Shown here piece after piece: positions 1 to 64,000 of a stretch of DNA of 64,000 nucleotides (positions within the stretch are counted from its first letter, which is position 1; each line of letters begins with the position of its first letter). Under the pieces are notes generated by a model. That model worked only from the letters and a program-made list of their open reading frames with translations, searched no databases and was not told the DNA's origin. A program made the translations under genes and the position numbers. This DNA comes from a virus. The stretch is from positions 3,392 to 67,391 of IMG/VR virus record IMGVR_UViG_3300015371_000026; one strand, written 5' to 3'.

Positions 1-9
1 CACCGCCAT

Positions 10-255
10 GTGCGCGGGAAGGCGATCTCCATCTGGTGGCCCGACAAGCCGCGCCAGGATCTCTACGCGCTGCGCTTCGACGACCTCCTCGAGATCCCAC
101 CTGACATCAACGACAACATCGGGCTCGGTAAGGGCGACCCTGAGCCGATCGACGAGGACGACGCGGTGCGCTGTCTCGTCTGCGGCGGCGAGATCGGCGT
201 GAAGACGCGCAACTGTCGTCGGTGCGGGACGAAGGAGGGCGAGACACTTGCCTGA
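10..255 (+). CDS. Probably 5'-truncated small protein (SIWWP motif, C-terminal CxxC..CxxC)
   Basis: ORF at the window edge overlapping the next gene; resembles the K-SIW-x-P partners I recall upstream of GREB1-like phage genes. Confidence 0.5.
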   Translation: MRGKAISIWWPDKPRQDLYALRFDDLLEIPPDINDNIGLGKGDPEPIDEDDAVRCLVCGGEIGVKTRNCRRCGTKEGETLA

Positions 256-1192
256 TCGCGTGCTTCCGCGCTACCCGGTGTACGTGCCGTCGAAGGGTCG
301 CTACTCGGGCGCTCGACCGAAGACGGCGCTACGTCTGCTCAAGGACGGCGTCCCGTTTCGCGTCGTCGTCGAGGAAGCCGAGCGACGCGCGTACGAGCGC
401 ATGGTCGGCGCCAGTCGCGTGCTCGTGCTCCCGTTCAGCGATCTCGGGCAGGGGTCGATCCCGGCCCGTAACTGGATCATGGATCACGCCATCGCGGAGG
501 GGCACGAGCGCCACTGGCAGCTGGACGACAACATCATCGAGTTCCGTCGCCTGTATCGAGGCGACCGCTACCCGTGCTGCGCCGGTGTCGCGCTTCGCGC
601 CTGCGAGGACTTTACCGATCGTTACGAGAACATCGGGATCAGCGGGCTCAACTACCAGATGTTCGTGCCGCGCGACACGAGCGTCCCGTTCTATCTGAAC
701 GTCCACGTCTACAGCTGTACGCTGGTCAACAACGCGATCCCGCACCGCTGGCGCGGTCGCTACAACGAGGACACCGACCTGTGCTTGCAGGTGCTCGCCG
801 ACGGGTGGTGCACGGTGGCGCTCAACGTGTTCATGGCGAACAAGTCGCCGACCATGCGGATGAAGGGCGGGAACACCGACGAGCTATACGCGTCGGACGG
901 GCGGCTGGCGATGGCGCGCGCGCTCGAACGTCTCTGGGCTGGCACCGTGACTACAGATCGTCGCTGGCAGCGCCCGCAGCACGTGATCACGGACTCGTGG
1001 CGTAAGTTCGTCGCGTCGAAGGAGCCCGACCAGATCTCGCTCACCGACCTATACGAGGCGCTCGGGGAAGGACTCGAACTAAAGCTGAAGCCAGGTGTCG
1101 ATCTCTCCGCGCTTCCGGCGATCGACGAGTACGGGCTGCGTCTGCACAACACTCGACCGGCTCAGATGCCGATGGCGGAGGTGACGTCGTGA
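248..1192 (+). CDS. GREB1-like / TET-associated (TAGT) glycosyltransferase, putative DNA base modification
   Basis: Motifs YPVYVPSKGR, ARNWI, HWQLDDNI, VYSCTL, WRGRYNEDTDLCL, MKGGNTDELY. Confidence 0.75.
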   Translation: MPDRVLPRYPVYVPSKGRYSGARPKTALRLLKDGVPFRVVVEEAERRAYERMVGASRVLVLPFSDLGQGSIPARNWIMDHAIAEGHERHWQLDDNIIEFRRLYRGDRYPCCAGVALRACEDFTDRYENIGISGLNYQMFVPRDTSVPFYLNVHVYSCTLVNNAIPHRWRGRYNEDTDLCLQVLADGWCTVALNVFMANKSPTMRMKGGNTDELYASDGRLAMARALERLWAGTVTTDRRWQRPQHVITDSWRKFVASKEPDQISLTDLYEALGEGLELKLKPGVDLSALPAIDEYGLRLHNTRPAQMPMAEVTS

Positions 1193-1362
1193 GGAAAATC
1201 GAGAGCGAGCACGGGACAGTGGACAAACGAAAGGTCGACCGCTCGTTCGAGCAGGACGAGCAGCGCTGGATCGAGTCGTACGTCCACAACTCGGCGACGA
1301 AGATCGCAGAGCGCGCTCACGCCGCGCGCCTCGCGCTCCAGAACGGGAAGACCGAGACGTGA
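1189..1362 (+). CDS. Small hypothetical protein (57 aa)
   Basis: GTGA overlaps at both ends; fills the gap exactly. Confidence 0.5.
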   Translation: MRKIESEHGTVDKRKVDRSFEQDEQRWIESYVHNSATKIAERAHAARLALQNGKTET

Positions 1363-2186
1363 GCAAGCTGCTTCCGCTCTCGCCGTTCGAGATGCGCAAG
1401 CAGGATCTCTTCAGCGTGTTCATCTCTGACTGCTGCGACGCCGGACTCGACCCAGAGCAGATCAAGCGCTGGGCGCAGGAGTCAGAGCGCTACTACCGCG
1501 AGCCTGCGAAGTACGCCGACGAGCAGACCGCGCGGCGCTCGATGGAGGAGTACTGGTACGCGTCGCTCGACGAGGGCGAGCCCGCCTGGGAGGTGTACGC
1601 CACGACCGCGATGGTCGCCGATCTATGGGCGTGCTGGTCCGTCTACTCGCGCGGATACCTGCGCGCCCTTCATAGCGAGCGCGCGCTTCCGACCGGGTCG
1701 ATCATCGCCGACATCGGGTATCCGGTGAAGTGCGTCGTCGACCTCGGGTGCGGGATCGCGTACACCACAGCGGCGCTGAAGCGCATCTGGCCGCACGCCG
1801 ACGTGATCGGCACCAACCTGCTCTGCACACCGCAGGCCGACGTGGCGCTGCTCGTCGCCGAGCGGTATGACTTCGAGATCTCGGAGAGCATCGCTGACGT
1901 CGACCACGCAGACGTCGTGTTCGCGAGCGAATACTTCGAGCACTTCCAGCAGCCGGTTGCGCACCTCGAGGAGGTTCTGGCGCTCGAACCGCGGGCGCTG
2001 ATCACCGCGAACTGCTTCAGCGGAAGGTCGATCGGCCACTTCGACTCGTACATCGTGAACGGTCGCGACGTCTCGGGCCGCGCGACCAGCAGGGCGTTCG
2101 GCCTACTGCTGCGATCGAGCGGGTACGACCTTGTCGAGACGCGGCTGTGGAACAACAGGCCGACGTACTGGCGGCGCCGCTCGTGA
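1359..2186 (+). CDS. Class I SAM-dependent methyltransferase
   Basis: VVDLGCGIAY motif I; DVVFASEYFEHF. Confidence 0.75.
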   Translation: MSKLLPLSPFEMRKQDLFSVFISDCCDAGLDPEQIKRWAQESERYYREPAKYADEQTARRSMEEYWYASLDEGEPAWEVYATTAMVADLWACWSVYSRGYLRALHSERALPTGSIIADIGYPVKCVVDLGCGIAYTTAALKRIWPHADVIGTNLLCTPQADVALLVAERYDFEISESIADVDHADVVFASEYFEHFQQPVAHLEEVLALEPRALITANCFSGRSIGHFDSYIVNGRDVSGRATSRAFGLLLRSSGYDLVETRLWNNRPTYWRRRS

Positions 2187-2710
2187 CCGGGTGGATGTAC
2201 GGGGAGATGCCAGGAACGACACCGGGGCCGCCGCTGGGCGGTCGCAACGGCGAACTGCTTGCCGAGCTGTGCGGCCTGGACGACTACAACCACCTGCGCG
2301 ACATGTTCTGCGTGCGTAACCTCGTCCCGGCTCGACCCGACGACGGGCGCTGGCCCCGGCACGAGGCGCGCGTACGCGCCATGTTCCAGATCGCCGGATG
2401 GAGCGACGGAGACCAGATCGTCCTGCTCGGCGCCCACGTTCGAGACGCGTTCGGGCTCGATGGCAAACCCTTGACCTCGCTGGAGGTCCCGCTAACCAGC
2501 GGCCACCAGGCCGAGGTGCCGTCGGGGAGCGGCCCCCTGGGTGTTTCTGAGGGGGGCAGGCTAGGAACGGCTCCCACGGCTGTCGTCCATCTCGTCCCCC
2601 ACCCGAGCGGCCGCAATCGGTGGTGGAACGAGCCAGAGAACCGCGAGCGCGCATCGCGATTGCTCAAGAAAGTCGTTATGGTCGTGCGAGACGAGAGGAG
2701 CGCGAGGTGA
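2183..2710 (+). CDS. Uracil-DNA glycosylase superfamily protein
   Basis: GEMPG (motif A-like), IVLLG, PHPSGRN (motif B); GTG start overlapping the upstream stop. Confidence 0.7.
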   Translation: MTGWMYGEMPGTTPGPPLGGRNGELLAELCGLDDYNHLRDMFCVRNLVPARPDDGRWPRHEARVRAMFQIAGWSDGDQIVLLGAHVRDAFGLDGKPLTSLEVPLTSGHQAEVPSGSGPLGVSEGGRLGTAPTAVVHLVPHPSGRNRWWNEPENRERASRLLKKVVMVVRDERSAR

Positions 2711-2829
2711 GACCGGGCGATGCGAGACCTAGAGCGGGCACGACGTCGACGAGGCGCCGTTCCCGGTCGTGCGTCTGGCTATCCCCTCGCGCCGCTTACT
2801 AGCCAGCTACAGGAGGGAGACGATCGACT

Positions 2830-3081
2830 ATGTCGACGCCAGAACCGCAGCCCGAGCCTCAGGTCGACCTGGGCGACGACGAGAAGGGCACGCGCGAGTA
2901 CGTGATCCTCACGGAGTGGAAGGAGAGCGGTCGCGTCAAGGCGCGCAGTGACCGCGAGGCGCTGGAGAAGTTCATGTCCGACTCCGGTACAGACGAGGGG
3001 ACGTTCGCTGCTGTCACGGCGAGTCGCTGGAAGCCGCGCACAGTGAAGACGCAGACGAAGACCGCAAGGGTCTTCGAGTAG
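2830..3081 (+). CDS. Hypothetical protein
   Basis: ATG with AGGAGG upstream; followed by a hairpin. Confidence 0.6.
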   Translation: MSTPEPQPEPQVDLGDDEKGTREYVILTEWKESGRVKARSDREALEKFMSDSGTDEGTFAAVTASRWKPRTVKTQTKTARVFE

Positions 3082-3093
3082 CGCAGTAGCACC

Positions 3094-3144
3094 GACGAGA
3101 GAGGGTCGGCTCGTAGCGCGCCGACCCTCGTTTCTCGTCCTTTT
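3094..3144 (+). terminator. Intrinsic terminator-like hairpin
   Basis: GAGGGTCGGC/GCCGACCCTC 10-bp stem followed by a T-rich tract. Confidence 0.6.
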
Positions 3145-3224
3145 CGTACGACGTCCGGGCCTTCCCTCGAACCTCCCAGGGGTGGATTATCTCGTGGCCG
3201 CAGCGAAAACCTAGACCGGGCCGA

Positions 3225-3518
3225 GTGAACGACCGACTATCGCGCCTAGATCCGGCTGGCGACCTCGTCATCGATGCCGCGCTACGCGCTAACGGCGCAG
3301 AGCCGTTCGACGAGCGCGCCTGGCTGGCCACGGTCGGGTACGAGGACGAGCAGCGCGACCCTGACGACCGCGACTGGCTCGACCGCGTGTACGCGGCGAT
3401 GATGGCCACGAAGTCGCTACGCGTCTGTAAGGCGCTGCTACGCGGCGAGTCTGTTCATCGCTCCCAGCTCGACCCGTCCGCGGTGCGCGCGATCGAGCGC
3501 AGATCGAGACGGTCGTGA
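3225..3518 (+). CDS. Hypothetical protein
   Basis: First of a run of coupled ORFs (continuing 3515-3763, 3760-3963, 3960-4157, all with 4-nt overlaps). Confidence 0.5.
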   Translation: MNDRLSRLDPAGDLVIDAALRANGAEPFDERAWLATVGYEDEQRDPDDRDWLDRVYAAMMATKSLRVCKALLRGESVHRSQLDPSAVRAIERRSRRS

Positions 3519-4153
3519 GCGTCGCGTTCATCGAGTTCACCGGCGGCGGTCCCTGGGACGGGCAGATCATCGCGGCCGAGCACCCCGAGTACGAGTACAG
3601 AATCCCGCGCCCGAGCAGGTTCCCGGGCTTCGTCGGCGTGTGCGACGCGGACGACGTCGACGTGACCACGTTCGGGCGCTGCGACGCGTACCGGCGTGAC
3701 GGGCGACGCGCGCACATGGTCGGCGGCGCCACAGTCTGGTCGTACAGCTGGGAGCCGATGTGAGCGAGCTAGACGTCCATCGCGTCATCTGCCCGTATCG
3801 CGACATCGAACTCGACCGGCTGCGCGCAACGCGCGTCATCGCAGAGCAGACAGTGCTCGCGCTGCGGCGGATGCTGATCGCGACCGATCCGACGCTGCCG
3901 AACGAGTACGACGGCACAGCCTGGGCTGACTTAGAGCGCTTGCACCGAACGAAGGTCGCGTGAACGAGCTGTCGCTACGCAGAGTCACTGCGTGGATCGC
4001 GTTCCCTTCACGCCGCACCTGGGGCGAGTGCTGGTGGACCGCGCGAGACATCTGTCTTACGAACCAGCCTGAGCTGCCCGATCCACTTGAGGCGATTCGA
4101 CGCGAGCACGACCGTCGCATCGAACAGGCGTTCATCTTCGGGACGAGCGAGCG

Positions 4154-4540
4154 ATGAGGATCGACGACCCCGGCCACGAGTTCATGCTGCGCTGGCTCGA
4201 CACTGAGAAGGAGACAGAGGCGCGCTTGATCTTCGTCAAACGCGTCGGAGACGGCTACCCGGGCAACGAGCCGCCCGCACACCCAGGCACCAACTGCCAA
4301 GAGGTGATTCGTGCGCTGATCGCGCGCGTCCAGTATCTCGACAAGCAGATCCCGCACGTCGAGAACCGCACCATCCTCTACGCCCTGCGGCTCGCGCTTT
4401 ACAGCTTCGAGCTACGCGCGGCTGAGCGGCACGGACGACTCGAAGCGTTCGAGCGCGAGTTCAATCGCAGCGTGATCGAGACATACGCGACCTGCGCGAA
4501 GTGCGGCCATGTCGGCTGCGGCGGCGAGTGCCATGAGTGA
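4154..4540 (+). CDS. Tad1-like protein (possible immune-signal sponge)
   Basis: HEF..LIFVK..GTNCQEVIRALIARVQYL..EN..L..LRLAL..FE.RAAER parallels the Tad1 motif order; compared by eye only. Confidence 0.45.
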   Translation: MRIDDPGHEFMLRWLDTEKETEARLIFVKRVGDGYPGNEPPAHPGTNCQEVIRALIARVQYLDKQIPHVENRTILYALRLALYSFELRAAERHGRLEAFEREFNRSVIETYATCAKCGHVGCGGECHE

Positions 4541-4825
4541 GCGGGGCTACGAGCACATTCTCGTCGAGATGCCGCTGTGCGCGAGTGAGCGCGGTAGGCC
4601 GATGGTCGTTCTCCCTTGCAGTCGGTTTCGCGCGTACGCAGACGACATCTATCTCGATCTGCTCAAGCGCTACGCACTCGACACGCTAGAGCGTGCGCGG
4701 CGCGAGCACCACGGTGACCAGCTACAGCTCCCGAGTCTCGATCCTGACGACTGGTATCTCCGCTCGCGCACACGGCAGGTGCTCGGCTCGCTCTCAGAGG
4801 TGTACGAGATCGTCCCGCGGGAGGT

Positions 4826-6067
4826 ATGACCGTGCCGGACGAACTCTGGCGCCTACCCGATCTCCCGCTCGGCGCGGTCGCCGAGCCGATCCCGATCACG
4901 CCGAGCGAGGAGGGCGACCAGCGCGAGCGCGTCTTCGTCGACGCCAATGAGTTCGCCGAGAGCGAGATCGACGCGCCCGAGCCGCTGTGGGGAGACGACC
5001 AGGTCAACGCCATACCGGCTGGCGGGCTCGTGCTGCTCGCCGGACGGCCGGGCGCAGGCAAGACGACGGTGATCGTCGACCTGGCCTGCCACCTCGCCTG
5101 CGGCCTGTCCTGGCCGCCCGTCGACCCTGAGAACACGCGCGCACCGGCGTCGTTCCGCGCGCCGCGCCCGCTCCGCGTCGCCGTGGTCGAGAACGAGGGC
5201 CCGCAGGAGATGTTCAGGCAGAAGATCAAGGAGAAGCTGGACGTGTTCCCGCACCGGATCCCGCACCCGGACGAGAACACCGGATGCCTGGTCATCCAGA
5301 CGTGGCGCTGGGGCGCGTTCAGCTTCGCAGACCGCGACGCCGCTGAGAGCGCGCGGCGCGAACTCGACCAGCTCGACGTCGACGTCGTGTTCGGCGACCC
5401 GCTGGCGTCGCTCGGGCCGGAGGGCGTCGGAAGCCCCGCCGACACGCGCGACTTCGTCGCCCTGCTGCGCCCGCTCGGGCTGGGCCAGCGCCGCGCGTTC
5501 GTGTTCCTCCACCACTTCCGCGAGCGCGCCGAGCGCACCGAGGACGAGCTGGCCCGCATCAGCGGAGCCTGGGGCGGACACCTAGACACGCTGCTCACGC
5601 TCAGCGCCACCACCAGCGAGGACCGCGCGCGACTGGCCTGGCCGAAGCTGCGCTGGGCGAGACGGAAGAAACCAGCGCCGATCATCCTGGAAAAAGTATG
5701 GCGCACCGCGAGTTTCGAGGCCGTCAGCGAGGAGGGCGACGTCAGCGCCCTCGAACCCGTAGTGGCCGCCGCTTTAGCGGAGTCGCGCGAACAGAACTCG
5801 AAGCGTCACGGCTGGCTGACGGCGATCGAGCTAGGGAAGGTCACGCACAACAGACGCGTCGACGTCCAGAAGGCCCTCGAGGGAGCGCCGCACCTGTTCA
5901 GCCTCCGCGCGGGAGCGGACGCCAAGGCGATCGGCGGGCACGTCAACAGCAAGCTCTGGGGCCTGGCCGAGTGGGACGACGCCGTCCAACAACCTCTACG
6001 AGACGTCGACGAGGCGACAGGCGCGCTCTCGATCGACGAGGAGATCGACCTGGACCTCGGGCTATGA
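4826..6067 (+). CDS. AAA_25 / RepA-like SF4 helicase
   Basis: Walker A GRPGAGKT, VENEG, VVFGDPL, FLHHFRE, SGAWGG. Confidence 0.8.
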   Translation: MTVPDELWRLPDLPLGAVAEPIPITPSEEGDQRERVFVDANEFAESEIDAPEPLWGDDQVNAIPAGGLVLLAGRPGAGKTTVIVDLACHLACGLSWPPVDPENTRAPASFRAPRPLRVAVVENEGPQEMFRQKIKEKLDVFPHRIPHPDENTGCLVIQTWRWGAFSFADRDAAESARRELDQLDVDVVFGDPLASLGPEGVGSPADTRDFVALLRPLGLGQRRAFVFLHHFRERAERTEDELARISGAWGGHLDTLLTLSATTSEDRARLAWPKLRWARRKKPAPIILEKVWRTASFEAVSEEGDVSALEPVVAAALAESREQNSKRHGWLTAIELGKVTHNRRVDVQKALEGAPHLFSLRAGADAKAIGGHVNSKLWGLAEWDDAVQQPLRDVDEATGALSIDEEIDLDLGL

Positions 6068-6287
6068 CAACGAGAGGAGCTACCGGTGGAACGAGCTGTA
6101 TGCGACCTGCGCATCTGGATCGAGGGCGAGGACATCGCCGATCTATGGCGCAAGATGAAGTGGATCCGCGAGACGACCCTCTGCGTCGCGGGCGAGCTGG
6201 AGGAGGGGATCGATGTACGTCAGATCACGCCGCGACCTCCCAAGCGCTCGCGCGAGTTCAAGCCCACCTGGTGGGGTCAGCCTATGC

Positions 6288-6470
6288 TGTCCGGACAGTA
6301 TGGGACAGCACGATAAGTTGGGACAACACCTGTCCCGGTCTCCCGTCTGGACGTCGCTGTTGTCCTGTCCCAGGTTGTCTATGGGTGGGGTGCTATAGCA
6401 CCCACCCAAGGATGGGACAACACCGACTCGCAGACCCCGCTGATTCCGACGACTCGACTGGGACAACACC
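6288..6470. repeat. Putative replication origin with iterons
   Basis: TGGGACAACACC x3 (6319, 6413, 6459), inverted TGTCCC copies and the palindrome GGGTGC-TATA-GCACCC, downstream of the helicase. Confidence 0.6.
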
Positions 6471-6746
6471 GTGAGTCCGTGGCGCGACACCGCCGGGTGG
6501 GGGAGCGACGTGCCCGACCGCCTAGTCGAGGTCGCCGAGCGGGTCTGCACCGACCGCCAGCTCGAGGCGCTCCGGCTCGCCAGTCACGGATACGGGTACC
6601 GTCGCAGCGGGAAGATCCTCGGGATCAGCGCGTCAGCGGTGAGCGACCGCCTACAGAACGCCTACCTCAACATCCAGCGGGCGTACGACCTCGAGGACGA
6701 GACGATCGAGAAACTCCGGGAGATCGCGGGACAACGCACCCAGTGA
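6471..6746 (+). CDS. LuxR/sigma-region-4 type HTH regulator
   Basis: CTDRQLEALRL..GYGYRRSGKILGISASAVSDRL. Confidence 0.7.
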   Translation: MSPWRDTAGWGSDVPDRLVEVAERVCTDRQLEALRLASHGYGYRRSGKILGISASAVSDRLQNAYLNIQRAYDLEDETIEKLREIAGQRTQ

Positions 6747-7005
6747 CCGCACAGTTCATACACCTCCCAGAGAACGGAGCGCGCACGTGAACATTCTCGC
6801 GTCGAAGTTCAGACTGCACACCATCGCCAGAGAAGTCGAGCGCACCGTCGCACGCGCGGTGTTCGAGGCAGGAGCAGAGGCACCGCCCACCCCGACCAAC
6901 AGCCTCCCGCTCGACGCCAGGCGTCTCAGAGGGATCCCAGTCGTGGGCGGACGCGGATCGATGGGCGGCCACATCGACGGCACGAGGCCAGACCAGAGCA
7001 GCGCG

Positions 7006-7034
7006 TAGACAGCGCCGCTCTCCGACGCTACACT
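7006..7034 (+). promoter_or_regulatory. Sigma70-type promoter upstream of the late operon
   Basis: TAGACA-N17-TACACT. Confidence 0.6.
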
Positions 7035-7091
7035 GCGCGACGAGTAGGTCGGAAGGCTTACTCGCTCTACCCCTACCCGAACTGGCACTAC

Positions 7092-7120
7092 GGACGGCCA
7101 TCGCGCCGTCCTTTCTCTTT
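7092..7120 (+). terminator. Intrinsic terminator ending a short leader
   Basis: GGACGGC-CATCGC-GCCGTCC-TTTCTCTTT. Confidence 0.65.
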
Positions 7121-7427
7121 GCCTAAGCGCAGCTGCTCATGCGGTCGAGTCGTCGAGCGCGGCACACGGTGCCCAGAACACGCCCGCGCGCCTCGCGACC
7201 GGACGTACGGGAACAGCCGCATCATCGTCAGGTCGAGCGCGCTCGTGTGCTGGATCTGCGGAAAGCCGTTCAGCGAGGACAACCCGCCGACCGCCGACCA
7301 CTTCGTGCCGCGTGACCTCGGAGGCAGCGACGACGTCGCGAACATGCGACCCGCTCATCTCAGCTGCAACATCAGCCGCGGTCGCGCGATGATCACTGGG
7401 AAGGGGGGGAGTGGCCTCCGCCCATAG
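7119..7427 (+). CDS. HNH endonuclease (packaging-associated)
   Basis: CWICG..TADHFVP..GGS..NMRPAHLSCN; position upstream of TerL. Confidence 0.85.
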   Translation: MPKRSCSCGRVVERGTRCPEHARAPRDRTYGNSRIIVRSSALVCWICGKPFSEDNPPTADHFVPRDLGGSDDVANMRPAHLSCNISRGRAMITGKGGSGLRP

Positions 7428-7776
7428 CGCGTGGTTGCGCTGTCCTACCCTCGCCTCTCTCCGCGAGCGAAACTGCGTACGCGTGGTGGCTGGGCGCAGC
7501 TGATGCCGCTGTGAGCGCACTGTCCAGCGGCTCGGTGTTCTGCCACGTGTGCGGCGGCGATATGGCGGACGACTCGTGTACGTGCGGCCATGTGCGCTGC
7601 GCGTGCGGGGGCTGCGAGACGTGCGCCGTTCACTCGCGCCGCTGCTCGTCTGGCGTTAGGGTTCGTGGCGCAGCCTCCGTAGCGATCGCACGGAGCGGTG
7701 ATAGGCCGCACGACGGCGCTTTTGATCGGTACTCACCTCCCGGTCGGAGCGCCGTCGTCGTTCTGGGGGGCGCGTC

Positions 7777-9234
7777 GTGAGCGCGATGCTCGACTACGCG
7801 GTCGCGTACGACTTCGAGCAGTGGTCGAGCGCGATGACGCTCGATACGGGTGAGCGCTGGGTCGCGGAGGAGTTCCAGCTCGCTGTCGCAGCTGATCTGC
7901 TCGCGGGTGTGCAGGTGGTCTGGATGGTCGTGCCGGAGGGGAACACCAAGACGACGTTCGCGGCGGGCGTCGCGCTCCATCACATCGAGCGCAAGCGGCG
8001 CGGGTACGTGGCGGTGGCGGCGTCGTCGCGCGACCAGGCGGAGTGGCTCTGGCGTCAGGCGCAGGGGCTGGTGATCGACAGCGATCGTAACCACGAGTTC
8101 GTCTGCCTGGAGGGGTACCGGCGGATTAGGTACGACCGGAACGACTCGCGCATCCAGATCTTCGCGGCGGACGACCGCGGCGGGGACGGGGCGATCGCGT
8201 CGCTGTACATTCTCGACGAGCTGCACCGCCACAAGGACCTGGCGCTGTACAGGACGTGGCTCGGGAAGCTGAAGAAGCGGAACGCGCAGATGCTCGTGAT
8301 CAGCACCGCCGGCGAGGTGGGCGGCGAGTTCGAGGAGGAGCGCGACAGGTTCAGGCGCGGCGGGAACGTGACGCGGCGCGGGTGCTGGACGCGCGCGGAG
8401 CGCCCGAACGCTGTGCTCCACGACTGGCAGCTGAGCGAGGACGCGGACCCGGAGGACATGGTCGCCGTCAAGGCGGCGAACCCGTTCAGCGGCGTCACCG
8501 TCGAGACTCTGAGCGAGAAGCGCGCGCTGCCGGGGATGACGCTGGCTCACTGGATGCGCTACTCCTGCAACCGGCCGCAGCGCGGGGAGATGGCGGCGAT
8601 CACGGAGAGCGAGTGGTGGCGGGCGCGCGTCGACGAGATGATCCCGGAGGGCGAGCGCGTGCGGGCCGGTCTCGACCTGGGCTGGAAGCGGGACACGACC
8701 GCGCTGGTGCCGCTCTGGTCACCGAGTCGCGACGTGCGCCGGTTCGGCCCGGCGGTCGTGCTGGAGCCGCCCGACGACGGAGACCAGCTGGACGCGCACA
8801 AGGTGGAGCGGGCCCTCGAGGCTGTGCACGAGCGCAACCCGATCTGGCAGGTGGTGATGGACATGACCAACGGGGCGCAGCTCTCCCAGTGGATCGAGGC
8901 GAACCTGGGCGCGGAGGTCGTGGACCGCACGCAGTCCGACTCGTTCGCGGCGCTCGACTACGCGTATTTCATGGAGGGCCTGCGCGAGGGGTGGATCCAG
9001 CACCAGGGCGACGTCGACCTGACCGCGCACGCGCTGAACGCGATCGCCCAGGAACTCCCGAGCGGGAAGGTTCGCTTTCAGCGCCCGAAGGAGGGACGCC
9101 AGGTGAGAACACAGCTGCGCAGGCGGCGCGTGATCGACGCGCTCACCGCCGCGGCGATGGTGCATACGGCGTGCGCCGCGGAGTGGGGAGACCCGCCCGC
9201 GGGTGAGACCCAACCGATGTACGCGTTCGTATGA
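7777..9234 (+). CDS. terL: Terminase large subunit
   Basis: Walker A variant VPEGNTKTT, AASSRDQA, ILDELH, ISTAG, ANP, GLDLG..DTTA, IDALTAAAM. Confidence 0.9.
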   Translation: MSAMLDYAVAYDFEQWSSAMTLDTGERWVAEEFQLAVAADLLAGVQVVWMVVPEGNTKTTFAAGVALHHIERKRRGYVAVAASSRDQAEWLWRQAQGLVIDSDRNHEFVCLEGYRRIRYDRNDSRIQIFAADDRGGDGAIASLYILDELHRHKDLALYRTWLGKLKKRNAQMLVISTAGEVGGEFEEERDRFRRGGNVTRRGCWTRAERPNAVLHDWQLSEDADPEDMVAVKAANPFSGVTVETLSEKRALPGMTLAHWMRYSCNRPQRGEMAAITESEWWRARVDEMIPEGERVRAGLDLGWKRDTTALVPLWSPSRDVRRFGPAVVLEPPDDGDQLDAHKVERALEAVHERNPIWQVVMDMTNGAQLSQWIEANLGAEVVDRTQSDSFAALDYAYFMEGLREGWIQHQGDVDLTAHALNAIAQELPSGKVRFQRPKEGRQVRTQLRRRRVIDALTAAAMVHTACAAEWGDPPAGETQPMYAFV

Positions 9235-10679
9235 CCGCGCGCCGACAGTACGAGGACATCCCGGGCTCTGGCAGGATCGTGACCACGTCGACGCGCACGC
9301 TGAGCGCCAGCGAGCGCTCGCTGGAGCTGCGCGAGCGGAGCGACCCGATCCTGTCCATGGACGAGGTCGCCCAGCTGCTGACGTCGTTCCAGTACGGCGG
9401 CCTGCGCTACACGCTCCCCGGCGCGAGGCAGGAGGAGATCGGCGCCAACTACAGCGGGTTCGCGTCGCACGCGTTCGGGGCCTGCGTCCCGGTGTTCGCG
9501 TGTATCGCCGTGCGCATGTCGCTGTTCTCCGAGGCGCGCTTCCAGTGGCGGAACCTGCGCTCAGGCCACCCCGGGAAGATCTTCGGGACGAACGAGCTGG
9601 AGGTGCTGGAGCGACCGTGGCCGGGCGCGACGACCGGCGATCTGCTCTCGCGCATGGAACTCCACAACTGCATCGGCGGGAACGCGTTCGTGGCCCGCAC
9701 CGGGTCGCCGCCGCGTCTGGCGCTGCTGCGCCCAGACTGGGTGGACATCATCGTCGGGAGCGACGACCCGACCGCCGACGTCGGATCGTGGGACCCGGAG
9801 GCGATCGTCATGGGCTACGTCTACTACCCGGGCGGGCGCTACTCGGGGCGCGAGGCGCGCATCTACACGCCGCTCGAGGTCGCCCACTACGCGCCGCTGC
9901 CGGACCCGATGGCGCAGTTCAGAGGCATGAGCTGGCTGCAGCCCGTCGTGCGCGAGATCATGGCTGACAAAGCGACGACTGAGCACAAGCTGCGCTACTT
10001 CGAGCAGGGCGCGACCAAGAACCTGCTGGTCAAGTTCAACACGGACGACCTGGAGAAGTTCCGCAGCTGGACGGACGAGTTTCGCGAGCAGCACGAGGGG
10101 TCGCGTAACGCGTACAAGACACTGTTCCTGGCCATGGGGATGGACGTCGACACCATCGGCGACAACATGGAGCAGATCGACTTCAAGAAGACGCAGGGTG
10201 CTGGCGAGACGAGAATCGCAGCAGCCGCTGAGGTACCGCCGATCATCGTCGGCCTGAGCGAGGGGCTGGAGTCAGCGACGTACTCCAACTACGGCCAGGC
10301 TCGCAGGCGCTTCGCGGACGGCACCCTGCGCCACCTCTGGCGGAACGCGTGCGGCTCGCTGGAGCATCTGGTCGCGCCGCCGGGAGGGACGCAGCTCTGG
10401 TACGACGAGGCTGACATCCCGTTCCTGGCGGAGGACGCCAAGGACGCCGCGCAGGTGCTCGTGGCCCAGTCGACCGCGATCAAGACGCTGGTCGAGGCCG
10501 GGTACACGGTGGATAGCTCTCGCGATGCCGTCGTCTCGGGCGACCTGAGCACGCTTCAGCACTCGGGTCTGATCAGCGTCCAGCTTCAGAAGCCAGGCGA
10601 GAAGCCGACACCGGACAACAAGTCGAATGGCGCGGGTCAACCCGCGAACGTGCCCAGCCCGGGAGGGCAGGCGGCGTGA
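9231..10679 (+). CDS. Portal protein (HK97 family)
   Basis: VFACI, GNAF, LRPDWV, FRGMSWL, IAAAAEVPP..VG..ATYSN. Confidence 0.9.
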   Translation: MTARRQYEDIPGSGRIVTTSTRTLSASERSLELRERSDPILSMDEVAQLLTSFQYGGLRYTLPGARQEEIGANYSGFASHAFGACVPVFACIAVRMSLFSEARFQWRNLRSGHPGKIFGTNELEVLERPWPGATTGDLLSRMELHNCIGGNAFVARTGSPPRLALLRPDWVDIIVGSDDPTADVGSWDPEAIVMGYVYYPGGRYSGREARIYTPLEVAHYAPLPDPMAQFRGMSWLQPVVREIMADKATTEHKLRYFEQGATKNLLVKFNTDDLEKFRSWTDEFREQHEGSRNAYKTLFLAMGMDVDTIGDNMEQIDFKKTQGAGETRIAAAAEVPPIIVGLSEGLESATYSNYGQARRRFADGTLRHLWRNACGSLEHLVAPPGGTQLWYDEADIPFLAEDAKDAAQVLVAQSTAIKTLVEAGYTVDSSRDAVVSGDLSTLQHSGLISVQLQKPGEKPTPDNKSNGAGQPANVPSPGGQAA

Positions 10680-10722
10680 GCGCTGCCGGACGCGTGCGAG
10701 CGAAGGAAGGAGATCAGAACAG

Positions 10723-13700
10723 ATGAGCACAACGCAGCAGCGCGTCGATGACCCGGGCGACTTCTACCGGCCGCTGAACGAGATCCCGTCGTCTCTGCCG
10801 CGCGAGAACCTGCTGCGCGCGGTCGACGCCAGCGTGGAGTACGTCGAGCGCGCGGATCCCCAGGCGGGCGGGCCGCGTATCTTCGGGCACTTCGCGGTGT
10901 TCGACCAGTGGGCGCTGATCGACTCCGCGACCGAGGGCGTGTTCATGGAGCGCTTCGCGGCCGGGTCGCTGGCCAAGTCGCTGCGCGAAGGTCGCGACCG
11001 GATCAAGTGCATCATGCGGCACGGGACGAAGACGCCGCTGGGCGAACTCGTGCTCGGTCGGATCGTTCACCTCGAGGAGGACTCGACGTTCGAGGTCGAG
11101 CTGTTCCCCGAGCTGGAGCGCGAGGCGCCGCTGCTGATGGCGGGCCTGCGCGCGGGCGAATACTCGATGTCGTTCAAGTTCAGAGTGATCAAGTCGAACG
11201 ACGTCATGCGCCCAGCACGCTCGGCGTACAACCCGCGCGGGCTGCCGGAGCGCACCGTCACAGAAGCAGCTGTGCGCGAGTTCGGGCCGTGCACGTTCGC
11301 CGTCTACGAGGGAACCGCGCTCAGCATGCGCTCGATCACAGACGATGTCGTGCGCGAGCGGCTAACGATCCTCGACGAGCGCCACGAGGTCGGTCGCGCG
11401 CAGCAGGAGAACCGTCTGTACGAGCGCTCGCTCGACTACGTCGGGTCGAGCGTCTGGCTGCTGGAGCCCGACTCGCTGCGCACCATCGTCGGGATCCTCG
11501 CTGAGCGGCGCGAGGGGCATCGGGCCTCGCCGGAGGAGATCGCGGAGCGCATCGGCGCGCGCGCTGCTTCAGACGAGCCAGCAGATACCGGGCAGAAGGA
11601 CTCGGTCGCAGTGATCCCGATCACAGGGCCGCTGGTTCCCCACGGGAGCGGCATGAGCGCGACCAGCGTTCCGCTGCGCAGCGCGGAGACGATCCAGCAG
11701 GAGGTACGCGCAGCTGCGCTTGACCCAGAGATCGGCGCGATCATGCTCGACATCAACTCGCCCGGCGGAGCGGCGAAGATGATCCCGGAGCTGGCGGCGG
11801 AGATCGCCGCCGCGGGTCAGTCGAAGCCGGTGGTCGCGATGGCGAACACGCTCGCGGCGTCGGGCGCGTACTGGCTCGCGACAGCAGCAGACGAGATCGT
11901 CGCGTCACCGTCAGCTGAGGTCGGCTCGATCGGCGCGTACTCGGTCCACGAGGACGTCTCCGCGGCGATGGAGATGAAGGGCGAGCGGGTTACCCTCGTC
12001 TCGGCCGGTAAGTACAAGGTCGAGAAGAACCCGTTCGAGCCGCTGGACGAGGAGGCGCGCGCAGACATGCAGTCGCGCGTCGACGAGCTGTACAGCGAGT
12101 TCGTCAGCGCGGTCGCGAAGGGTCGCGGAGTCAAAGCGTCCGAGGTGCGCGCAGGGTTCGGGCAGGGCCGCACGGTGATGGCCAAGGCGGCGCTGAAGGA
12201 AGGCATGATCGACCGCATCGCGACGCGCGATCAGACCCTGACGCGTCTGCGCAAGGTCGCGACGGCGATCGTCGACGGCGACCGCGGCGCAGCTCAGGTC
12301 GAGTTCGACGCGCCTGACGAGATGGTCGGCCCCCTGTCGTTCGACTACTCGAAGCTACCGATCAAGGTCGTCCTCGACGCCGAGCGTCTCGGCGAGCAGC
12401 TAGCAGCGATCACAAGACGGAACGGCGAGACGTTCGCGACGGGCGGCGTCGTCGCCAGCGCGCGACCGGAGGCCGTCGTTCCGCTGACACATATTTCCGA
12501 GCCGGAGCCGTCCGCGGCCACCACTCAGGAACGGGCAGAGCCGGAGCCCTCAGAGGCCACCACTCACGACACGGCCGCGCAGGACGCGGCACACGGACCG
12601 GATGGGAAGGAGCAGCAAGTTATGTCCATTGTCGATGGGGAAGTTCACCTCACGATCGAGCAGGTGCGTGATCGCCTCGACTCGATCAAGGTGCGCTTTC
12701 AGGAGATCCACACCGAGTTCGGCGCTTCAGTGAAGCCCGACGCGGTCAACGAGGAGATCGACCAGCTCCTCAGCGAGCGCGATCGGTTGGAAGAGGCCCA
12801 GCGCGACTGGGAGCGGACGGCATCGATCCTCGAGAGCTACGCGACCCGTGAAGATCGACGCGACGGGAGCGAGCGCACCGGACGCCGCATCGGGAACGGC
12901 GGCATCCACTCGAACGTCGACCGGCACCCCGGTGTCCCGGCCGACATCTACAGCCTGGTTGAGTACGGGCGACTGAACAAGGCGGAGGACCTCATCCCCG
13001 CGCTCCGCGAGGGCGCGAAGATGGCGGTCGACCGCGCCGTGTTCTCGCACCCCGATGTCGAGAAGGCCGATCAGCAGGCGCGTATCGAGAAGCTGCTCGA
13101 CACGGTCGACAAGAAGCACGGTGCTCTCGCCGAGCTGATCCTGGCGACGGGATCACCAACGTACGAGCGCGCATTCGGGAAGACCCTGATGGGCGAAGGG
13201 CTCTCTCCCGAAGAGGAGCGCGCGATGTCGCTGACCACCACTGCTGGCGGCTTCGCGGTTCCGTACACGCTCGACCCGACGCTCATCCTGACGTCCAACG
13301 GTGTCGTCAACCCGCTGCGGGCCATCTCGCGGGTCGAGAACATCACCGTGAACGAGTGGCGCGGGCTGAGCACGGCGGGCATCGCCGCGGCGTACACCGC
13401 GGAAGCGACAGAGGCGACGGACGCGAACCCGGTGTTCGCACAGCCGACCGCCAACGTCGAGAAGGCGCAGGCGTTCATCCCGTTCTCCATCGAGATCGGA
13501 GAGGACTGGGGCCAGCTCCAGTCGCAGATGGCGCGTCTGTTCGCCGACGCCAAGGACACGCTCGAAGCCGACAAGTTCCTGAACGGCTTCGGCCACGCGT
13601 CCAACGTCCCGGAGGGTCTGCACACCGGCGCCACGGTCGTCGTCTCGACGGCGTCCGCGACGACGTTCACTGTCGCAGACCTTTACTCGCTGACGGAGGC

Positions 13701-14082
13701 TCTGCCGCCGCGGTTCGAGCCGAACGGCCGGATCGTCGGCAACCTCAAGCAGTTCAACCGCGTGCGTGCGTTCGACACGTCCGGTGGCGCTGCGCTCTGG
13801 GTTCAGCTGCGTGACTCGCTCCCGAGCGATCTCATCGGCTACCCGTCATACCGCTACAGCAACATGACCTCGACCATCGCGTCGGGCGCGACGATCCTGA
13901 CCTTCGGAGACTTCTCCGAGTTCCTGATCGTCGAGCGAATCGGGATGAGCATCGAGCTGATCCCGCATCTGTTCGGCAGCTCGAACAGGTTCCCGACCGG
14001 GCAGCGCGGGCTGTACGCCCACTGGCGCAACACCTCCAAGGTGCTGACCAACAAGGCGTTCGTCTCGCTGAAGGTCACGTAG
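10723..14082 (+). CDS. Polyprotein: HK97 prohead protease + S49 peptidase + linker + major capsid protein
   Basis: GHFAVFD, MSFKF, EFGPCTFAVY; LDINSPGG, AASGAYWLA, VGSIG, SAGKYK; AGGFAVP, PEG, FGDFS; ATG 10723 preceded by AAGGAG. Confidence 0.88.
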   Translation: MSTTQQRVDDPGDFYRPLNEIPSSLPRENLLRAVDASVEYVERADPQAGGPRIFGHFAVFDQWALIDSATEGVFMERFAAGSLAKSLREGRDRIKCIMRHGTKTPLGELVLGRIVHLEEDSTFEVELFPELEREAPLLMAGLRAGEYSMSFKFRVIKSNDVMRPARSAYNPRGLPERTVTEAAVREFGPCTFAVYEGTALSMRSITDDVVRERLTILDERHEVGRAQQENRLYERSLDYVGSSVWLLEPDSLRTIVGILAERREGHRASPEEIAERIGARAASDEPADTGQKDSVAVIPITGPLVPHGSGMSATSVPLRSAETIQQEVRAAALDPEIGAIMLDINSPGGAAKMIPELAAEIAAAGQSKPVVAMANTLAASGAYWLATAADEIVASPSAEVGSIGAYSVHEDVSAAMEMKGERVTLVSAGKYKVEKNPFEPLDEEARADMQSRVDELYSEFVSAVAKGRGVKASEVRAGFGQGRTVMAKAALKEGMIDRIATRDQTLTRLRKVATAIVDGDRGAAQVEFDAPDEMVGPLSFDYSKLPIKVVLDAERLGEQLAAITRRNGETFATGGVVASARPEAVVPLTHISEPEPSAATTQERAEPEPSEATTHDTAAQDAAHGPDGKEQQVMSIVDGEVHLTIEQVRDRLDSIKVRFQEIHTEFGASVKPDAVNEEIDQLLSERDRLEEAQRDWERTASILESYATREDRRDGSERTGRRIGNGGIHSNVDRHPGVPADIYSLVEYGRLNKAEDLIPALREGAKMAVDRAVFSHPDVEKADQQARIEKLLDTVDKKHGALAELILATGSPTYERAFGKTLMGEGLSPEEERAMSLTTTAGGFAVPYTLDPTLILTSNGVVNPLRAISRVENITVNEWRGLSTAGIAAAYTAEATEATDANPVFAQPTANVEKAQAFIPFSIEIGEDWGQLQSQMARLFADAKDTLEADKFLNGFGHASNVPEGLHTGATVVVSTASATTFTVADLYSLTEALPPRFEPNGRIVGNLKQFNRVRAFDTSGGAALWVQLRDSLPSDLIGYPSYRYSNMTSTIASGATILTFGDFSEFLIVERIGMSIELIPHLFGSSNRFPTGQRGLYAHWRNTSKVLTNKAFVSLKVT

Positions 14083-14159
14083 TAACCGCACGATCTGGGA
14101 CGGGGGTGCGGCCCGGCGCTCCCGTCCCAGAACCTAACCGGGTCGAAAGGAAAGGGCAG

Positions 14160-14354
14160 ATGACCAAGATCTACGTACCGAAGGAATCGTTCATCACTCC
14201 TATCGTCGATGACGACGGCAACTCGCGTGAGCACAACTTTCGCGAGGGACGTACGACAGTCGAGGAAGGGCATCCGGTGATGCGCGGGCGCGAGCAGCTG
14301 TTTCGCGAGATGACGATCGACTACCCTGCGCCGCGCAAGGTCGTGAACAAGTGA
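14160..14354 (+). CDS. Small post-capsid protein
   Basis: ATG with purine-rich RBS; coupled to the next gene. Confidence 0.6.
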   Translation: MTKIYVPKESFITPIVDDDGNSREHNFREGRTTVEEGHPVMRGREQLFREMTIDYPAPRKVVNK

Positions 14355-15598
14355 AGATCCTTCTCCACTCGAACGCCCCCTGGGCGCACACCGGCTACGG
14401 CCAGCAGACCGCGCAGCTCGCGACGCGTCTGCGCGACGCCGGTCACGAGGTCGCGCTCTCGACCTTCTACGGCCTCGAGGGCGCGGAGATGGAGTGGGGC
14501 GGGATGCGTGTCTTCCCCACCGACCATACGAAGTTCGGGAAGGCGATGCTCCCGTACTACGTCGGCGAGATCGCCGGTCGTGACACCGATCCGCGCGAGG
14601 TGCTCGTGCTGACGCTGATGGACGTCTGGGCGCTCACAGCGCAGTCCCTGTCGCGTCTGCGACTGGCCAGCTGGACGCCCGTCGACCACGAGCCGATGCC
14701 GCCGCGTCTGGGCGAATACTTCGCCTCCACTGGCGCGCGCCCGATCGCGATGAGTCGATTCGGGGAGACGCAGCTGAAGGAGGCCGGGTTCGACCCGCTC
14801 TACGCGCCGCACGCTGTCGACACGAACGTGATGCGCCCGCTGGGCGGACGCGACGAGCTACGGCGCGCGCTGAAGGTGCCGGAAGACGCGTTCGTGGTCG
14901 GGATGGTCGCCAACAACAAGGGCACCGGCCCGCCGCGCAAGGCGTTCCCGCAGGTCATGCAGGCGTTCTCGATCTTTCACCGCGACCATCCCGACTCTGT
15001 GCTCTATCTCCACTCAGAGGTGTTCGGGCTCGACGCCGGTGTCAACCTGCTGGCGCTCGCGCGCATCTGCGGGATCCCTGATACGGCGCTGGCCACGACC
15101 GATCAGCTGCGTATGCATCTCGGCATTCCCGGCGAGGCGATGGCAGCTGTGTACAACGTCTTCGATGTGCTCGCGAACCCGAGCTACGGGGAGGGATTCG
15201 GAATCCCGATCATCGAGGCGCAGGCGTGTGGCGTCCCGGTGATCGTCAACGACTGCACGTCGATGCCCGAGCTGCTCGGCGCAGGATGGCTCGTCGACGG
15301 CGACGACTTCTACGACCCGCCTCACGGCGCCTGGTACAAGTGCCCGTCTGTCGCGGAGATCTACCAGGCTATTGAGCAGGCGTACGAGACGCGCGGCGAC
15401 CAGCAGCTGCGCGAGCAGGCGCGCGAGTTCGCGCTCGCGTACGACGCGGATTGCGTCTTCGCCGAGTACTGGACACCGGTGCTTGACCAGCTGGAGCTGC
15501 CGCGCGAGATCGGGCCGCTCGTGATCGCAGAGCAGAACGGGCTGAATCGCGAACAGCGGCGCGCAGCCGCGAAGCAGCGGCAGAAGCAGAAGGTGTGA
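14351..15598 (+). CDS. GT-B (family 4) glycosyltransferase
   Basis: SNAPW..TGYGQQT, RKAF, NPSYGEGFGIPIIEAQACGVPVI. Confidence 0.9.
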   Translation: MKILLHSNAPWAHTGYGQQTAQLATRLRDAGHEVALSTFYGLEGAEMEWGGMRVFPTDHTKFGKAMLPYYVGEIAGRDTDPREVLVLTLMDVWALTAQSLSRLRLASWTPVDHEPMPPRLGEYFASTGARPIAMSRFGETQLKEAGFDPLYAPHAVDTNVMRPLGGRDELRRALKVPEDAFVVGMVANNKGTGPPRKAFPQVMQAFSIFHRDHPDSVLYLHSEVFGLDAGVNLLALARICGIPDTALATTDQLRMHLGIPGEAMAAVYNVFDVLANPSYGEGFGIPIIEAQACGVPVIVNDCTSMPELLGAGWLVDGDDFYDPPHGAWYKCPSVAEIYQAIEQAYETRGDQQLREQAREFALAYDADCVFAEYWTPVLDQLELPREIGPLVIAEQNGLNREQRRAAAKQRQKQKV

Positions 15599-15714
15599 CG
15601 ACCGCCGCGCTGGTCATCGCGCTCGTCTCGCTGATCGTCGCGCTGGCGCAGCTGGTTGTGACGTTCCTGCTCGTGCTCCCGCGGATCGAGCGGCTTCACC
15701 CGAAGAACCCGTGA
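15595..15714 (+). CDS. Single-TM peptide (39 aa)
   Basis: MTTAALVIALVSLIVALAQLVVTFLLVLP; overlaps both neighbours. Confidence 0.55.
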   Translation: MTTAALVIALVSLIVALAQLVVTFLLVLPRIERLHPKNP

Positions 15715-16385
15715 TGGACATCGCCGTACTGACACTGACCCGCGACCGGCTCGACTACACCCGCCACTGCTTCGCGTCGCTAATGGAGCACGCCGGGTGC
15801 GACTTCGACTGGTACGTGCTCGACAACGGGTCGAAGGACGGGACGGTTCAGTGGCTGCGCGAGCGTCTTCCGTACGCGTGCGTGGTCGCGCTTCAGGAGA
15901 ACGTCGGCATCTGTCGCGGCCTGAACTTCATGCTGGACAACTACTGCGACGCAGCTCAGTACGACGTCGTCGTGCGCTTCGACAATGACTGCGAGGTCGT
16001 CGACCGCGGGACGCTCCAGAGAGTGGCGACGCTGGCGTATCAGTCTCAGGCGATCGTCTCTCCGCGTGTGCGCGGGCTGCGCAACCCGCCGCCGACGATC
16101 GAGGAGCGCGAACTCGATGGAGAGGTGTTCGACGAGACGACGATCTTGGGCGGGATCTTTATGGCGATCCCGGCGCGTCTGCTCTCAGCTGACGGCTATC
16201 GCTTCGACGAGCAGCAGCCGCTCTGGGCCGGCGACGAGCTGATTACGACCTGGCATCGCGCGCGCGGCGGGCGCTGCGGCTACATGCGCGACGTCGAGGT
16301 CAACCACTATGAGACGACAGACGGGCAGCACCGCCAGTACCCGTGGTACTTCGAGCGGCGTGTCCTCGAAGGCGGCCCGGTGTGA
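15714..16385 (+). CDS. GT-A (family 2) glycosyltransferase
   Basis: VLDNGSKDGT, ENVGI, FDNDC. Confidence 0.85.
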   Translation: MDIAVLTLTRDRLDYTRHCFASLMEHAGCDFDWYVLDNGSKDGTVQWLRERLPYACVVALQENVGICRGLNFMLDNYCDAAQYDVVVRFDNDCEVVDRGTLQRVATLAYQSQAIVSPRVRGLRNPPPTIEERELDGEVFDETTILGGIFMAIPARLLSADGYRFDEQQPLWAGDELITTWHRARGGRCGYMRDVEVNHYETTDGQHRQYPWYFERRVLEGGPV

Positions 16386-16942
16386 TCATCGATTTCGACG
16401 ACTTCTGGCAGAACAACCACCGGCTCGATCTGCTCGAACGTCTTCACGGCGCGAACTCGTCTTTTCGTTGCACGCTGTTCGCGATCCCGGGTCTGGGCGG
16501 GCCGGACGGCTCGTTCTGGAGCAGCGTCCCAGACTGGTGTGAGCTAGCGGTGCACGGGTGGTTCCACGGTGAGCCCGCGACTGAATGTCTGAGCTGGGAC
16601 TACTGGCGGATGCGCGACGTCATCGAGTGGCGACCCGAACGGTTCGTGCGCGGCTTCAAAGCACCCGGCTGGCAGATCTCAGACGAGTGCTACACAGCGC
16701 TGCTCGACTGCGGATGGTGGGTCGCAGATCAGCCGTACAACGACGCGCGTCGTCCTCGCGGGTTACGCGTTCATCGTCTCGGCGACGGCGAGCACTGGCA
16801 CGGGCATATCCAGAACGTCTGCGGGAACGGGATCGAGGAGCGCTTCGACGAACTGCTCGCGCTGGTCGAATCGACAGACCAGTTCTCGTTCGTCTCCGAG
16901 ACTGTGCACGAGTGGCGTCCGGCTCTCGCAGGAGTGTCGTGA
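16382..16942 (+). CDS. Polysaccharide deacetylase-like protein (NodB/DUF2334)
   Basis: IDFDDF, TLFAIP, LAVHGWFH, GFKAPGW. Confidence 0.75.
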   Translation: MIIDFDDFWQNNHRLDLLERLHGANSSFRCTLFAIPGLGGPDGSFWSSVPDWCELAVHGWFHGEPATECLSWDYWRMRDVIEWRPERFVRGFKAPGWQISDECYTALLDCGWWVADQPYNDARRPRGLRVHRLGDGEHWHGHIQNVCGNGIEERFDELLALVESTDQFSFVSETVHEWRPALAGVS

Positions 16943-17658
16943 AGATCAGCGCTGACGCGAGCGCGGCGTTGCTGACGTCTCTCCTTCACGCGCGCTCAGC
17001 CTTCATCTACGCGCGCATCGGCGACGGCGACATCTACTGCGCATTCTCGCTCCCGCCGTACGGCGACGGAAGCGGCGAGAACACGAACGGCGAGCGCGCG
17101 CAGCCGTGGCTGGGCGAGCGTGTGCGCGGCTCGATTCGCACGATCGCGCGTCTACCGATGCCCGTCTACTTCGGCGACTACCTCTCGCGCGCACCGGGTG
17201 GCGAAGGGCTCGACGAGCGCTGGTCGGAGATGCTCGACTGGCTACACAAGCGGCCGATGATCCACGTCGAGGCACTGTTGATCCATCGTCGCTCGCTCCA
17301 GCTGGCGCAGTTCTATCGCGATCTCGCCAAGGACGATCGCCCGAAGGTCTACGTCTCAGCTGAACGCATGACGTCCGCGGCGCTCGCGCTCGGTGCTGAC
17401 CATCTCGTGATCCCAGAGTCGAACGCGTACGAGCAGACGCGCAGCATCGCCGAGCGCATTCGCAACAGCTCGTGGGAGATCGTGCTCTACTCGGCCGGGT
17501 ACGCGACGAAGCCGATCATGGCTGCCGCCTGGTCGCCGGAGCGCACTCAGATCGACCTCGGGTCCGCGCTCGATCCCGTCTACGTCGGCGCGACGCGTAC
17601 CGGCCAGCTGTCGAAGCACGACGCGGGCGAGTTCTTCTCAGAGGCGATCGCGGCGTGA
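16939..17658 (+). CDS. GT-D fold (DUF1792-like) glycosyltransferase
   Basis: YARIGDGD, LYSAG.ATK, IDLGSALDP. Confidence 0.65.
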   Translation: MKISADASAALLTSLLHARSAFIYARIGDGDIYCAFSLPPYGDGSGENTNGERAQPWLGERVRGSIRTIARLPMPVYFGDYLSRAPGGEGLDERWSEMLDWLHKRPMIHVEALLIHRRSLQLAQFYRDLAKDDRPKVYVSAERMTSAALALGADHLVIPESNAYEQTRSIAERIRNSSWEIVLYSAGYATKPIMAAAWSPERTQIDLGSALDPVYVGATRTGQLSKHDAGEFFSEAIAA

Positions 17659-18338
17659 AGCTCGACATCGTTCTCCTCCAGTGCGGACTACCGATGCTGA
17701 CGCAGCGGTGTCTCGCGAGTATCGTGAGTCATGCGCCCTGGGCCAGGGTCATCTTGGTCGACAACGGCAGCCCTCGCGACGATCTCGTGTCGACCATGCG
17801 CTGCGTCTCGCATGCGTTTCCAGTTGTCGCGAACGATGAGAACCTCGGCTTTGCACGTGCTGTCAACCAGGGGATCAGGTTGAGCGACGCCGACTACGTC
17901 TGTATCCAGAACAACGACACGATCATGTACGAGGGCGGCTATGAGCGCATGATCGCTCACCTAGAGGAGCACGCACCGCGACTCGGTCTGATCGGGCCGA
18001 TGACGAACAACGCAGACAGCGTCCAGCGCGGCGACGGAAACGGGCGCGGCGTCCAGATCGTCAACGGCCTGGTCGCGTTCTTCTGCACCGTGATCCCGCG
18101 TCGCGTGATCGACGACGTCGGCCTGCTCAGCGAGGAGTACGGGATGGGCTACGGCGAGGACAACGACTACTGCATCCGGCTACGCGACGCGGGCTACCGT
18201 CTCGGGATCGCGCGCGACGTCTTCGTCCATCACGACCACCACGCCACGTATCGCGCGCTGATCGGGGACGACGGGATCGACCGGCTCGGCGTCGAGAACT
18301 CAGAGCGCCTGATGGCCAAGCACGGGAGACTGGAGTGA
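17655..18338 (+). CDS. GT2 glycosyltransferase
   Basis: VDNGS, NLGFARAVNQG, QNND, EDNDYC. Confidence 0.88.
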   Translation: MKLDIVLLQCGLPMLTQRCLASIVSHAPWARVILVDNGSPRDDLVSTMRCVSHAFPVVANDENLGFARAVNQGIRLSDADYVCIQNNDTIMYEGGYERMIAHLEEHAPRLGLIGPMTNNADSVQRGDGNGRGVQIVNGLVAFFCTVIPRRVIDDVGLLSEEYGMGYGEDNDYCIRLRDAGYRLGIARDVFVHHDHHATYRALIGDDGIDRLGVENSERLMAKHGRLE

Positions 18339-18922
18339 GCGGCATCGACGAGTCGCGCTTTACGAACGCGACGAAGACGTGCCCGCACCCAGAGCGCTGG
18401 ACGTCACACGACGGCGACTCGTCAGAGGTCGAGGTGTCCGATCTCGCATGGGGGCTTGTGCGCGCCGTCCAGCCGCAGTTCGCGATCGAGACAGGGACAG
18501 CGTACGGGCAGACGACCAGACGCATCGGCGAAGCGCTCGCGTCGAACTCTCCCATCGGCGTGCTGATGGCGTTCGAGAACGATGCGGAGCGTGCAGCGAC
18601 GACGCGCGACAACTGCTTCGGTCTCCCCGTCATGGTGATGGAGAAGGACTCGACGAGCTACCTCCCGCCTGAGGAGATCGTCATTGACTTCAGCTGGTTC
18701 GACACATGGTCGGAGCTACGCATCCCCGAGTTCTGGCACTTCCGTCCGCGCATGCGCCAGGGGTCGATCGTCTGTTTTCACGACACAGCACCCGGTCACG
18801 GCGCGAACAGGATGCCGAGCGGTCGCGACACGCGCACAGAGATCGAGGTCGAGCTGCGCAGCGCCATTCGCTTCGTCCATCTTCCGACGCCGCGCGGGGT
18901 GACGATCGGAGAGGTGCTGTGA
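18335..18922 (+). CDS. SAM methyltransferase (Methyltransf_24-like)
   Basis: IETGTAYG, IDFSWFD, CFHDT. Confidence 0.75.
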   Translation: MSGIDESRFTNATKTCPHPERWTSHDGDSSEVEVSDLAWGLVRAVQPQFAIETGTAYGQTTRRIGEALASNSPIGVLMAFENDAERAATTRDNCFGLPVMVMEKDSTSYLPPEEIVIDFSWFDTWSELRIPEFWHFRPRMRQGSIVCFHDTAPGHGANRMPSGRDTRTEIEVELRSAIRFVHLPTPRGVTIGEVL

Positions 18923-19500
18923 GCGAAGCGGCTGCTCTAGCTGCTGAGGCTGTGCGCGGCGGCGCGTCGCAGAAGGCGAGCGAGCTAGCCCCGCTGATCG
19001 AGACGCTGCTCGAACTTGACCCGAAGGTCATCCTGGAGATCGGGTCGAGCGACGGCGGCACCCTACGGTGCTGGCGCCTCGTCGCGCCGCGCGCGTTCAT
19101 TCTCAGCGTCTCGCTCCCAGACGGGCCGTACGGCGGCGGCCATCCGCGCGACGTTGACGCGCACGTCATCGCCGGAGACTCGCACGACATGTCCTCGTAC
19201 GAACTCGTTATCGGCGCGCTCGACGGGCGTATGGTCGACTTCTTGTTCCTCGACGGCGATCACACGTTCAGCGGCATCCGGAGCGACTACCACTGCTACG
19301 GCCCGCTGGTTCGACGCGGTGGGATCATCGCGCTCCACGACATTCTCCCTCACGTCGGAGACACTGTTCAGGTCGATCGCTTCTGGGAGCGCCTCAAGTC
19401 GATGCCTGCCACGTACAGTCGAGTCGACGAGCACGTCAGCCCAGACGAGCTACGCGCTGAGTACGGCCAGTGGGGCGGGATCGGGGTGGTGCACAAGTGA
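18919..19500 (+). CDS. SAM methyltransferase (Methyltransf_24)
   Basis: LEIGSSDGGT, GDSH, DFLFLDGDH, GGIIALHDI. Confidence 0.85.
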   Translation: MSEAAALAAEAVRGGASQKASELAPLIETLLELDPKVILEIGSSDGGTLRCWRLVAPRAFILSVSLPDGPYGGGHPRDVDAHVIAGDSHDMSSYELVIGALDGRMVDFLFLDGDHTFSGIRSDYHCYGPLVRRGGIIALHDILPHVGDTVQVDRFWERLKSMPATYSRVDEHVSPDELRAEYGQWGGIGVVHK

Positions 19501-20729
19501 GCGACGACGTGCGCGTTAGCGTGATCATCCCGACGATCGGACGCGAGACGCTACAGCGCGCGCTCGACTCGGTAGCAGACGCAGACGAGATCATCCTCGT
19601 GCACGACACTGACAACAAGGTGCGAGTCGCGACCTACTCAGCTGGAGAGAACTGCGTAGACGTCGTGCTCTCGGCGATGCAGGGTGGCGATCACGGCTAC
19701 CCAGCCCGTATGATCGGGATGCGCTACGCCTCCGGTACGCATCTCGCGTTCCTCGACGACGACGACGTCTACCTCCCCGGTGCGATCGACGCGATGCGCG
19801 AGCGCGCGTGCGACGTACCTGTCATCTTCCGAATGCGGCACCCAGAGCACGGCGTCCTCTGGCGTACTCCTGTCCTCCAGTTCGCCAACGTCGGTACGCC
19901 GATGTTCCTGGTGCCGAATGTCCCCGCTCGACTAGGTGCGTGGGCCGCACACGCACCCGCTCTCCCAGAGCCGGGCGGGGACTACACGTTCATCAGCGGC
20001 TGCGTCGAGCGGATGGGTCAGCCAGAGTGGGACGAGCGCGTCGTCGCAGAAGTCAGGCCGCACGAGCTAGCGACAGTCTCAGTCGTGACACCGTGGCGCG
20101 ACCATCCCGAGCTGAGCGAGGACTACTGGGAGGCGATCCGAGCCGGTCGACCTGACGAAGTCATCATCGTCGACAATGCCAGCGACCCGCCCGTCTCGAT
20201 GCCGACCTGGGTGACATCGTATGAGGATCGCGTTCAGATCCTTCGCTGCGGCGAGAACGAGGGATTTGCGCGCGCGTCGAACCTCGGGCTGCACGCCGCG
20301 AGGAGCGACGCTGTGCTGTTCCTGAACAACGACATCGTCTGCGGGCGCGACGACTGGCTATACAACCTCAAGAGCCAGCTCGAACCAGGCGTGATCGTTA
20401 GCGCGCGCATTCGCTGGGACAAGCACGGCGACGTCGACGGTCGCCCGTACCCGTACGCCGAGGGATGGTGCCTGCTCGCGATGCGCGACGAGCTGCTTGC
20501 GCTCGGCGGCTTCGACGATCGCCTGCAGGAGCCCGCGTACTACTCAGACAACATTCTCAGCTTTCGTGCGCGCATGGCAGGGATGACGCTGCGCGAGGTG
20601 AAGATCGGTCTGCGTCATCTCGTCGGCGCGACAGCGGGCGGGCCAGAGAGTCCCGAGAAGCGCGCCGCGATTGACCACAACTTCGAGATCTACCGGGCCA
20701 CGGTGCGAGAGGTCATGGTGCCTGCGTGA
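19497..20729 (+). CDS. Tandem double GT2 glycosyltransferase
   Basis: SVIIPT..FLDDDD, then SVVTP..VDNAS..FLNND. Confidence 0.85.
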   Translation: MSDDVRVSVIIPTIGRETLQRALDSVADADEIILVHDTDNKVRVATYSAGENCVDVVLSAMQGGDHGYPARMIGMRYASGTHLAFLDDDDVYLPGAIDAMRERACDVPVIFRMRHPEHGVLWRTPVLQFANVGTPMFLVPNVPARLGAWAAHAPALPEPGGDYTFISGCVERMGQPEWDERVVAEVRPHELATVSVVTPWRDHPELSEDYWEAIRAGRPDEVIIVDNASDPPVSMPTWVTSYEDRVQILRCGENEGFARASNLGLHAARSDAVLFLNNDIVCGRDDWLYNLKSQLEPGVIVSARIRWDKHGDVDGRPYPYAEGWCLLAMRDELLALGGFDDRLQEPAYYSDNILSFRARMAGMTLREVKIGLRHLVGATAGGPESPEKRAAIDHNFEIYRATVREVMVPA

Positions 20730-20955
20730 TCCGCGAGGAGCTGTTGGAAGCAGTGGAGAAGGAGCACCGCGCAGAGGTCGGTAAGCTCAAGCTCCAGCTC
20801 GTCGTTTATCGACGCGCGCTCGTCGACGCTGGTGTCGATCCTCCTGACATGGACGGCGACGATCTTCTCCAGCTCTGGCAGTCGTACGCAGACGTCGCGC
20901 GAGCGACGGGAGACTTCGTTGTGAAACTCGGACCAGCAAAGGAGATGCTCGACAG

Positions 20956-21777
20956 GTGGACGTAGAACAGCTCAACCCTCCGACCGAGGCTGTAGTCGAG
21001 ACAACGCCGATCGCACCGCGTGCGACGCCCGAGCAGCGCGATCAGTACCCGCCGGGCATGGTGTTCGTGCCCTGCCACGATCTCGCGCGCTACCACGGAT
21101 TCACGAACGACCTCGTGCTGCTCGACGTACCCGACGGCACAGAGATCAACTTCACGCGCAGCAGCTCGATCGTCCAGAACTTCAACCTCGGCGTCGAGAC
21201 GATGCTACAGAGCCAGGCGCAGTGGATGTGGGTGATCGGCGACGACCACATGTTCGGGCGCGACGTCGTACTACGTCTGCTGAAGCACGACGTCGACATC
21301 GTCGCTCCGCTCTGCGTCAGGCGCGGACCGCCGTTCACGCTCGTCGCGTTCGACGAGGCGGGGAGCAAGGTCGACGCAGACGGAAACCCGCTGTACCACA
21401 TGCTCGATATGGACGACCTCCCCGATCACGGGCTCATGCCCATTCCCGCGACCGGCTCGGCCGGGATGCTGATTAAGCGCAGCGTCTTCGAGGCGCTGGA
21501 GCCGCCGTGGTTCCGCAACGGCGACCTCGTCACCGTCAACGAGGACGTCATCTTCTGCGAGCGCGTGCGCGAGGAGCTAGGCCTAACGGTTTGGCTCGAC
21601 GTCGACACGTACATCGGGCACCTGGGCACGTTCTGCGCGATGCCGATGCACCAGGACGGTCGCTGGGGGCTGATGTTCGACTTCCTCGGCCGCGGAGAGA
21701 ATCGCATCTTCTTGCCCGGCGGAGTTAAGCCAGGCGACCCTAGGCGCGGCGTAACGACCGCGAGTGGTAAGTGGTAG
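20956..21777 (+). CDS. GT-A fold glycosyltransferase-like protein
   Basis: IGDDH, GSAGMLIKRSVFE, NEDVIFC. Confidence 0.75.
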   Translation: MDVEQLNPPTEAVVETTPIAPRATPEQRDQYPPGMVFVPCHDLARYHGFTNDLVLLDVPDGTEINFTRSSSIVQNFNLGVETMLQSQAQWMWVIGDDHMFGRDVVLRLLKHDVDIVAPLCVRRGPPFTLVAFDEAGSKVDADGNPLYHMLDMDDLPDHGLMPIPATGSAGMLIKRSVFEALEPPWFRNGDLVTVNEDVIFCERVREELGLTVWLDVDTYIGHLGTFCAMPMHQDGRWGLMFDFLGRGENRIFLPGGVKPGDPRRGVTTASGKW

Positions 21778-21980
21778 ACCCGACGATCAGCGGCCACCCT
21801 GCGCTGGAGCTGCCGAACGGCAGGGACCAGCCGGTGGTGATCACCGTATGCGCAGAGTGCGGCGCCATGCGCACGGTTCTGTTCCTGTCGAAAGACAGGT
21901 GGTTCTGTTTCAAGTGCCGGGCCGAGGGGGCAGCGCCCCCGAACATGTTCCCGCTCGCCTAACTAGAAGGAGGCTCACCC

Positions 21981-22418
21981 ATGGCTGAGATCTGGCCCGA
22001 CGAGGGTCTTACAGCCGCGCTCAACTACTTCCCGACGAACAACTCGGCGCTTCCGGCCAACACCTGGCTCGCCCTGTTTACCGCGTTCACCGCGAGCACG
22101 GTCGGGAACACCGACAGCACGATCGCGTCGTACACGGAGCCCTCTGGCGGCGCGTACGCACGCCAGACGATCAGCTCAGTTTCGTGGGCTGACGCATCGG
22201 CGACGTCTCCTGTCGGCGACGGCAAGAAGTCGGTCTGCTCCCAGATCACGTTCGCGACCGCGACGGCGAGCTGGGGCACGATCAACGGCTTCACGCTTGC
22301 AGGCGCACTCACCACGGGGTTCGCGTACTTCGCAGCGAACTTCGACGACACGACCGCGGTGCCGATCACGAGCAACGACGTGATCAAGATCACACCGGCG
22401 ATCCAGTACAACCACTAG
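21981..22418 (+). CDS. Virion structural protein (fibre/decoration-associated)
   Basis: YARQTI..W, ITFATATASWGTI pattern common in phage structural regions; AGGAGG RBS. Confidence 0.6.
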   Translation: MAEIWPDEGLTAALNYFPTNNSALPANTWLALFTAFTASTVGNTDSTIASYTEPSGGAYARQTISSVSWADASATSPVGDGKKSVCSQITFATATASWGTINGFTLAGALTTGFAYFAANFDDTTAVPITSNDVIKITPAIQYNH

Positions 22419-22427
22419 GTCTCGACC

Positions 22428-22832
22428 GTGTCCGACGACTACACTCGTCAGGGCGAGACCTTTCGAGCCGTCGACCGCGGCAGCAAGCTTTTCCCGACTG
22501 TTGCTGTGGTCGACGGCGCGGAGTTGGTGCCGACGCTTACCGGCGCTACCGTCGTCTACACGGTCGACGACAGCCCAGCGGTCGCGCTCGACCCGCCAGA
22601 CGCCGGAGCGCACGTCTGCTGGGTTCGCGTCTGGCATGCCACGCAGGACTCCACGAAGCGGCTCTACTACCGGCGCGACGGGACTGCGCCGACAGCGGAC
22701 GGTGCGAACGCCGAGGGGTTCCTGCTCCACGCCGAGGGTCGCATGGTCAGGCTCGCGACCCTGACGAACTTCAAGATGATCAGCGAGACGGGTGCCGCCC
22801 ATACCGTCTTCGCGGAGTTCTCTAACACGTGA
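22428..22832 (+). CDS. Hypothetical protein
   Basis: ORF in the structural operon; DGTAPT motif. Confidence 0.5.
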   Translation: MSDDYTRQGETFRAVDRGSKLFPTVAVVDGAELVPTLTGATVVYTVDDSPAVALDPPDAGAHVCWVRVWHATQDSTKRLYYRRDGTAPTADGANAEGFLLHAEGRMVRLATLTNFKMISETGAAHTVFAEFSNT

Positions 22833-22841
22833 GGGGGAACG

Positions 22842-23537
22842 ATGGTCCGTAGCCGCTACGCGATAGGACTCGCGCTGATGCTCCTACTCGGAGCCGGGGT
22901 CGCTGCAGCGGTCGTTACCGGCAGCTCTGCAGACTCTGTCTCAGCCTGCGCTACAGCGACAGCGCACGGTACGACGGTGAGTGGCCATACGCTCGCTGTC
23001 GACGGTGCGCCGGTCACGACGATCGCTGGCGTGATCATTCCTGACGCTGTCGCGACGAGCTGCGCAACGACAGATAACTCGACGACGACAGTGACCGTTA
23101 CAGCGACCACTACTCTGCCGACGACGACCACCACGCCGACGACGACCACGACTCCTACTACCTCGACCGTCGCCGACACGCAGCCGCCGGCTGTGCCGCA
23201 GGGCCAGACCGCCGTGCCGACTCAGACGACGATCCTGATGGCATGGCGCGCGTCGACAGACAACGTCGGCGTAGCGGGCTACGAGATCTATCTGAACGAC
23301 GTCGTGATCGCCACGACGCAGGCGCTTCAGTACACGTATACGGGCCTGCTCTGCGGAGTGTCGTACAAGCTCGGGCTTACGGCGTACGACGCTGCAGGGA
23401 ACCGCTCGGACGTGCGTTACGCGCAGGGCCCGATCACGACGCTGGCGTGCTCGCCGACGACGACAGCGCCTACATCGACAGCGACTACGACGACGCAGAC
23501 GGGCACAGCAGTCGCGAACGTCTGGGTGTCGCCATGA
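22842..23537 (+). CDS. Signal peptide/TM + Thr-rich stalk + fibronectin III domain protein
   Basis: Hydrophobic N-terminus, TTTTPTTTT, DTQPP..W.ASTDNVGVAGY..AYDAAGN. Confidence 0.75.
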   Translation: MVRSRYAIGLALMLLLGAGVAAAVVTGSSADSVSACATATAHGTTVSGHTLAVDGAPVTTIAGVIIPDAVATSCATTDNSTTTVTVTATTTLPTTTTTPTTTTTPTTSTVADTQPPAVPQGQTAVPTQTTILMAWRASTDNVGVAGYEIYLNDVVIATTQALQYTYTGLLCGVSYKLGLTAYDAAGNRSDVRYAQGPITTLACSPTTTAPTSTATTTTQTGTAVANVWVSP

Positions 23538-24925
23538 GCGTTATCGCGTACCCGTATCCGGGCAGGCTCCGCGGCTGGCTGGCGCGGCTCGCGCGAGCGG
23601 GCGCAGTCGTCGGCGTAGGCTCAGCGATCGCCGCCGGAGCGTACGTCGGTAGCGCCTACCTGACCAACAGCTTCCCGTTCGGGCCGCCTCCCGTAGCAGG
23701 AGCAGCGAACGTCTGGGTGAACACGAGCGCCGGGAGCTGTACTCGCTCGTCGACGCAGGTGGCGTACTCGTCTACGACAGCGTGCGGCTCGTACGACGCG
23801 GCCTGGGACGTTGCGCTAGCGGGCGACCTCATCCGCGTCAAGAACGGCAGCTACGGAGCGCAGAACGTTACCGGCAACAAGACCTCGGAGACGAAGATCG
23901 TCGGCGAGTCGAAGTCTGGAGTAACGATCAGCGGCGCTACTGCCGCCTGCTTCCCGCCCAGTAACCCAAGCAACGACTCGATGATGTGCGCGATGGCGAA
24001 CCACATGACGATCGAGAACATGACGATCAACGCTGGCACCAACACGAACGGCGGCGGCGCGGCGCTCGGCTCTCAGATTTGCGCCGAGAACGTCACCTAC
24101 AACAACGTCGACATTCTCGGCTACTTCCCCGACATCTCGATCGGGCTCGACTACCCCGGCTACTGCCCAGGTAGGGGCGCGTTCTTCCACTGGAACGGCG
24201 GCGTAGACGGCAGCCCGGGGATGCCAGCTCGGCTGTGCAGCGCCTCGTCGGGCTGGGATGCTGGCGAGCCGATCTGGAGCCACGGGATCACCAACATGAC
24301 TATCGAGGGGGTCACGTTCAATACGCAGACCGTTTCGTACGCGGGCGTCTGCGCCGACCCGAACAACTCGCACCTAGAGTTCATCCGCATCGACCAAGGC
24401 TCAGACGACTTCACTCTGCGCAACAGCGTCTTCAAGCCCGGGTCTGACGCAGGCTCGGGGTACATCTTCGGCAACGGCGTCGGCGGCACGAACCGCGGCG
24501 TCATCGTCGGCAACTACTTCGCCGATAACAACGGCGGCACCTGGATTCAGGCCGGGGGAGCGGAGTGCGACTGGACGATCGCGTACAACACGTTCTCCGG
24601 CGACGACGGGCCGAGTATGAACTGCACCGCGTTTCCGTGGGTCGGCAACGTCGGGCCAGCCAGCTCCTACCCAGGCTGCGCGGGCACGCACACGAAGAAC
24701 GTCTGGGGCGGCACAGGCTCATGCGGTACGGACACGTTCACGACCGGCAGCCTCGGAGTCGATGCGACGGGGCACCTGACGGCGGGCTCGATCGCCATCG
24801 ACGCGGGTGAGACGCCTGGCGCCTCGGACCTCTGTACAGATCCCGCCTACCTGAACTCCAGAGACATCGACGGCGACGTGCGTCCGAACGGCTCGGTGTG
24901 CGACGCCGGAGCGGACGAGCGCTAA
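23534..24925 (+). CDS. Pectin-lyase-like beta-helix protein
   Basis: GDLIRVKNGSY, Asn-rich coils, GSIAIDAG..DIDG..R..CDAGADE C-terminus; N-terminal hydrophobic segment. Confidence 0.65.
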   Translation: MSVIAYPYPGRLRGWLARLARAGAVVGVGSAIAAGAYVGSAYLTNSFPFGPPPVAGAANVWVNTSAGSCTRSSTQVAYSSTTACGSYDAAWDVALAGDLIRVKNGSYGAQNVTGNKTSETKIVGESKSGVTISGATAACFPPSNPSNDSMMCAMANHMTIENMTINAGTNTNGGGAALGSQICAENVTYNNVDILGYFPDISIGLDYPGYCPGRGAFFHWNGGVDGSPGMPARLCSASSGWDAGEPIWSHGITNMTIEGVTFNTQTVSYAGVCADPNNSHLEFIRIDQGSDDFTLRNSVFKPGSDAGSGYIFGNGVGGTNRGVIVGNYFADNNGGTWIQAGGAECDWTIAYNTFSGDDGPSMNCTAFPWVGNVGPASSYPGCAGTHTKNVWGGTGSCGTDTFTTGSLGVDATGHLTAGSIAIDAGETPGASDLCTDPAYLNSRDIDGDVRPNGSVCDAGADER

Positions 24926-25653
24926 TGGCGTACCGGCTAACAGGCACAGACCCGTTCGTCCGCTTCTCGATCGGTGCGTTCAACGGGTACTCGATGGAGA
25001 GCGACGTCATGTCAGCCGCCGCGCTGCTGAAGCGCCGGTCGGCGACGGCGTGGCACGGCATCCACGTCGTCGATGACGGGACTACCTCCCCGTACACGTA
25101 CATCGACGAGTTCAACCCGTCGGATCAGTTAGTGGGCGGCCCGGACGGCGTCACGACCTCGGTGCAGACCTTCAACGACACCACGAACTGGATGATTGTC
25201 GGGTTCACGAAGGCTGCTGGTACGGGCGCGGGCATCGCCTGGACGTGGAGGTGGAAGATCGGCGCCGGGGCCTGGTCGTCCGAGGCTGACACCTACTCTG
25301 GCAGAACGTCGAGCGCCGGGTCAGGGTACAGACACATCATCGGCAACGAGCCCGCGCTCGGCGACGATGCTGACTTCGACATCGTCTGCGCTGGCCTGAT
25401 CAAATCGCAGCTGTCGCAGGCGAGTTTTGAGAGCCTCGACATGTCGTCGTTCAGCACCTGGACATCTGTGTTTACGGGCGCGGGCGCGTGGCTGATCGGC
25501 TTCCAGGCGATCGGCAGCCTGAGCGATAACACCGGCAACGGCGGCAACGAACTCTCTCGCTCAGCGGGGATCACGGTCGTCTCAGATCCGCCGGGCTGGT
25601 CGTGGGGAGCAGACCCTCTAGCAAAATCTGGACTAGGGATCATCGGGCCGTAG
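24925..25653 (+). CDS. Beta-sandwich (LamG-like) virion protein
   Basis: Beta-rich; TAATG coupling; ends in one fibre-type repeat (AKSGLGIIGP). Confidence 0.5.
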   Translation: MAYRLTGTDPFVRFSIGAFNGYSMESDVMSAAALLKRRSATAWHGIHVVDDGTTSPYTYIDEFNPSDQLVGGPDGVTTSVQTFNDTTNWMIVGFTKAAGTGAGIAWTWRWKIGAGAWSSEADTYSGRTSSAGSGYRHIIGNEPALGDDADFDIVCAGLIKSQLSQASFESLDMSSFSTWTSVFTGAGAWLIGFQAIGSLSDNTGNGGNELSRSAGITVVSDPPGWSWGADPLAKSGLGIIGP

Positions 25654-26289
25654 ATGCCCAACGCTGTCGCCCACGACGTCTCGACTGCGTCGCACACCGC
25701 CGGTAACTCCAGCATCAGCCAGGCGTCGTTTACCTGGAACCACACCGGTGGCGGGAGCGCGCGTGCAGTTCTGATCTTCGTGATCGAGGCGCCGTCTGCG
25801 ACGAGCGTGGTCACGAGCGTCACCTACGGCGGTACTGCCGTGCCCGCGATTAGCGGTGCCTCTGCCGCCGATACGGCCACAGAGCCGGGACGTGTTACCG
25901 CGTACCTGCTCGACAACCTCGGCGGGCTCGGCAAGACGGGGACGCAGGCTGTCGTCGTCAACCGCTCCAACACGACGCAGCGCGTCTGGGCCGTGGCGAT
26001 CACAGTCACGTGCCCAGACCCGGTGATCCCCGTCGCGATAACTCTGCGCCAGGAGAACGCGCAGGCTGACGCGAACGCGCGCGCAGTAGACGACGGGACG
26101 CGCGGCGCGAACTCCCTACGGGCGATGGCCTGCTACTCGGGCGCAAGCGCTGCTCCGGGTGCTGATACAGGCTCGACGTCGATCCTCGCGAACGCGTTCG
26201 GGGCGGCGTACTCCGGCACAGCTGTGCGCGAGACGACGCCCGGGCAGGGGTCGCGTAACGTCGGAGTCACCGGCGCGAGCGACGACTAG
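25654..26289 (+). CDS. Beta-rich virion protein (may read through into 26290-28179)
   Basis: SFTWNHT, SVTYGG motifs; the frame stays open after the TAG. Confidence 0.6.
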   Translation: MPNAVAHDVSTASHTAGNSSISQASFTWNHTGGGSARAVLIFVIEAPSATSVVTSVTYGGTAVPAISGASAADTATEPGRVTAYLLDNLGGLGKTGTQAVVVNRSNTTQRVWAVAITVTCPDPVIPVAITLRQENAQADANARAVDDGTRGANSLRAMACYSGASAAPGADTGSTSILANAFGAAYSGTAVRETTPGQGSRNVGVTGASDD

Positions 26290-26373
26290 GCTGCCGTCTA
26301 CCTCGCGCTCGTCTCCGCGTATCGGGATGAGGCGGGCCTCGGCATCAAGCGGCACCTCGGTAGCGGCGTCGAT

Positions 26374-28179
26374 GTGCCTCCGCCGAAGGTCGCGCAGAAG
26401 GCCGGTAGCGGCGTCATGGCGTTCTCCGCTGGAGGGAGCGGCGGCGTCCCGAAGGTCGCGGTCAAGACCGGCTTCGGTCGCATGGGCGCGCCGATCACCG
26501 GCGGCCCTGTTACGAAAACCGGCGCTGGCGTACAGGAGCACGCAGGCTCGGGCGCTGACGCGGCGCTCTGGGTCGACTCCGGCGCTGGCGTACAGGTACG
26601 CGCAGGTAGCGCAGCGGACGCAGCCACCTTCGTGGAGAGCGGCTCAGCGACGAGCCCGCGCTCGGGCGTCGCTGCCGACGAGATCCTGTGGGTCGACAGC
26701 GGCGCTGGCGTATCTCCTCGCGTCGCTTCTGGTGCGAGCCAGAGGATCCTCGGCGGGAAGAGCGGCGCTGGTGTCAGCGAGCGCGTAGCAGCGGGCGTCG
26801 ACGCAGAGCTGTTCGTTGAAGCGGGCGCGGGCTCCTCTGATCGCGTAGCGAGCGGCGTCGATGCGGCGACATTTGTCGAGAGCGGGAGCGGTGTCTCTGC
26901 GCGATCGGGTGGCGGCGTCGCTTCTCGCGCAGGGGCGATCAGCAAGTCGGGCGCTGGCGTCACAGCGCTGTCGGGCTCCGCGGCCGACGCAGCGACGTTC
27001 GTCGAGAGCGGCGCTGGCGTTTTGGTCAGGATCAGTTCTGGCGCAGACGAGTCAGACTTCATCGAGAGCGGCTCCGCTATCAGTCCGCGTAGCGCTTCTG
27101 GGGCGCGCGTCAGCGGCGGTGGCGCGGTCTACACCAAGACCGGCTTCGGCCGGATGGGTGCTCGACTCCCGATCTCGACGACCGGCGCTGGCGTCCTCGT
27201 ACGCGCGGCATCGGGTACGTCGCAGAAGATCAGCGGCGGTCTCTCCGGATCTGGAACCGGTGTCTCAGTACGCACCGGCTCGTCTGCTCGCGCAGTCATC
27301 TTCTCCCGTTCTAGCTGGCCGGGGAGCGATACACCTGAGCCCCCGTTCCTCGAAGGCGACCACCCGCCGAACATCGTCTTCGCCGCGTCCGGCGTGTCGC
27401 AGAAGGTCGGTGCCGCGAACCAGAAGGCTGGAGCGGGCGTCAGCGATCGGATCGGCTCGGGCGCAGACGCGGTCGTCTATGCCAAGAGCGGCGCGGGCGT
27501 TAGCGCACGTGTAGCTAGTGGTCAAGATGCAGCCGCCTGGGCAAAGACAGGCTCGGGTGTTCTGTCAGAGACAGGCGGCGCTACAGCCACCAAGGCCGGG
27601 CAGAACGCGAAGGCGGGAACAGGAACTAGCCCGCGAGTTGCCGCTGGCGTAGACGCAGAGACGTTCGTCGAGTCGGGGCAGGGGCAGCTACTCAGAATCG
27701 GATCGGCCGCAGACGCGGTTACGTTCAGCGAGAGCGGGTCAGGTGTTAGCCCGCGCGTCGCGAGCGGAACGTCGACGAAGGGCGCGACGATCGTCAAGAG
27801 CGGCTCAGCGACGGCAATCTTCACTGGCGGCGCGACGCGACTACGCGAGCGCTACCGGGCAAACACAGCGCTCAGCACATTCACCGGAGGCGCATCGGAC
27901 GCGGCGACGTTCTTCCGGACCGGGCGCGGCGAGATCGACCGCAAGGCGAGCGGTGCTGACGCGACGCTCTATCAGAAGCGCGGCACCGCGCTCGCGACAT
28001 TCGCTGGCGCGGGCGTCTCTCAGCCGGTCACGTTCCTCGCTGGGAGACCTCCACACACGCCCCGTACTCGCATGATCATCCGCGCGAACGGGTCGACGCG
28101 CGTCCGTAGCACCGGGCGCACATTCGTCACTCTCGGTAGCAGCGGCGGCAGCTCCCCGTACGACGAGGGGAGCGGCTAG
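26374..28179 (+). CDS. Fibre-like protein with about 20-aa Gly/Ala/Ser repeats
   Basis: Many copies of FVESGAGVSxRVASGADAAT; true start uncertain. Confidence 0.7.
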   Translation: MPPPKVAQKAGSGVMAFSAGGSGGVPKVAVKTGFGRMGAPITGGPVTKTGAGVQEHAGSGADAALWVDSGAGVQVRAGSAADAATFVESGSATSPRSGVAADEILWVDSGAGVSPRVASGASQRILGGKSGAGVSERVAAGVDAELFVEAGAGSSDRVASGVDAATFVESGSGVSARSGGGVASRAGAISKSGAGVTALSGSAADAATFVESGAGVLVRISSGADESDFIESGSAISPRSASGARVSGGGAVYTKTGFGRMGARLPISTTGAGVLVRAASGTSQKISGGLSGSGTGVSVRTGSSARAVIFSRSSWPGSDTPEPPFLEGDHPPNIVFAASGVSQKVGAANQKAGAGVSDRIGSGADAVVYAKSGAGVSARVASGQDAAAWAKTGSGVLSETGGATATKAGQNAKAGTGTSPRVAAGVDAETFVESGQGQLLRIGSAADAVTFSESGSGVSPRVASGTSTKGATIVKSGSATAIFTGGATRLRERYRANTALSTFTGGASDAATFFRTGRGEIDRKASGADATLYQKRGTALATFAGAGVSQPVTFLAGRPPHTPRTRMIIRANGSTRVRSTGRTFVTLGSSGGSSPYDEGSG

Positions 28180-28857
28180 ATGCCTGGGCAGGTGATCCGC
28201 AGTTTCACCGTGATCGTCGGCGGCGTCGATATCTCCGATCACGTGAACGCGCTCGCTGTCGAGGCAAGCAGAGACACGTTCGACATGACGCCGCAGGGAT
28301 CGCCCGGAAGATTCCAAGACGTCGGCGTGCCAGACGGAGTGATCGCCGTAGCGTTCTTGCAAGACTGGTATCTCGACTCGCTGCTCTACCCGGTGCTGTC
28401 GAGCCCGACCGCTCCGACAGTGAGCGCGTCGCTACCAGGCAGCTCGACCTGGACGATCGAGGGAGCGACCGTCGTCGGCTACAGACCGCTCGACGGGGAT
28501 ATCGGCGCGGCGGGTCGGACGCAGGTCAACTTTCTCGGCGCGCTCACGCTCGGCGGCGGCGAGCACGCAGAAACCGGCGCTGGCGTCTCTCCGCATATCG
28601 CCTCCGGATCGCGCGTCGGCGGGTCGATCGCGTTCATCAAGACCGGCGCTGGCGTTGTAGTGCGAGCAGCGGGCGGCGTGCGCGCAGCGGTCTATGTCGA
28701 GAACGGCGCGGGCGTGCTCGTCCGCTCGGCGTCTGGCGCTCGCGCTGGTACCGCGATTCTCAAAGCAGGGACTGGACTACAGGTGCGCGCAGCGTCAGGA
28801 GCAGACGCGGGGATCTTCGCTGAGACGGGGATCGGCGCGATGGGAGCTACGCATTGA
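28180..28857 (+). CDS. Tail-tube paralogue fused to fibre repeats
   Basis: N-terminus aligns by eye to 30262-30681; C-terminus carries ETGAGV repeats. Confidence 0.6.
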   Translation: MPGQVIRSFTVIVGGVDISDHVNALAVEASRDTFDMTPQGSPGRFQDVGVPDGVIAVAFLQDWYLDSLLYPVLSSPTAPTVSASLPGSSTWTIEGATVVGYRPLDGDIGAAGRTQVNFLGALTLGGGEHAETGAGVSPHIASGSRVGGSIAFIKTGAGVVVRAAGGVRAAVYVENGAGVLVRSASGARAGTAILKAGTGLQVRAASGADAGIFAETGIGAMGATH

Positions 28858-28878
28858 GAGAGGAGGCAACGTCACACC

Positions 28879-29832
28879 ATGCCAGACCCTGACTTCACGA
28901 TCGGACAGGGCGACAGCGCGGCGGTCTTGACAGGCATCGTGCTCGACCAGCAAGAGCAGCCGGTCAACATCAACGGTGCTGCGCTGCTGCTGCGCGTCGC
29001 GCCGATCGGCGGCGGCTCGCTAATCGTCTCCGGCACGGCGCATGTCGACCAGGTTGGCGACGGCTCAGACGGCACGCGCGGAGACTGGTCGTACGAGTGG
29101 AAGACCGGCGAGACCGATGTCCCCGGGTTCTACCTAGGGCAGCTCGAAGTGACGTTCCAGGGCGGGCTGACGCAGACGTTCCCAGAGCCCGGGTTCATGC
29201 TGATCAAGATCGAGGACCAACTCCCGCTCGCGCCCGCGTACATCACGCGCGAGGAGCTGAAGCTGTCGCGCGAGATGACCGGGTACGCGTTCGAGGATCA
29301 CGAGATCGACATCGCGATCGGCGCGGCGTCGCGCGTGATCGACGACGCGACAGGTCGGCGCTACTTCGCTGACGCTGTCGCGACGAACGAGCGTCTGTAC
29401 TCGGCGCGCTCGTGGCGTCGCGTCGAGATCGACGACCTGATCGAGCTGACATCGTTGGAAGTCGACCGCGACGGCGACGGCGACTACGAGGAGGTCTGGA
29501 GCGCAGACCGCTACCTACTCAACCCAGCTAACGCACCGGCTGACGGAAAGCCGTGGGACGAGATCGCCGTGCGCACTGAGAGCGGCTGGACGTTCCCGCT
29601 CGGAGCGAATCGCATCCGCGTCACAGGGAAGTTCGGCTGGAAGGCCGTGCCGCCCGAGCTGAAGATGGCCGCGAGCATTCTCGCGCAGCGATACGTGCTT
29701 CGCCTACGGCAGGCACCGTTCGGGATCGTCTCAGCCGGGATGGAGTCTGGTGCGCTGATGCGGATCGCGCGCAACGATCCCGACGTCGCGCCGGTGCTCG
29801 ACACGTTCACTCGCAAGACCCCGTTCATCTAA
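28879..29832 (+). CDS. BppU-like domain fused to head-tail connector
   Basis: IGQGD..YEW.TGETDVPG.Y..EVTF..TFP, then YITREELK..AASRVID..TGR..FGW.AVP. Confidence 0.7.
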   Translation: MPDPDFTIGQGDSAAVLTGIVLDQQEQPVNINGAALLLRVAPIGGGSLIVSGTAHVDQVGDGSDGTRGDWSYEWKTGETDVPGFYLGQLEVTFQGGLTQTFPEPGFMLIKIEDQLPLAPAYITREELKLSREMTGYAFEDHEIDIAIGAASRVIDDATGRRYFADAVATNERLYSARSWRRVEIDDLIELTSLEVDRDGDGDYEEVWSADRYLLNPANAPADGKPWDEIAVRTESGWTFPLGANRIRVTGKFGWKAVPPELKMAASILAQRYVLRLRQAPFGIVSAGMESGALMRIARNDPDVAPVLDTFTRKTPFI

Positions 29833-30243
29833 ATGGCAGACATGGAAGCAATCGCGAAGGCGCTCGCCGCGAATCTCTCGACGGCGACCGGCGTTCAGGT
29901 CACGCCGTACGTGCTGACTAACCCAGGCTCGCCGACGTCGCACGTGTTCCCGAGTGCGATCGAGTACGACCTGGCCGGGTCGCGCGGTCTCGACCGCTGG
30001 ATCTTCACCTGCCAGGTGATGATCGGTCTTGCGAGCGACATCGGCGCGCAGCTGACGCTGTACAAATATCTGTCAGAAGAACGCTCAGTGAAGACAGCGG
30101 TCGAATCTGATCCGCAGCTGGGCGGGAGAGTTGCTGATCTGCGCGTCACACGCTGCGGCGGCGTTCAGTTCCTGACAGTCGAAGGTCGCGGTCCGTACGT
30201 TGCCGCGGAATGGTCCATCGAGGTCTACGTACCGGGCGCGTAG
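29833..30243 (+). CDS. Tail terminator/completion protein
   Basis: Position; SVKTAVESDPQLGG.V. Confidence 0.65.
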   Translation: MADMEAIAKALAANLSTATGVQVTPYVLTNPGSPTSHVFPSAIEYDLAGSRGLDRWIFTCQVMIGLASDIGAQLTLYKYLSEERSVKTAVESDPQLGGRVADLRVTRCGGVQFLTVEGRGPYVAAEWSIEVYVPGA

Positions 30244-30261
30244 TCAGAAGGGAAGGAGCAC

Positions 30262-30681
30262 ATGCCCTACAACCCGTTCGTGATCCGCAACCCGGCGATC
30301 AAGATCAACAGCGTTGATCTCAGCAGCTGGGTCGGAGAGGTCGCAGTCGACATGACTGCCGACGACGTCGACGTGACGGCGTCAGGTGCCGGAGGCAAGC
30401 AGCGTCTCCTCGGTATCCGCGACGACTCGTTCAAGCTCACTGTCTTCTCCGACTTCGGAGCAGGCGCGATCGACCAGACACTCTGGCCGCTGTTCAACGG
30501 TGGCTCGCTGTTCCTGGTCGAGGTGTGGGCATCGGGCACCGTCTCGTCGACGCTCAACCCGAAGTACAGCGGAACCTGCATCCTGACCAATTACTCGCCG
30601 ATCTCGGGCGCGATCGGCGACGCCGCAAAGACCGACATCACTCTGCCGGTTCAGGGCGTTATCGCACGCGCCACTACATGA
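30262..30681 (+). CDS. Major tail tube protein
   Basis: INSVDLS, DVTA.G, NPKYSG, G.IGD; AAGGAG RBS. Confidence 0.75.
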   Translation: MPYNPFVIRNPAIKINSVDLSSWVGEVAVDMTADDVDVTASGAGGKQRLLGIRDDSFKLTVFSDFGAGAIDQTLWPLFNGGSLFLVEVWASGTVSSTLNPKYSGTCILTNYSPISGAIGDAAKTDITLPVQGVIARATT

Positions 30682-31192
30682 GCATCAAGATCGACGGGAT
30701 CCCGGGTCTGGACGGCGAGTACCCGCTGGATCTGTCGACGCTCAAGAACAAGGACTTCCGTCGCGTCAAGCAGATGACGGGAGTCCGCGCGATGGAGATG
30801 GAAGAGGCGCTAGAGCACGGCGACAACGATGTGCTCGTCGCGTTCGCTGCCATCGCACTGGAGCGCTCGGGTACGCGCTTCCTCGAAGAACAGCTCTGGG
30901 AGGGTCCGATCGGTTCATGCACGTTCGTCGAAGACGTACAGCCGGAGGTGCGCGAACCCGAGGACCCTACCCCGAGCGAACAGCCGCCCTTGAACGAGCC
31001 AGACGAAGGCACTTCTGGCGGAACTGGCGAGCAACCTGGGGGCGATACCCCTCAGACGTAGACGCCGAGTGGTTCTGGTACGCGATGGTCGGGCACGTTT
31101 GCGGACTAGGACCACTCGATCTACGCGAGCTAACACCGGCGCAGATGATGAGCTGTGCAGAGCTAATCGAGGAGGCCACGCGTAGGAGATGA
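30678..31192 (+). CDS. Tail assembly chaperone pair (30678-31061 plus a -1 frame extension to 31192)
   Basis: Lies between tube and tape measure; overlapping -1 frame ORF ending LRELTPAQMM; probable shift near GACCCTAC at about 30964. Confidence 0.6.
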
Positions 31193-31596
31193 ACTTCAGA
31201 GTGTTCACACGCGGCTTCGGTTCCACAGCTCGCGCGTTCGCGAAGGTCGAGATCACTGTCGACCCGCTGCTGTCGCGCGAGCTACGTATCGCCGCCGAAC
31301 CTGTGAAGGAGGCGGTGAAGCAGAAGGCGATGCAGTGGGGCCAGGCTGGCGCGACACAGTCGCAGACCGCTCGTGGCGTACGTGTCTCGCGACACGGGTT
31401 GGAGGTACGTGTCGAGCAGGCCGGGCCGAAGTCGAGCAACGTACCGCTGCGCCGACCGAACTACGGCGGCGTCCAGATGCGCCACTTCTTCATGCCTGCG
31501 CTGGAGGAGCATCAGGACGAAGTCGTGCAGGGAGTCGAGCTGATCATCGACGGTCTGATCGCCGAGTCGATGGCGCTCGGGCTAACGAAAGACTGA
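31189..31596 (+). CDS. HK97 gp10-like neck protein
   Basis: HFFMPALEE C-terminal motif. Confidence 0.55.
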   Translation: MNFRVFTRGFGSTARAFAKVEITVDPLLSRELRIAAEPVKEAVKQKAMQWGQAGATQSQTARGVRVSRHGLEVRVEQAGPKSSNVPLRRPNYGGVQMRHFFMPALEEHQDEVVQGVELIIDGLIAESMALGLTKD

Positions 31597-31597
31597 C

Positions 31598-34500
31598 ATG
31601 GCCGTAAAGACCATCTTCGTCAACATTCTCGCGAACGCCAACCAGTTTAAACGTGAGCTGCGCGGCGCCGTCATCGCGACGAACGAGGCGAACATCGGTC
31701 TCAAGCGGTACGGCAAGGCAGCTGGTGTCGCCGGGGTCGCGCTCGGCGCCGGTCTGGTCGTCGGTCTGGAGAAGTCCGCGAAGGCCGCGATGGTTGCGCA
31801 GGAGCAGACCGCTCGACTCGACCAGGCGTTTCGTCGCTCGCATGTCGCGATGTCTGACTTTACGGGCCAGATCGACAAGGCCGAGAAGTCGTCGCGCAAC
31901 CTGGGCTTCACGAACGCTGCTGTACGCAACTCGCTCGGCTCGCTTGTGATCGCGACTCACAGCGGCAGGAAGGCGATCGCTGATCTGTCGGTGGCAGAAG
32001 ATCTCGCGCGCTTCAAGCACGTCGATCTCGCGACTGCGACGAAGTCTCTGACGATGGCGATGGCCGGGTCGCAGCGCGCGCTCAAGCAGCTCGGCATCAA
32101 CGTCCCGAAGGTGACGACCGCGCAGGACGCGGCACGCAAGGCGTACGACGCGGCGCGCGAGGCGATCAAACGCCACTACGACGGGATGGGCAAGCTGACG
32201 GAGGCGCAGAAGGAGCAGCGCCAGAAGGCGCTCGATCTGGCCAAGTCGAAGTACGACGGCGCGAAGGCTGACGCGAAGGTCACCGACTCGCAGTCGACCG
32301 CAGCGAAGGTGATCGCGAAGGTGCGCGACCTGATGCACGGACAGGCGGAGGCATACTCGAAGACAGCGGGCGGCGCGATGGAGAAGTACCGCGCGCAGAT
32401 GGACAACCTGAAAGAGGTGATGGGCAAGGCGGTGCTACCGGCTATATCGGCGATCGCTGGTGCTCTCGCGAAGTTCTTGGGTGTGCTCTCTGATCACCCG
32501 ACGCTGCTGAAGGCGCTCGCGCTCGGACTCGGGATCATGGCGGTCGCGATGATGGCGGCGGGCGCTGCGTCGTTCTTCGCGTCGTCTGCGTTGTTCACGA
32601 CAACGATCGCCGTCGGCGCGCTTGAAGTCTCGCTGCTCCCGCTCGTCGCAGCGTTCGCTGTCGTCGCAGCTGCCGTCTACCTCGGGATCAAGTACTGGCC
32701 GCAGATCAAGGACGCGATGGAAGCTGTGTGGCAGTGGATCAAGAGCACGTTCGTCCCGATCTGGGAGACGCTGCGCGACGCGGCGGTTACAGCGTGGGAG
32801 AAGATCAAGAACGCGCTCGTCACTACGTGGGAGGCGATCAAGACAGCTGCGACGGTCGCGTGGGAGGCGATCAAGACGGTGATCACCACTGTCTGGAACT
32901 CGATCGTCTGGGTCTTCGAGCACCTGACGATCGCCGGTCTGATCCTGTCCCACTGGAACCAGATCAAGACGTTCACTGTCGACGTCTTCAACGCCATCGT
33001 CGGGTTCTTCAGTGCGCTACCCGGTCGTATCGCCGACGCGTTCGTCACCGCGTGGGAGGCGGTGAAGGGGAGACTGAGCGGCGCGTTCGACTGGCTGAAG
33101 ACGCACGCCGGTCAGGTCATTAGCGGTGTCGTCGGCACGTTCACGTCTCTGCCTGGAAAGATCGGCGACGCGATCGGCGGTGCCATGCACTTTCTGAAGG
33201 AAAAGATCGAGTCACTGTTCGCCTGGAAGACGGTCGTCGGCTGGGTCGAGCACGCACTCGGCTTCTCTGAGCACTCCGAGTTCTTCGGTGACATCGGTAT
33301 GAAGATCGTGCGAAGCATCGCGCGTGGTGTCGGTGAGGCGAAGGACCTACTCGTGAACGCGATCGAGAAGATCGCTGGGAGTCTCAACCCGTTCAGCGGA
33401 GGGTTGCAGGGCGGCGGCGTGAGCGGGAAGGGCGGCACCGGTGTTCCTACGGGCGGCGGCTCTACTCTTCCGCTGCTGCTGTCGTGGGCAAAGCAGGAGG
33501 GCATCGCTGTTACCTCGACGACGTCGGGTAACCACGTGAAGGGCAGCTTCCACTATCAGGGACGGGCGATCGACGTATCTGGATCAGCGCCGATGATGGC
33601 GAAGTTCTTCCTCGACACGATCAAGCGGTTCGGCGTCGGCAGGATCAAAGAGTTGTTCTACGACCCAATGGGCTACTTCGTCGACAACGGTCGAGCTGTG
33701 AGGGGCGCCATCGGCGGGCACTCTGACCACGTCCATCTCGCGCTCGCCGCTGGTGGGATCGCGAACAAAGCGACGATGGCGCTGATCGGCGAGGCTGGCC
33801 CTGAGGCGGTTGTCCCGCTGCGACGCTGGGAGCAGGGCTGGCAGGAGGTCAAGCAGTCGCAGGACGACGGCTGGCGACAGCTGAGCAAGTCATACGCAGA
33901 CGGCGAGGCCGAGGCGCGCGAGCGCGACGTGCGTAACGCAGCGCAGTCTGAGACGCAGACGCGGGTCACGCAAGAGCAGCTAGCAGACATGATCGCGAAC
34001 ATTCAGGCGCTCCCGCCGGGGTTCAACGAGGCGCTCGGGATCTTCGGCATGACCCAGCAGGTGAACGACGAGACGAATACGACGAGCGTCACCGACTCTG
34101 TCGACACCGCGTCTGTCGAGTCGTCGAGTTGGCTCTCGAAGATCTTCGACGCTGTACAGCCGCTGAACGACTCGCTCAAGAACATCGCCGATATTCTGTC
34201 GAATAGAGGCGGCGGCGGCGGCGGCAGCGGCGGCGGCGGCAGCGGCAGAGGCGGCGGCGGCGGCGGCGACGGCGGCGGCAGCGGCGGAGCCGGACAGTTC
34301 ACTCAGATCTACCCAGAGGACGCCGGGTTCGTTCAGGTCGGCGGCGGCGTCGGCGACACCGGCTTGTTCGGCGGCGGCGGTGCTAAGACGTCGGGCGTCT
34401 CCTCTGCGCTCGCCGCGCTCGGTACGCTCTCGCCTCCGCACGGGATGCACCGCGACGGCCCGTTCTGGTATTCGGTCGAAGGGTCGAAGGGAATGCCCGC

Positions 34501-34864
34501 GCCGCTGATCCCGAATATCTCGAACTGGCTCAAGCAGTACACCGGGCGCGGACTTTCACCAGCGCAAGCGATCGGGATCAACAAGTGGTGGCCCGCGCAC
34601 TACCCGCAGATCGTCAAGGGCATGGCGCGCGGCGGCGTCTTCACGAAGCCGTGGGCGGGAATGATGAGCGTCGCTGAGCGCGGGCCAGAGGGCTTCGTCC
34701 CGCTCGGTCGCGGCGACAGTCTCGGCGGCGAGGTGCACATCCATCTACACGGCGGCACGTACATCGGCGGCAGGCCGGAGCAGATCGCGCGCGACCTAGA
34801 GGGCCCGCTGCGGCAGGCGCTCTACCGCACGAAGAACAACAACGGGTCGCTGGAGTTCGGCTAG
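31598..34864 (+). CDS. Tape measure protein with a putative Zn-peptidase-like cell-wall domain
   Basis: Ala-rich helices, 11-aa W repeats, H..GSFHYQGRAID..GGHSDHVH. Confidence 0.88.
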   Translation: MAVKTIFVNILANANQFKRELRGAVIATNEANIGLKRYGKAAGVAGVALGAGLVVGLEKSAKAAMVAQEQTARLDQAFRRSHVAMSDFTGQIDKAEKSSRNLGFTNAAVRNSLGSLVIATHSGRKAIADLSVAEDLARFKHVDLATATKSLTMAMAGSQRALKQLGINVPKVTTAQDAARKAYDAAREAIKRHYDGMGKLTEAQKEQRQKALDLAKSKYDGAKADAKVTDSQSTAAKVIAKVRDLMHGQAEAYSKTAGGAMEKYRAQMDNLKEVMGKAVLPAISAIAGALAKFLGVLSDHPTLLKALALGLGIMAVAMMAAGAASFFASSALFTTTIAVGALEVSLLPLVAAFAVVAAAVYLGIKYWPQIKDAMEAVWQWIKSTFVPIWETLRDAAVTAWEKIKNALVTTWEAIKTAATVAWEAIKTVITTVWNSIVWVFEHLTIAGLILSHWNQIKTFTVDVFNAIVGFFSALPGRIADAFVTAWEAVKGRLSGAFDWLKTHAGQVISGVVGTFTSLPGKIGDAIGGAMHFLKEKIESLFAWKTVVGWVEHALGFSEHSEFFGDIGMKIVRSIARGVGEAKDLLVNAIEKIAGSLNPFSGGLQGGGVSGKGGTGVPTGGGSTLPLLLSWAKQEGIAVTSTTSGNHVKGSFHYQGRAIDVSGSAPMMAKFFLDTIKRFGVGRIKELFYDPMGYFVDNGRAVRGAIGGHSDHVHLALAAGGIANKATMALIGEAGPEAVVPLRRWEQGWQEVKQSQDDGWRQLSKSYADGEAEARERDVRNAAQSETQTRVTQEQLADMIANIQALPPGFNEALGIFGMTQQVNDETNTTSVTDSVDTASVESSSWLSKIFDAVQPLNDSLKNIADILSNRGGGGGGSGGGGSGRGGGGGGDGGGSGGAGQFTQIYPEDAGFVQVGGGVGDTGLFGGGGAKTSGVSSALAALGTLSPPHGMHRDGPFWYSVEGSKGMPAPLIPNISNWLKQYTGRGLSPAQAIGINKWWPAHYPQIVKGMARGGVFTKPWAGMMSVAERGPEGFVPLGRGDSLGGEVHIHLHGGTYIGGRPEQIARDLEGPLRQALYRTKNNNGSLEFG

Positions 34865-37429
34865 ATGACGACGTTCCAGAAGGCCAACGCTGGTCTTCTG
34901 GTGCGGGGCGGTGCGGGCGCATGGATGACGCCGCCGAAGTGGTCGGGCCGCGCGGGCATGGCGCAGCTGATCAGCGAGGTCGACTGGCTCGGCAACCCGA
35001 CGGCTCCGTATCGCGACCAGGTGCAGTACGCCGACGGCTGTACGAGCTACTGGCGCTTCGCGTCTGAGTCGCAGTTTCCAGACGAGCAGGGCATAGGAAC
35101 GGGCACGATCAACGGCGGGACGCGCGTCAATCCCGGATTACTCCCGTACGATCCCGACCCGGCGCTGACGTTCAACGGCAGTAGCCAGTACGCGAACGTC
35201 GTCGGCCCGTACAACCAGGCGGGCTCATGGTCTGTCATGGGCTGGCTGCGCTTCGCGTCGCTTCCCGGTGCGCTCAAGCCGATCTTCGCCAAGGACGCGT
35301 ACAAGCTGGAGATCGACTCGGGCGGACACCTGGTGTTCACCGTGATCAACCACGTATCGGGCGGCTCGACGATGACGCAGGTGACGAGTCATACGGTGCT
35401 GACCGCGAACACGATCTACCACGTCGCCTGTACCCATGTGTCCGGGGTCGGGATCAATCTCTACATCAACGGCGTGCTCGACAACACCGCCGCACATACG
35501 ATCGGGGCGGAGTTGTGGGGGTTGCCGCTGCTGTTCGGCGCTCGCCACTCCGGCACCTCTCCGTCGTTCGGAACGGTTGGCACCTCCACGATAGGCGGCT
35601 CGACCGCCTACACGATCACCGCGCCAGCGAGCATCGCCAGCGGCGACCTGCTCGTGGCGTACCTGTTCGGAGCGCCAGGTGCGGGGCAAGCGCTGGTGAC
35701 TGCTGTACCGGCAGGCTGGATCCGGCTCGACTCGTCGATCAATGTGCTCGGCACTGGTGAGTTCAACGAGCTGTACTACAAGATCGCCGGAGCGGGTGAC
35801 GTAGGTGCGGGGTCGTACACGTGGACGACGAACATCAACGTGTTCGGCAGCGGGAGCATCACGCGATTCACCGGCGTGGACACGACCAGCCCCTTCGCCA
35901 ATCCTCCCTACGCGCTCGTTAGCAACGTGACGAACCACTCCGGCGGGACGAACGTCCCTCTGTGCGACGATACGCTCGCTGTCGCATACATCGGGGCTAG
36001 CAGCGGGGCGTTCTCATCGAGCATCGGCACAGAACGCTATGACTTCTCTGGGCAGGGCAACTACGCGATGTACACGCTGGCTGTGGGTGCGGCGGCGACA
36101 ACGGAGTTTGTGATCAGCGGTGCCGGTCCGGCTAACGACATCGTCCGCACCCTGTTCCTGAAGGGCCCCGACGCTCAAGACTTCAACGCTGTCACGCTCG
36201 ACGAGTGGTCGTTCCACACGATCGCGCTTAGCGCAGACGGCGTGCGCGGCTACTACGAGGCGAGGCTCTCGGGTGTCGCTCGCTGGGAGGAGCTGCTGCA
36301 CAACAACCTCCCCGACGTGCGCACGCTCCAGTTCCAGTACGGGCGACAGTACGAGCTGAACAGGATGGAAGGCGGAGGCGGGAGCGCGCCGATCAAGAAC
36401 CAGACGCGCGACTACGACCCAGCGAACACCAACTCTGCGCACTACCCGTACGTCAAGCCGAACCGCAAGATCCGCTTCCGCGCCTACTACAGCGGGCGCT
36501 ACTACCCGCTGTTCCAGGGACTCGTCGAGCGCTGGCCGTCGAGCTGGGATCAGCCCTCGTACGACGAGATGAAGGTCACGCTAGCGGACGGTTTCAGACA
36601 GCTCCAACGCGCGGGCGTCTCGGGTCAGCTCAGCGCAGCACAGAGCGGCGCGCAGATCAACGAGCTGCTCCGACGCGCGCTCTGGTCGCAGAGCAACCGC
36701 GCCATTGACCCGGGCTTCTACACGATGGCCGCCGACACGTCGCCCGGCATCGCTGAGGCGAAAGGGCTGATCGAAGACATCGCCGACTCCGAGCTGGGGA
36801 TCTTCTTCATCGACCACACGCAGCCGGGGTCGCCCGCGACCCACCACGACAGTCGACACCGCTGGACTGTGTCGCGCAGCTCAGTCGCGCAGGCGACGTT
36901 CGCAGACGACGGGAGCGGCATCTACTTCCAGCAGCTCGACCCGTCCGACGACGACGACAACATGGCGAACGAGTGGCAGGTCACGTCCGCGAACGGTACG
37001 CTCGGGTCCGCGGTCGATCCCGTCTCTCGCGTCGAGAACTACCCCGTAACCAAGACGCGCTCGACACGGTTGGACAACCCGCTCGACGCAGAGGCGCAGG
37101 CGCGAGCGCTACTGCTCGACACCGCGCGCCCGATGCTGCGCTTCGACAAACTCGTCGTGCGCATGGGCGGGAATACCGCAGCGATCGTCTGGCAAACATG
37201 CCTGTCCCTCGCGATCAGCGACCTCGTGCTCGTCGTCAAGTCGCCTGTGCCGTCCGCTGGCGGGTCGACGATCACGCGCTACTGCTTCATCGAGGGCATC
37301 GGCTGGGACATCCAGCCGAACTACTGGGAGGTCAGCTACCAGCTCTCGCCGCAGGGGACGCTGCCGTTCATCGACGCGGCGCTGCTACTCGAACCCGTCT
37401 CGTACTGGCGGTTCGACACCACCACCTAG
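34865..37429 (+). CDS. Minor tail protein with inserted LamG and beta-sandwich domains
   Basis: SYWRF, WSVMGW, YHVA, LYING; GRQYELNR, DSELG.FFID. Confidence 0.75.
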   Translation: MTTFQKANAGLLVRGGAGAWMTPPKWSGRAGMAQLISEVDWLGNPTAPYRDQVQYADGCTSYWRFASESQFPDEQGIGTGTINGGTRVNPGLLPYDPDPALTFNGSSQYANVVGPYNQAGSWSVMGWLRFASLPGALKPIFAKDAYKLEIDSGGHLVFTVINHVSGGSTMTQVTSHTVLTANTIYHVACTHVSGVGINLYINGVLDNTAAHTIGAELWGLPLLFGARHSGTSPSFGTVGTSTIGGSTAYTITAPASIASGDLLVAYLFGAPGAGQALVTAVPAGWIRLDSSINVLGTGEFNELYYKIAGAGDVGAGSYTWTTNINVFGSGSITRFTGVDTTSPFANPPYALVSNVTNHSGGTNVPLCDDTLAVAYIGASSGAFSSSIGTERYDFSGQGNYAMYTLAVGAAATTEFVISGAGPANDIVRTLFLKGPDAQDFNAVTLDEWSFHTIALSADGVRGYYEARLSGVARWEELLHNNLPDVRTLQFQYGRQYELNRMEGGGGSAPIKNQTRDYDPANTNSAHYPYVKPNRKIRFRAYYSGRYYPLFQGLVERWPSSWDQPSYDEMKVTLADGFRQLQRAGVSGQLSAAQSGAQINELLRRALWSQSNRAIDPGFYTMAADTSPGIAEAKGLIEDIADSELGIFFIDHTQPGSPATHHDSRHRWTVSRSSVAQATFADDGSGIYFQQLDPSDDDDNMANEWQVTSANGTLGSAVDPVSRVENYPVTKTRSTRLDNPLDAEAQARALLLDTARPMLRFDKLVVRMGGNTAAIVWQTCLSLAISDLVLVVKSPVPSAGGSTITRYCFIEGIGWDIQPNYWEVSYQLSPQGTLPFIDAALLLEPVSYWRFDTTT

Positions 37430-38602
37430 ATGGACGACGTACTTAGAAGAAACCCAGCCGTAGTGACCGGCAGCCCGTCGCTGCAGACCGGCCCGCTGAC
37501 GCTCCCGTCGCAGGGGCTTCGGCTCGCTGGGACAGACACGTGGGTGGTCGCCGACTCTCCGTCGTCGTCGCTCCCTGTCGGAGACGGAGTCGCGGGCGGC
37601 ATGACGATCGCGGGATGGGTGCGCGTCACCTCCTGGCCCGCGTCGCTCAAGAACCTGCTCGCGAAGTCTGGCAGCTACGGGGTTGCGATGACGACAGCCG
37701 GGAAGATCGAGCTGACGTTCGCGAACGGAGCGAACTCGGTGACGCTCGATTCGCTCGCCGTGCTCCAGACGAACGTCTGGTACCACGTCGCGTGCGTCTA
37801 CAACGGCGGCTATCTCGGGCCTCCCAAGTTCGGGAAGACAGTCGCGGGCGCAGGTGGCATCGGTATCCCCGGCGACTACCGAGCTGGCGCAGCGCAGGGG
37901 AGCGCCAACAACCTGCAGGTGTGCAGGTTCCAGGCCCTAGAGCGCGGCCAGGTGACGCAGCTCTCGCTGCGCCTGTCGATCGAGGCGAGCGCGCCGTACG
38001 CGCAGGACGTCGCGGCGGTCGCCTACGCAGACGCGGCTGGTCCCGCGCCGGGAGCGAAGCTCGCGCAGTCAGACGGGCAGTACCTCGTCTCGACGACGTT
38101 CGGCGGACCGATCCCGCTCAACAACGTCGGCTCAGTCTGGGTCGTCTTCCCCGTCGACTTTCTAATCGCGCAGGGCATCTACTACTGGCTCGGGTTCGCG
38201 GGCGGCGCGATCCACGCGAGCGACACCACCGTGCTGATCATCAGCGACGACGCCACGGGCGGCACGCGCAAGATCAAGCACTCCCAGGTGAGCGTCGGCG
38301 CGACGGGCCCGGCGTCGCAGGCTGTCGCAGATCCGTTCGGGACAGCGGCGAGCAGTGACGCTGTCAACTTCGACGTCTTCGCTGACTACACGCCGACGGG
38401 CCGTACCGGCGCTGAGCAGCTCGCGCTGATCTACATCAACGGCGCGCTCGACAACTCGACGAGCTACGGGCACGGGATCGCAGATAGCGCGAACGCGCTG
38501 CAGCACGCCTCCGGCGACGCGGCCTGCGACCTCAAGGACTGGATGATCTGGGACAGGCCGCTCGCGCCGAACGAGATCGCGCGCCTGTACGCGTGCCGCT
38601 GA
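37430..38602 (+). CDS. LamG-domain tail protein (domain begins in the upstream ORF)
   Basis: TIAGWV, WYHVACVYNG, IYINGALD, IWDRPL...EI..LY. Confidence 0.7.
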   Translation: MDDVLRRNPAVVTGSPSLQTGPLTLPSQGLRLAGTDTWVVADSPSSSLPVGDGVAGGMTIAGWVRVTSWPASLKNLLAKSGSYGVAMTTAGKIELTFANGANSVTLDSLAVLQTNVWYHVACVYNGGYLGPPKFGKTVAGAGGIGIPGDYRAGAAQGSANNLQVCRFQALERGQVTQLSLRLSIEASAPYAQDVAAVAYADAAGPAPGAKLAQSDGQYLVSTTFGGPIPLNNVGSVWVVFPVDFLIAQGIYYWLGFAGGAIHASDTTVLIISDDATGGTRKIKHSQVSVGATGPASQAVADPFGTAASSDAVNFDVFADYTPTGRTGAEQLALIYINGALDNSTSYGHGIADSANALQHASGDAACDLKDWMIWDRPLAPNEIARLYACR

Positions 38603-38843
38603 TGCAGAGGCTTCGCTTCCAGCCGGTCAGCGACGCACAGCGCGTAGAGGAGCAGGAGCGCTTAGAGGCGTGCGAGCGTATGCGTGGGCGGATCGACGAC
38701 CTGCTCGCCGCCGCGGACCTGATCGACTCGGGCATAGCTACAGCGCAGCAGCAGCGAGACGCGCTCGTGATGTCGCTGCGCGGTGTCGCGCACATGGCCC
38801 GCTACCTGCTCGGCCAGTACGCCGACTATTGAGAGGAGCCACG

Positions 38844-39593
38844 TTGCGTCGACTTTCGCTAACCACTCCACACATGCACGGACCCGACGTGCTCGCGCTC
38901 CAGCACCTGCTAGAGCAGCGCGGCTACCTCGCGGCGAATCTCGACGACGGGGAGTACGGCCCCGTCACTGCGCAGGCCGTTTATCGCGCCAAGTACTGGC
39001 TCGGCTATCGCAGCCCCGACCACTCGGCTGGACCGATGCTCGTCTCGTACCTGAAGCGTGAGCGCAAGCCGACGCTGCTGATGGCTCGACGCACGCTGCT
39101 GCGCAGGCGGAAGCGAAAAGACAAGCCGCTGCGCCTGAAGGCGCTCTCGCGGCTGAAGACGCACATCGGGGAGAAGGAGCACCCGCCGGGTTCTAACCGT
39201 ATGCCTTGGGCGACGGGATGGTACGGACTCGTCGGGCCCTGGTGCGCGATGGCGGTCAGCCACGCGTACGTCGAGGCTGGCTCGAAGGCCTTTCGGCAGG
39301 GACGTCGATACGCCTACGTGCCGTACATCGTCGAAGACGCGCGAGCTGGTCGCAACAACCTCGCGCTCACGCATCTACCTATGCCCGGCGACATCGTCTG
39401 TTACGACTGGGACGGCGATCACCGCGCTGACCACACCGGGCTGTTCGACGGCTGGATCGCCGGAGCGGAGGGTTCAGAGTTCAACGCCATCGAGGCGAAC
39501 ACCGGCGTAGGAAACGACAGCAACGGAGGAGAAGTTATGAGCAGGCAGCGCAAGATCAGTCAGGTGCAAGCGTTCGTTCACGTGGGAGCGTAG
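38844..39593 (+). CDS. Endolysin: peptidoglycan-binding domain + CHAP
   Basis: GPDVLALQ..DGEYGP.T; PWCAMAVS, PGDIV, DHTG, IEANT; TTG start with GAGGAG. Confidence 0.85.
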   Translation: MRRLSLTTPHMHGPDVLALQHLLEQRGYLAANLDDGEYGPVTAQAVYRAKYWLGYRSPDHSAGPMLVSYLKRERKPTLLMARRTLLRRRKRKDKPLRLKALSRLKTHIGEKEHPPGSNRMPWATGWYGLVGPWCAMAVSHAYVEAGSKAFRQGRRYAYVPYIVEDARAGRNNLALTHLPMPGDIVCYDWDGDHRADHTGLFDGWIAGAEGSEFNAIEANTGVGNDSNGGEVMSRQRKISQVQAFVHVGA

Positions 39594-39596
39594 GCC

Positions 39597-40058
39597 ATGT
39601 ACGGGGTCTACTGGCTAGCGGCGCTCCGCTTCAGCGACACGATCACTCTCGGCAGCATCATCGTCGGGCTGCTACTCGGCGTAACCGGGCTGGCTGTGTT
39701 CGCGTACGGCGCGCGATGGAAGGCCGCATACGAGACGGAGCGAGTAACAGCCAAATCGCTGGAGGAGGGGAGGCTCGCCTTTCAGCAGCGCAGCGAGCGC
39801 GTCGAGGCCGATCTACGCGAAGCGCTCGAACAGGCGCTCGATCTGCGCGCGAGGATCAAACAGCTAGAGCAGGCAACTGATCTGACTGGAGCGGTGGAGC
39901 AGATGCACGCCGAGCACCACGAGATCCTCTTGAAGATCGAGAACCTGACGCAGGTGCTGCGCGTTATCGAGAGCAGGTTCCCGATGCAGGAGCGCAGAGC
40001 TGGCGACGACGCGCCCGGGCACCCTCGACGCAGAGAGATGGACGGGGACGATCACTAA
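39597..40058 (+). CDS. Membrane-anchored coiled-coil lysis-region protein
   Basis: One TM segment then heptad pattern. Confidence 0.6.
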   Translation: MYGVYWLAALRFSDTITLGSIIVGLLLGVTGLAVFAYGARWKAAYETERVTAKSLEEGRLAFQQRSERVEADLREALEQALDLRARIKQLEQATDLTGAVEQMHAEHHEILLKIENLTQVLRVIESRFPMQERRAGDDAPGHPRRREMDGDDH

Positions 40059-40080
40059 CAGCAAAGAAAGGAGCGCAGGC

Positions 40081-40308
40081 ATGGGCAACCTAGTGCAGTT
40101 GTGGAAGACGAGCCCGGTGCTGCGGTTCGTCGTGCGTACAGTCGTCGTGGCTGTCGCTGGCTACATCGTCGCGTCGCTGAAGGAGGGCATCACCGACTGG
40201 CGCTCGTTCGTCGGCGGCGCGCTGACAGCGGCGATCACCGCGCTCGTCGGGCTGGTGACTCCGGTCGAGCCGAAGGTCGGGCCGGTCAAGACAGAGGTCT
40301 CCGGCTGA
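40081..40308 (+). CDS. Holin-like 2-TM protein
   Basis: Two hydrophobic helices; near the endolysin; AAGGAG RBS. Confidence 0.65.
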   Translation: MGNLVQLWKTSPVLRFVVRTVVVAVAGYIVASLKEGITDWRSFVGGALTAAITALVGLVTPVEPKVGPVKTEVSG

Positions 40309-40627
40309 AGAAAGGCGTGGCGTGCCGGAGACGACAACTCGTCTTGAGCCCGTCCAGACGTACCGGCAGCGGGTGCTGCGCGAGCTGGGGTTCACGCAGC
40401 GCGAGCGCTCGTCGCTGCTCGCCAGGATCGAGCGGGGCGAGCTACGCCTCGAGGACGTGCGCCAGGCAGTCGAGCGGGGCTGCTCGCTAGGTCTCGCGTA
40501 CCGGATCTATCGCTAAAGCACCCGCGGACAGCTGCCACCCGGCCGAGGCGCTCGCGTAGGGTAGGCCCCTGGCGTCTCCGACGGGGGGCAGGCCGAGAAC
40601 CGTTCCTACGAAGGAAAGGAGCAGGAC

Positions 40628-41086
40628 GTGGACGAAACGACCACAGACCGGCCGGAGGATGAGCAGCCCCTTCCGGACGCGCCGCCGCCGAACCCGGAGC
40701 CGGTCGAGCCGAAGGAGCCCGAGCCGAACGTCGAGCCAGCGCCGGACGAGCCGAAGGAGCCCGAGCCGAACGTCGACCCGGCGCCGGACGACCAGCAGCC
40801 TAAAGCGTCTTCGGGCGTCGAGCCGCATCCCGTCCACTCAGACGCACCAGCTGCTGCGACGTCGCCGTACGACACCACCCCCGAGGGAGGGTCGCAGGCG
40901 CTTCGAGGCGTCTCGGACGCGTTCCCGGGGAACGACTCCGCGCTCGACTACGCGCGATCGCTGATGGCCGATCCGGAGATCGACGCGCCTGACGGGCTCA
41001 CGTACGACGACGCGCGCACGATCCGCGAGACTGTGCTCGGGCGGCGCGCCGTAGACCAGCTCGGGTACCCGGTCGAGTCCGTCTGA
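40628..41086 (+). CDS. Acidic Pro/Glu-repeat protein
   Basis: EPKEPEPNV(E/D)PAPD x2 (42-bp period); AAGGAG RBS. Confidence 0.6.
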   Translation: MDETTTDRPEDEQPLPDAPPPNPEPVEPKEPEPNVEPAPDEPKEPEPNVDPAPDDQQPKASSGVEPHPVHSDAPAAATSPYDTTPEGGSQALRGVSDAFPGNDSALDYARSLMADPEIDAPDGLTYDDARTIRETVLGRRAVDQLGYPVESV

Positions 41087-41092
41087 CGGCAT

Positions 41093-41135
41093 AAAAAAAG
41101 GCGCCCCCAGCCCGCTTTCGGGCCAGGGGCGCTTT
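41093..41135. terminator. Terminator between convergent operons
   Basis: A7-GGCGCCCC...GGGGCGC-TTT hairpin. Confidence 0.7.
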
Positions 41136-41142
41136 CCTTCGA

Positions 41143-41349
41143 TCAGGTGGTGACCTCGTCGGCATCACGCATCTTTCTCTGGATGTACTGGCGAATGTCC
41201 TCGCGCAGATACGCCTGGATCGCACGACGCGTGTGCCAGGCGATCGGAAGATCCGTGTCCTGCGCGAGTCGAACGAGCGCCTTGTGGTCGGCGTCGTCAA
41301 CGTCGGTCCGGACAGGATGCCGCTTGAGGTCTCGCTGTAGCTTCGTCAT
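41143..41349 (-). CDS. Ribbon-helix-helix DNA-binding protein
   Basis: VRTDVDDADHKALVRLA..IAWHTRRAIQAYL. Confidence 0.65.
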   Translation of the reverse strand: MTKLQRDLKRHPVRTDVDDADHKALVRLAQDTDLPIAWHTRRAIQAYLREDIRQYIQRKMRDADEVTT

Positions 41350-42330
41350 CTAGTTCTCCTTTCTGCGATGGACAGGCCTGCCGATCCAGGGCGCACCAGG
41401 CGGGCCCTTCACGTACGGTTCGATGTACGTCGCTGGTCGCGGGCTGTGTCTATGTTCTCGACACGTGCACAGCGACTCACCTCCGTCGATGTGTCGCCAG
41501 TGGCCCGAAACGAGCCAGCGAACGTGGTACGTCCGACCGGCACCAGTCTGCGGCTGCTCGCCCGCGTACGTCAGGTCGACGTAGTACAGTTTCGGCATCC
41601 GTGGTGCCCAGCGCTCGCGCTCGATCCGCTTACGCTGATGTCTCGGGAGCGTGATCTCCCGCTTCGGCACAGATCGAGCTGTGATCAGATGCGCACCGTT
41701 CACCGCTAGCTGAAGCAGCGCGTGAAGGTGCCCGTCGTGCCAGTCGCCCGATACCTTCCGCGGGCTGATGATCTCGTTCGGCGTTAGATGAAACGCCATC
41801 GTGATCATCGAGCGCGAGATAGGGACGGGCTTCTGACGTCTCTCGACGATCTCTGTGGTTCGCTGAAACGGCACGAAGATCTGCCATTCCTGACCTCTGA
41901 CGACCTCGTTGATCGCGACGCCGAGCACGTCGATCACGTCGCGTGAGCCGTCGTCGTTCTCGTCGAGCCAGCTGGTGTACATACCAGGCTGGACGCTTCC
42001 GTCGTCGTACGTGTGCTGCGTCTCGATCCAGATACGTCGAAACGGCAGCGGCGGAAACGACGGGAGCGCCGGAGGCATAGACTCGATCGCCTCGTACGTC
42101 TGCTCTTGATCGACGATGTAGTAGCTCGCTGTTCGCAGCATGGCGTATAGCCCTTCGTGCCAGCTGCTCGCCTCCTCGAGCGTCGGCACCCACATCGGGT
42201 CGAGTGCCTGGGTCACGATCCCCTCGTCGACCGGTGTTCGCTCATGCATCACCTGAAGCAGGAGATGGGCGGCGAGTAGACGCTCGCCGCCCGGCCCTGC
42301 TCCGGCAGCGGGTGCGTGTTCGCTAGCCAC
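41350..42330 (-). CDS. Conserved phage protein (VxGHWR...PYVKGP)
   Basis: RWLVSGHWR, YIEPYVKGPPGAP. Confidence 0.6.
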   Translation of the reverse strand: MASEHAPAAGAGPGGERLLAAHLLLQVMHERTPVDEGIVTQALDPMWVPTLEEASSWHEGLYAMLRTASYYIVDQEQTYEAIESMPPALPSFPPLPFRRIWIETQHTYDDGSVQPGMYTSWLDENDDGSRDVIDVLGVAINEVVRGQEWQIFVPFQRTTEIVERRQKPVPISRSMITMAFHLTPNEIISPRKVSGDWHDGHLHALLQLAVNGAHLITARSVPKREITLPRHQRKRIERERWAPRMPKLYYVDLTYAGEQPQTGAGRTYHVRWLVSGHWRHIDGGESLCTCREHRHSPRPATYIEPYVKGPPGAPWIGRPVHRRKEN

Positions 42331-42856
42331 GGAGGATCACCCGCCAGATCTCGTCGAGCAGCTTCTCCTGCCAGTCATCGTCTGGTACCTCGACGAGTTC
42401 GACGAACAGCTCCATCGGGACGTCGACTGTCGTCTCGTACGCACCTTCCTCGACGTCGCGATCCACCAGCTTGAGATGACCGTGGCAGCGCATGTGCGCG
42501 GCGACGTCCTCTCCCTGCGCGTGCCGATGGATCAGCACTGGCCGCAGGATGTGAAACCCGAACGGGTCGAGTCGCCTGATCGTGTCCGTTTTGAGCTGGC
42601 GGTTGGTAGTCACGCCCTTCCGCCAGAGCCGCGATCGCGATCAGCTCGCGCGTATTCGCGACGCGCGGGCTCAGCGACAGTCCCATTGAGATGTCGTTGG
42701 ACTGTTGTTCGTGCGCTTCTCGTTGCTCCGGCGTTAGGTCGCGCAGGTAGCGCAGTGCCTGCTGTGACTGCTCGATCTGCTCGTCGTCGAGACCGCTGTC
42801 GCGCAGTATCTCGATGAACTCCGGGTCGTCGGGATCTTCGTCGTGGTCGTATGGGT

Positions 42857-43300
42857 TCATCTCCTCACCTCCGATCTCTCGATCTGACCATCCGGCCAGA
42901 CGATCGCGTGCTCGCGCCCGACCTTGCGCGCGTACCTGATCGTCGCCCACGTCCCCGAGCGCTGCTCCTCGCGATCGAGATGCGGCGTCGTGAACAGAAC
43001 GTGGCAGACGTCGACGATGTCGCGGTTACGGTCGAGCGGCGGAAGCCCGCGCAGGACTCGCTCGCCCTCGATCTTCTCCGCGATCTTGCGCGGGTCGACA
43101 CCGACGGCTGGATGGCGCACCAGCTTGTACCCGAGCCAGCGCGCCAGCGCAGCCGCCTCTTGGTCGGCCCCGACACACCCGCCGTGGTGGAACTCGTCCA
43201 CGTACGGCGTGACGAGCGTGTCGTCGAGCAGCGTGACGAGCGCCTGTCGTTGGGCATGGGTCGTGCCCGCGCTCGTCCCGCTGAAGCCGACGATGACCAT
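42857..43300 (-). CDS. SLOG/DprA-like nucleotide-binding protein
   Basis: VGFSGT, FHHGGCVGAD, RNRDIV, SGTWATIRYA. Confidence 0.7.
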   Translation of the reverse strand: MVIVGFSGTSAGTTHAQRQALVTLLDDTLVTPYVDEFHHGGCVGADQEAAALARWLGYKLVRHPAVGVDPRKIAEKIEGERVLRGLPPLDRNRDIVDVCHVLFTTPHLDREEQRSGTWATIRYARKVGREHAIVWPDGQIERSEVRR

Positions 43301-43301
43301 G

Positions 43302-43502
43302 TCAGCTCACCTCCACCCAGCGCATGCACGTCTGAAGGAGATGGTCGTAGTCGCCGTTCGTGGCCTCGGCCATGAACTCGTCACGCTCATCCTTCGACAC
43401 ACCGGCGCGCCTCATCGCACCGGTGACGTTCCCGAGAATCGCGAACGCGTTCCCGTCTTTGCCGCTCAGCTGCACCTCGATCTCTGGGTGCCTGACTTCC
43501 AT
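43302..43502 (-). CDS. Conserved small phage protein
   Basis: LSGKDGNAFAILG..ATNGDYDHLL. Confidence 0.7.
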   Translation of the reverse strand: MEVRHPEIEVQLSGKDGNAFAILGNVTGAMRRAGVSKDERDEFMAEATNGDYDHLLQTCMRWVEVS

Positions 43503-43738
43503 CGTTCTCACCTCTTTCTGTCGGACGTCGCGCTGATTAGCTCGACGCCTGTGTCGTACGACTGCAGCTCGCACTGGATCTGGGCCGCCTGGCGTCCTAG
43601 CTCGAACGCGTCCTCGCCCTCCAGCTCGTAGACGATCGTCCCCTCGTGATCCATCGAGACGATGCGCCCATAGCCGGTAAGTACCTGCGCAAGCTGCTGG
43701 ATCGTGTTGCTCTTGACCAGCACAGTTCGCTTCATAGC

Positions 43739-44203
43739 TCACCTCTTTCTGTTCGCGACGCCGTACTGCCAAGCGCGTCGCATCATCGTGTACCCGATCG
43801 GGCCCGCGACCTGTGAACGATCAGCGATCGCGGTGCCCAGATGAAGCAGCTGACTGTCGTCGATCCTCGACAGCGAGCCTGCGAGCGTTTTCCCGAGCGT
43901 CCCGTTCAGCATCTGCTCGCCGTCAGACGAGAGACGCCACGTGCCCTGGTCGCGCTCGTGTCGCTCGACGACGCCGAAGCGCCGCATCCACGACAATCTG
44001 ACGCCGACGCAGCGCACCGCGTGGACGCGCCGGTCGTCGTCAGACATGATCCCGCTTCCGAACGCCTTGACGGCGACGTCTAGGTTGGTCGCCCAGCCGT
44101 CACCGTCGCCGACGTCGACGATCAGCCCGAGCAGATCGCGGTCGCTGTACGCCGCGAGCCGCAGACTTTCCTCTCGACGCACTCGTCTAGGACTTCGCGC
44201 CAT
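43739..44203 (-). CDS. Winged-helix-like protein
   Basis: RLSWMRRFGVVER..WRLS; array RBS. Confidence 0.5.
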   Translation of the reverse strand: MARSPRRVRREESLRLAAYSDRDLLGLIVDVGDGDGWATNLDVAVKAFGSGIMSDDDRRVHAVRCVGVRLSWMRRFGVVERHERDQGTWRLSSDGEQMLNGTLGKTLAGSLSRIDDSQLLHLGTAIADRSQVAGPIGYTMMRRAWQYGVANRKR

Positions 44204-44660
44204 TGCTGCTCACCTCCTCGTTTGTCCAGAGCGCGTACAGCGGGCGCGTGCCGCGTACACCCTCCATCACACCCGCGCGACGGATCACGTTCCCGTCAGC
44301 GAGCGCTGCTAGCGCACGCCCGACCGATGACGACCCAAGTGCTGGGACGTCTTCTGCGATCCGGCTCGTCCCCGCTGGTTCACCGATCCTGCGCATCGCA
44401 GCGAGGATCTCGTCGACACGCTCGTCGGCGATCCCATCGACTGGGTAGCGCTTCTCTTTGCGCCGTCTCGGCTTCTCACGCTTCGGCTTCTCGCGCGGCG
44501 TCTTCGGCTCTGCGCTTCGCAGCACAGCGTCGAGTGTCTTCATCTGCTCGCGCTTCTCAACGATCTCGCGCTGCAGCACGTCGATCTCGCGTTCGAGCTG
44601 TGCTCGCGCCTCGCGTAGAGGCGCGATCGTCTGCTCGATGATCTGCTGTACGTCTGTCAT
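44187..44660 (-). CDS. Coiled-coil + winged-helix protein
   Basis: N-terminal heptads; SSVGRALAALA.GNVIRR. Confidence 0.55.
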   Translation of the reverse strand: MTDVQQIIEQTIAPLREARAQLEREIDVLQREIVEKREQMKTLDAVLRSAEPKTPREKPKREKPRRRKEKRYPVDGIADERVDEILAAMRRIGEPAGTSRIAEDVPALGSSSVGRALAALADGNVIRRAGVMEGVRGTRPLYALWTNEEVSSNGAKS

Positions 44661-44874
44661 GCCCTCACCTCCGTATCGACGATCTCGCGCATCTTGACGA
44701 CGAGCAGCTTCAGCTCGTCTTCGACAGCCTTGTGATAGTCGGCTCGTCTGAACATCTCGGATCGTCCGATCGGATAATCCGAGTCGTTCGCTTGACGAAC
44801 GAGTCTCGCCGCTTGCTGGCTGTGCACGTGTCGTCGCTCATCGACGACTGTGATCAGCATGTCAGCTAGCTCGC

Positions 44875-45579
44875 TCATGTCACTCCCACCTCCTCGGGTT
44901 CGTCGAGCGTCCGGTCTTCACCGGCGCGCACGACCTTGACCAGCCGGAGCCCGCGCTCCTCGAGCGCGTCCAGCTCCTCCTCGCTCTCGTCGCCCTTGAC
45001 GACGTACTCGACCGCCGTCGGCATGAAGAACGTGATCACGCCGGGTGACTCGGTGTAGCCAGTGCCTCTGCATGCCTCGCAAGCGGGGTCTGGCAGCTCT
45101 GCACCGAACTCGTGGCGCGGGCAGTGACACGTCTGCCGGATCGCTTTCGGATGCGCGAGCGCCACCCAGTGCTCGCCGACCTTGAAGCCGCGCGGCACCG
45201 CCGGGATGCGGCGCGAGACGCCCATGCGGGCAGCCTCGTCCATGAACTCGCGCGGCGTCTTGTAGTACGCCTCGCCGATCCAGATCAGACCAGCACGCTC
45301 GCCCTCGCTCCACTTCTCGCGAAGCATCGGGCCGCCCAGCGGGCAGATCTGGTTGTGTAGCGACGAGCCGTGATCACGCGGCCCAAGCAGCGGATCCGGC
45401 AGGATCCACGTGAAGCCGCGCGACTGCTTCACTCCCTCGCCGCACGTCGGACAGACATGCAGCGGGATCGGCAGCAGCTCGCACGGCTCGCTCAGCTTCC
45501 CGCTGACCATGTACAAGCCGCCGCCCTTGCGATACCCGCACCCGCGAGCACCTTCGACCGATGTGTGTACGGTCGCCAT
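44875..45579 (-). CDS. Cys-rich conserved phage protein
   Basis: RGCGYRKGGGLY, several CxxC, GVSRRI. Confidence 0.65.
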   Translation of the reverse strand: MATVHTSVEGARGCGYRKGGGLYMVSGKLSEPCELLPIPLHVCPTCGEGVKQSRGFTWILPDPLLGPRDHGSSLHNQICPLGGPMLREKWSEGERAGLIWIGEAYYKTPREFMDEAARMGVSRRIPAVPRGFKVGEHWVALAHPKAIRQTCHCPRHEFGAELPDPACEACRGTGYTESPGVITFFMPTAVEYVVKGDESEEELDALEERGLRLVKVVRAGEDRTLDEPEEVGVT

Positions 45580-46215
45580 CTAGCTCACCTCCATGTATGC
45601 GTTCCATCTGTCGATCGGGATTGCTGCTTTCTGACCCGCACGTGCAAGCGCTTCGTACACCTCACGCACGAAGAACTCTGCAAGGTTGCGCGGTCCTTCC
45701 CGATCGAGCACTGGCAGGTTCGCGATCCAGAACATCTGCTCGACTGAGACGTCAATCCAGTCTTCGCCCCAGAACTCAGTCGGTTGACTCAGCAGTTCAG
45801 CGACGTACGACGCTGAGGCCAGTTCGAGCTGAACGAAGTTACGATCAGTCTCGAACGGGTTCGGCGGATCACCGATCAACCCGGTCTGTGCGTAGAAGCG
45901 CGACCCGCCGACGTCGTACTCGTCGTCAGTACCGATCCACAGCTCAGGCTCAGAGCTTGTGAACGCGAATCGTGTTGCGTCGAGCACGCGCCCGTCTGCG
46001 AGTCGCACCCATGAGTGCTGCTGTGCAGCGCCCGAGCCGACGTTGTCGAAGTAGCTCCCGGGCGTGATCTTCCCGAGAAAGTGGCCGCGCTCGACGCGCG
46101 CACCGTCGATCTCCTCTGCGAGCTGTGTGCTGACGCCGTGACATTGTCCCGCCCAGCGTGCACTCGAACCAGCGATCGCTTCTGCTTGCTTCATCGTTAG
46201 TTCGTCGACGTTCAT
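45580..46215 (-). CDS. Hypothetical protein, possible papain/transglutaminase-like Cys-His-Asp fold
   Basis: GQCHG..HSWV..VLDAT. Confidence 0.45.
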   Translation of the reverse strand: MNVDELTMKQAEAIAGSSARWAGQCHGVSTQLAEEIDGARVERGHFLGKITPGSYFDNVGSGAAQQHSWVRLADGRVLDATRFAFTSSEPELWIGTDDEYDVGGSRFYAQTGLIGDPPNPFETDRNFVQLELASASYVAELLSQPTEFWGEDWIDVSVEQMFWIANLPVLDREGPRNLAEFFVREVYEALARAGQKAAIPIDRWNAYMEVS

Positions 46216-46223
46216 CTCTCACC

Positions 46224-46382
46224 TCACTTCCAGAGTCGGTACCAGAAGCCCGCTCGCGCGAGAGTCCGGCCGACCACCTTGTTCTTCGCGCGTCGAGCGA
46301 TCCGCTTCGGATCACCGCTCGACAGCGCCCGCATGTCCGCGCTCAGTCGCGCGGCCTTGAACAGCGCGCTGGTCAGACTCAT
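46224..46382 (-). CDS. Small basic protein (52 aa)
   Basis: MSLTSALFKAARLSAD..GDPKRIARRAKNK; fills the gap with overlaps. Confidence 0.6.
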   Translation of the reverse strand: MSLTSALFKAARLSADMRALSSGDPKRIARRAKNKVVGRTLARAGFWYRLWK

Positions 46383-46817
46383 AGGACCGGCCAGCCTTCC
46401 ATGACGCTCGCGATGTTGGTCTTGAGCGTGTTCTGGCAGACGCCGCAGAGATCAGCGCGCAGCGTCGTCGATCCCAGCTTCAGATGGACGACGTTACTGA
46501 TACGTACGTACTCGCTCGACCCGCCAGCGTCCTTGACCTGCTCGAACTCCTCGCGCGGGATCTCTCGCCCGCACCTGTCACAGTTCATCGTCAACATCTC
46601 TGTCTCGCCTCCCAGCACCTAATGCACTCGCGCTCGCGACGATGCGGCTGACGGGCGACCAGCAACGGTCGACCGTCCTGATCCTCTACGTCGCCGCAGA
46701 CGTCACAGCGCCCGAAGTAGTACTGCGTCGCGTTGCGCTTCCACGCTTCGCGCGCAGCGAGTTCGACTGCGGACATCCTTCTCACCTCCGTACGACATTT
46801 TACCAGACGCGTACGCG

Positions 46818-47591
46818 TTAGCTGTCGGCGTACGTCTTGCGTACCTCGTCCCAGTGGACTACGCCGAGCAGTTTTCGCACCGTCTCGCGCGTCGTCGGCC
46901 AGCCGCGCTCGCGCAGCTCGTCCTTCAGCGCCAGGTACTCGTCCACGGTTGGGAAGTGGCCTAGCCTCTCGCGCGCGTACGCGAGAGCGCTGAGCGCGTC
47001 CTCGCGCGAGTAGCGTCGCCACGCGTCCGGGAGCGGGACGCCAGCCTCGCTGCAGTAGCGCTCCCAGCTCCCGAACCGGCGCACGACGATCTCGCGCATC
47101 GGTCGCAGCCCGCGTCGATCCCACTCGTTCAGCGTCGGCGTGTGCCCGAGTCGTAGCCGCTCGACGCGTAGTCGACCGAGCATCTCCTCGCGCGAGTAAC
47201 GCAGCCGGCGCTCTGAGCGTCCCGACTCTTGGTGATCGGGCTGGATGCAGTTCACCTCTCCGCACGTCGGCCAGACGTCGATCGCTCGCGACAGCTTGAT
47301 CTTCGTCTCGTGCTCGAACAGCCACCTGCGCGGGACGCGCGAGCGTCCGTCGTTACGCACGAACGTGCTCGGCCCGCGCCAGTACAGATGGAGATCCGGC
47401 CCCTGGATCGTCCAGGCGCGGAAGCGCTCCTCCTCGTTACGGATACGCGTCTCTAACGAGTCGGGGTCGCGACCCTCCGCGACTGCCTGCCTGAACCAGT
47501 GCTCGAACAGCTGCACGCGGCGCGACTGGCCCACGGTCGGGTCGAGACTCGCCGCGCGCAGCTCCTTCAGTAGATCGAGCGACGACGTCAT
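46818..47591 (-). CDS. HNH-like protein with two homing-endonuclease-associated repeats
   Basis: CGEVNCIQPDH; YSREE..LGHTPT..EW and YSRED..LGHFPT..EY. Confidence 0.7.
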   Translation of the reverse strand: MTSSLDLLKELRAASLDPTVGQSRRVQLFEHWFRQAVAEGRDPDSLETRIRNEEERFRAWTIQGPDLHLYWRGPSTFVRNDGRSRVPRRWLFEHETKIKLSRAIDVWPTCGEVNCIQPDHQESGRSERRLRYSREEMLGRLRVERLRLGHTPTLNEWDRRGLRPMREIVVRRFGSWERYCSEAGVPLPDAWRRYSREDALSALAYARERLGHFPTVDEYLALKDELRERGWPTTRETVRKLLGVVHWDEVRKTYADS

Positions 47592-48530
47592 CGCGCGAGC
47601 CCGAGCTTGTCCAGCGCGCGGCTCTCCAGCTCCGCGCGCAGCTCGGGCGACAGCTCTGACGGGTCGCCGTACAGGTAGCCGAGCGAACTCTGCTCGCCGC
47701 ACGTCTCGACGGACGTATGGGAGAGGTACCAGTCCAGCGGGCTCTCGACCTCGAGCGTCCTCAGCAGATGAAACACCGAGTAGCTCATCTTCGGGTACTC
47801 GTCGCCGCACATGCGCTGGCGTAGCTCGGCGTTGTACGTCTCTGGCGTGAAGCCGTACTCGGCGAGCACGCGCAGCTTCCAGATCTGATGCGACCGCTCG
47901 ATCAGCGGACCGCAGTCTGCGTCGTAGCCCATCGCGTCGTACGGATCGGGCTGCGTCTCAGCCAGCCAGATTCGGCTAGCCGCCTTGCTCAGATTGTCGG
48001 TAGCACCGAACATCTGACCTCACCTCCTGGTTCGAGTACGCGGATGCGCACTGAGCAACGCCCCACCGCAGGAAGGGCGCTACTCGCTACGTGACCGCGG
48101 TCACAGCTTCGTTCAGCAGCCAGCTCGACGCTCAGCCGCCTGTTCTGCCCACATGTCGTGCATGTCGCGCGCGTCTTCTTCCGAGAGGATTCTCGACGGG
48201 TCGACGCGCGAGAGATCGGGACGACCGCACTTCGGGCACAGCCCGCGGTTCGCCATGTCGCGCTCCATCGTGTGCATCAGCGACGCGTGGTCCTCGTCGT
48301 CGATGATGTTCTCCTGCAGCCACTCGCTATCGAACACGAGTCCCTCGCGCGACGAGCGACCGTCGTCGATCCGGTTATACAGATCCCAGAGCTGGTCGTC
48401 GTAGTCGGCGAACCCGAACAGCTGGCCGCAGCCGCTGCACGGTGTTCCGTGATCGAGGTCTCCGCCGGTTTCGAGCAGCCGTGCGTTGTACCGCTCCTCC
48501 TCGTAGTCGCGCTGTTCGTCGTTGTCCATC

Positions 48531-49058
48531 TCACCTCACTCCTTCCGCCAGCAGCGGGTCGACCGCCGTGGCCGTGTACATCGGACGATACGTCCCGACC
48601 GGCGCGGCGACGCCGATCGGCCCGACCACCATCTCGTACTGGGCCTGTGCCTGCGCTGCGCTCATGCTCCAGTACGTTCGCAGCGACCAGCGCAGCATGA
48701 CGACCGACCCGAGGTCGGCGTTCTGCTCGTCGTGCTCGTTGAACGCCACGTGCCAGAACTCGTGGTACAAGACGCGCGCTGCCGTCGCCCAGGACAACTG
48801 CATGCGCGGGTCGATGTCACCTGGCTTCCCGTGAAGCAGAAGATCAGCCGCCCATCCCGCGAGCGTGATTCCCTGCTTCCGGTCGCCTGCGTACGCGCAG
48901 CTGTTGTCGTAGCTCCACGTGTACACGGGCATGTCCAGCGGCAGTTTCGCTTCGAGCGCGGGCGACTCGACGCGCCCGTACTCATCTGCGTGTGCAGCCT
49001 GTACGCCGCCAGCGAGTGCGAGCGCGACGACGCAGCCGATGACGAGTAGCTTCGTCAT
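48531..49058 (-). CDS. Secreted HExxH protein
   Basis: Signal peptide ending AAHA; VLYHEFWH..E..AD. Confidence 0.55.
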   Translation of the reverse strand: MTKLLVIGCVVALALAGGVQAAHADEYGRVESPALEAKLPLDMPVYTWSYDNSCAYAGDRKQGITLAGWAADLLLHGKPGDIDPRMQLSWATAARVLYHEFWHVAFNEHDEQNADLGSVVMLRWSLRTYWSMSAAQAQAQYEMVVGPIGVAAPVGTYRPMYTATAVDPLLAEGVR

Positions 49059-49078
49059 CTCTCTCACCTCTTCCCTTC

Positions 49079-49143
49079 GGACTCATCGGTGCGGCCAAGT
49101 AGCCGCAGACGCGCGAACGTCTCAGCGCTCGCGCGTTTCGTCC
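49079..49143 (-). ncRNA. Hammerhead ribozyme, type II (CCGAUGA core variant)
   Basis: GGAC GAA ACGCGCGAGCG cugaga CGUUCGCGCGU C UGCGGC uacuug GCCGCA CCGAUGA GUCC; intergenic. Confidence 0.8.
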
Positions 49144-49958
49144 TTAGTAGTCCTCGTCCCAGCGCTCGCCCGCGTAGAGCGGGTCGAAGTCGCTCGGCTG
49201 GAGAACCGGATACCGCTCGTTGATCCGCTCTTGCTCGTCCAGGCGCTCGTCCCAGTGCTTGTCGCATCGCGGGAACTGGCGACCGGTCGGCGACAGCGCC
49301 ATCCTGTACTCGACGGCGCCCTCGCAGCCCTCCGGACCGTCCAGGCATCTCAGCTGCTCATCCATCTCAGCTCACCTCCTCCGCTTCGTCCTCGTCGATC
49401 TCTCCCATGTCGAGCAGCATCGCTGCCGCCTCGTGGACGTCGTCGGCGAGACCGCCCTCGACGAGCGCGTCCGCCTTCTCCTGCGGGGTCATGTCGTCCC
49501 CGTACGCCATCGCTCTCACCTCTCCTCGGGCGGGACGTACTCGTCGTCGAAGCCGTCGCGGAACCCGACAGACGCCATGCAGTCCTCGCACCACTCGGTC
49601 GGAACCGGCGCGTGTCTACGCGCCAGCGCCAGCGACTCATGGGAGCAGACCGCGCCGTGCTCGACGCAGATCGTCTCCCACCTGTTCCACGCGATTCCCT
49701 GTTCACGCGCCTCGGCCCGCTCGAAGTCGTCGACTCCGCGGTCGACGATCTGGACGAGTGTGCCAGTCTCGCGGGCGCGTCTCTCTTGAACTAGCCGCTC
49801 CATCGCTCTCACCTCTCTCGTTGTAAGCGTCTCCCTCGTGGCCGAAGCTACCCCCGACGAACTTATTCAGGGGGCCTCTAGGGCCCGAGCGAGCCAGCTG
49901 CTGGCAGCCGTTTTCGGCCTGCTAGGCCAGGTGCACCGACTACCCCGCGCAGCCTGGC

Positions 49959-50798
49959 TCAGTCGGCGTCGAACGTCTCGACGTAGATCGGCGAGATGCC
50001 GAAGAACCGCTCTGTCTCCTCGCGTGCCCGCTCGCTACCGCCAGGAATCCCTCTGCTGTAGCGATCGCGCTTCATGAACAGCCTGTAGCCCGTCCCGAAC
50101 CCGCTCGGTGTGAACGAGTACGCGCTCCCGCTCGCCAGCGTTCGCGTCACCTCCTGCTTGCGCTCCGGCGTCACCTCGAACGGGATACCCGGTACTCGCT
50201 CCGACTGCGCGAGACGCGCGCGCGCCTCGGGGATGCGCACCTCGAGGATCTGCTTGATCGTGTGATTCGCCTGCTCGATCACGTCAGCCTTCGCGATCTT
50301 GCTCGCAGAGAGCTGACGCTTCGTGTAGACGACCTTCGTCCCCGCACCGTCGGCGGAGTCCCAGACGATCGTCGTCTCGTCGGAGTACGAGTCCTTGCGG
50401 TTCTCGCCGAACTCGCGATACCCTGGCCCCTGCGTAACTGTGCCGAGCATCTTCGACTTCCCGTGGACGACGCGATCGCCTGCGCGCGGCGCGTCGATCC
50501 ACTTGCGCGGGTTGTCGATGTAGAACGAGTCCTCGACGCCGTAGCGGTCGAACGTGCGCCGACCGAGCGGAGTGTCGAAGCTGACGTGCCCAGACGCGAG
50601 CGAGTAGCTGTCGCGACTGTTCGGGTAGAAGTTGATGAGGATCTCGACGTCGGGCGAAGTGAGCGCCAGCACCTTGAACGCTGGCATCCAGTTCGTCTTC
50701 GGCTCGACTCGTACCTCACGCTCGAACCCTTCCGGTGTCTCGATCTCGCGCAGCATGCGCGCGACCGTCGGTACTGACTGCGTCTTCTGTGCTGCCAT
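49959..50798 (-). CDS. Hypothetical protein
   Basis: ATG 50798 with array RBS; C-terminal FTPSGFGTGY. Confidence 0.6.
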   Translation of the reverse strand: MAAQKTQSVPTVARMLREIETPEGFEREVRVEPKTNWMPAFKVLALTSPDVEILINFYPNSRDSYSLASGHVSFDTPLGRRTFDRYGVEDSFYIDNPRKWIDAPRAGDRVVHGKSKMLGTVTQGPGYREFGENRKDSYSDETTIVWDSADGAGTKVVYTKRQLSASKIAKADVIEQANHTIKQILEVRIPEARARLAQSERVPGIPFEVTPERKQEVTRTLASGSAYSFTPSGFGTGYRLFMKRDRYSRGIPGGSERAREETERFFGISPIYVETFDAD

Positions 50799-51595
50799 CG
50801 TGCTCACCTCCAGCTTTCTGCGTACTCGCGCGGGTAGCACCACTTCGCCGCCGCCCACGCGTAGTCGCTGATGACTTCGGCCTCAAGATGAGACCACTTC
50901 GGGTCTGCAAGCAGCTCGTCGAGCATCGCGTCTTTCGCAGCTTCGAGATCACCCGCCCGACGACCGATGTCGAGTAGACGCTCGCGATCGCCACGGTCAA
51001 GCTTCACGTATGTCGGCAACTTCGCCATCGCTCACCTCACTCTGTCGTGGTAGTAGACGTTCCAGCCGTCCCAGCGCACGCGGCCGTCCGTCGCCTTCTC
51101 GACTCGCCGCAGCACCTTGCGCGCAGCGTCCATCTCGCTGTACTCCGGCTCGTCGGCGTTCGCGCCCAGGCACCACATCGCGTACTCGGCCAGCACGCAC
51201 GCAGCCTCGTCCGAGGGCAGCTCCAGCCGTAGGCTGTAGCCGCGCCCTCTCGTGATCCGGCGAGCCGCCAGCCAGGCGACGCGCAACTCCCGCGCGCCGC
51301 GCTCGATCTCGGGCTCGTCAGTGTACTGCTGTCCGGCCATGACGCCGGTGCCGCTGAAGTACGTCTCGAACGCTCCTGGCACGTCGATCTGCATCTCACT
51401 CACCCCTCTCCTCGTCTTCGACTTCGAGTCGAACGACCAGACACTCGCCGCGCTGGCCGTGCTCGCTCGCCTCGCGATGCAGCGTGCGCACCGCCGTCTT
51501 CATGCCCTGCTCGTCTTCCGCAGTGGCGCGATCGCCGCTGACCGAATGAACGATCACGTACATCGTGCTCACCTCCCTGTTGCTCGTCTTCCAGA

Positions 51596-51642
51596 TGACC
51601 CCCGATCGGAGTCGAACCGATCGTTGTCGAACCGTCGGGGTC
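51596..51642 (-). ncRNA. tRNA-like minihelix (acceptor-like stem + T arm)
   Basis: GACCCC..CGAUCGG UUCGACU CCGAUCG GGGGUC A; intergenic. Confidence 0.45.
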
Positions 51643-54160
51643 GCTGCGAGCGACTAGCGCTCGCTTTCCTCAAGCTGCTGGATCTCCGCGTGCGTCTCGC
51701 GCAGCTCAGCTGCCTTGCGCTCGAACTCGTCTGCGATCGTCAGCAGGTTGTCCCCGTTGATCTCCCAGCCGAGATCTTCGCGCCAGTTGCCGCGACGCAG
51801 TACGACGATCGCCTGGCCCATGACTGTCTCGCTCAGCGTCATCGCGATCACTGCTCCTTTACGACGACGTGGAACTGTCGCCCGTCGCGCAGATGAACGA
51901 CGAACCCGCTATCGCGAGTCATCCACGTTCCGCCCGCGTAGTTCTCGGTCGTCGCCTCTTCCAGCTCGTCGACGTCGATCGAGCTGTCGACGTCCTCGGG
52001 ATGCCCGATCGCCTTGTCGACGACCTCCTGCAGAAACATCGCGAACTCGACCTCGGTGAGCGTCTGCTCGTCCTCGTCGGGCTCGTCTTCGCGTGAGTAG
52101 AAGTCGTACATCGCTCTCACCTCTCCGGAATGTTGTACTGGACGTTGAACTCGTACGTCGCGCGCGCCTCTGTTAGCTCGACGCGTGACGCGATCCACAC
52201 CATCTGATCGGTGCGCGTGTTGATCTCGACGAAGTACCGATACCCGGCGGCGACGACCGTCGTGATCTCGCCAGCGTCGGGCTGATCTTTCCAGTCCCAG
52301 ACGATCGGGACGATGTCGATTCGCTCGTTCATCTCAGCTCACCTCGCCTGGGTAACCGTCGGCGACGCAGCTCGGGCAGACGGGTCCGTACTCGTCGACG
52401 CTCCACTGGCCGCACTTGCAAAGGCCAGCCTGCTCGTTCAAGCCGACGGCGATCTTCGACGCCAGCTCGACCATCTTGGCGTAGCGCGCGGCCGCGACCG
52501 GCGAGACGCTTCCGTGCGCCTGCCAGTTCACCTCTGCGCCCTTCAGCTCTCCGCCGAAGCGCTCCTCTGGCTTCCAGATCTCGACCTTCGCCAGCGGTGT
52601 CGCGGGCTGCTCGTTCGGCCACAGCTCCAGCGAGTAGTGGCTTCCGTCCTCGATCTTGTACAGCGTCGTGTTCTCGTCCTTACTGATGACGATTAGCTCC
52701 TTCATCGTTCCTCACCTCCCTGCGCGCTCGCGCGCGCGTCGACTTTTGTTGTGCGTCTCTCGCACCGGGCCGCTCCGGTCAGAGCCGGAGTCGACCGCTA
52801 CGGCCGCAGTCATCGCAGACTTCCGCGCCGTAGCTCGACCAGCTCGAACTGGTCGAGATCGTCTCTACTGGCGTAGTGGAGCGCGAGCGTGTCGCGACCG
52901 CGCTGGATCGCCTCGACGTACGTTTGCGCGATCACGTCTGTTGTACGTCCGAACCCCATGCGCTCGTGGCGCCAGGCCAGCTTCCATTCGTAGGCTCGGT
53001 CTCTCATCGTTCTCACCTCTCCTCTGCGATGTCGACGAAGTCGACGCCGCTTCCGTAGGGATAGCCGTTGACGACGCTCGCGTGAACAAGCTCGTCGCCG
53101 CGCGTGTACAGCGTGACGCGGAGCCCGTTCGTCGCGAGCGCTCGCGCGTTCTCTGCCACGACCGCGTTCGCGCGCTTCGAGTACAGGATCGCGTAGGCGT
53201 GACCGAACCCGTGAAGACCGTCGCCGTGGGTACGAACGCCGAAGTCCTTGTAGCAGCCTGCTCGACGATCGCTGCGCCAACGAAGTCCGAGCGCGCTCAG
53301 CTCGTCGCGGATCTTCTGTGCCTGGAGCGTGATCATCGCTCTCACCTCTCGTCGTAGTAGTGGTCGACCATCTCGACGTGCACGGGCGTCTCCACTCGCG
53401 GGAACGCCTCCGCCCAGGAGACGACTCGCCCGTCCGGCATCCGGACGGCGTTGATCGCGACGTCGTACGCCGCGTCGATGTGCTGCTTCTTCTTCATCGT
53501 TCTCACCTCGCCTCGCGCGTACGCGCGTCTACGAACAGGCGCTCTCGATCTCGAAGCGCTCGTCCTCGGTCATCGTCTTCCACACTTTCCGGATGCGCGC
53601 CTCGATCCCCGTGCGGAACTGCAGCGGGCGCGTTCGAGCCTCGAATACCAGCTTCCAGTATGTCTCGACGTTCGTCATCGTGCTCACCTCTCCTCGATCT
53701 CGTAGGACGCTGCCTTGCGACTGTCGCCACCAGCGACGTCGCGGCGCGCGTTCAGATTGCGTCGACGCAAAAGATCCTGCGCCATCAGCTCGACGTTCTC
53801 GCGCGAACTCGCGATACGAAGACGCGCGCTGCCGATCTGCTCTCCGTCCTTCGTCAGAAGTTTGATCAGGTACTTCATCGTCGCTCACCTCTCAGTCTCT
53901 CTCGTCGATCTGCTCGCCCTTGCACCGGAACTTCCAGCAGCAAAGACCCGTCAGTACGATGTACAGCTCGATAGCGATCAGAACGATCATCGCTCTCACC
54001 TCTCCTCGCGGTCGAGCAGAACGTGCAGGCTCGACCAGTTGTGCATGAAGTCGTGCGCCCAGCTTGAAACGTCCAGCAGCATAAGCGCGACGTGCGCGCC
54101 GTGGATGACGAACTCGAACATGTGTCTCGCTCCGTTCCGCAGGCGACGTTTGCGCCCGCT

Positions 54161-54219
54161 CGAAGTTTCGGCCGTGCTCTCGGCCATCGTCAGCGCGCCA
54201 GCGTTAGGCGCGGACTTCG
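54161..54219 (-). ncRNA. Hammerhead ribozyme, type III
   Basis: CGAAGU C CGCGCC uaacgcu GGCGCG CUGACGA u GGCCG agagca CGGCC GAA ACUUCG. Confidence 0.85.
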
Positions 54220-54643
54220 TTCGTAACTCATCTGCCACATTCCGAGACTCGCGCGCGTCGCGTCTTATCTACTCGGCCGACTAACGACGCGTCCTGCACT
54301 CGCTGGCGTCTTCGCCGCGCGTCACCGCTTCGTTCGTTCGCTCTCGCTCGTTCGGCTCGTCAGCCTGCCCCGGCTCTCGTGCATCCGGGCGGCTCGCTTC
54401 TCGCGCGCGAGTCTCGTACTGCGTGTGACGCTCGCTCGTCTCGCGTCGTTCGTTAGTGGCTTCGTCATCTGTTATCCGGCTTTCGTTAGTTGGGCTATCG
54501 AGGGAGTCGCGCGTTCGACTCGGAATCTCGATCCCCGCTACTCGCCGGTGACCGCGGGGGGCTGTTCTCGGGAGGTCGCCCCTTCACCTTATGGCCCTCG
54601 TCTCGCGCTCTCTCGCTCTCTCTCCTCTCTCTCGACTAGCTAC

Positions 54644-54672
54644 ATCGTACGTCTTACGTACGAATCTGTATA
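54644..54672 (-). promoter_or_regulatory. Leftward promoter with overlapping inverted repeat (operator candidate)
   Basis: TATACA-N17-TACGAT on the minus strand; TCGTACGT-ctt-ACGTACGA at 54645-54663; locally AT-rich. Confidence 0.5.
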
Positions 54673-54778
54673 CGAAGAATCTACGTATGGCTCTAAGGAA
54701 ATCTATGGAAATAGCGACTTTTTTGGACGAGGAATGGCTCGCCAAGCGCTCTCGCGTCTGGGATACTGCGTCGACTCG

Positions 54779-54970
54779 ATGAGCCAGAACGACCTCTCCA
54801 GCGAGCCCGTCTTCGAGGCGTACGTGGGCGCACCGTGCGAGCGCGAGCTACACCAAGCGCTGACGAAGATCGCGCGACGTAACGACCGCAGTCTCGCCGC
54901 AGAGATCAGACGCGCGCTACGACGACACGTCGAGCGGGAAACGCCGGAGCTACCGGCGGCAACGGCATGA
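54779..54970 (+). CDS. Arc/RHH-type regulator
   Basis: ELHQALTKIARRNDRSLAAEIRRAL. Confidence 0.7.
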   Translation: MSQNDLSSEPVFEAYVGAPCERELHQALTKIARRNDRSLAAEIRRALRRHVERETPELPAATA

Positions 54971-56115
54971 ACACAGCGACGACGAACGTCACTGACGTCT
55001 CACCCGTCGAGGCGAATCGCGTCAACGCATACGTGACGACGACGCGGCGTGGTCGCTACTACTCGTGGCGTGACGAGAACTTCTGGAGCGTCACGACGAT
55101 GATCAACGGCGGCGTTCCGAAGGGCGACGTACTCGTCAACTGGGCCAAGAAGTTCACAGCTGAGTACGCGTGCGACAACTTCGAGCAGCTGCGCCAACTT
55201 CTAACGCCGCGCGGCGGTAGTTCGCGCGACATCGACCTCGAACTCGCTGCCGCACAGATCGAGGCGATCGCGCGTCTCGTCGAGATCGCGCGTACGAGTA
55301 ACGTCGAAATCGACCGCGAACTCGCGCTGGCGCAGCTTCGCGCCGTCGCTGTCGCGCTTCAGTCGCGCGGCGGGTACGTCGACAGGGACGCAGCTGTCCA
55401 GTGGCTGAAGGACGCCGCGTATCGCGACCGCGATCGCAAAGGCCAGCTCGGCGAGAAGATCCACGACGCCATCGAGGCGTACGTGCTCGGCCAGCCGTTT
55501 CCGAAGTGGACGCCCGACATTCTCCCGCGTATGAACGCGTTCGAGCGGTTCCTGGCACGCTACGAACCGAACTACGAGATCGGGATGACAGAGGCGTCGG
55601 TGTTCAATCGGTCTCACCGCTACGCCGGTCGCGCCGACACAGTCTTCGAGATCGGACGAGGTCCGCATAAAGGACGACGCGTGCTGAACGACTACAAGTC
55701 TGGCGGGAAGGACGTCTACCCAGAAGCCGCGCTTCAGCTCGCTGCGTATCGTCGCGCAGAGTTCGTCGGTGCGCCAGACGGCTCGGAGCAGCCGATGCCG
55801 CCTGTCGACATGACTACGGTGCTCTGGCTGCCTGACGACGGCGAGTTCCGACTGGTCGAGGTCGCGACGACAGACGACGTCTTCCGCGCGTTCCTATACG
55901 TGCGCGAGAACTATCGCTGGGCTGACTCGATCAGTAAAGGTGTCGTGCTCGGAAACGTCGCGAGCGACCCGCCGCAGCCAGCATCTGACGCTGAGCGCGA
56001 ACTCGCGAACGAGCTAGCACGTTCTGATTCGCCCCACGGCGAAGAGGGGGAGGGCGAGGCCAGCGCTGGCGGCGAACAGGTCATCGCTCTCCCCCTCCCC
56101 CCGGAGAAGACGTGA
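54967..56115 (+). CDS. PD-(D/E)xK exonuclease (RecE/Cas4-like)
   Basis: SVTT, G.KIHDAIE, YAGRAD, DYKSG, QLAAY. Confidence 0.8.
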   Translation: MNTATTNVTDVSPVEANRVNAYVTTTRRGRYYSWRDENFWSVTTMINGGVPKGDVLVNWAKKFTAEYACDNFEQLRQLLTPRGGSSRDIDLELAAAQIEAIARLVEIARTSNVEIDRELALAQLRAVAVALQSRGGYVDRDAAVQWLKDAAYRDRDRKGQLGEKIHDAIEAYVLGQPFPKWTPDILPRMNAFERFLARYEPNYEIGMTEASVFNRSHRYAGRADTVFEIGRGPHKGRRVLNDYKSGGKDVYPEAALQLAAYRRAEFVGAPDGSEQPMPPVDMTTVLWLPDDGEFRLVEVATTDDVFRAFLYVRENYRWADSISKGVVLGNVASDPPQPASDAERELANELARSDSPHGEEGEGEASAGGEQVIALPLPPEKT

Positions 56116-56344
56116 GCGACGAGCTGCGCTACTCGGCGACGGTGACGTTCCGCGCGGACGGGGAGGAGTGCACGACGGTCGGGTGGGGAAGGACTCGTAC
56201 CGACGCGATCGACCACGCGCGCGCGCAGGCGAATCGTCGCGAGCAGCGAGACTGGATCCCGATTCTCGTCTCGACGATCGACAGCATCTACGCCGACCTG
56301 ATGGGACGACCGCAGCTCCCGCAGCAGCGCGGAGAACGAACGAC

Positions 56345-57496
56345 GTGAGCCCGATCATCGACATCCAGCGGCGCATGGCCGAACTCGGGCGCATCAGGCT
56401 CGGGACGAAGGGCCCGAAGGGCGAGCCGAAGAAACTGGACACGTTCCGTCTAACCAGCGCCGGGAAGGAGCTGCTGGAGAGCGCCGCAGCGATCTACGGC
56501 GGCGAGGTGCGCCCGTGGACGACCGCGCCGGACGAGGGCCAGTGGGAGCTGATCACCGAGACGAACTCGATGCGCATTCTGATGCCGCCAACGTTCAACG
56601 AGATCGACGGGTCGCCGAGCCACGCGTGGTCGCAGTGGTACGAGCTGTGGTCGCGCGGCGGATGCCAGCGTCGCTGCGACGGGCAGACCGAGTACCTCTC
56701 CGGAGGCCCGTGCATGTGCACGCCTGAGCCCGACGAGCGCGACTGCGAAGTCGTGACCCAGTTCAACATGATCCTGCCCGACGTGGCCGGTCTCGGCGTC
56801 TGGCGTCTGCGCACCGGCGGCTACTACGCGGCGACCGAGACGATCGGGACGCTGGCGCTGCTCGAACGCGCGGCTCAGGAGCACGAGTTCATCCCGGCGG
56901 TGCTGCGGATGGAGCAGCGCTCGGTGAAGCGCCCGAACGAGCCGCCCCGCCGCTTCGTCGTCCCGGTGATCGACCTACCAGATACACGCGTCGCAGATCT
57001 TCTCCCAGCGTCGGTGCGCGCACTGACCCCGGCGCGCTCGACGGACGAGAGACCGGCCCTCCCTGCCAGCTCGCCACCTCTCCCCGCTGGCGAGGGGGCC
57101 GGTTTCGAGAACGACTCGGCGTCGCGCTTCGACTGGGAACCAGCTGACCTACCTGAGCCTGGGCCCGACGCGGGCGGAGAGGGAGTGGCAAACGCCGTCG
57201 AGACACCTGCGGTAAACGTCTCGTTAGAGCACGCGGATCTGGTTGCTGCAGACGAGCCGGTTCTGCACTCGCCGCCCTCTCCGCCGACGTCGACGCCTGT
57301 CGCTACCGAGATTCTGGACGAGCTGATCAACGAGCGTAAGCAGCAGATCTCTGAGGTGCTTGACCAGCTCGGTCAGACGGACTCGATGTCGACGGTCGAG
57401 AAGGTCGGGGAGCAGTACGAGCCGAGCGCGTATCTCGACTGGCTCGATCGCCAGCTCGAACGCGCGCGCGCCAAGCTGGTCGAGGCGAGCGCGTGA
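56345..57496 (+). CDS. Gp3-like recombination / single-strand annealing family protein
   Basis: ELGRIRLG, FRLTS, GCQRRCDG, GLGVWRL.T.GYYAA.E; next to the exonuclease. Confidence 0.7.
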   Translation: MSPIIDIQRRMAELGRIRLGTKGPKGEPKKLDTFRLTSAGKELLESAAAIYGGEVRPWTTAPDEGQWELITETNSMRILMPPTFNEIDGSPSHAWSQWYELWSRGGCQRRCDGQTEYLSGGPCMCTPEPDERDCEVVTQFNMILPDVAGLGVWRLRTGGYYAATETIGTLALLERAAQEHEFIPAVLRMEQRSVKRPNEPPRRFVVPVIDLPDTRVADLLPASVRALTPARSTDERPALPASSPPLPAGEGAGFENDSASRFDWEPADLPEPGPDAGGEGVANAVETPAVNVSLEHADLVAADEPVLHSPPSPPTSTPVATEILDELINERKQQISEVLDQLGQTDSMSTVEKVGEQYEPSAYLDWLDRQLERARAKLVEASA

Positions 57497-58429
57497 ACTG
57501 CCCGCACTGTGGGCATCCGCTGGCGTGGCACGACGAGTACGGGATCTGTCGACCGCGAGTGATGATCGATGCGTCGCAGTGTTACGGGAACGTCGTCGCC
57601 GGACGCTGTACGTACGGCTGCGTGATCCCGGTCGATACTGACGATCTAGCGCACCCGGAGGGCGCGACAGCGTCGTGGGACTATCCATGAAAGGAGAGGT
57701 GAGAGATGCAGGAGAGGTTGCTACCGGCTAGGTACTACGAGCCGAGCGCAGACGAGCACGAGAGGACGATCAACGCGTCGCCGCACGTCGACCGCAGGCG
57801 CTCAGGGCGCGAGCTGTTCGGGCAGGCTGAGGAGCTAGCGTCGGCGCTTCACGAGGCGCACGTGCTAGGCGACGAGCTGCTGGAGCGCTTCGAGCGGATC
57901 GACATGGCGCGACGTGCGCTGGAGCCGCTGGGTCTACTGACTGCTGTCGAGTTCTGCGAGCCGGTGCAGGCAGCGCTTCGGAAGTGGCGGGCTGAGTCGC
58001 GCAGCGTCTTCGACCTGCCCGCGTTCATGTGCGGAGAGCCGGAGTGAGTCGAGCTGATCACACATTCCAGTTCACAGCGTCAGCGATCGCGTCAGCGGCG
58101 CACGACGAAGCTGTGTATCACGCCGAGCGCGCGAAGTACTGGCAGGGAGAGCAGCAGAAGGCCGCCGCGCATATTCGCGAGACGGCGACGGTCGTCGTCA
58201 GCGAGGCGCCTGTTACGGGCGGCTTTCGTATGCACGTCGGGGTCGACTACGGCGACGCAGGTGACTACTTGCGGCTAGGCGAGGCGTACGAGAAGTGGCA
58301 GTCGCATCGCGACGCAGCGGAGCGGTTCCGTAGCGACGCCGAGGTGTACGGCACGCAGGGTGATCGTGTCTACGAGCTGAGTCTCGACGACGTTCACCAC
58401 TTTCGACTTCACGGAGGTGAGAGAGAGAC

Positions 58430-58783
58430 GTGAGGATCTTGTTCGTCACTATCGCGAGCATCGTCGCGGCCTGGGCGCTCTACTGGGCGAGCGGCGCTCA
58501 GGCGCGCGGCGAGTTCAAGCGCGAGGTCCCGTTCTGGTGGCTGCGTCAGGCGCTCTGCGTTCATCACCGCGAGGGGAGCTGGCGCGACCCTCACGCGCCG
58601 TACTACGGCGGTATGCAGATGGACCTCCAGTTCGCGCGCACGTACGGAGGCTGGATGCTGCGCCACCACGGCACGCCAGACCACTGGTCGCCGCGCGCAC
58701 AGCTGATCGTCGCGCATCGCGGCTGGTTGCATCGCGGCTGGTGGCCCTGGCCGAACACGGCGCGCGCCTGCGGGTTGCTCTGA
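58430..58783 (+). CDS. Secreted Rpf-like lytic transglycosylase
   Basis: Signal peptide; CVHHREG, YYGGMQMD, W...AQL, WPNTARACG. Confidence 0.7.
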   Translation: MRILFVTIASIVAAWALYWASGAQARGEFKREVPFWWLRQALCVHHREGSWRDPHAPYYGGMQMDLQFARTYGGWMLRHHGTPDHWSPRAQLIVAHRGWLHRGWWPWPNTARACGLL

Positions 58784-59298
58784 TGCGCACGCCGATCCGT
58801 CTCGAAACCCTCGACAACGAGCACGCCGTCTTTCGCGGGAGTGCAGAGGAGACGTTCACGCGCACGAGTCTCGTCGGCGAGGTCGAACTCAGTCAGCACT
58901 ATCCGGCTGTGATGCTCCAGCGCAGCATCTGGGAAGACATCGGTCGTCCCGTCGCGATGATGCTGACGCTCGAAGCGATCGAGGTGAATGTGTGACTCAC
59001 TACGCGACAGCGCGAACGAGAGATCCCGTGGTCTCTCTCTCGGGCTGCCGGGTAGGCCGCTACTCGACAGCCCACACCAAGCGAAGGAGTTCGACATGAT
59101 CAGCGAGCAGCTGAGAGACGAGATCGTCGCGAACCATCGCGACAACCCGCGTCACGGATCAGACTGTCCAGTTTGTCGAGCGACGGAGGAGGTGAAGGAT
59201 GCGCATGAGGTTGTTGGGCCTGCTGATAGTCGCACTCGGGATCGCGGCGGTGATGGGCGGCGGGTCCGGCTTCAACTAGGTCACGCGGAGAGGGACGC

Positions 59299-59745
59299 AT
59301 GACCGAAGCGCTGGTCGACGTGGTCGTCTACGGGGAAGCTGTGCCAGCTGGGGCTTTGGCGGCTGGGTTTCGCGGAGACGGCCGCGTCTTCCTGCGCCAT
59401 CGCGGCGGCGCTGAACTCGACTCGTGGAAGCGCTCGATCAAAGACGCAGCCGGTACGGCGATGGAGGGGCGCGCGCCGACGCGCGACGCTGTCTACGTCT
59501 CGCTGCGTTTCTTGGCGAAGCGACCGGCTGGCCACTACGGGAAGCGCGGGCTGCGCCCGAGCGCTCCGAAGTTTCCGACCAAGCGCAGCGTCGCAGACGC
59601 AGACAAGCTGACGCGCGCAGTGCTCGACGCGCTGACTGGCATCGTCTACGCAGACGACTCGCAGGTGGTCGAGATGGTGGTCAGCCGCTACTACGCAGAC
59701 GGCTCGCCTGTGCGCTGCGAGATCGTCGTCAGAGGTGTCGAGTGA
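59299..59745 (+). CDS. rusA: RusA-like Holliday junction resolvase
   Basis: DADKLTRAVLDALTGIVYADDSQV. Confidence 0.85.
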   Translation: MTEALVDVVVYGEAVPAGALAAGFRGDGRVFLRHRGGAELDSWKRSIKDAAGTAMEGRAPTRDAVYVSLRFLAKRPAGHYGKRGLRPSAPKFPTKRSVADADKLTRAVLDALTGIVYADDSQVVEMVVSRYYADGSPVRCEIVVRGVE

Positions 59746-60786
59746 ACGACGACCAGCTAGAGCTGGACGCGCAGATGCGCGCGATGGGACGTACAGCACT
59801 CCAGATCTTCCGCGGTGCGCGCGAGGACGGCTCGCTCGTCGAGGCGTTCTGGGCTACCGCCGCGTTCTTCGTCGCGGCGTTCAAGCAGAACGAGGAGTGA
59901 GTTGAGCGCGATCGCACACATACGGATCGAGAAGCCGAGTCTGTCTAGGCCAGGGCAGCCGCATATCATGCACAACGACCGGGTCATCGCAGTTGGCGAC
60001 GACGGCACGGAGGTCGACATCAGTTCGATAGTCACGGCATGGCATGAGCACAACGTCGTCGGCGAGGCGCGCACGCTGGAGCTGATCGTGCTCTGCTCGC
60101 ACGTCGTCCAGAGAGAGCACGACAACCAGATCGTCGTGACTGGGTACGTCGATAAGGAGGCAAAGTGAGTCAGTTCGCGATCAACTTCACGGTCTGGGCG
60201 GTCGGCTGGCTCGGCATGTTCTGCGCGCTCGAAGGGCCCGCTGCGTTCTGGCCTAGATGTCCGTGGGATACGTTCTCGCGCTTCGTCTGGGACGCGCAGG
60301 CGCGCTGGGACTTTCTGACGGTCGCGGTCGTCGCGATCATCGGCATCCTGGCGTCGCACCTGATCCGCTTCAGGGGGATCGAGGAGGGCGATCGCAAGAC
60401 GGTCAAGCAGGCCGTCGTCGAGGCGAAGATCATCCACGCGCACAAGGTGCTGGCGAAGCACCAGCCGAACGTGGTGGGTGCATGACGCGCTACTTCCAGC
60501 TCGACATCACAGACGAAGGCAACGGCGCGCCGTTCGACGGGCGCTGGGAAGACTGGCCCGACGAGGGTGGCGACGCGACCCATATCGGCGACCCGAGCGT
60601 GCGCTGCGGCGTCTACTTCGACACCGAGCGCTGCTGCGTCGTCATGTACTACGAGCGTCTACGCGACGACGCTCCACCTGTCGTGTTCGAGGAGAGTGAA
60701 CAGCAACAAGTGCGGATACGCGACATCGACGGCCGAACACGCGGCGAGCCGACTAACTCGCCGCTGATCGGTGGCAAGGAGCAGAC

Positions 60787-61434
60787 GTGAAAGCAGCGCT
60801 CGTACTCCCCGGCGGGAACATCTGGCCGCCGCAGCAGAAGGCGCATGACCTCGGCGCCGACCGGATCGGCTGGACGAGCAAGGACCCGCAGATCGACCCG
60901 GCGACGAACGGCGGCGTTAACGTCATGGAAGCGGTGCGCGCGAACGGGTTCACGCTGTTCTTGATGCGTGCGCTCTGGAACTGGGGCGGCTCGCCCGAAG
61001 CGTGGGCTGACGACTTCCGAGCTGACCTGAAGCGGCTCGACATGCTCTCGACGATGACGCTACCGGGCAACATTCCGAAGCACAGCGCGCGCCAGTGCGC
61101 GATCAACGCCGACCTCGAAGTCGACGACTCAGAGTGGGTCTTTCGCGCGCTCGCGCAGCTACTCTCGGTGCTACCCGGACGCGGCATCACCTGGTCGATG
61201 CAGCCGCACAAGGGCGGGATCATCAGCGACACGCTGCGCGACCTGATCAACAAGAGCCAGTGGATCACCGTCGCGCCGTACACGTACCGGAACAACATGC
61301 AGCGCTGTAGCGAGCGCTGGGTCGTCGACGACCTGATCGCGCGCGGGATCAAGCCTGAGAAGATCCTCTGCTACTACCGCGACGTCTGCGAGGGCTGGAA
61401 CGGGTTGCTGTGGGATCTGGTGCAGATCACGTGA
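60787..61434 (+). CDS. Hypothetical protein
   Basis: 215-aa ORF with AAGGAG RBS. Confidence 0.55.
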   Translation: MKAALVLPGGNIWPPQQKAHDLGADRIGWTSKDPQIDPATNGGVNVMEAVRANGFTLFLMRALWNWGGSPEAWADDFRADLKRLDMLSTMTLPGNIPKHSARQCAINADLEVDDSEWVFRALAQLLSVLPGRGITWSMQPHKGGIISDTLRDLINKSQWITVAPYTYRNNMQRCSERWVVDDLIARGIKPEKILCYYRDVCEGWNGLLWDLVQIT

Positions 61435-61459
61435 GCAAGCGACCGTCCTGGTTCGGCGT

Positions 61460-62164
61460 GTGAGCGAAGCCGTCCGTATCCCCGACGTCGCTGGCGAGAT
61501 CCTCGGCTGGAAAGCGCTTAGGTACTTTGGCGGCACTGGTGGCGTGCTGCAGTCACCGATGCAGACGATGACCTGGAGCAAGACGTCGTGGACGAACGCG
61601 CGATGCAACGGGGGCCACCACTTCACCGCGGCGCTCGCGACGGCGATCGGAGGGGCGTTGCCACCGCACGAGATTCCAGAAAAGGAGTGCTCGTGCGGCA
61701 TCTACGCAGTCGCAGACGCGCTCGACGCGATGACGTACTTTCGCGGTAGCAACTACGTGCTCGCGCGCGCCGCTCTCTCAGGCAAAGTCATTCCGGGCGC
61801 GAAAGGCTGGCGCGCAGAACGCGCGCGTATCCACTCGATCGCACGCGTCGGGGAATCGTTCGTGCTCGACATGCTCGCACGCGAGTACGGCGTCGAGGTC
61901 GTCGAGCCGCCCTTTCGACCCGACGAAGGTCGCCGTCTATCTCTCCCAGCGACAATCAGACTTAGCGGCCGCGACGGCCAAGTTTACGGCGAGCATCACG
62001 CAACTGCAGAAGTCGATCGCCTCCGCGGTCGAGCCGTTCTCGACTCTCCTGCTCGCTTTGACGCAGGAGGCTACGAGATCACGATCAAAGAGTGGGACAT
62101 CGGATCGCTCACCCTCGCGGAAGGGGACAAGCTCATCTTCACATTCACAGTGAACCATCTCTGA
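61460..62164 (+). CDS. Conserved protein with CxCGIYA motif
   Basis: ILGWK, ECSCGIYA, G.VI.G..GWRAERA. Confidence 0.6.
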   Translation: MSEAVRIPDVAGEILGWKALRYFGGTGGVLQSPMQTMTWSKTSWTNARCNGGHHFTAALATAIGGALPPHEIPEKECSCGIYAVADALDAMTYFRGSNYVLARAALSGKVIPGAKGWRAERARIHSIARVGESFVLDMLAREYGVEVVEPPFRPDEGRRLSLPATIRLSGRDGQVYGEHHATAEVDRLRGRAVLDSPARFDAGGYEITIKEWDIGSLTLAEGDKLIFTFTVNHL

Positions 62165-62292
62165 TGGACATCGGCACAGAAGAACCAGCGATCATCGTCG
62201 AGCCGGTCGAGGACCCGTTCGAGCGCGAAGCGCCGAGCGAGCCCGAACCCGTACGGACGCCCGAGCGCGAGCCAGAGAAGGTACCCGCGTGA
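62164..62292 (+). CDS. Pro/Glu-rich peptide (42 aa)
   Basis: MDIGTEEPAIIVEPVEDP...EKVPA; TGATG and GTGA overlaps. Confidence 0.6.
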   Translation: MDIGTEEPAIIVEPVEDPFEREAPSEPEPVRTPEREPEKVPA

Positions 62293-62787
62293 TCGTCGCC
62301 GCTGTCGAGCGAGAGCACATCGAGGGACTGGTCGACCTGGCCGAGATGACCTCTCCCGGCGATCTAGGAGTGACCTTGATAGCGCGCAAGGTCGGGTGGA
62401 AGATCGACGTCTCGCTCCTCGTCGCTGACGTCGACGAGCGCTACGCACCGCCGCTACCTCGAAGCGCAGTGAATCTCATCGACCCTTATCGACTGTTCGG
62501 GTTCCCGGTCGTCTCGCGCGAGTGCATTACAGTCGAGCGTGCTGAGCGATGAGCGAGATGCCCGACCCGCAGCCCAGCCTCCCGTTCGGGACGACAGACG
62601 ACGACATCAACTCGCTCTGGGCGATGGACTGCCCGGCCTGCCAGGGACGCGGCTGGATGCACGCAGTCGAAGCGTACGAGTTCCGCGGCACGTACAAGGG
62701 GCGCGACAAGACCGGCGTCGTGCGCAGCGACGAGCGCGAACCATGCCCGAACTGCGGCGGCAGCGGCGGAGTGGAGATCCCGTTCTG

Positions 62788-63165
62788 ATGAAGCAAGTCC
62801 CAGGCACATGGGAGCACGGCGAACCGCCCGCACCGCAGCAGATACCGCGATCGGAAGCTGGTCCCGTGCTGCGCGGTCTCGAAGCAGAGGGCGCGCTGTA
62901 CGTGCGTCTCTATCGGATGGGCGAGTGCGCGATCGTCGTCTCGCGCGAACCGTGCGGACCAGGAGGTTCGTACGCGTGGCATCTCTCGATCTCTCACCTC
63001 GATCGACATCCGAGCTGGGACGAGATCAAAGCTGCACGCTACTGGCTGCTGCCTGACGCGCTGATGTTCGCGATGCTGCTACCGCCGAGCGAGGAGTATT
63101 TCAACCTGCCCGCGCAGGATCACGTCTTTCACATGTACGAGATCCCAGACCCGGAGATGTCGTGA
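62788..63165 (+). CDS. Conserved phage protein
   Basis: WHLSISH..RHPSWDEIK..LPP.EEY.N..FH. Confidence 0.7.
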   Translation: MKQVPGTWEHGEPPAPQQIPRSEAGPVLRGLEAEGALYVRLYRMGECAIVVSREPCGPGGSYAWHLSISHLDRHPSWDEIKAARYWLLPDALMFAMLLPPSEEYFNLPAQDHVFHMYEIPDPEMS

Positions 63166-63888
63166 CTGATCTCAACCCGGAACAGCGCCCCACCTTTGTA
63201 ACAGAATGGAGGACAGCATGAGCAGCCACTACCACGAGCCGAGTTGTCGATGCGATCAGTGTGCGCCCCGCGCTGGCTCTGTCGGGGTCGCACCGAGAGA
63301 CGCGGACTTTCCTCCGGGCTTCAAATGGAATGAGGAGGAAGGGAGGCCTGTCTTTGCCCCACCGCCCATGAGTCCCGAGGACATTGAGAAGCAGTTGCGG
63401 GTACTCGCGCCGACGTTGGATCGGGCGGAGGAGTTGCTGTGGCAGGCTGGGCATCCGCGTATCGCCGAGCAGCTTCACTCCGAGATTCGTCAACTCTTTC
63501 TCCAGGCAAGGATTTTGTGGCCCGAGGCTACGGGTGACTGATCTCAACCCGGAACAGGGCACCACGACCCCGGCTTTCGACGGCTGCGAGCTTCCGCCTG
63601 ATCTCTGGAACGAGGAAGGCTCGCGCGTCTGGATCCGCTACGACCTCTGCGAGAACGCGGCTAAGGCCCGTTACAAGGCGTGGAAGGGGATCGGCCTGCC
63701 GATTGGCTTCGCACCTCCTGACGGCGACTCCGATCTGATCGACCTACGGGTGCGCGTCGTCTGGGCGAGGTTCGCCCCGGACGATCCCGTGTGGGACGAG
63801 TGGCCGTGGAAGATGTGCGGCCGTGACGACCACGGCGCGGTGAAGTTCTGGGAGGTTGCGGCCGATGCGTGATCTCAACCCGGAACAG
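63162..63888 (+). repeat. Direct repeats at gene junctions
   Basis: GTGACTGATCTCAACCCGGAACAG at 63162-63185 and 63534-63557; last 19 nt again at 63870-63888. Confidence 0.9.
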
Positions 63889-64000
63889 GTGCGGGGAATC
63901 ATCGAAGCCACGTGGCGATTGAACACGTCCGCCATTCACTCGCCGGTCAGCATGGACGAGGTGCGCGCGTTGGCTCAGTCTTGGCTGGCTCAGGGGGAAG

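Follow-up and report, generated by a model that had tools for sequence, protein, structure and literature searches.

Phage genomes are mosaics rich in small orphan genes, and clean entry or exit of a single gene is known in few cases, those mediated by PeSLs among them. According to Arbiol et al. (2010, PMC2839356), PeSLs are intergenic elements of about 100 bp, made up of a promoter and a terminator stem-loop and present in many copies, and in T4-type phages the ORFans that they flank are gained and lost singly by recombination at the motif; PeSL mini-circles and indels between close relatives have both been demonstrated. PeSL-mediated shuffling in T4-type phages is the nearest known case to the locus described here. 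Both comprise a plastic early region with small ORFans to which no function is assigned, every one bordered by copies of a single conserved motif, and a further point of likeness is that the PeSL motif brings expression signals as well as serving as recombination site. By contrast, the motif here is 19-24 nt long, coding (a stop/start plus eight codons) and present in three copies, with no promoter or hairpin. We read the locus as a case of phage modular shuffling mediated by repeats, in which the repeat is a coding stop/start joint.

Other described systems resemble the locus in part. Unrelated proteins at the polymorphic locus of the T4 capsid-targeting leader share a short conserved N-terminal leader, as described in PMC3012670. 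Here two full-length proteins, those of insert 2 and gene 3, carry a common head, whereas the third copy heads only 19 codons; unlike in the T4 case, the cargo homologues are without leader and the surrounding genes are early ones for recombination and replication. The SAS of Cluster K mycobacteriophages, as described in PMC3203893, is 13 bp long, lies upstream of the start codon and has 11-19 copies genome-wide, and it is likewise an asymmetric short repeat at the translation starts of unrelated actinophage genes. In contrast, the repeat described here spans the start and seven codons, holds the upstream stop and has three copies within 730 nt. A separate start-associated motif found elsewhere in this phage, in eight copies on leftward genes, resembles SAS more than the 24-nt repeat does.

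Integrative elements can accrete in tandem at the end of a gene, where attL/attR direct repeats keep the target gene whole; these elements are kilobases long and integrase-dependent. Such insertion also duplicates a target gene end and gives the order repeat-element-repeat-element-repeat, but the units here measure 331-372 nt and no recombinase is found in unit or phage. Integrons share with the locus a one-directional array of promoterless foreign single-gene cassettes parted by a repeated site. They differ in that IntI and any tyrosine or serine recombinase, the attC palindrome, attI and Pc are all absent here, and in that the repeat is identical in its copies and lies inside coding sequence.

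Three copies of a coding repeat

The window, that is, the whole 64,000-nt stretch of DNA analysed here, covers a virus record of 67,391 bp from base 3392 to its last base, 67391, so that window end and record end coincide. Both record ends share 123 nt, which makes the genome circular, or circularly permuted, at 67,268 bp. The locus lies at the far end of the record, and its downstream sequence is the record start (read as L005). The phage sequence comes from rhizosphere and soil metagenome runs and has a GC content of 62-70%. Its genes include a large terminase, a portal, an HNH endonuclease (record C1:10639-10770, just upstream of the large terminase at window position 7777), two glycosyltransferases and a ParB-like nuclease, together with recombination genes for an exonuclease (phrog_298, 9e-31), RusA (3e-21) and a Gp3-like protein (PF18897, 1.8e-38); the locus is placed among early recombination and replication genes. 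As the large terminase had no tblastn match among isolated phages and the sole matches of the Gp3-like protein there were at 35-39% identity (six of the eight records being Streptomyces phages), the phage belongs to a lineage without a cultured member. It is possibly an actinophage.

A sequence-only reading of this DNA had described a 24-bp repeat, identical twice and matching over 19 bp a third time, with spacings of 372 and 331 bp. Our analysis confirmed the copies at 63162, 63534 and 63865 and the start-to-start distances of 372 and 331 nt. The shared 19-mer, TGATCTCAACCCGGAACAG, occurs exactly three times in the window (at 63167, 63539 and 63870); with up to three mismatches allowed over the whole window there were still three matches where 0.01 would be expected, a number that none of 100 shuffles attained. 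It is also the longest direct repeat at 120-1500 nt spacing in the genome, and Markov-shuffled genomes contained no such direct repeat of 16 nt or longer. The array had been expected to continue past the window. It does not: the record ends there, the circle closes, and neither the remaining 3.4 kb nor the rest of the genome holds a further copy on either strand at up to five mismatches.

The layout is gene A, repeat, insert 1, repeat, insert 2, repeat and gene 3, with all of these genes and copies on the plus strand. Gene A (62788-63165), the resident upstream gene, encodes a DUF7694 protein of 125 aa (PF24746, E 8e-10), and its stop codon is the first TGA within repeat copy 1 (GTGACTGATCTCAACCCGGAACAG, 63162-63185, an exact 24-mer). 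A GTG start in frame 1 of this copy opens a leader ORF of 19 codons (63162-63221; MTDLNPEQRPTFVTEWRTA followed by a stop). The insert-1 gene (63218-63541, 107 aa, P0002) begins at its own ATG in another frame than the leader, and its last two codons and stop are provided by copy 2 (63534-63557), which is the same as copy 1 at 24 of 24 nt. Copy 2 in turn opens the insert-2 gene (63534-63872, 112 aa, P0003), whose stop is the TGA of GCGTGATC. Copy 3 (63865-63888), ATGCG followed by TGATCTCAACCCGGAACAG, is the native start of gene 3, of which the 5' part occupies 63865-64000 and the rest record C1:124-518, 176 aa in all. A second conserved nucleotide block, GGGAAGCACTAGCAGCC, begins at 63995 within gene 3. 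In the relatives of gene A found by IMG/VR protein search (L007 and L008, 45-48% identity) the repeat is absent after the gene.

Read in its three frames, the repeat gives a TGA stop in two and a GTG/ATG start in the third. The upstream gene's TGA is present in every copy, in agreement with the sequence-only reading: gene A terminates at the first TGA in GTGACTGA, and the genes of the two inserts at the TGA in (C/G)TGATC. That each copy also starts the next ORF was borne out in part, since reading frames open at all three copies (M/V-TDLNPEQ twice and MRDLNPEQ once, hereafter the head) but the ORF at copy 1 has only 19 codons. GGAG, GAGG or GGAGG is found 5-9 nt ahead of each of the three copies, and in every case this GGAG-like element comes from the 3' end of the preceding gene. 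Beyond the repeat the sequences are unrelated, as had been noted, in 6/6 flank comparisons (shuffle p 0.16-0.82). A similarity of copies 1 and 2 past the 24 nt (30/32 nt) was considered and is unsupported by the flank alignment test (p 0.16). RTGACTGA was likewise considered as a general junction motif of the genome and rejected, being present only in the two repeat copies.

The sequence-only reading had named misassembly as one thing that would overturn it. Copy 1 is bridged by an independent contig (X1 record 7, 63127-63348), copy 2 by X1 record 8, X8 record 31 and X3 record 24, and copy 3 by X1 record 8 and X2 record 16, and the bridging contigs of these four other runs differ from the record at 0-1 positions. 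Because contigs from other runs span every copy, the locus is not misassembled. An artefact of chimeric joins at a shared k-mer might be suspected in a metagenome assembly whose contig ends cluster at the repeat, but apart from the bridging contigs the repeat is shorter than the k-mers used and the frames and stop/start overlaps are intact at every joint, so that such an origin is scarcely credible. The contigs of the four runs, which at 3-6x depth are too shallow for rare forms, contained no insert-less or swapped forms, no variants at the repeats, no joints and no left-out letters. In run X8 the interval 63673-63869 is without cover and not interpretable; X8 record 32 ends exactly at 63870. 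With this one, contig ends of five assemblies lie in or beside the head module, the others being the record start, the L004 start, the L016 end and the L011 end, and this clustering fits alternative neighbours within populations.

Inserts, gene 3 and the head module

Insert 1 is compositionally foreign. Its CpG observed/expected ratio is 0.98 against 1.40±0.11 in 79 genes of the phage (z -3.7), and it has 3.1 TCGA per kb against 12.9±5.3 in the same genes, which were preselected at GC3 of at least 0.72, so that the GC3 rank is biased and was not used. Insert 2, with a ratio of 1.24 and 6.0 TCGA per kb, is nearer to the genome values. Hence the lower CG and TCGA content that had been noticed for the intervening DNA is clear in insert 1 and weak in insert 2.

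Homologues of the two insert proteins lack the head. The insert-1 homologues P0009 and P0010 (77-79% identity) are 78 aa long and start at residue 28 of P0002. Those of insert 2 (P0005-P0008, 63-71% identity) align only from PxDLWNEEG onward and have the N-termini VSS.., VTDQ.., MSEAP.. and MTAVEE.., with LNPEQ in none. The insert-2 protein itself consists of the head VTDLNPEQ, about 12 unique residues and the conserved body beginning PxDLWNEEG. In the structural models residues 1-25 of insert 1 (pLDDT 72.6, a beta-hairpin and a helical hairpin) and residues 1-18 of insert 2 are disordered. Since the MTDLNPEQ head is carried by 0/4 homologues of insert 2 and 0/2 of insert 1, and both models show disorder in the head and linker, the head on the inserts is a secondary acquisition. 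As judged by these alignments, the comparisons show inserts of foreign origin onto which the head was grafted.

For neither the inserts nor gene 3 did a search return a Pfam or PHROG family; a fold search with them returned no match with E <= 0.001, and an Atlas search for function gave nothing above chance level. Protein searches of IMG/VR found no relatives of insert 1, insert 2 or the gene-3 core, gene 3 having one weak C-terminal match there (L006), and tblastn of all three against isolated phages gave no match. None of the searches turned up a close relative that has the locus.

The repeat is, to judge from sequences related to gene 3, the native first 19-24 nt of that gene, comprising the start codon and the (T/R)DLNPEQ codons. 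Similar heads occur in L016 (VADLNPEQVR, 64% GC), in a phage of 44-46% GC represented by L011 and L004 (MTDLNPEQVR) and in P0013 (VTDLNPEQVR). About 100 nt downstream of the head a second block is shared, (S)WLAQ(G/R)EALAAAQ, for which L004 and L016 match at the nucleotide level without a difference along 23-25 nt, while the stretch between head and second block and all that follows the second block differ among the head-bearing sequences. L016 and L004 were retrieved by the exact 19-mer, so the nucleotide identity of their heads is partly an artefact and only the second block is independent. Among the members of the gene-3 family (P0011-P0016, L004 and L016), P0013 has another middle without the central domain, and P0012 and P0014-P0016 have the central domain (HRxAAAILVGT) under different N-termini. 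The gene-3 product is thus an early helical protein of mosaic make-up, with the head as one module among others.

A search for the repeat elsewhere, as the earlier reading had proposed, found no more copies in the genome and found the head in L016 and L011/L004. The exact 19-mer has L004 as its only match in IMG/VR. Its 18 loci in metagenome contigs comprise six N-termini of UvrD-type helicases, three gene-3 heads (L010, which equals L004, L011 and L016), one IS element and eight unrelated singletons, and its 22 loci in species genomes comprise seven of UvrD type, nine IS copies in four Streptomyces genomes and six singletons, with no prophage array among the 22. A degenerate search of IMG/VR for DLNPEQV gave 33 loci, and a gene-3-like ORF start was found in 0/32 new ones; the second block was found only in L004 and the phage's own record. 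The upstream neighbours of the head differ in all three phages where they are visible, and outside the head no tblastx alignment between the genome and L016, L011 or L004 scored more than about 39 bits. These comparisons show, at the level of sequence, a head module mobile between unrelated phages.

The low-GC phage offers a parallel. L011 and L004, which stem from separate assemblies, share an overlap of 69 nt without a difference. Their short form of gene 3 is a 250-nt island of 61-63% GC with flanks of 32-47% GC, bounded by a 14-nt direct repeat, ATACTAATGACTGA, whose copies contain the only two TGACTGA sites of the L011/L004 contigs. The left copy holds the upstream gene's stop and the island gene's ATG, and the right copy holds the island gene's last codons and stop together with the ATG of the following gene. 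An island exactly at a stop/start overlap with a duplicated joint shows that a head-bearing module has moved into an unrelated genome, with the same outcome as at the window locus, to which the island is an independent parallel.

The record's 123-nt terminal overlap starts at the 9th base of the copy-3 19-mer and ends inside the second block. If this terminal repeat were real, repeat and second block could mark physical genome ends or a packaging signal, and the start of L004 at the repeat and the end of L016 in the second block would agree with this. An HNH endonuclease beside the terminase goes with cos packaging near the terminase. Here, however, the HNH-terminase pair lies about 11 kb away, gene 3 would be split in virion DNA, and contigs from other runs, although contigs cannot show molecule ends, read through the site. 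We consider genome ends at this position very improbable.

Comparison with integrons and insertion sequences

The sequence-only reading had proposed an integron-like array of foreign cassettes captured at a fixed joint. Foreign single-gene inserts and a fixed joint are indeed present, and the locus has in common with integrons its promoterless single-ORF units (372 and 331 nt) of foreign origin in one orientation (+), but membership of the integrons did not hold up. The recombinase that had been suggested as a check is absent: a six-frame search of all 67,391 bp of the record gave 0 matches to the tyrosine recombinase family PF00589, which the control search found in 14/14 genomes, and 0 to the serine recombinase family PF00239. 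Six 84-nt DNA folds (three copies, both strands) gave no attC-like hairpin, with z of +0.5 to +1.7 and the repeat contexts equalled or surpassed in folding by 132-197 of 200 shuffles. The unit ends carry no inverted repeats. A scan of 61000-64000 limited to sigma-70-like promoters found 0 sites, an Rfam search at the locus gave nothing credible, and the only two terminator-like sites are on the minus strand at about 61260-61320. With no tyrosine or serine recombinase, no attC-like hairpin, no promoter and three copies only, the locus is not an integron, and the likeness is architectural only.

The folding results also bear on the possibility that the repeat is kept for a function of its own, as a weakly structured start, an N-terminal tag of the kind that targets T4 internal proteins to the capsid, a start-associated sequence or a regulator site, and was spread to adjacent gene starts by gene conversion. 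The 84-nt contexts fold less well than shuffles in all six cases (z > 0), the repeat has 50% GC in a genome of 65%, a GGAG, GAGG or GGAGG element precedes all copies at 5-9 nt, and the phage has the other conserved start-associated motif, with its eight copies on leftward genes. However, copy 1 heads a 19-codon ORF without cargo, the insert-2 homologues manage without the head, the three copies are clustered rather than forming a genome-wide set, and gene conversion leaves the foreignness of the inserts unexplained. We therefore think this an unlikely account of the locus; such roles are not the whole story, yet they are compatible with the repeat acting as an adaptor.

A further match concerns insertion sequences. 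An IS4/5-family element has as its right terminal inverted repeat, together with the TGA stop of its transposase, the same 20 nt as TGATCTCAACCCGGAACAGG. The element has DUF4096 and DDE_Tnp_1 domains and was found at nine loci in four Streptomyces genomes and also in L013, where it is flanked by CTAG. The phage site is without the outermost 2-3 nt of the IS end, neither DDE_Tnp_1 nor DUF4096 was found in the phage genome, and no inverted copy of the repeat occurs near the locus at up to five mismatches, all three copies being direct. Hence there is no IS5-family, MITE or MIC structure at the locus, as regards either two inverted terminal repeats or a transposase domain. The match of the 19-mer to the IS end is possibly due to chance, as the big scans also gave six and eight unrelated singletons. 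Gene accretion at the joint does not explain the identity, which is notable for involving a transposase-binding end in a plausible host genus.

This match is one reason to weigh dedicated site-specific capture, resembling that of integrons without IntI, in which an enzyme would cut at the site edges and insert promoterless ORFs with duplication of the site. The enzyme could be an unrecognised phage protein or a host IS5-family transposase. Such capture would account for left joints at the same nucleotide, for sharply bounded, identical repeats and for the clean 14-nt junction duplication around the insert of the low-GC phage, and the end-sequence match to the IS4/5 family would fit, as would the Streptomyces phages that make up 6/8 of the best isolated-phage matches of the Gp3-like protein. 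Against it, the phage lacks tyrosine and serine recombinases, DDE_Tnp_1 and DUF4096; the copies are all direct, which does not suit DDE transposases with their requirement for inverted ends; the site stops 2-3 nt short of the outer edge of the IS end, and the match may be fortuitous; and only three copies occur, in one genome, with duplication lengths that vary (24, 20 and 14 nt). On balance we regard site-specific capture as doubtful. The particular form of an IntI-free phage capture machine, in which the adaptor would be cut with a long stagger or bound by a hijacked IS5-family transposase, is in our view a long shot.

A proposed model of gene accretion at the joint

We propose, with a probability of roughly 0.55, that genes accrete at this locus as at a small hot spot, where short-homology or illegitimate recombination acts on a portable stop/start joint and no dedicated recombinase is needed. 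Two foreign single-gene segments would have been added upstream of gene 3 one after another, the gene-3 start being duplicated at each addition. Each segment would join behind the gene-3 start, and a second joint would rebuild a complete gene-3 start after the segment. Selection would leave as survivors those arrangements in which each gene retains a stop and a start, both taken from the repeat. The repeat could thereby act as a portable adaptor that ends the upstream gene in either of two frames and restarts the next one with no new signals.

Expression would then differ between the two inserts. Insert 2 would be made as a fusion to the head. The leader stop overlaps the insert-1 ATG (63218) as ATGA, and the insert-1 gene also has its own upstream GGAGGA Shine-Dalgarno sequence; from this arrangement the 19-codon leader may be translated, with insert 1 expressed by coupling through the ATGA.

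General recombination on short homology may have made or reshuffled the joints, and the exonuclease, the Gp3-like protein and RusA could serve it. The exonuclease neighbour is the Gp3-like protein, and no annealing protein of the RecT, Erf or Rad52 type was identified in the phage. At least one illegitimate joint per insert would be required. Once two copies were present, recombination between them could lead to deletion, circularisation and re-insertion of units. The order of events, the mechanism of recombination and the mode of expression are what we infer from the arrangement of the locus.

Several observations speak against accretion. The left joints of both inserts lie at the same nucleotide (after CAG, ±1), which is unexpected from two independent illegitimate events and points to a more site-specific process or to a module edge defined by homology. 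The clean duplications, of 24 and 20 nt here and 14 nt in the other phage, are the expectation from a staggered site-specific cut and are left unexplained by accretion. Furthermore, a homology of 19-24 nt is short for efficient general recombination. Selection acting directly on the repeat sequence could also account for the perfect match among its three copies.

The locus represents a different and economical solution to the entry of single genes, in which a coding joint stops the previous gene in two frames, starts the next and is duplicated with each addition. If the joint is an active recombination site, it would provide a tractable model of how distant soil phages exchange single genes, and engineers could use it as a natural plug-in site. 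Should it be only the relic of two chance events, the locus would still document well how selection fixes mosaic joints. Were a capture machine to prove true, small genes would be moved by it between phages as unlike as 46% and 66% GC.

Contig ends at the head of gene 3

The head module of gene 3, the mosaic early gene that starts at copy 3 of the three-copy repeat, is a point at which contig ends cluster. The terminal overlap of the record, 123 nt shared by position 1 of the record's own coordinates (C1:1) and window 63878-64000, runs from the 9th base of the 19-mer of copy 3 to a point within gene 3's second conserved block. The L016 contig, which carries a gene-3 head, ends within this second block, record 32 of sequencing run X8 ends exactly at 63870, and the low-GC phage contig L004 starts 4 nt ahead of the repeat.

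The gene-3 short form carried by the low-GC phage (L011:2607-2682 with L004:7500-7758, minus strand) is a high-GC island of 250 nt. A 14-nt direct repeat, ATACTAATGACTGA, lies on both sides of this island at stop/start overlaps (L011/L004). The database protein P0011 differs from gene 3 (window 63865-64000 plus C1:124-518) by one residue, D to E at RERDSW, and is a strain variant of it encoded on a separate 3.4-kb contig; hence close variants of the phage are present in databases.

An IS-element end identical to the repeat, and another start motif

A Streptomyces IS4/5-family element of about 1.1 kb, with DUF4096 and DDE_Tnp_1 domains, was found on the metagenome contig L013 and at Streptomyces loci L029, L034-L036, L039, L042, L046, L047 and L049, flanked by CTAG or CTAA. 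It has perfect 27-nt terminal inverted repeats (L013:50-77 and 1125-1152), whose inner 20 nt, with the TGA stop of the transposase, are identical to the phage repeat TGATCTCAACCCGGAACAGG. This identity may have arisen by chance or may reflect a real link.

A further conserved start motif precedes at least eight leftward early genes (window 49049-54008, minus strand). The repeat search recovered it as families D2 and D3, the reverse complement of CATCGCTCTCACCTCTCC; its coding-strand form, GGAGAGGTGAGAGCGATG, comprises an extended Shine-Dalgarno sequence and the start codon. Compared with the three-copy repeat, this motif is closer in likeness to the start-associated sequences that Cluster K mycobacteriophages carry (PMC3203893).

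Other genes of the phage

An HNH endonuclease motif (window 7248-7379, C1:10639-10770) immediately precedes the large terminase gene, a gene order seen in cos-packaging phages. The exonuclease gene adjoins one whose 442-aa product has a Gp3-like domain (window 56168-57496; PF18897, 'recombination directionality factor-like', E 1.8e-38), and a six-frame search of the whole record with PF00589 and PF00239 found no integrase. Protein-level repeats (window 26460-28670), which make up families D4, D5 and D10 with the motif ..GCGCTGGCGT.., lie in a large ORF, and a GGC-rich tract (window 34205-34377) encodes a glycine run in a 1088-aa ORF.

Two glycosyltransferases and a ParB-like domain are encoded at window 248-1192 and 14351-15598 and, at the record start, L005:2654-3646. 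One glycosyltransferase is homologous to beta-glucosyl-HMC-alpha-glucosyltransferase (phrog_842, 1.6e-34) and the other matches phrog_2170. With the ParB-like nuclease or methyltransferase-type domain, they jointly hint at DNA hypermodification.
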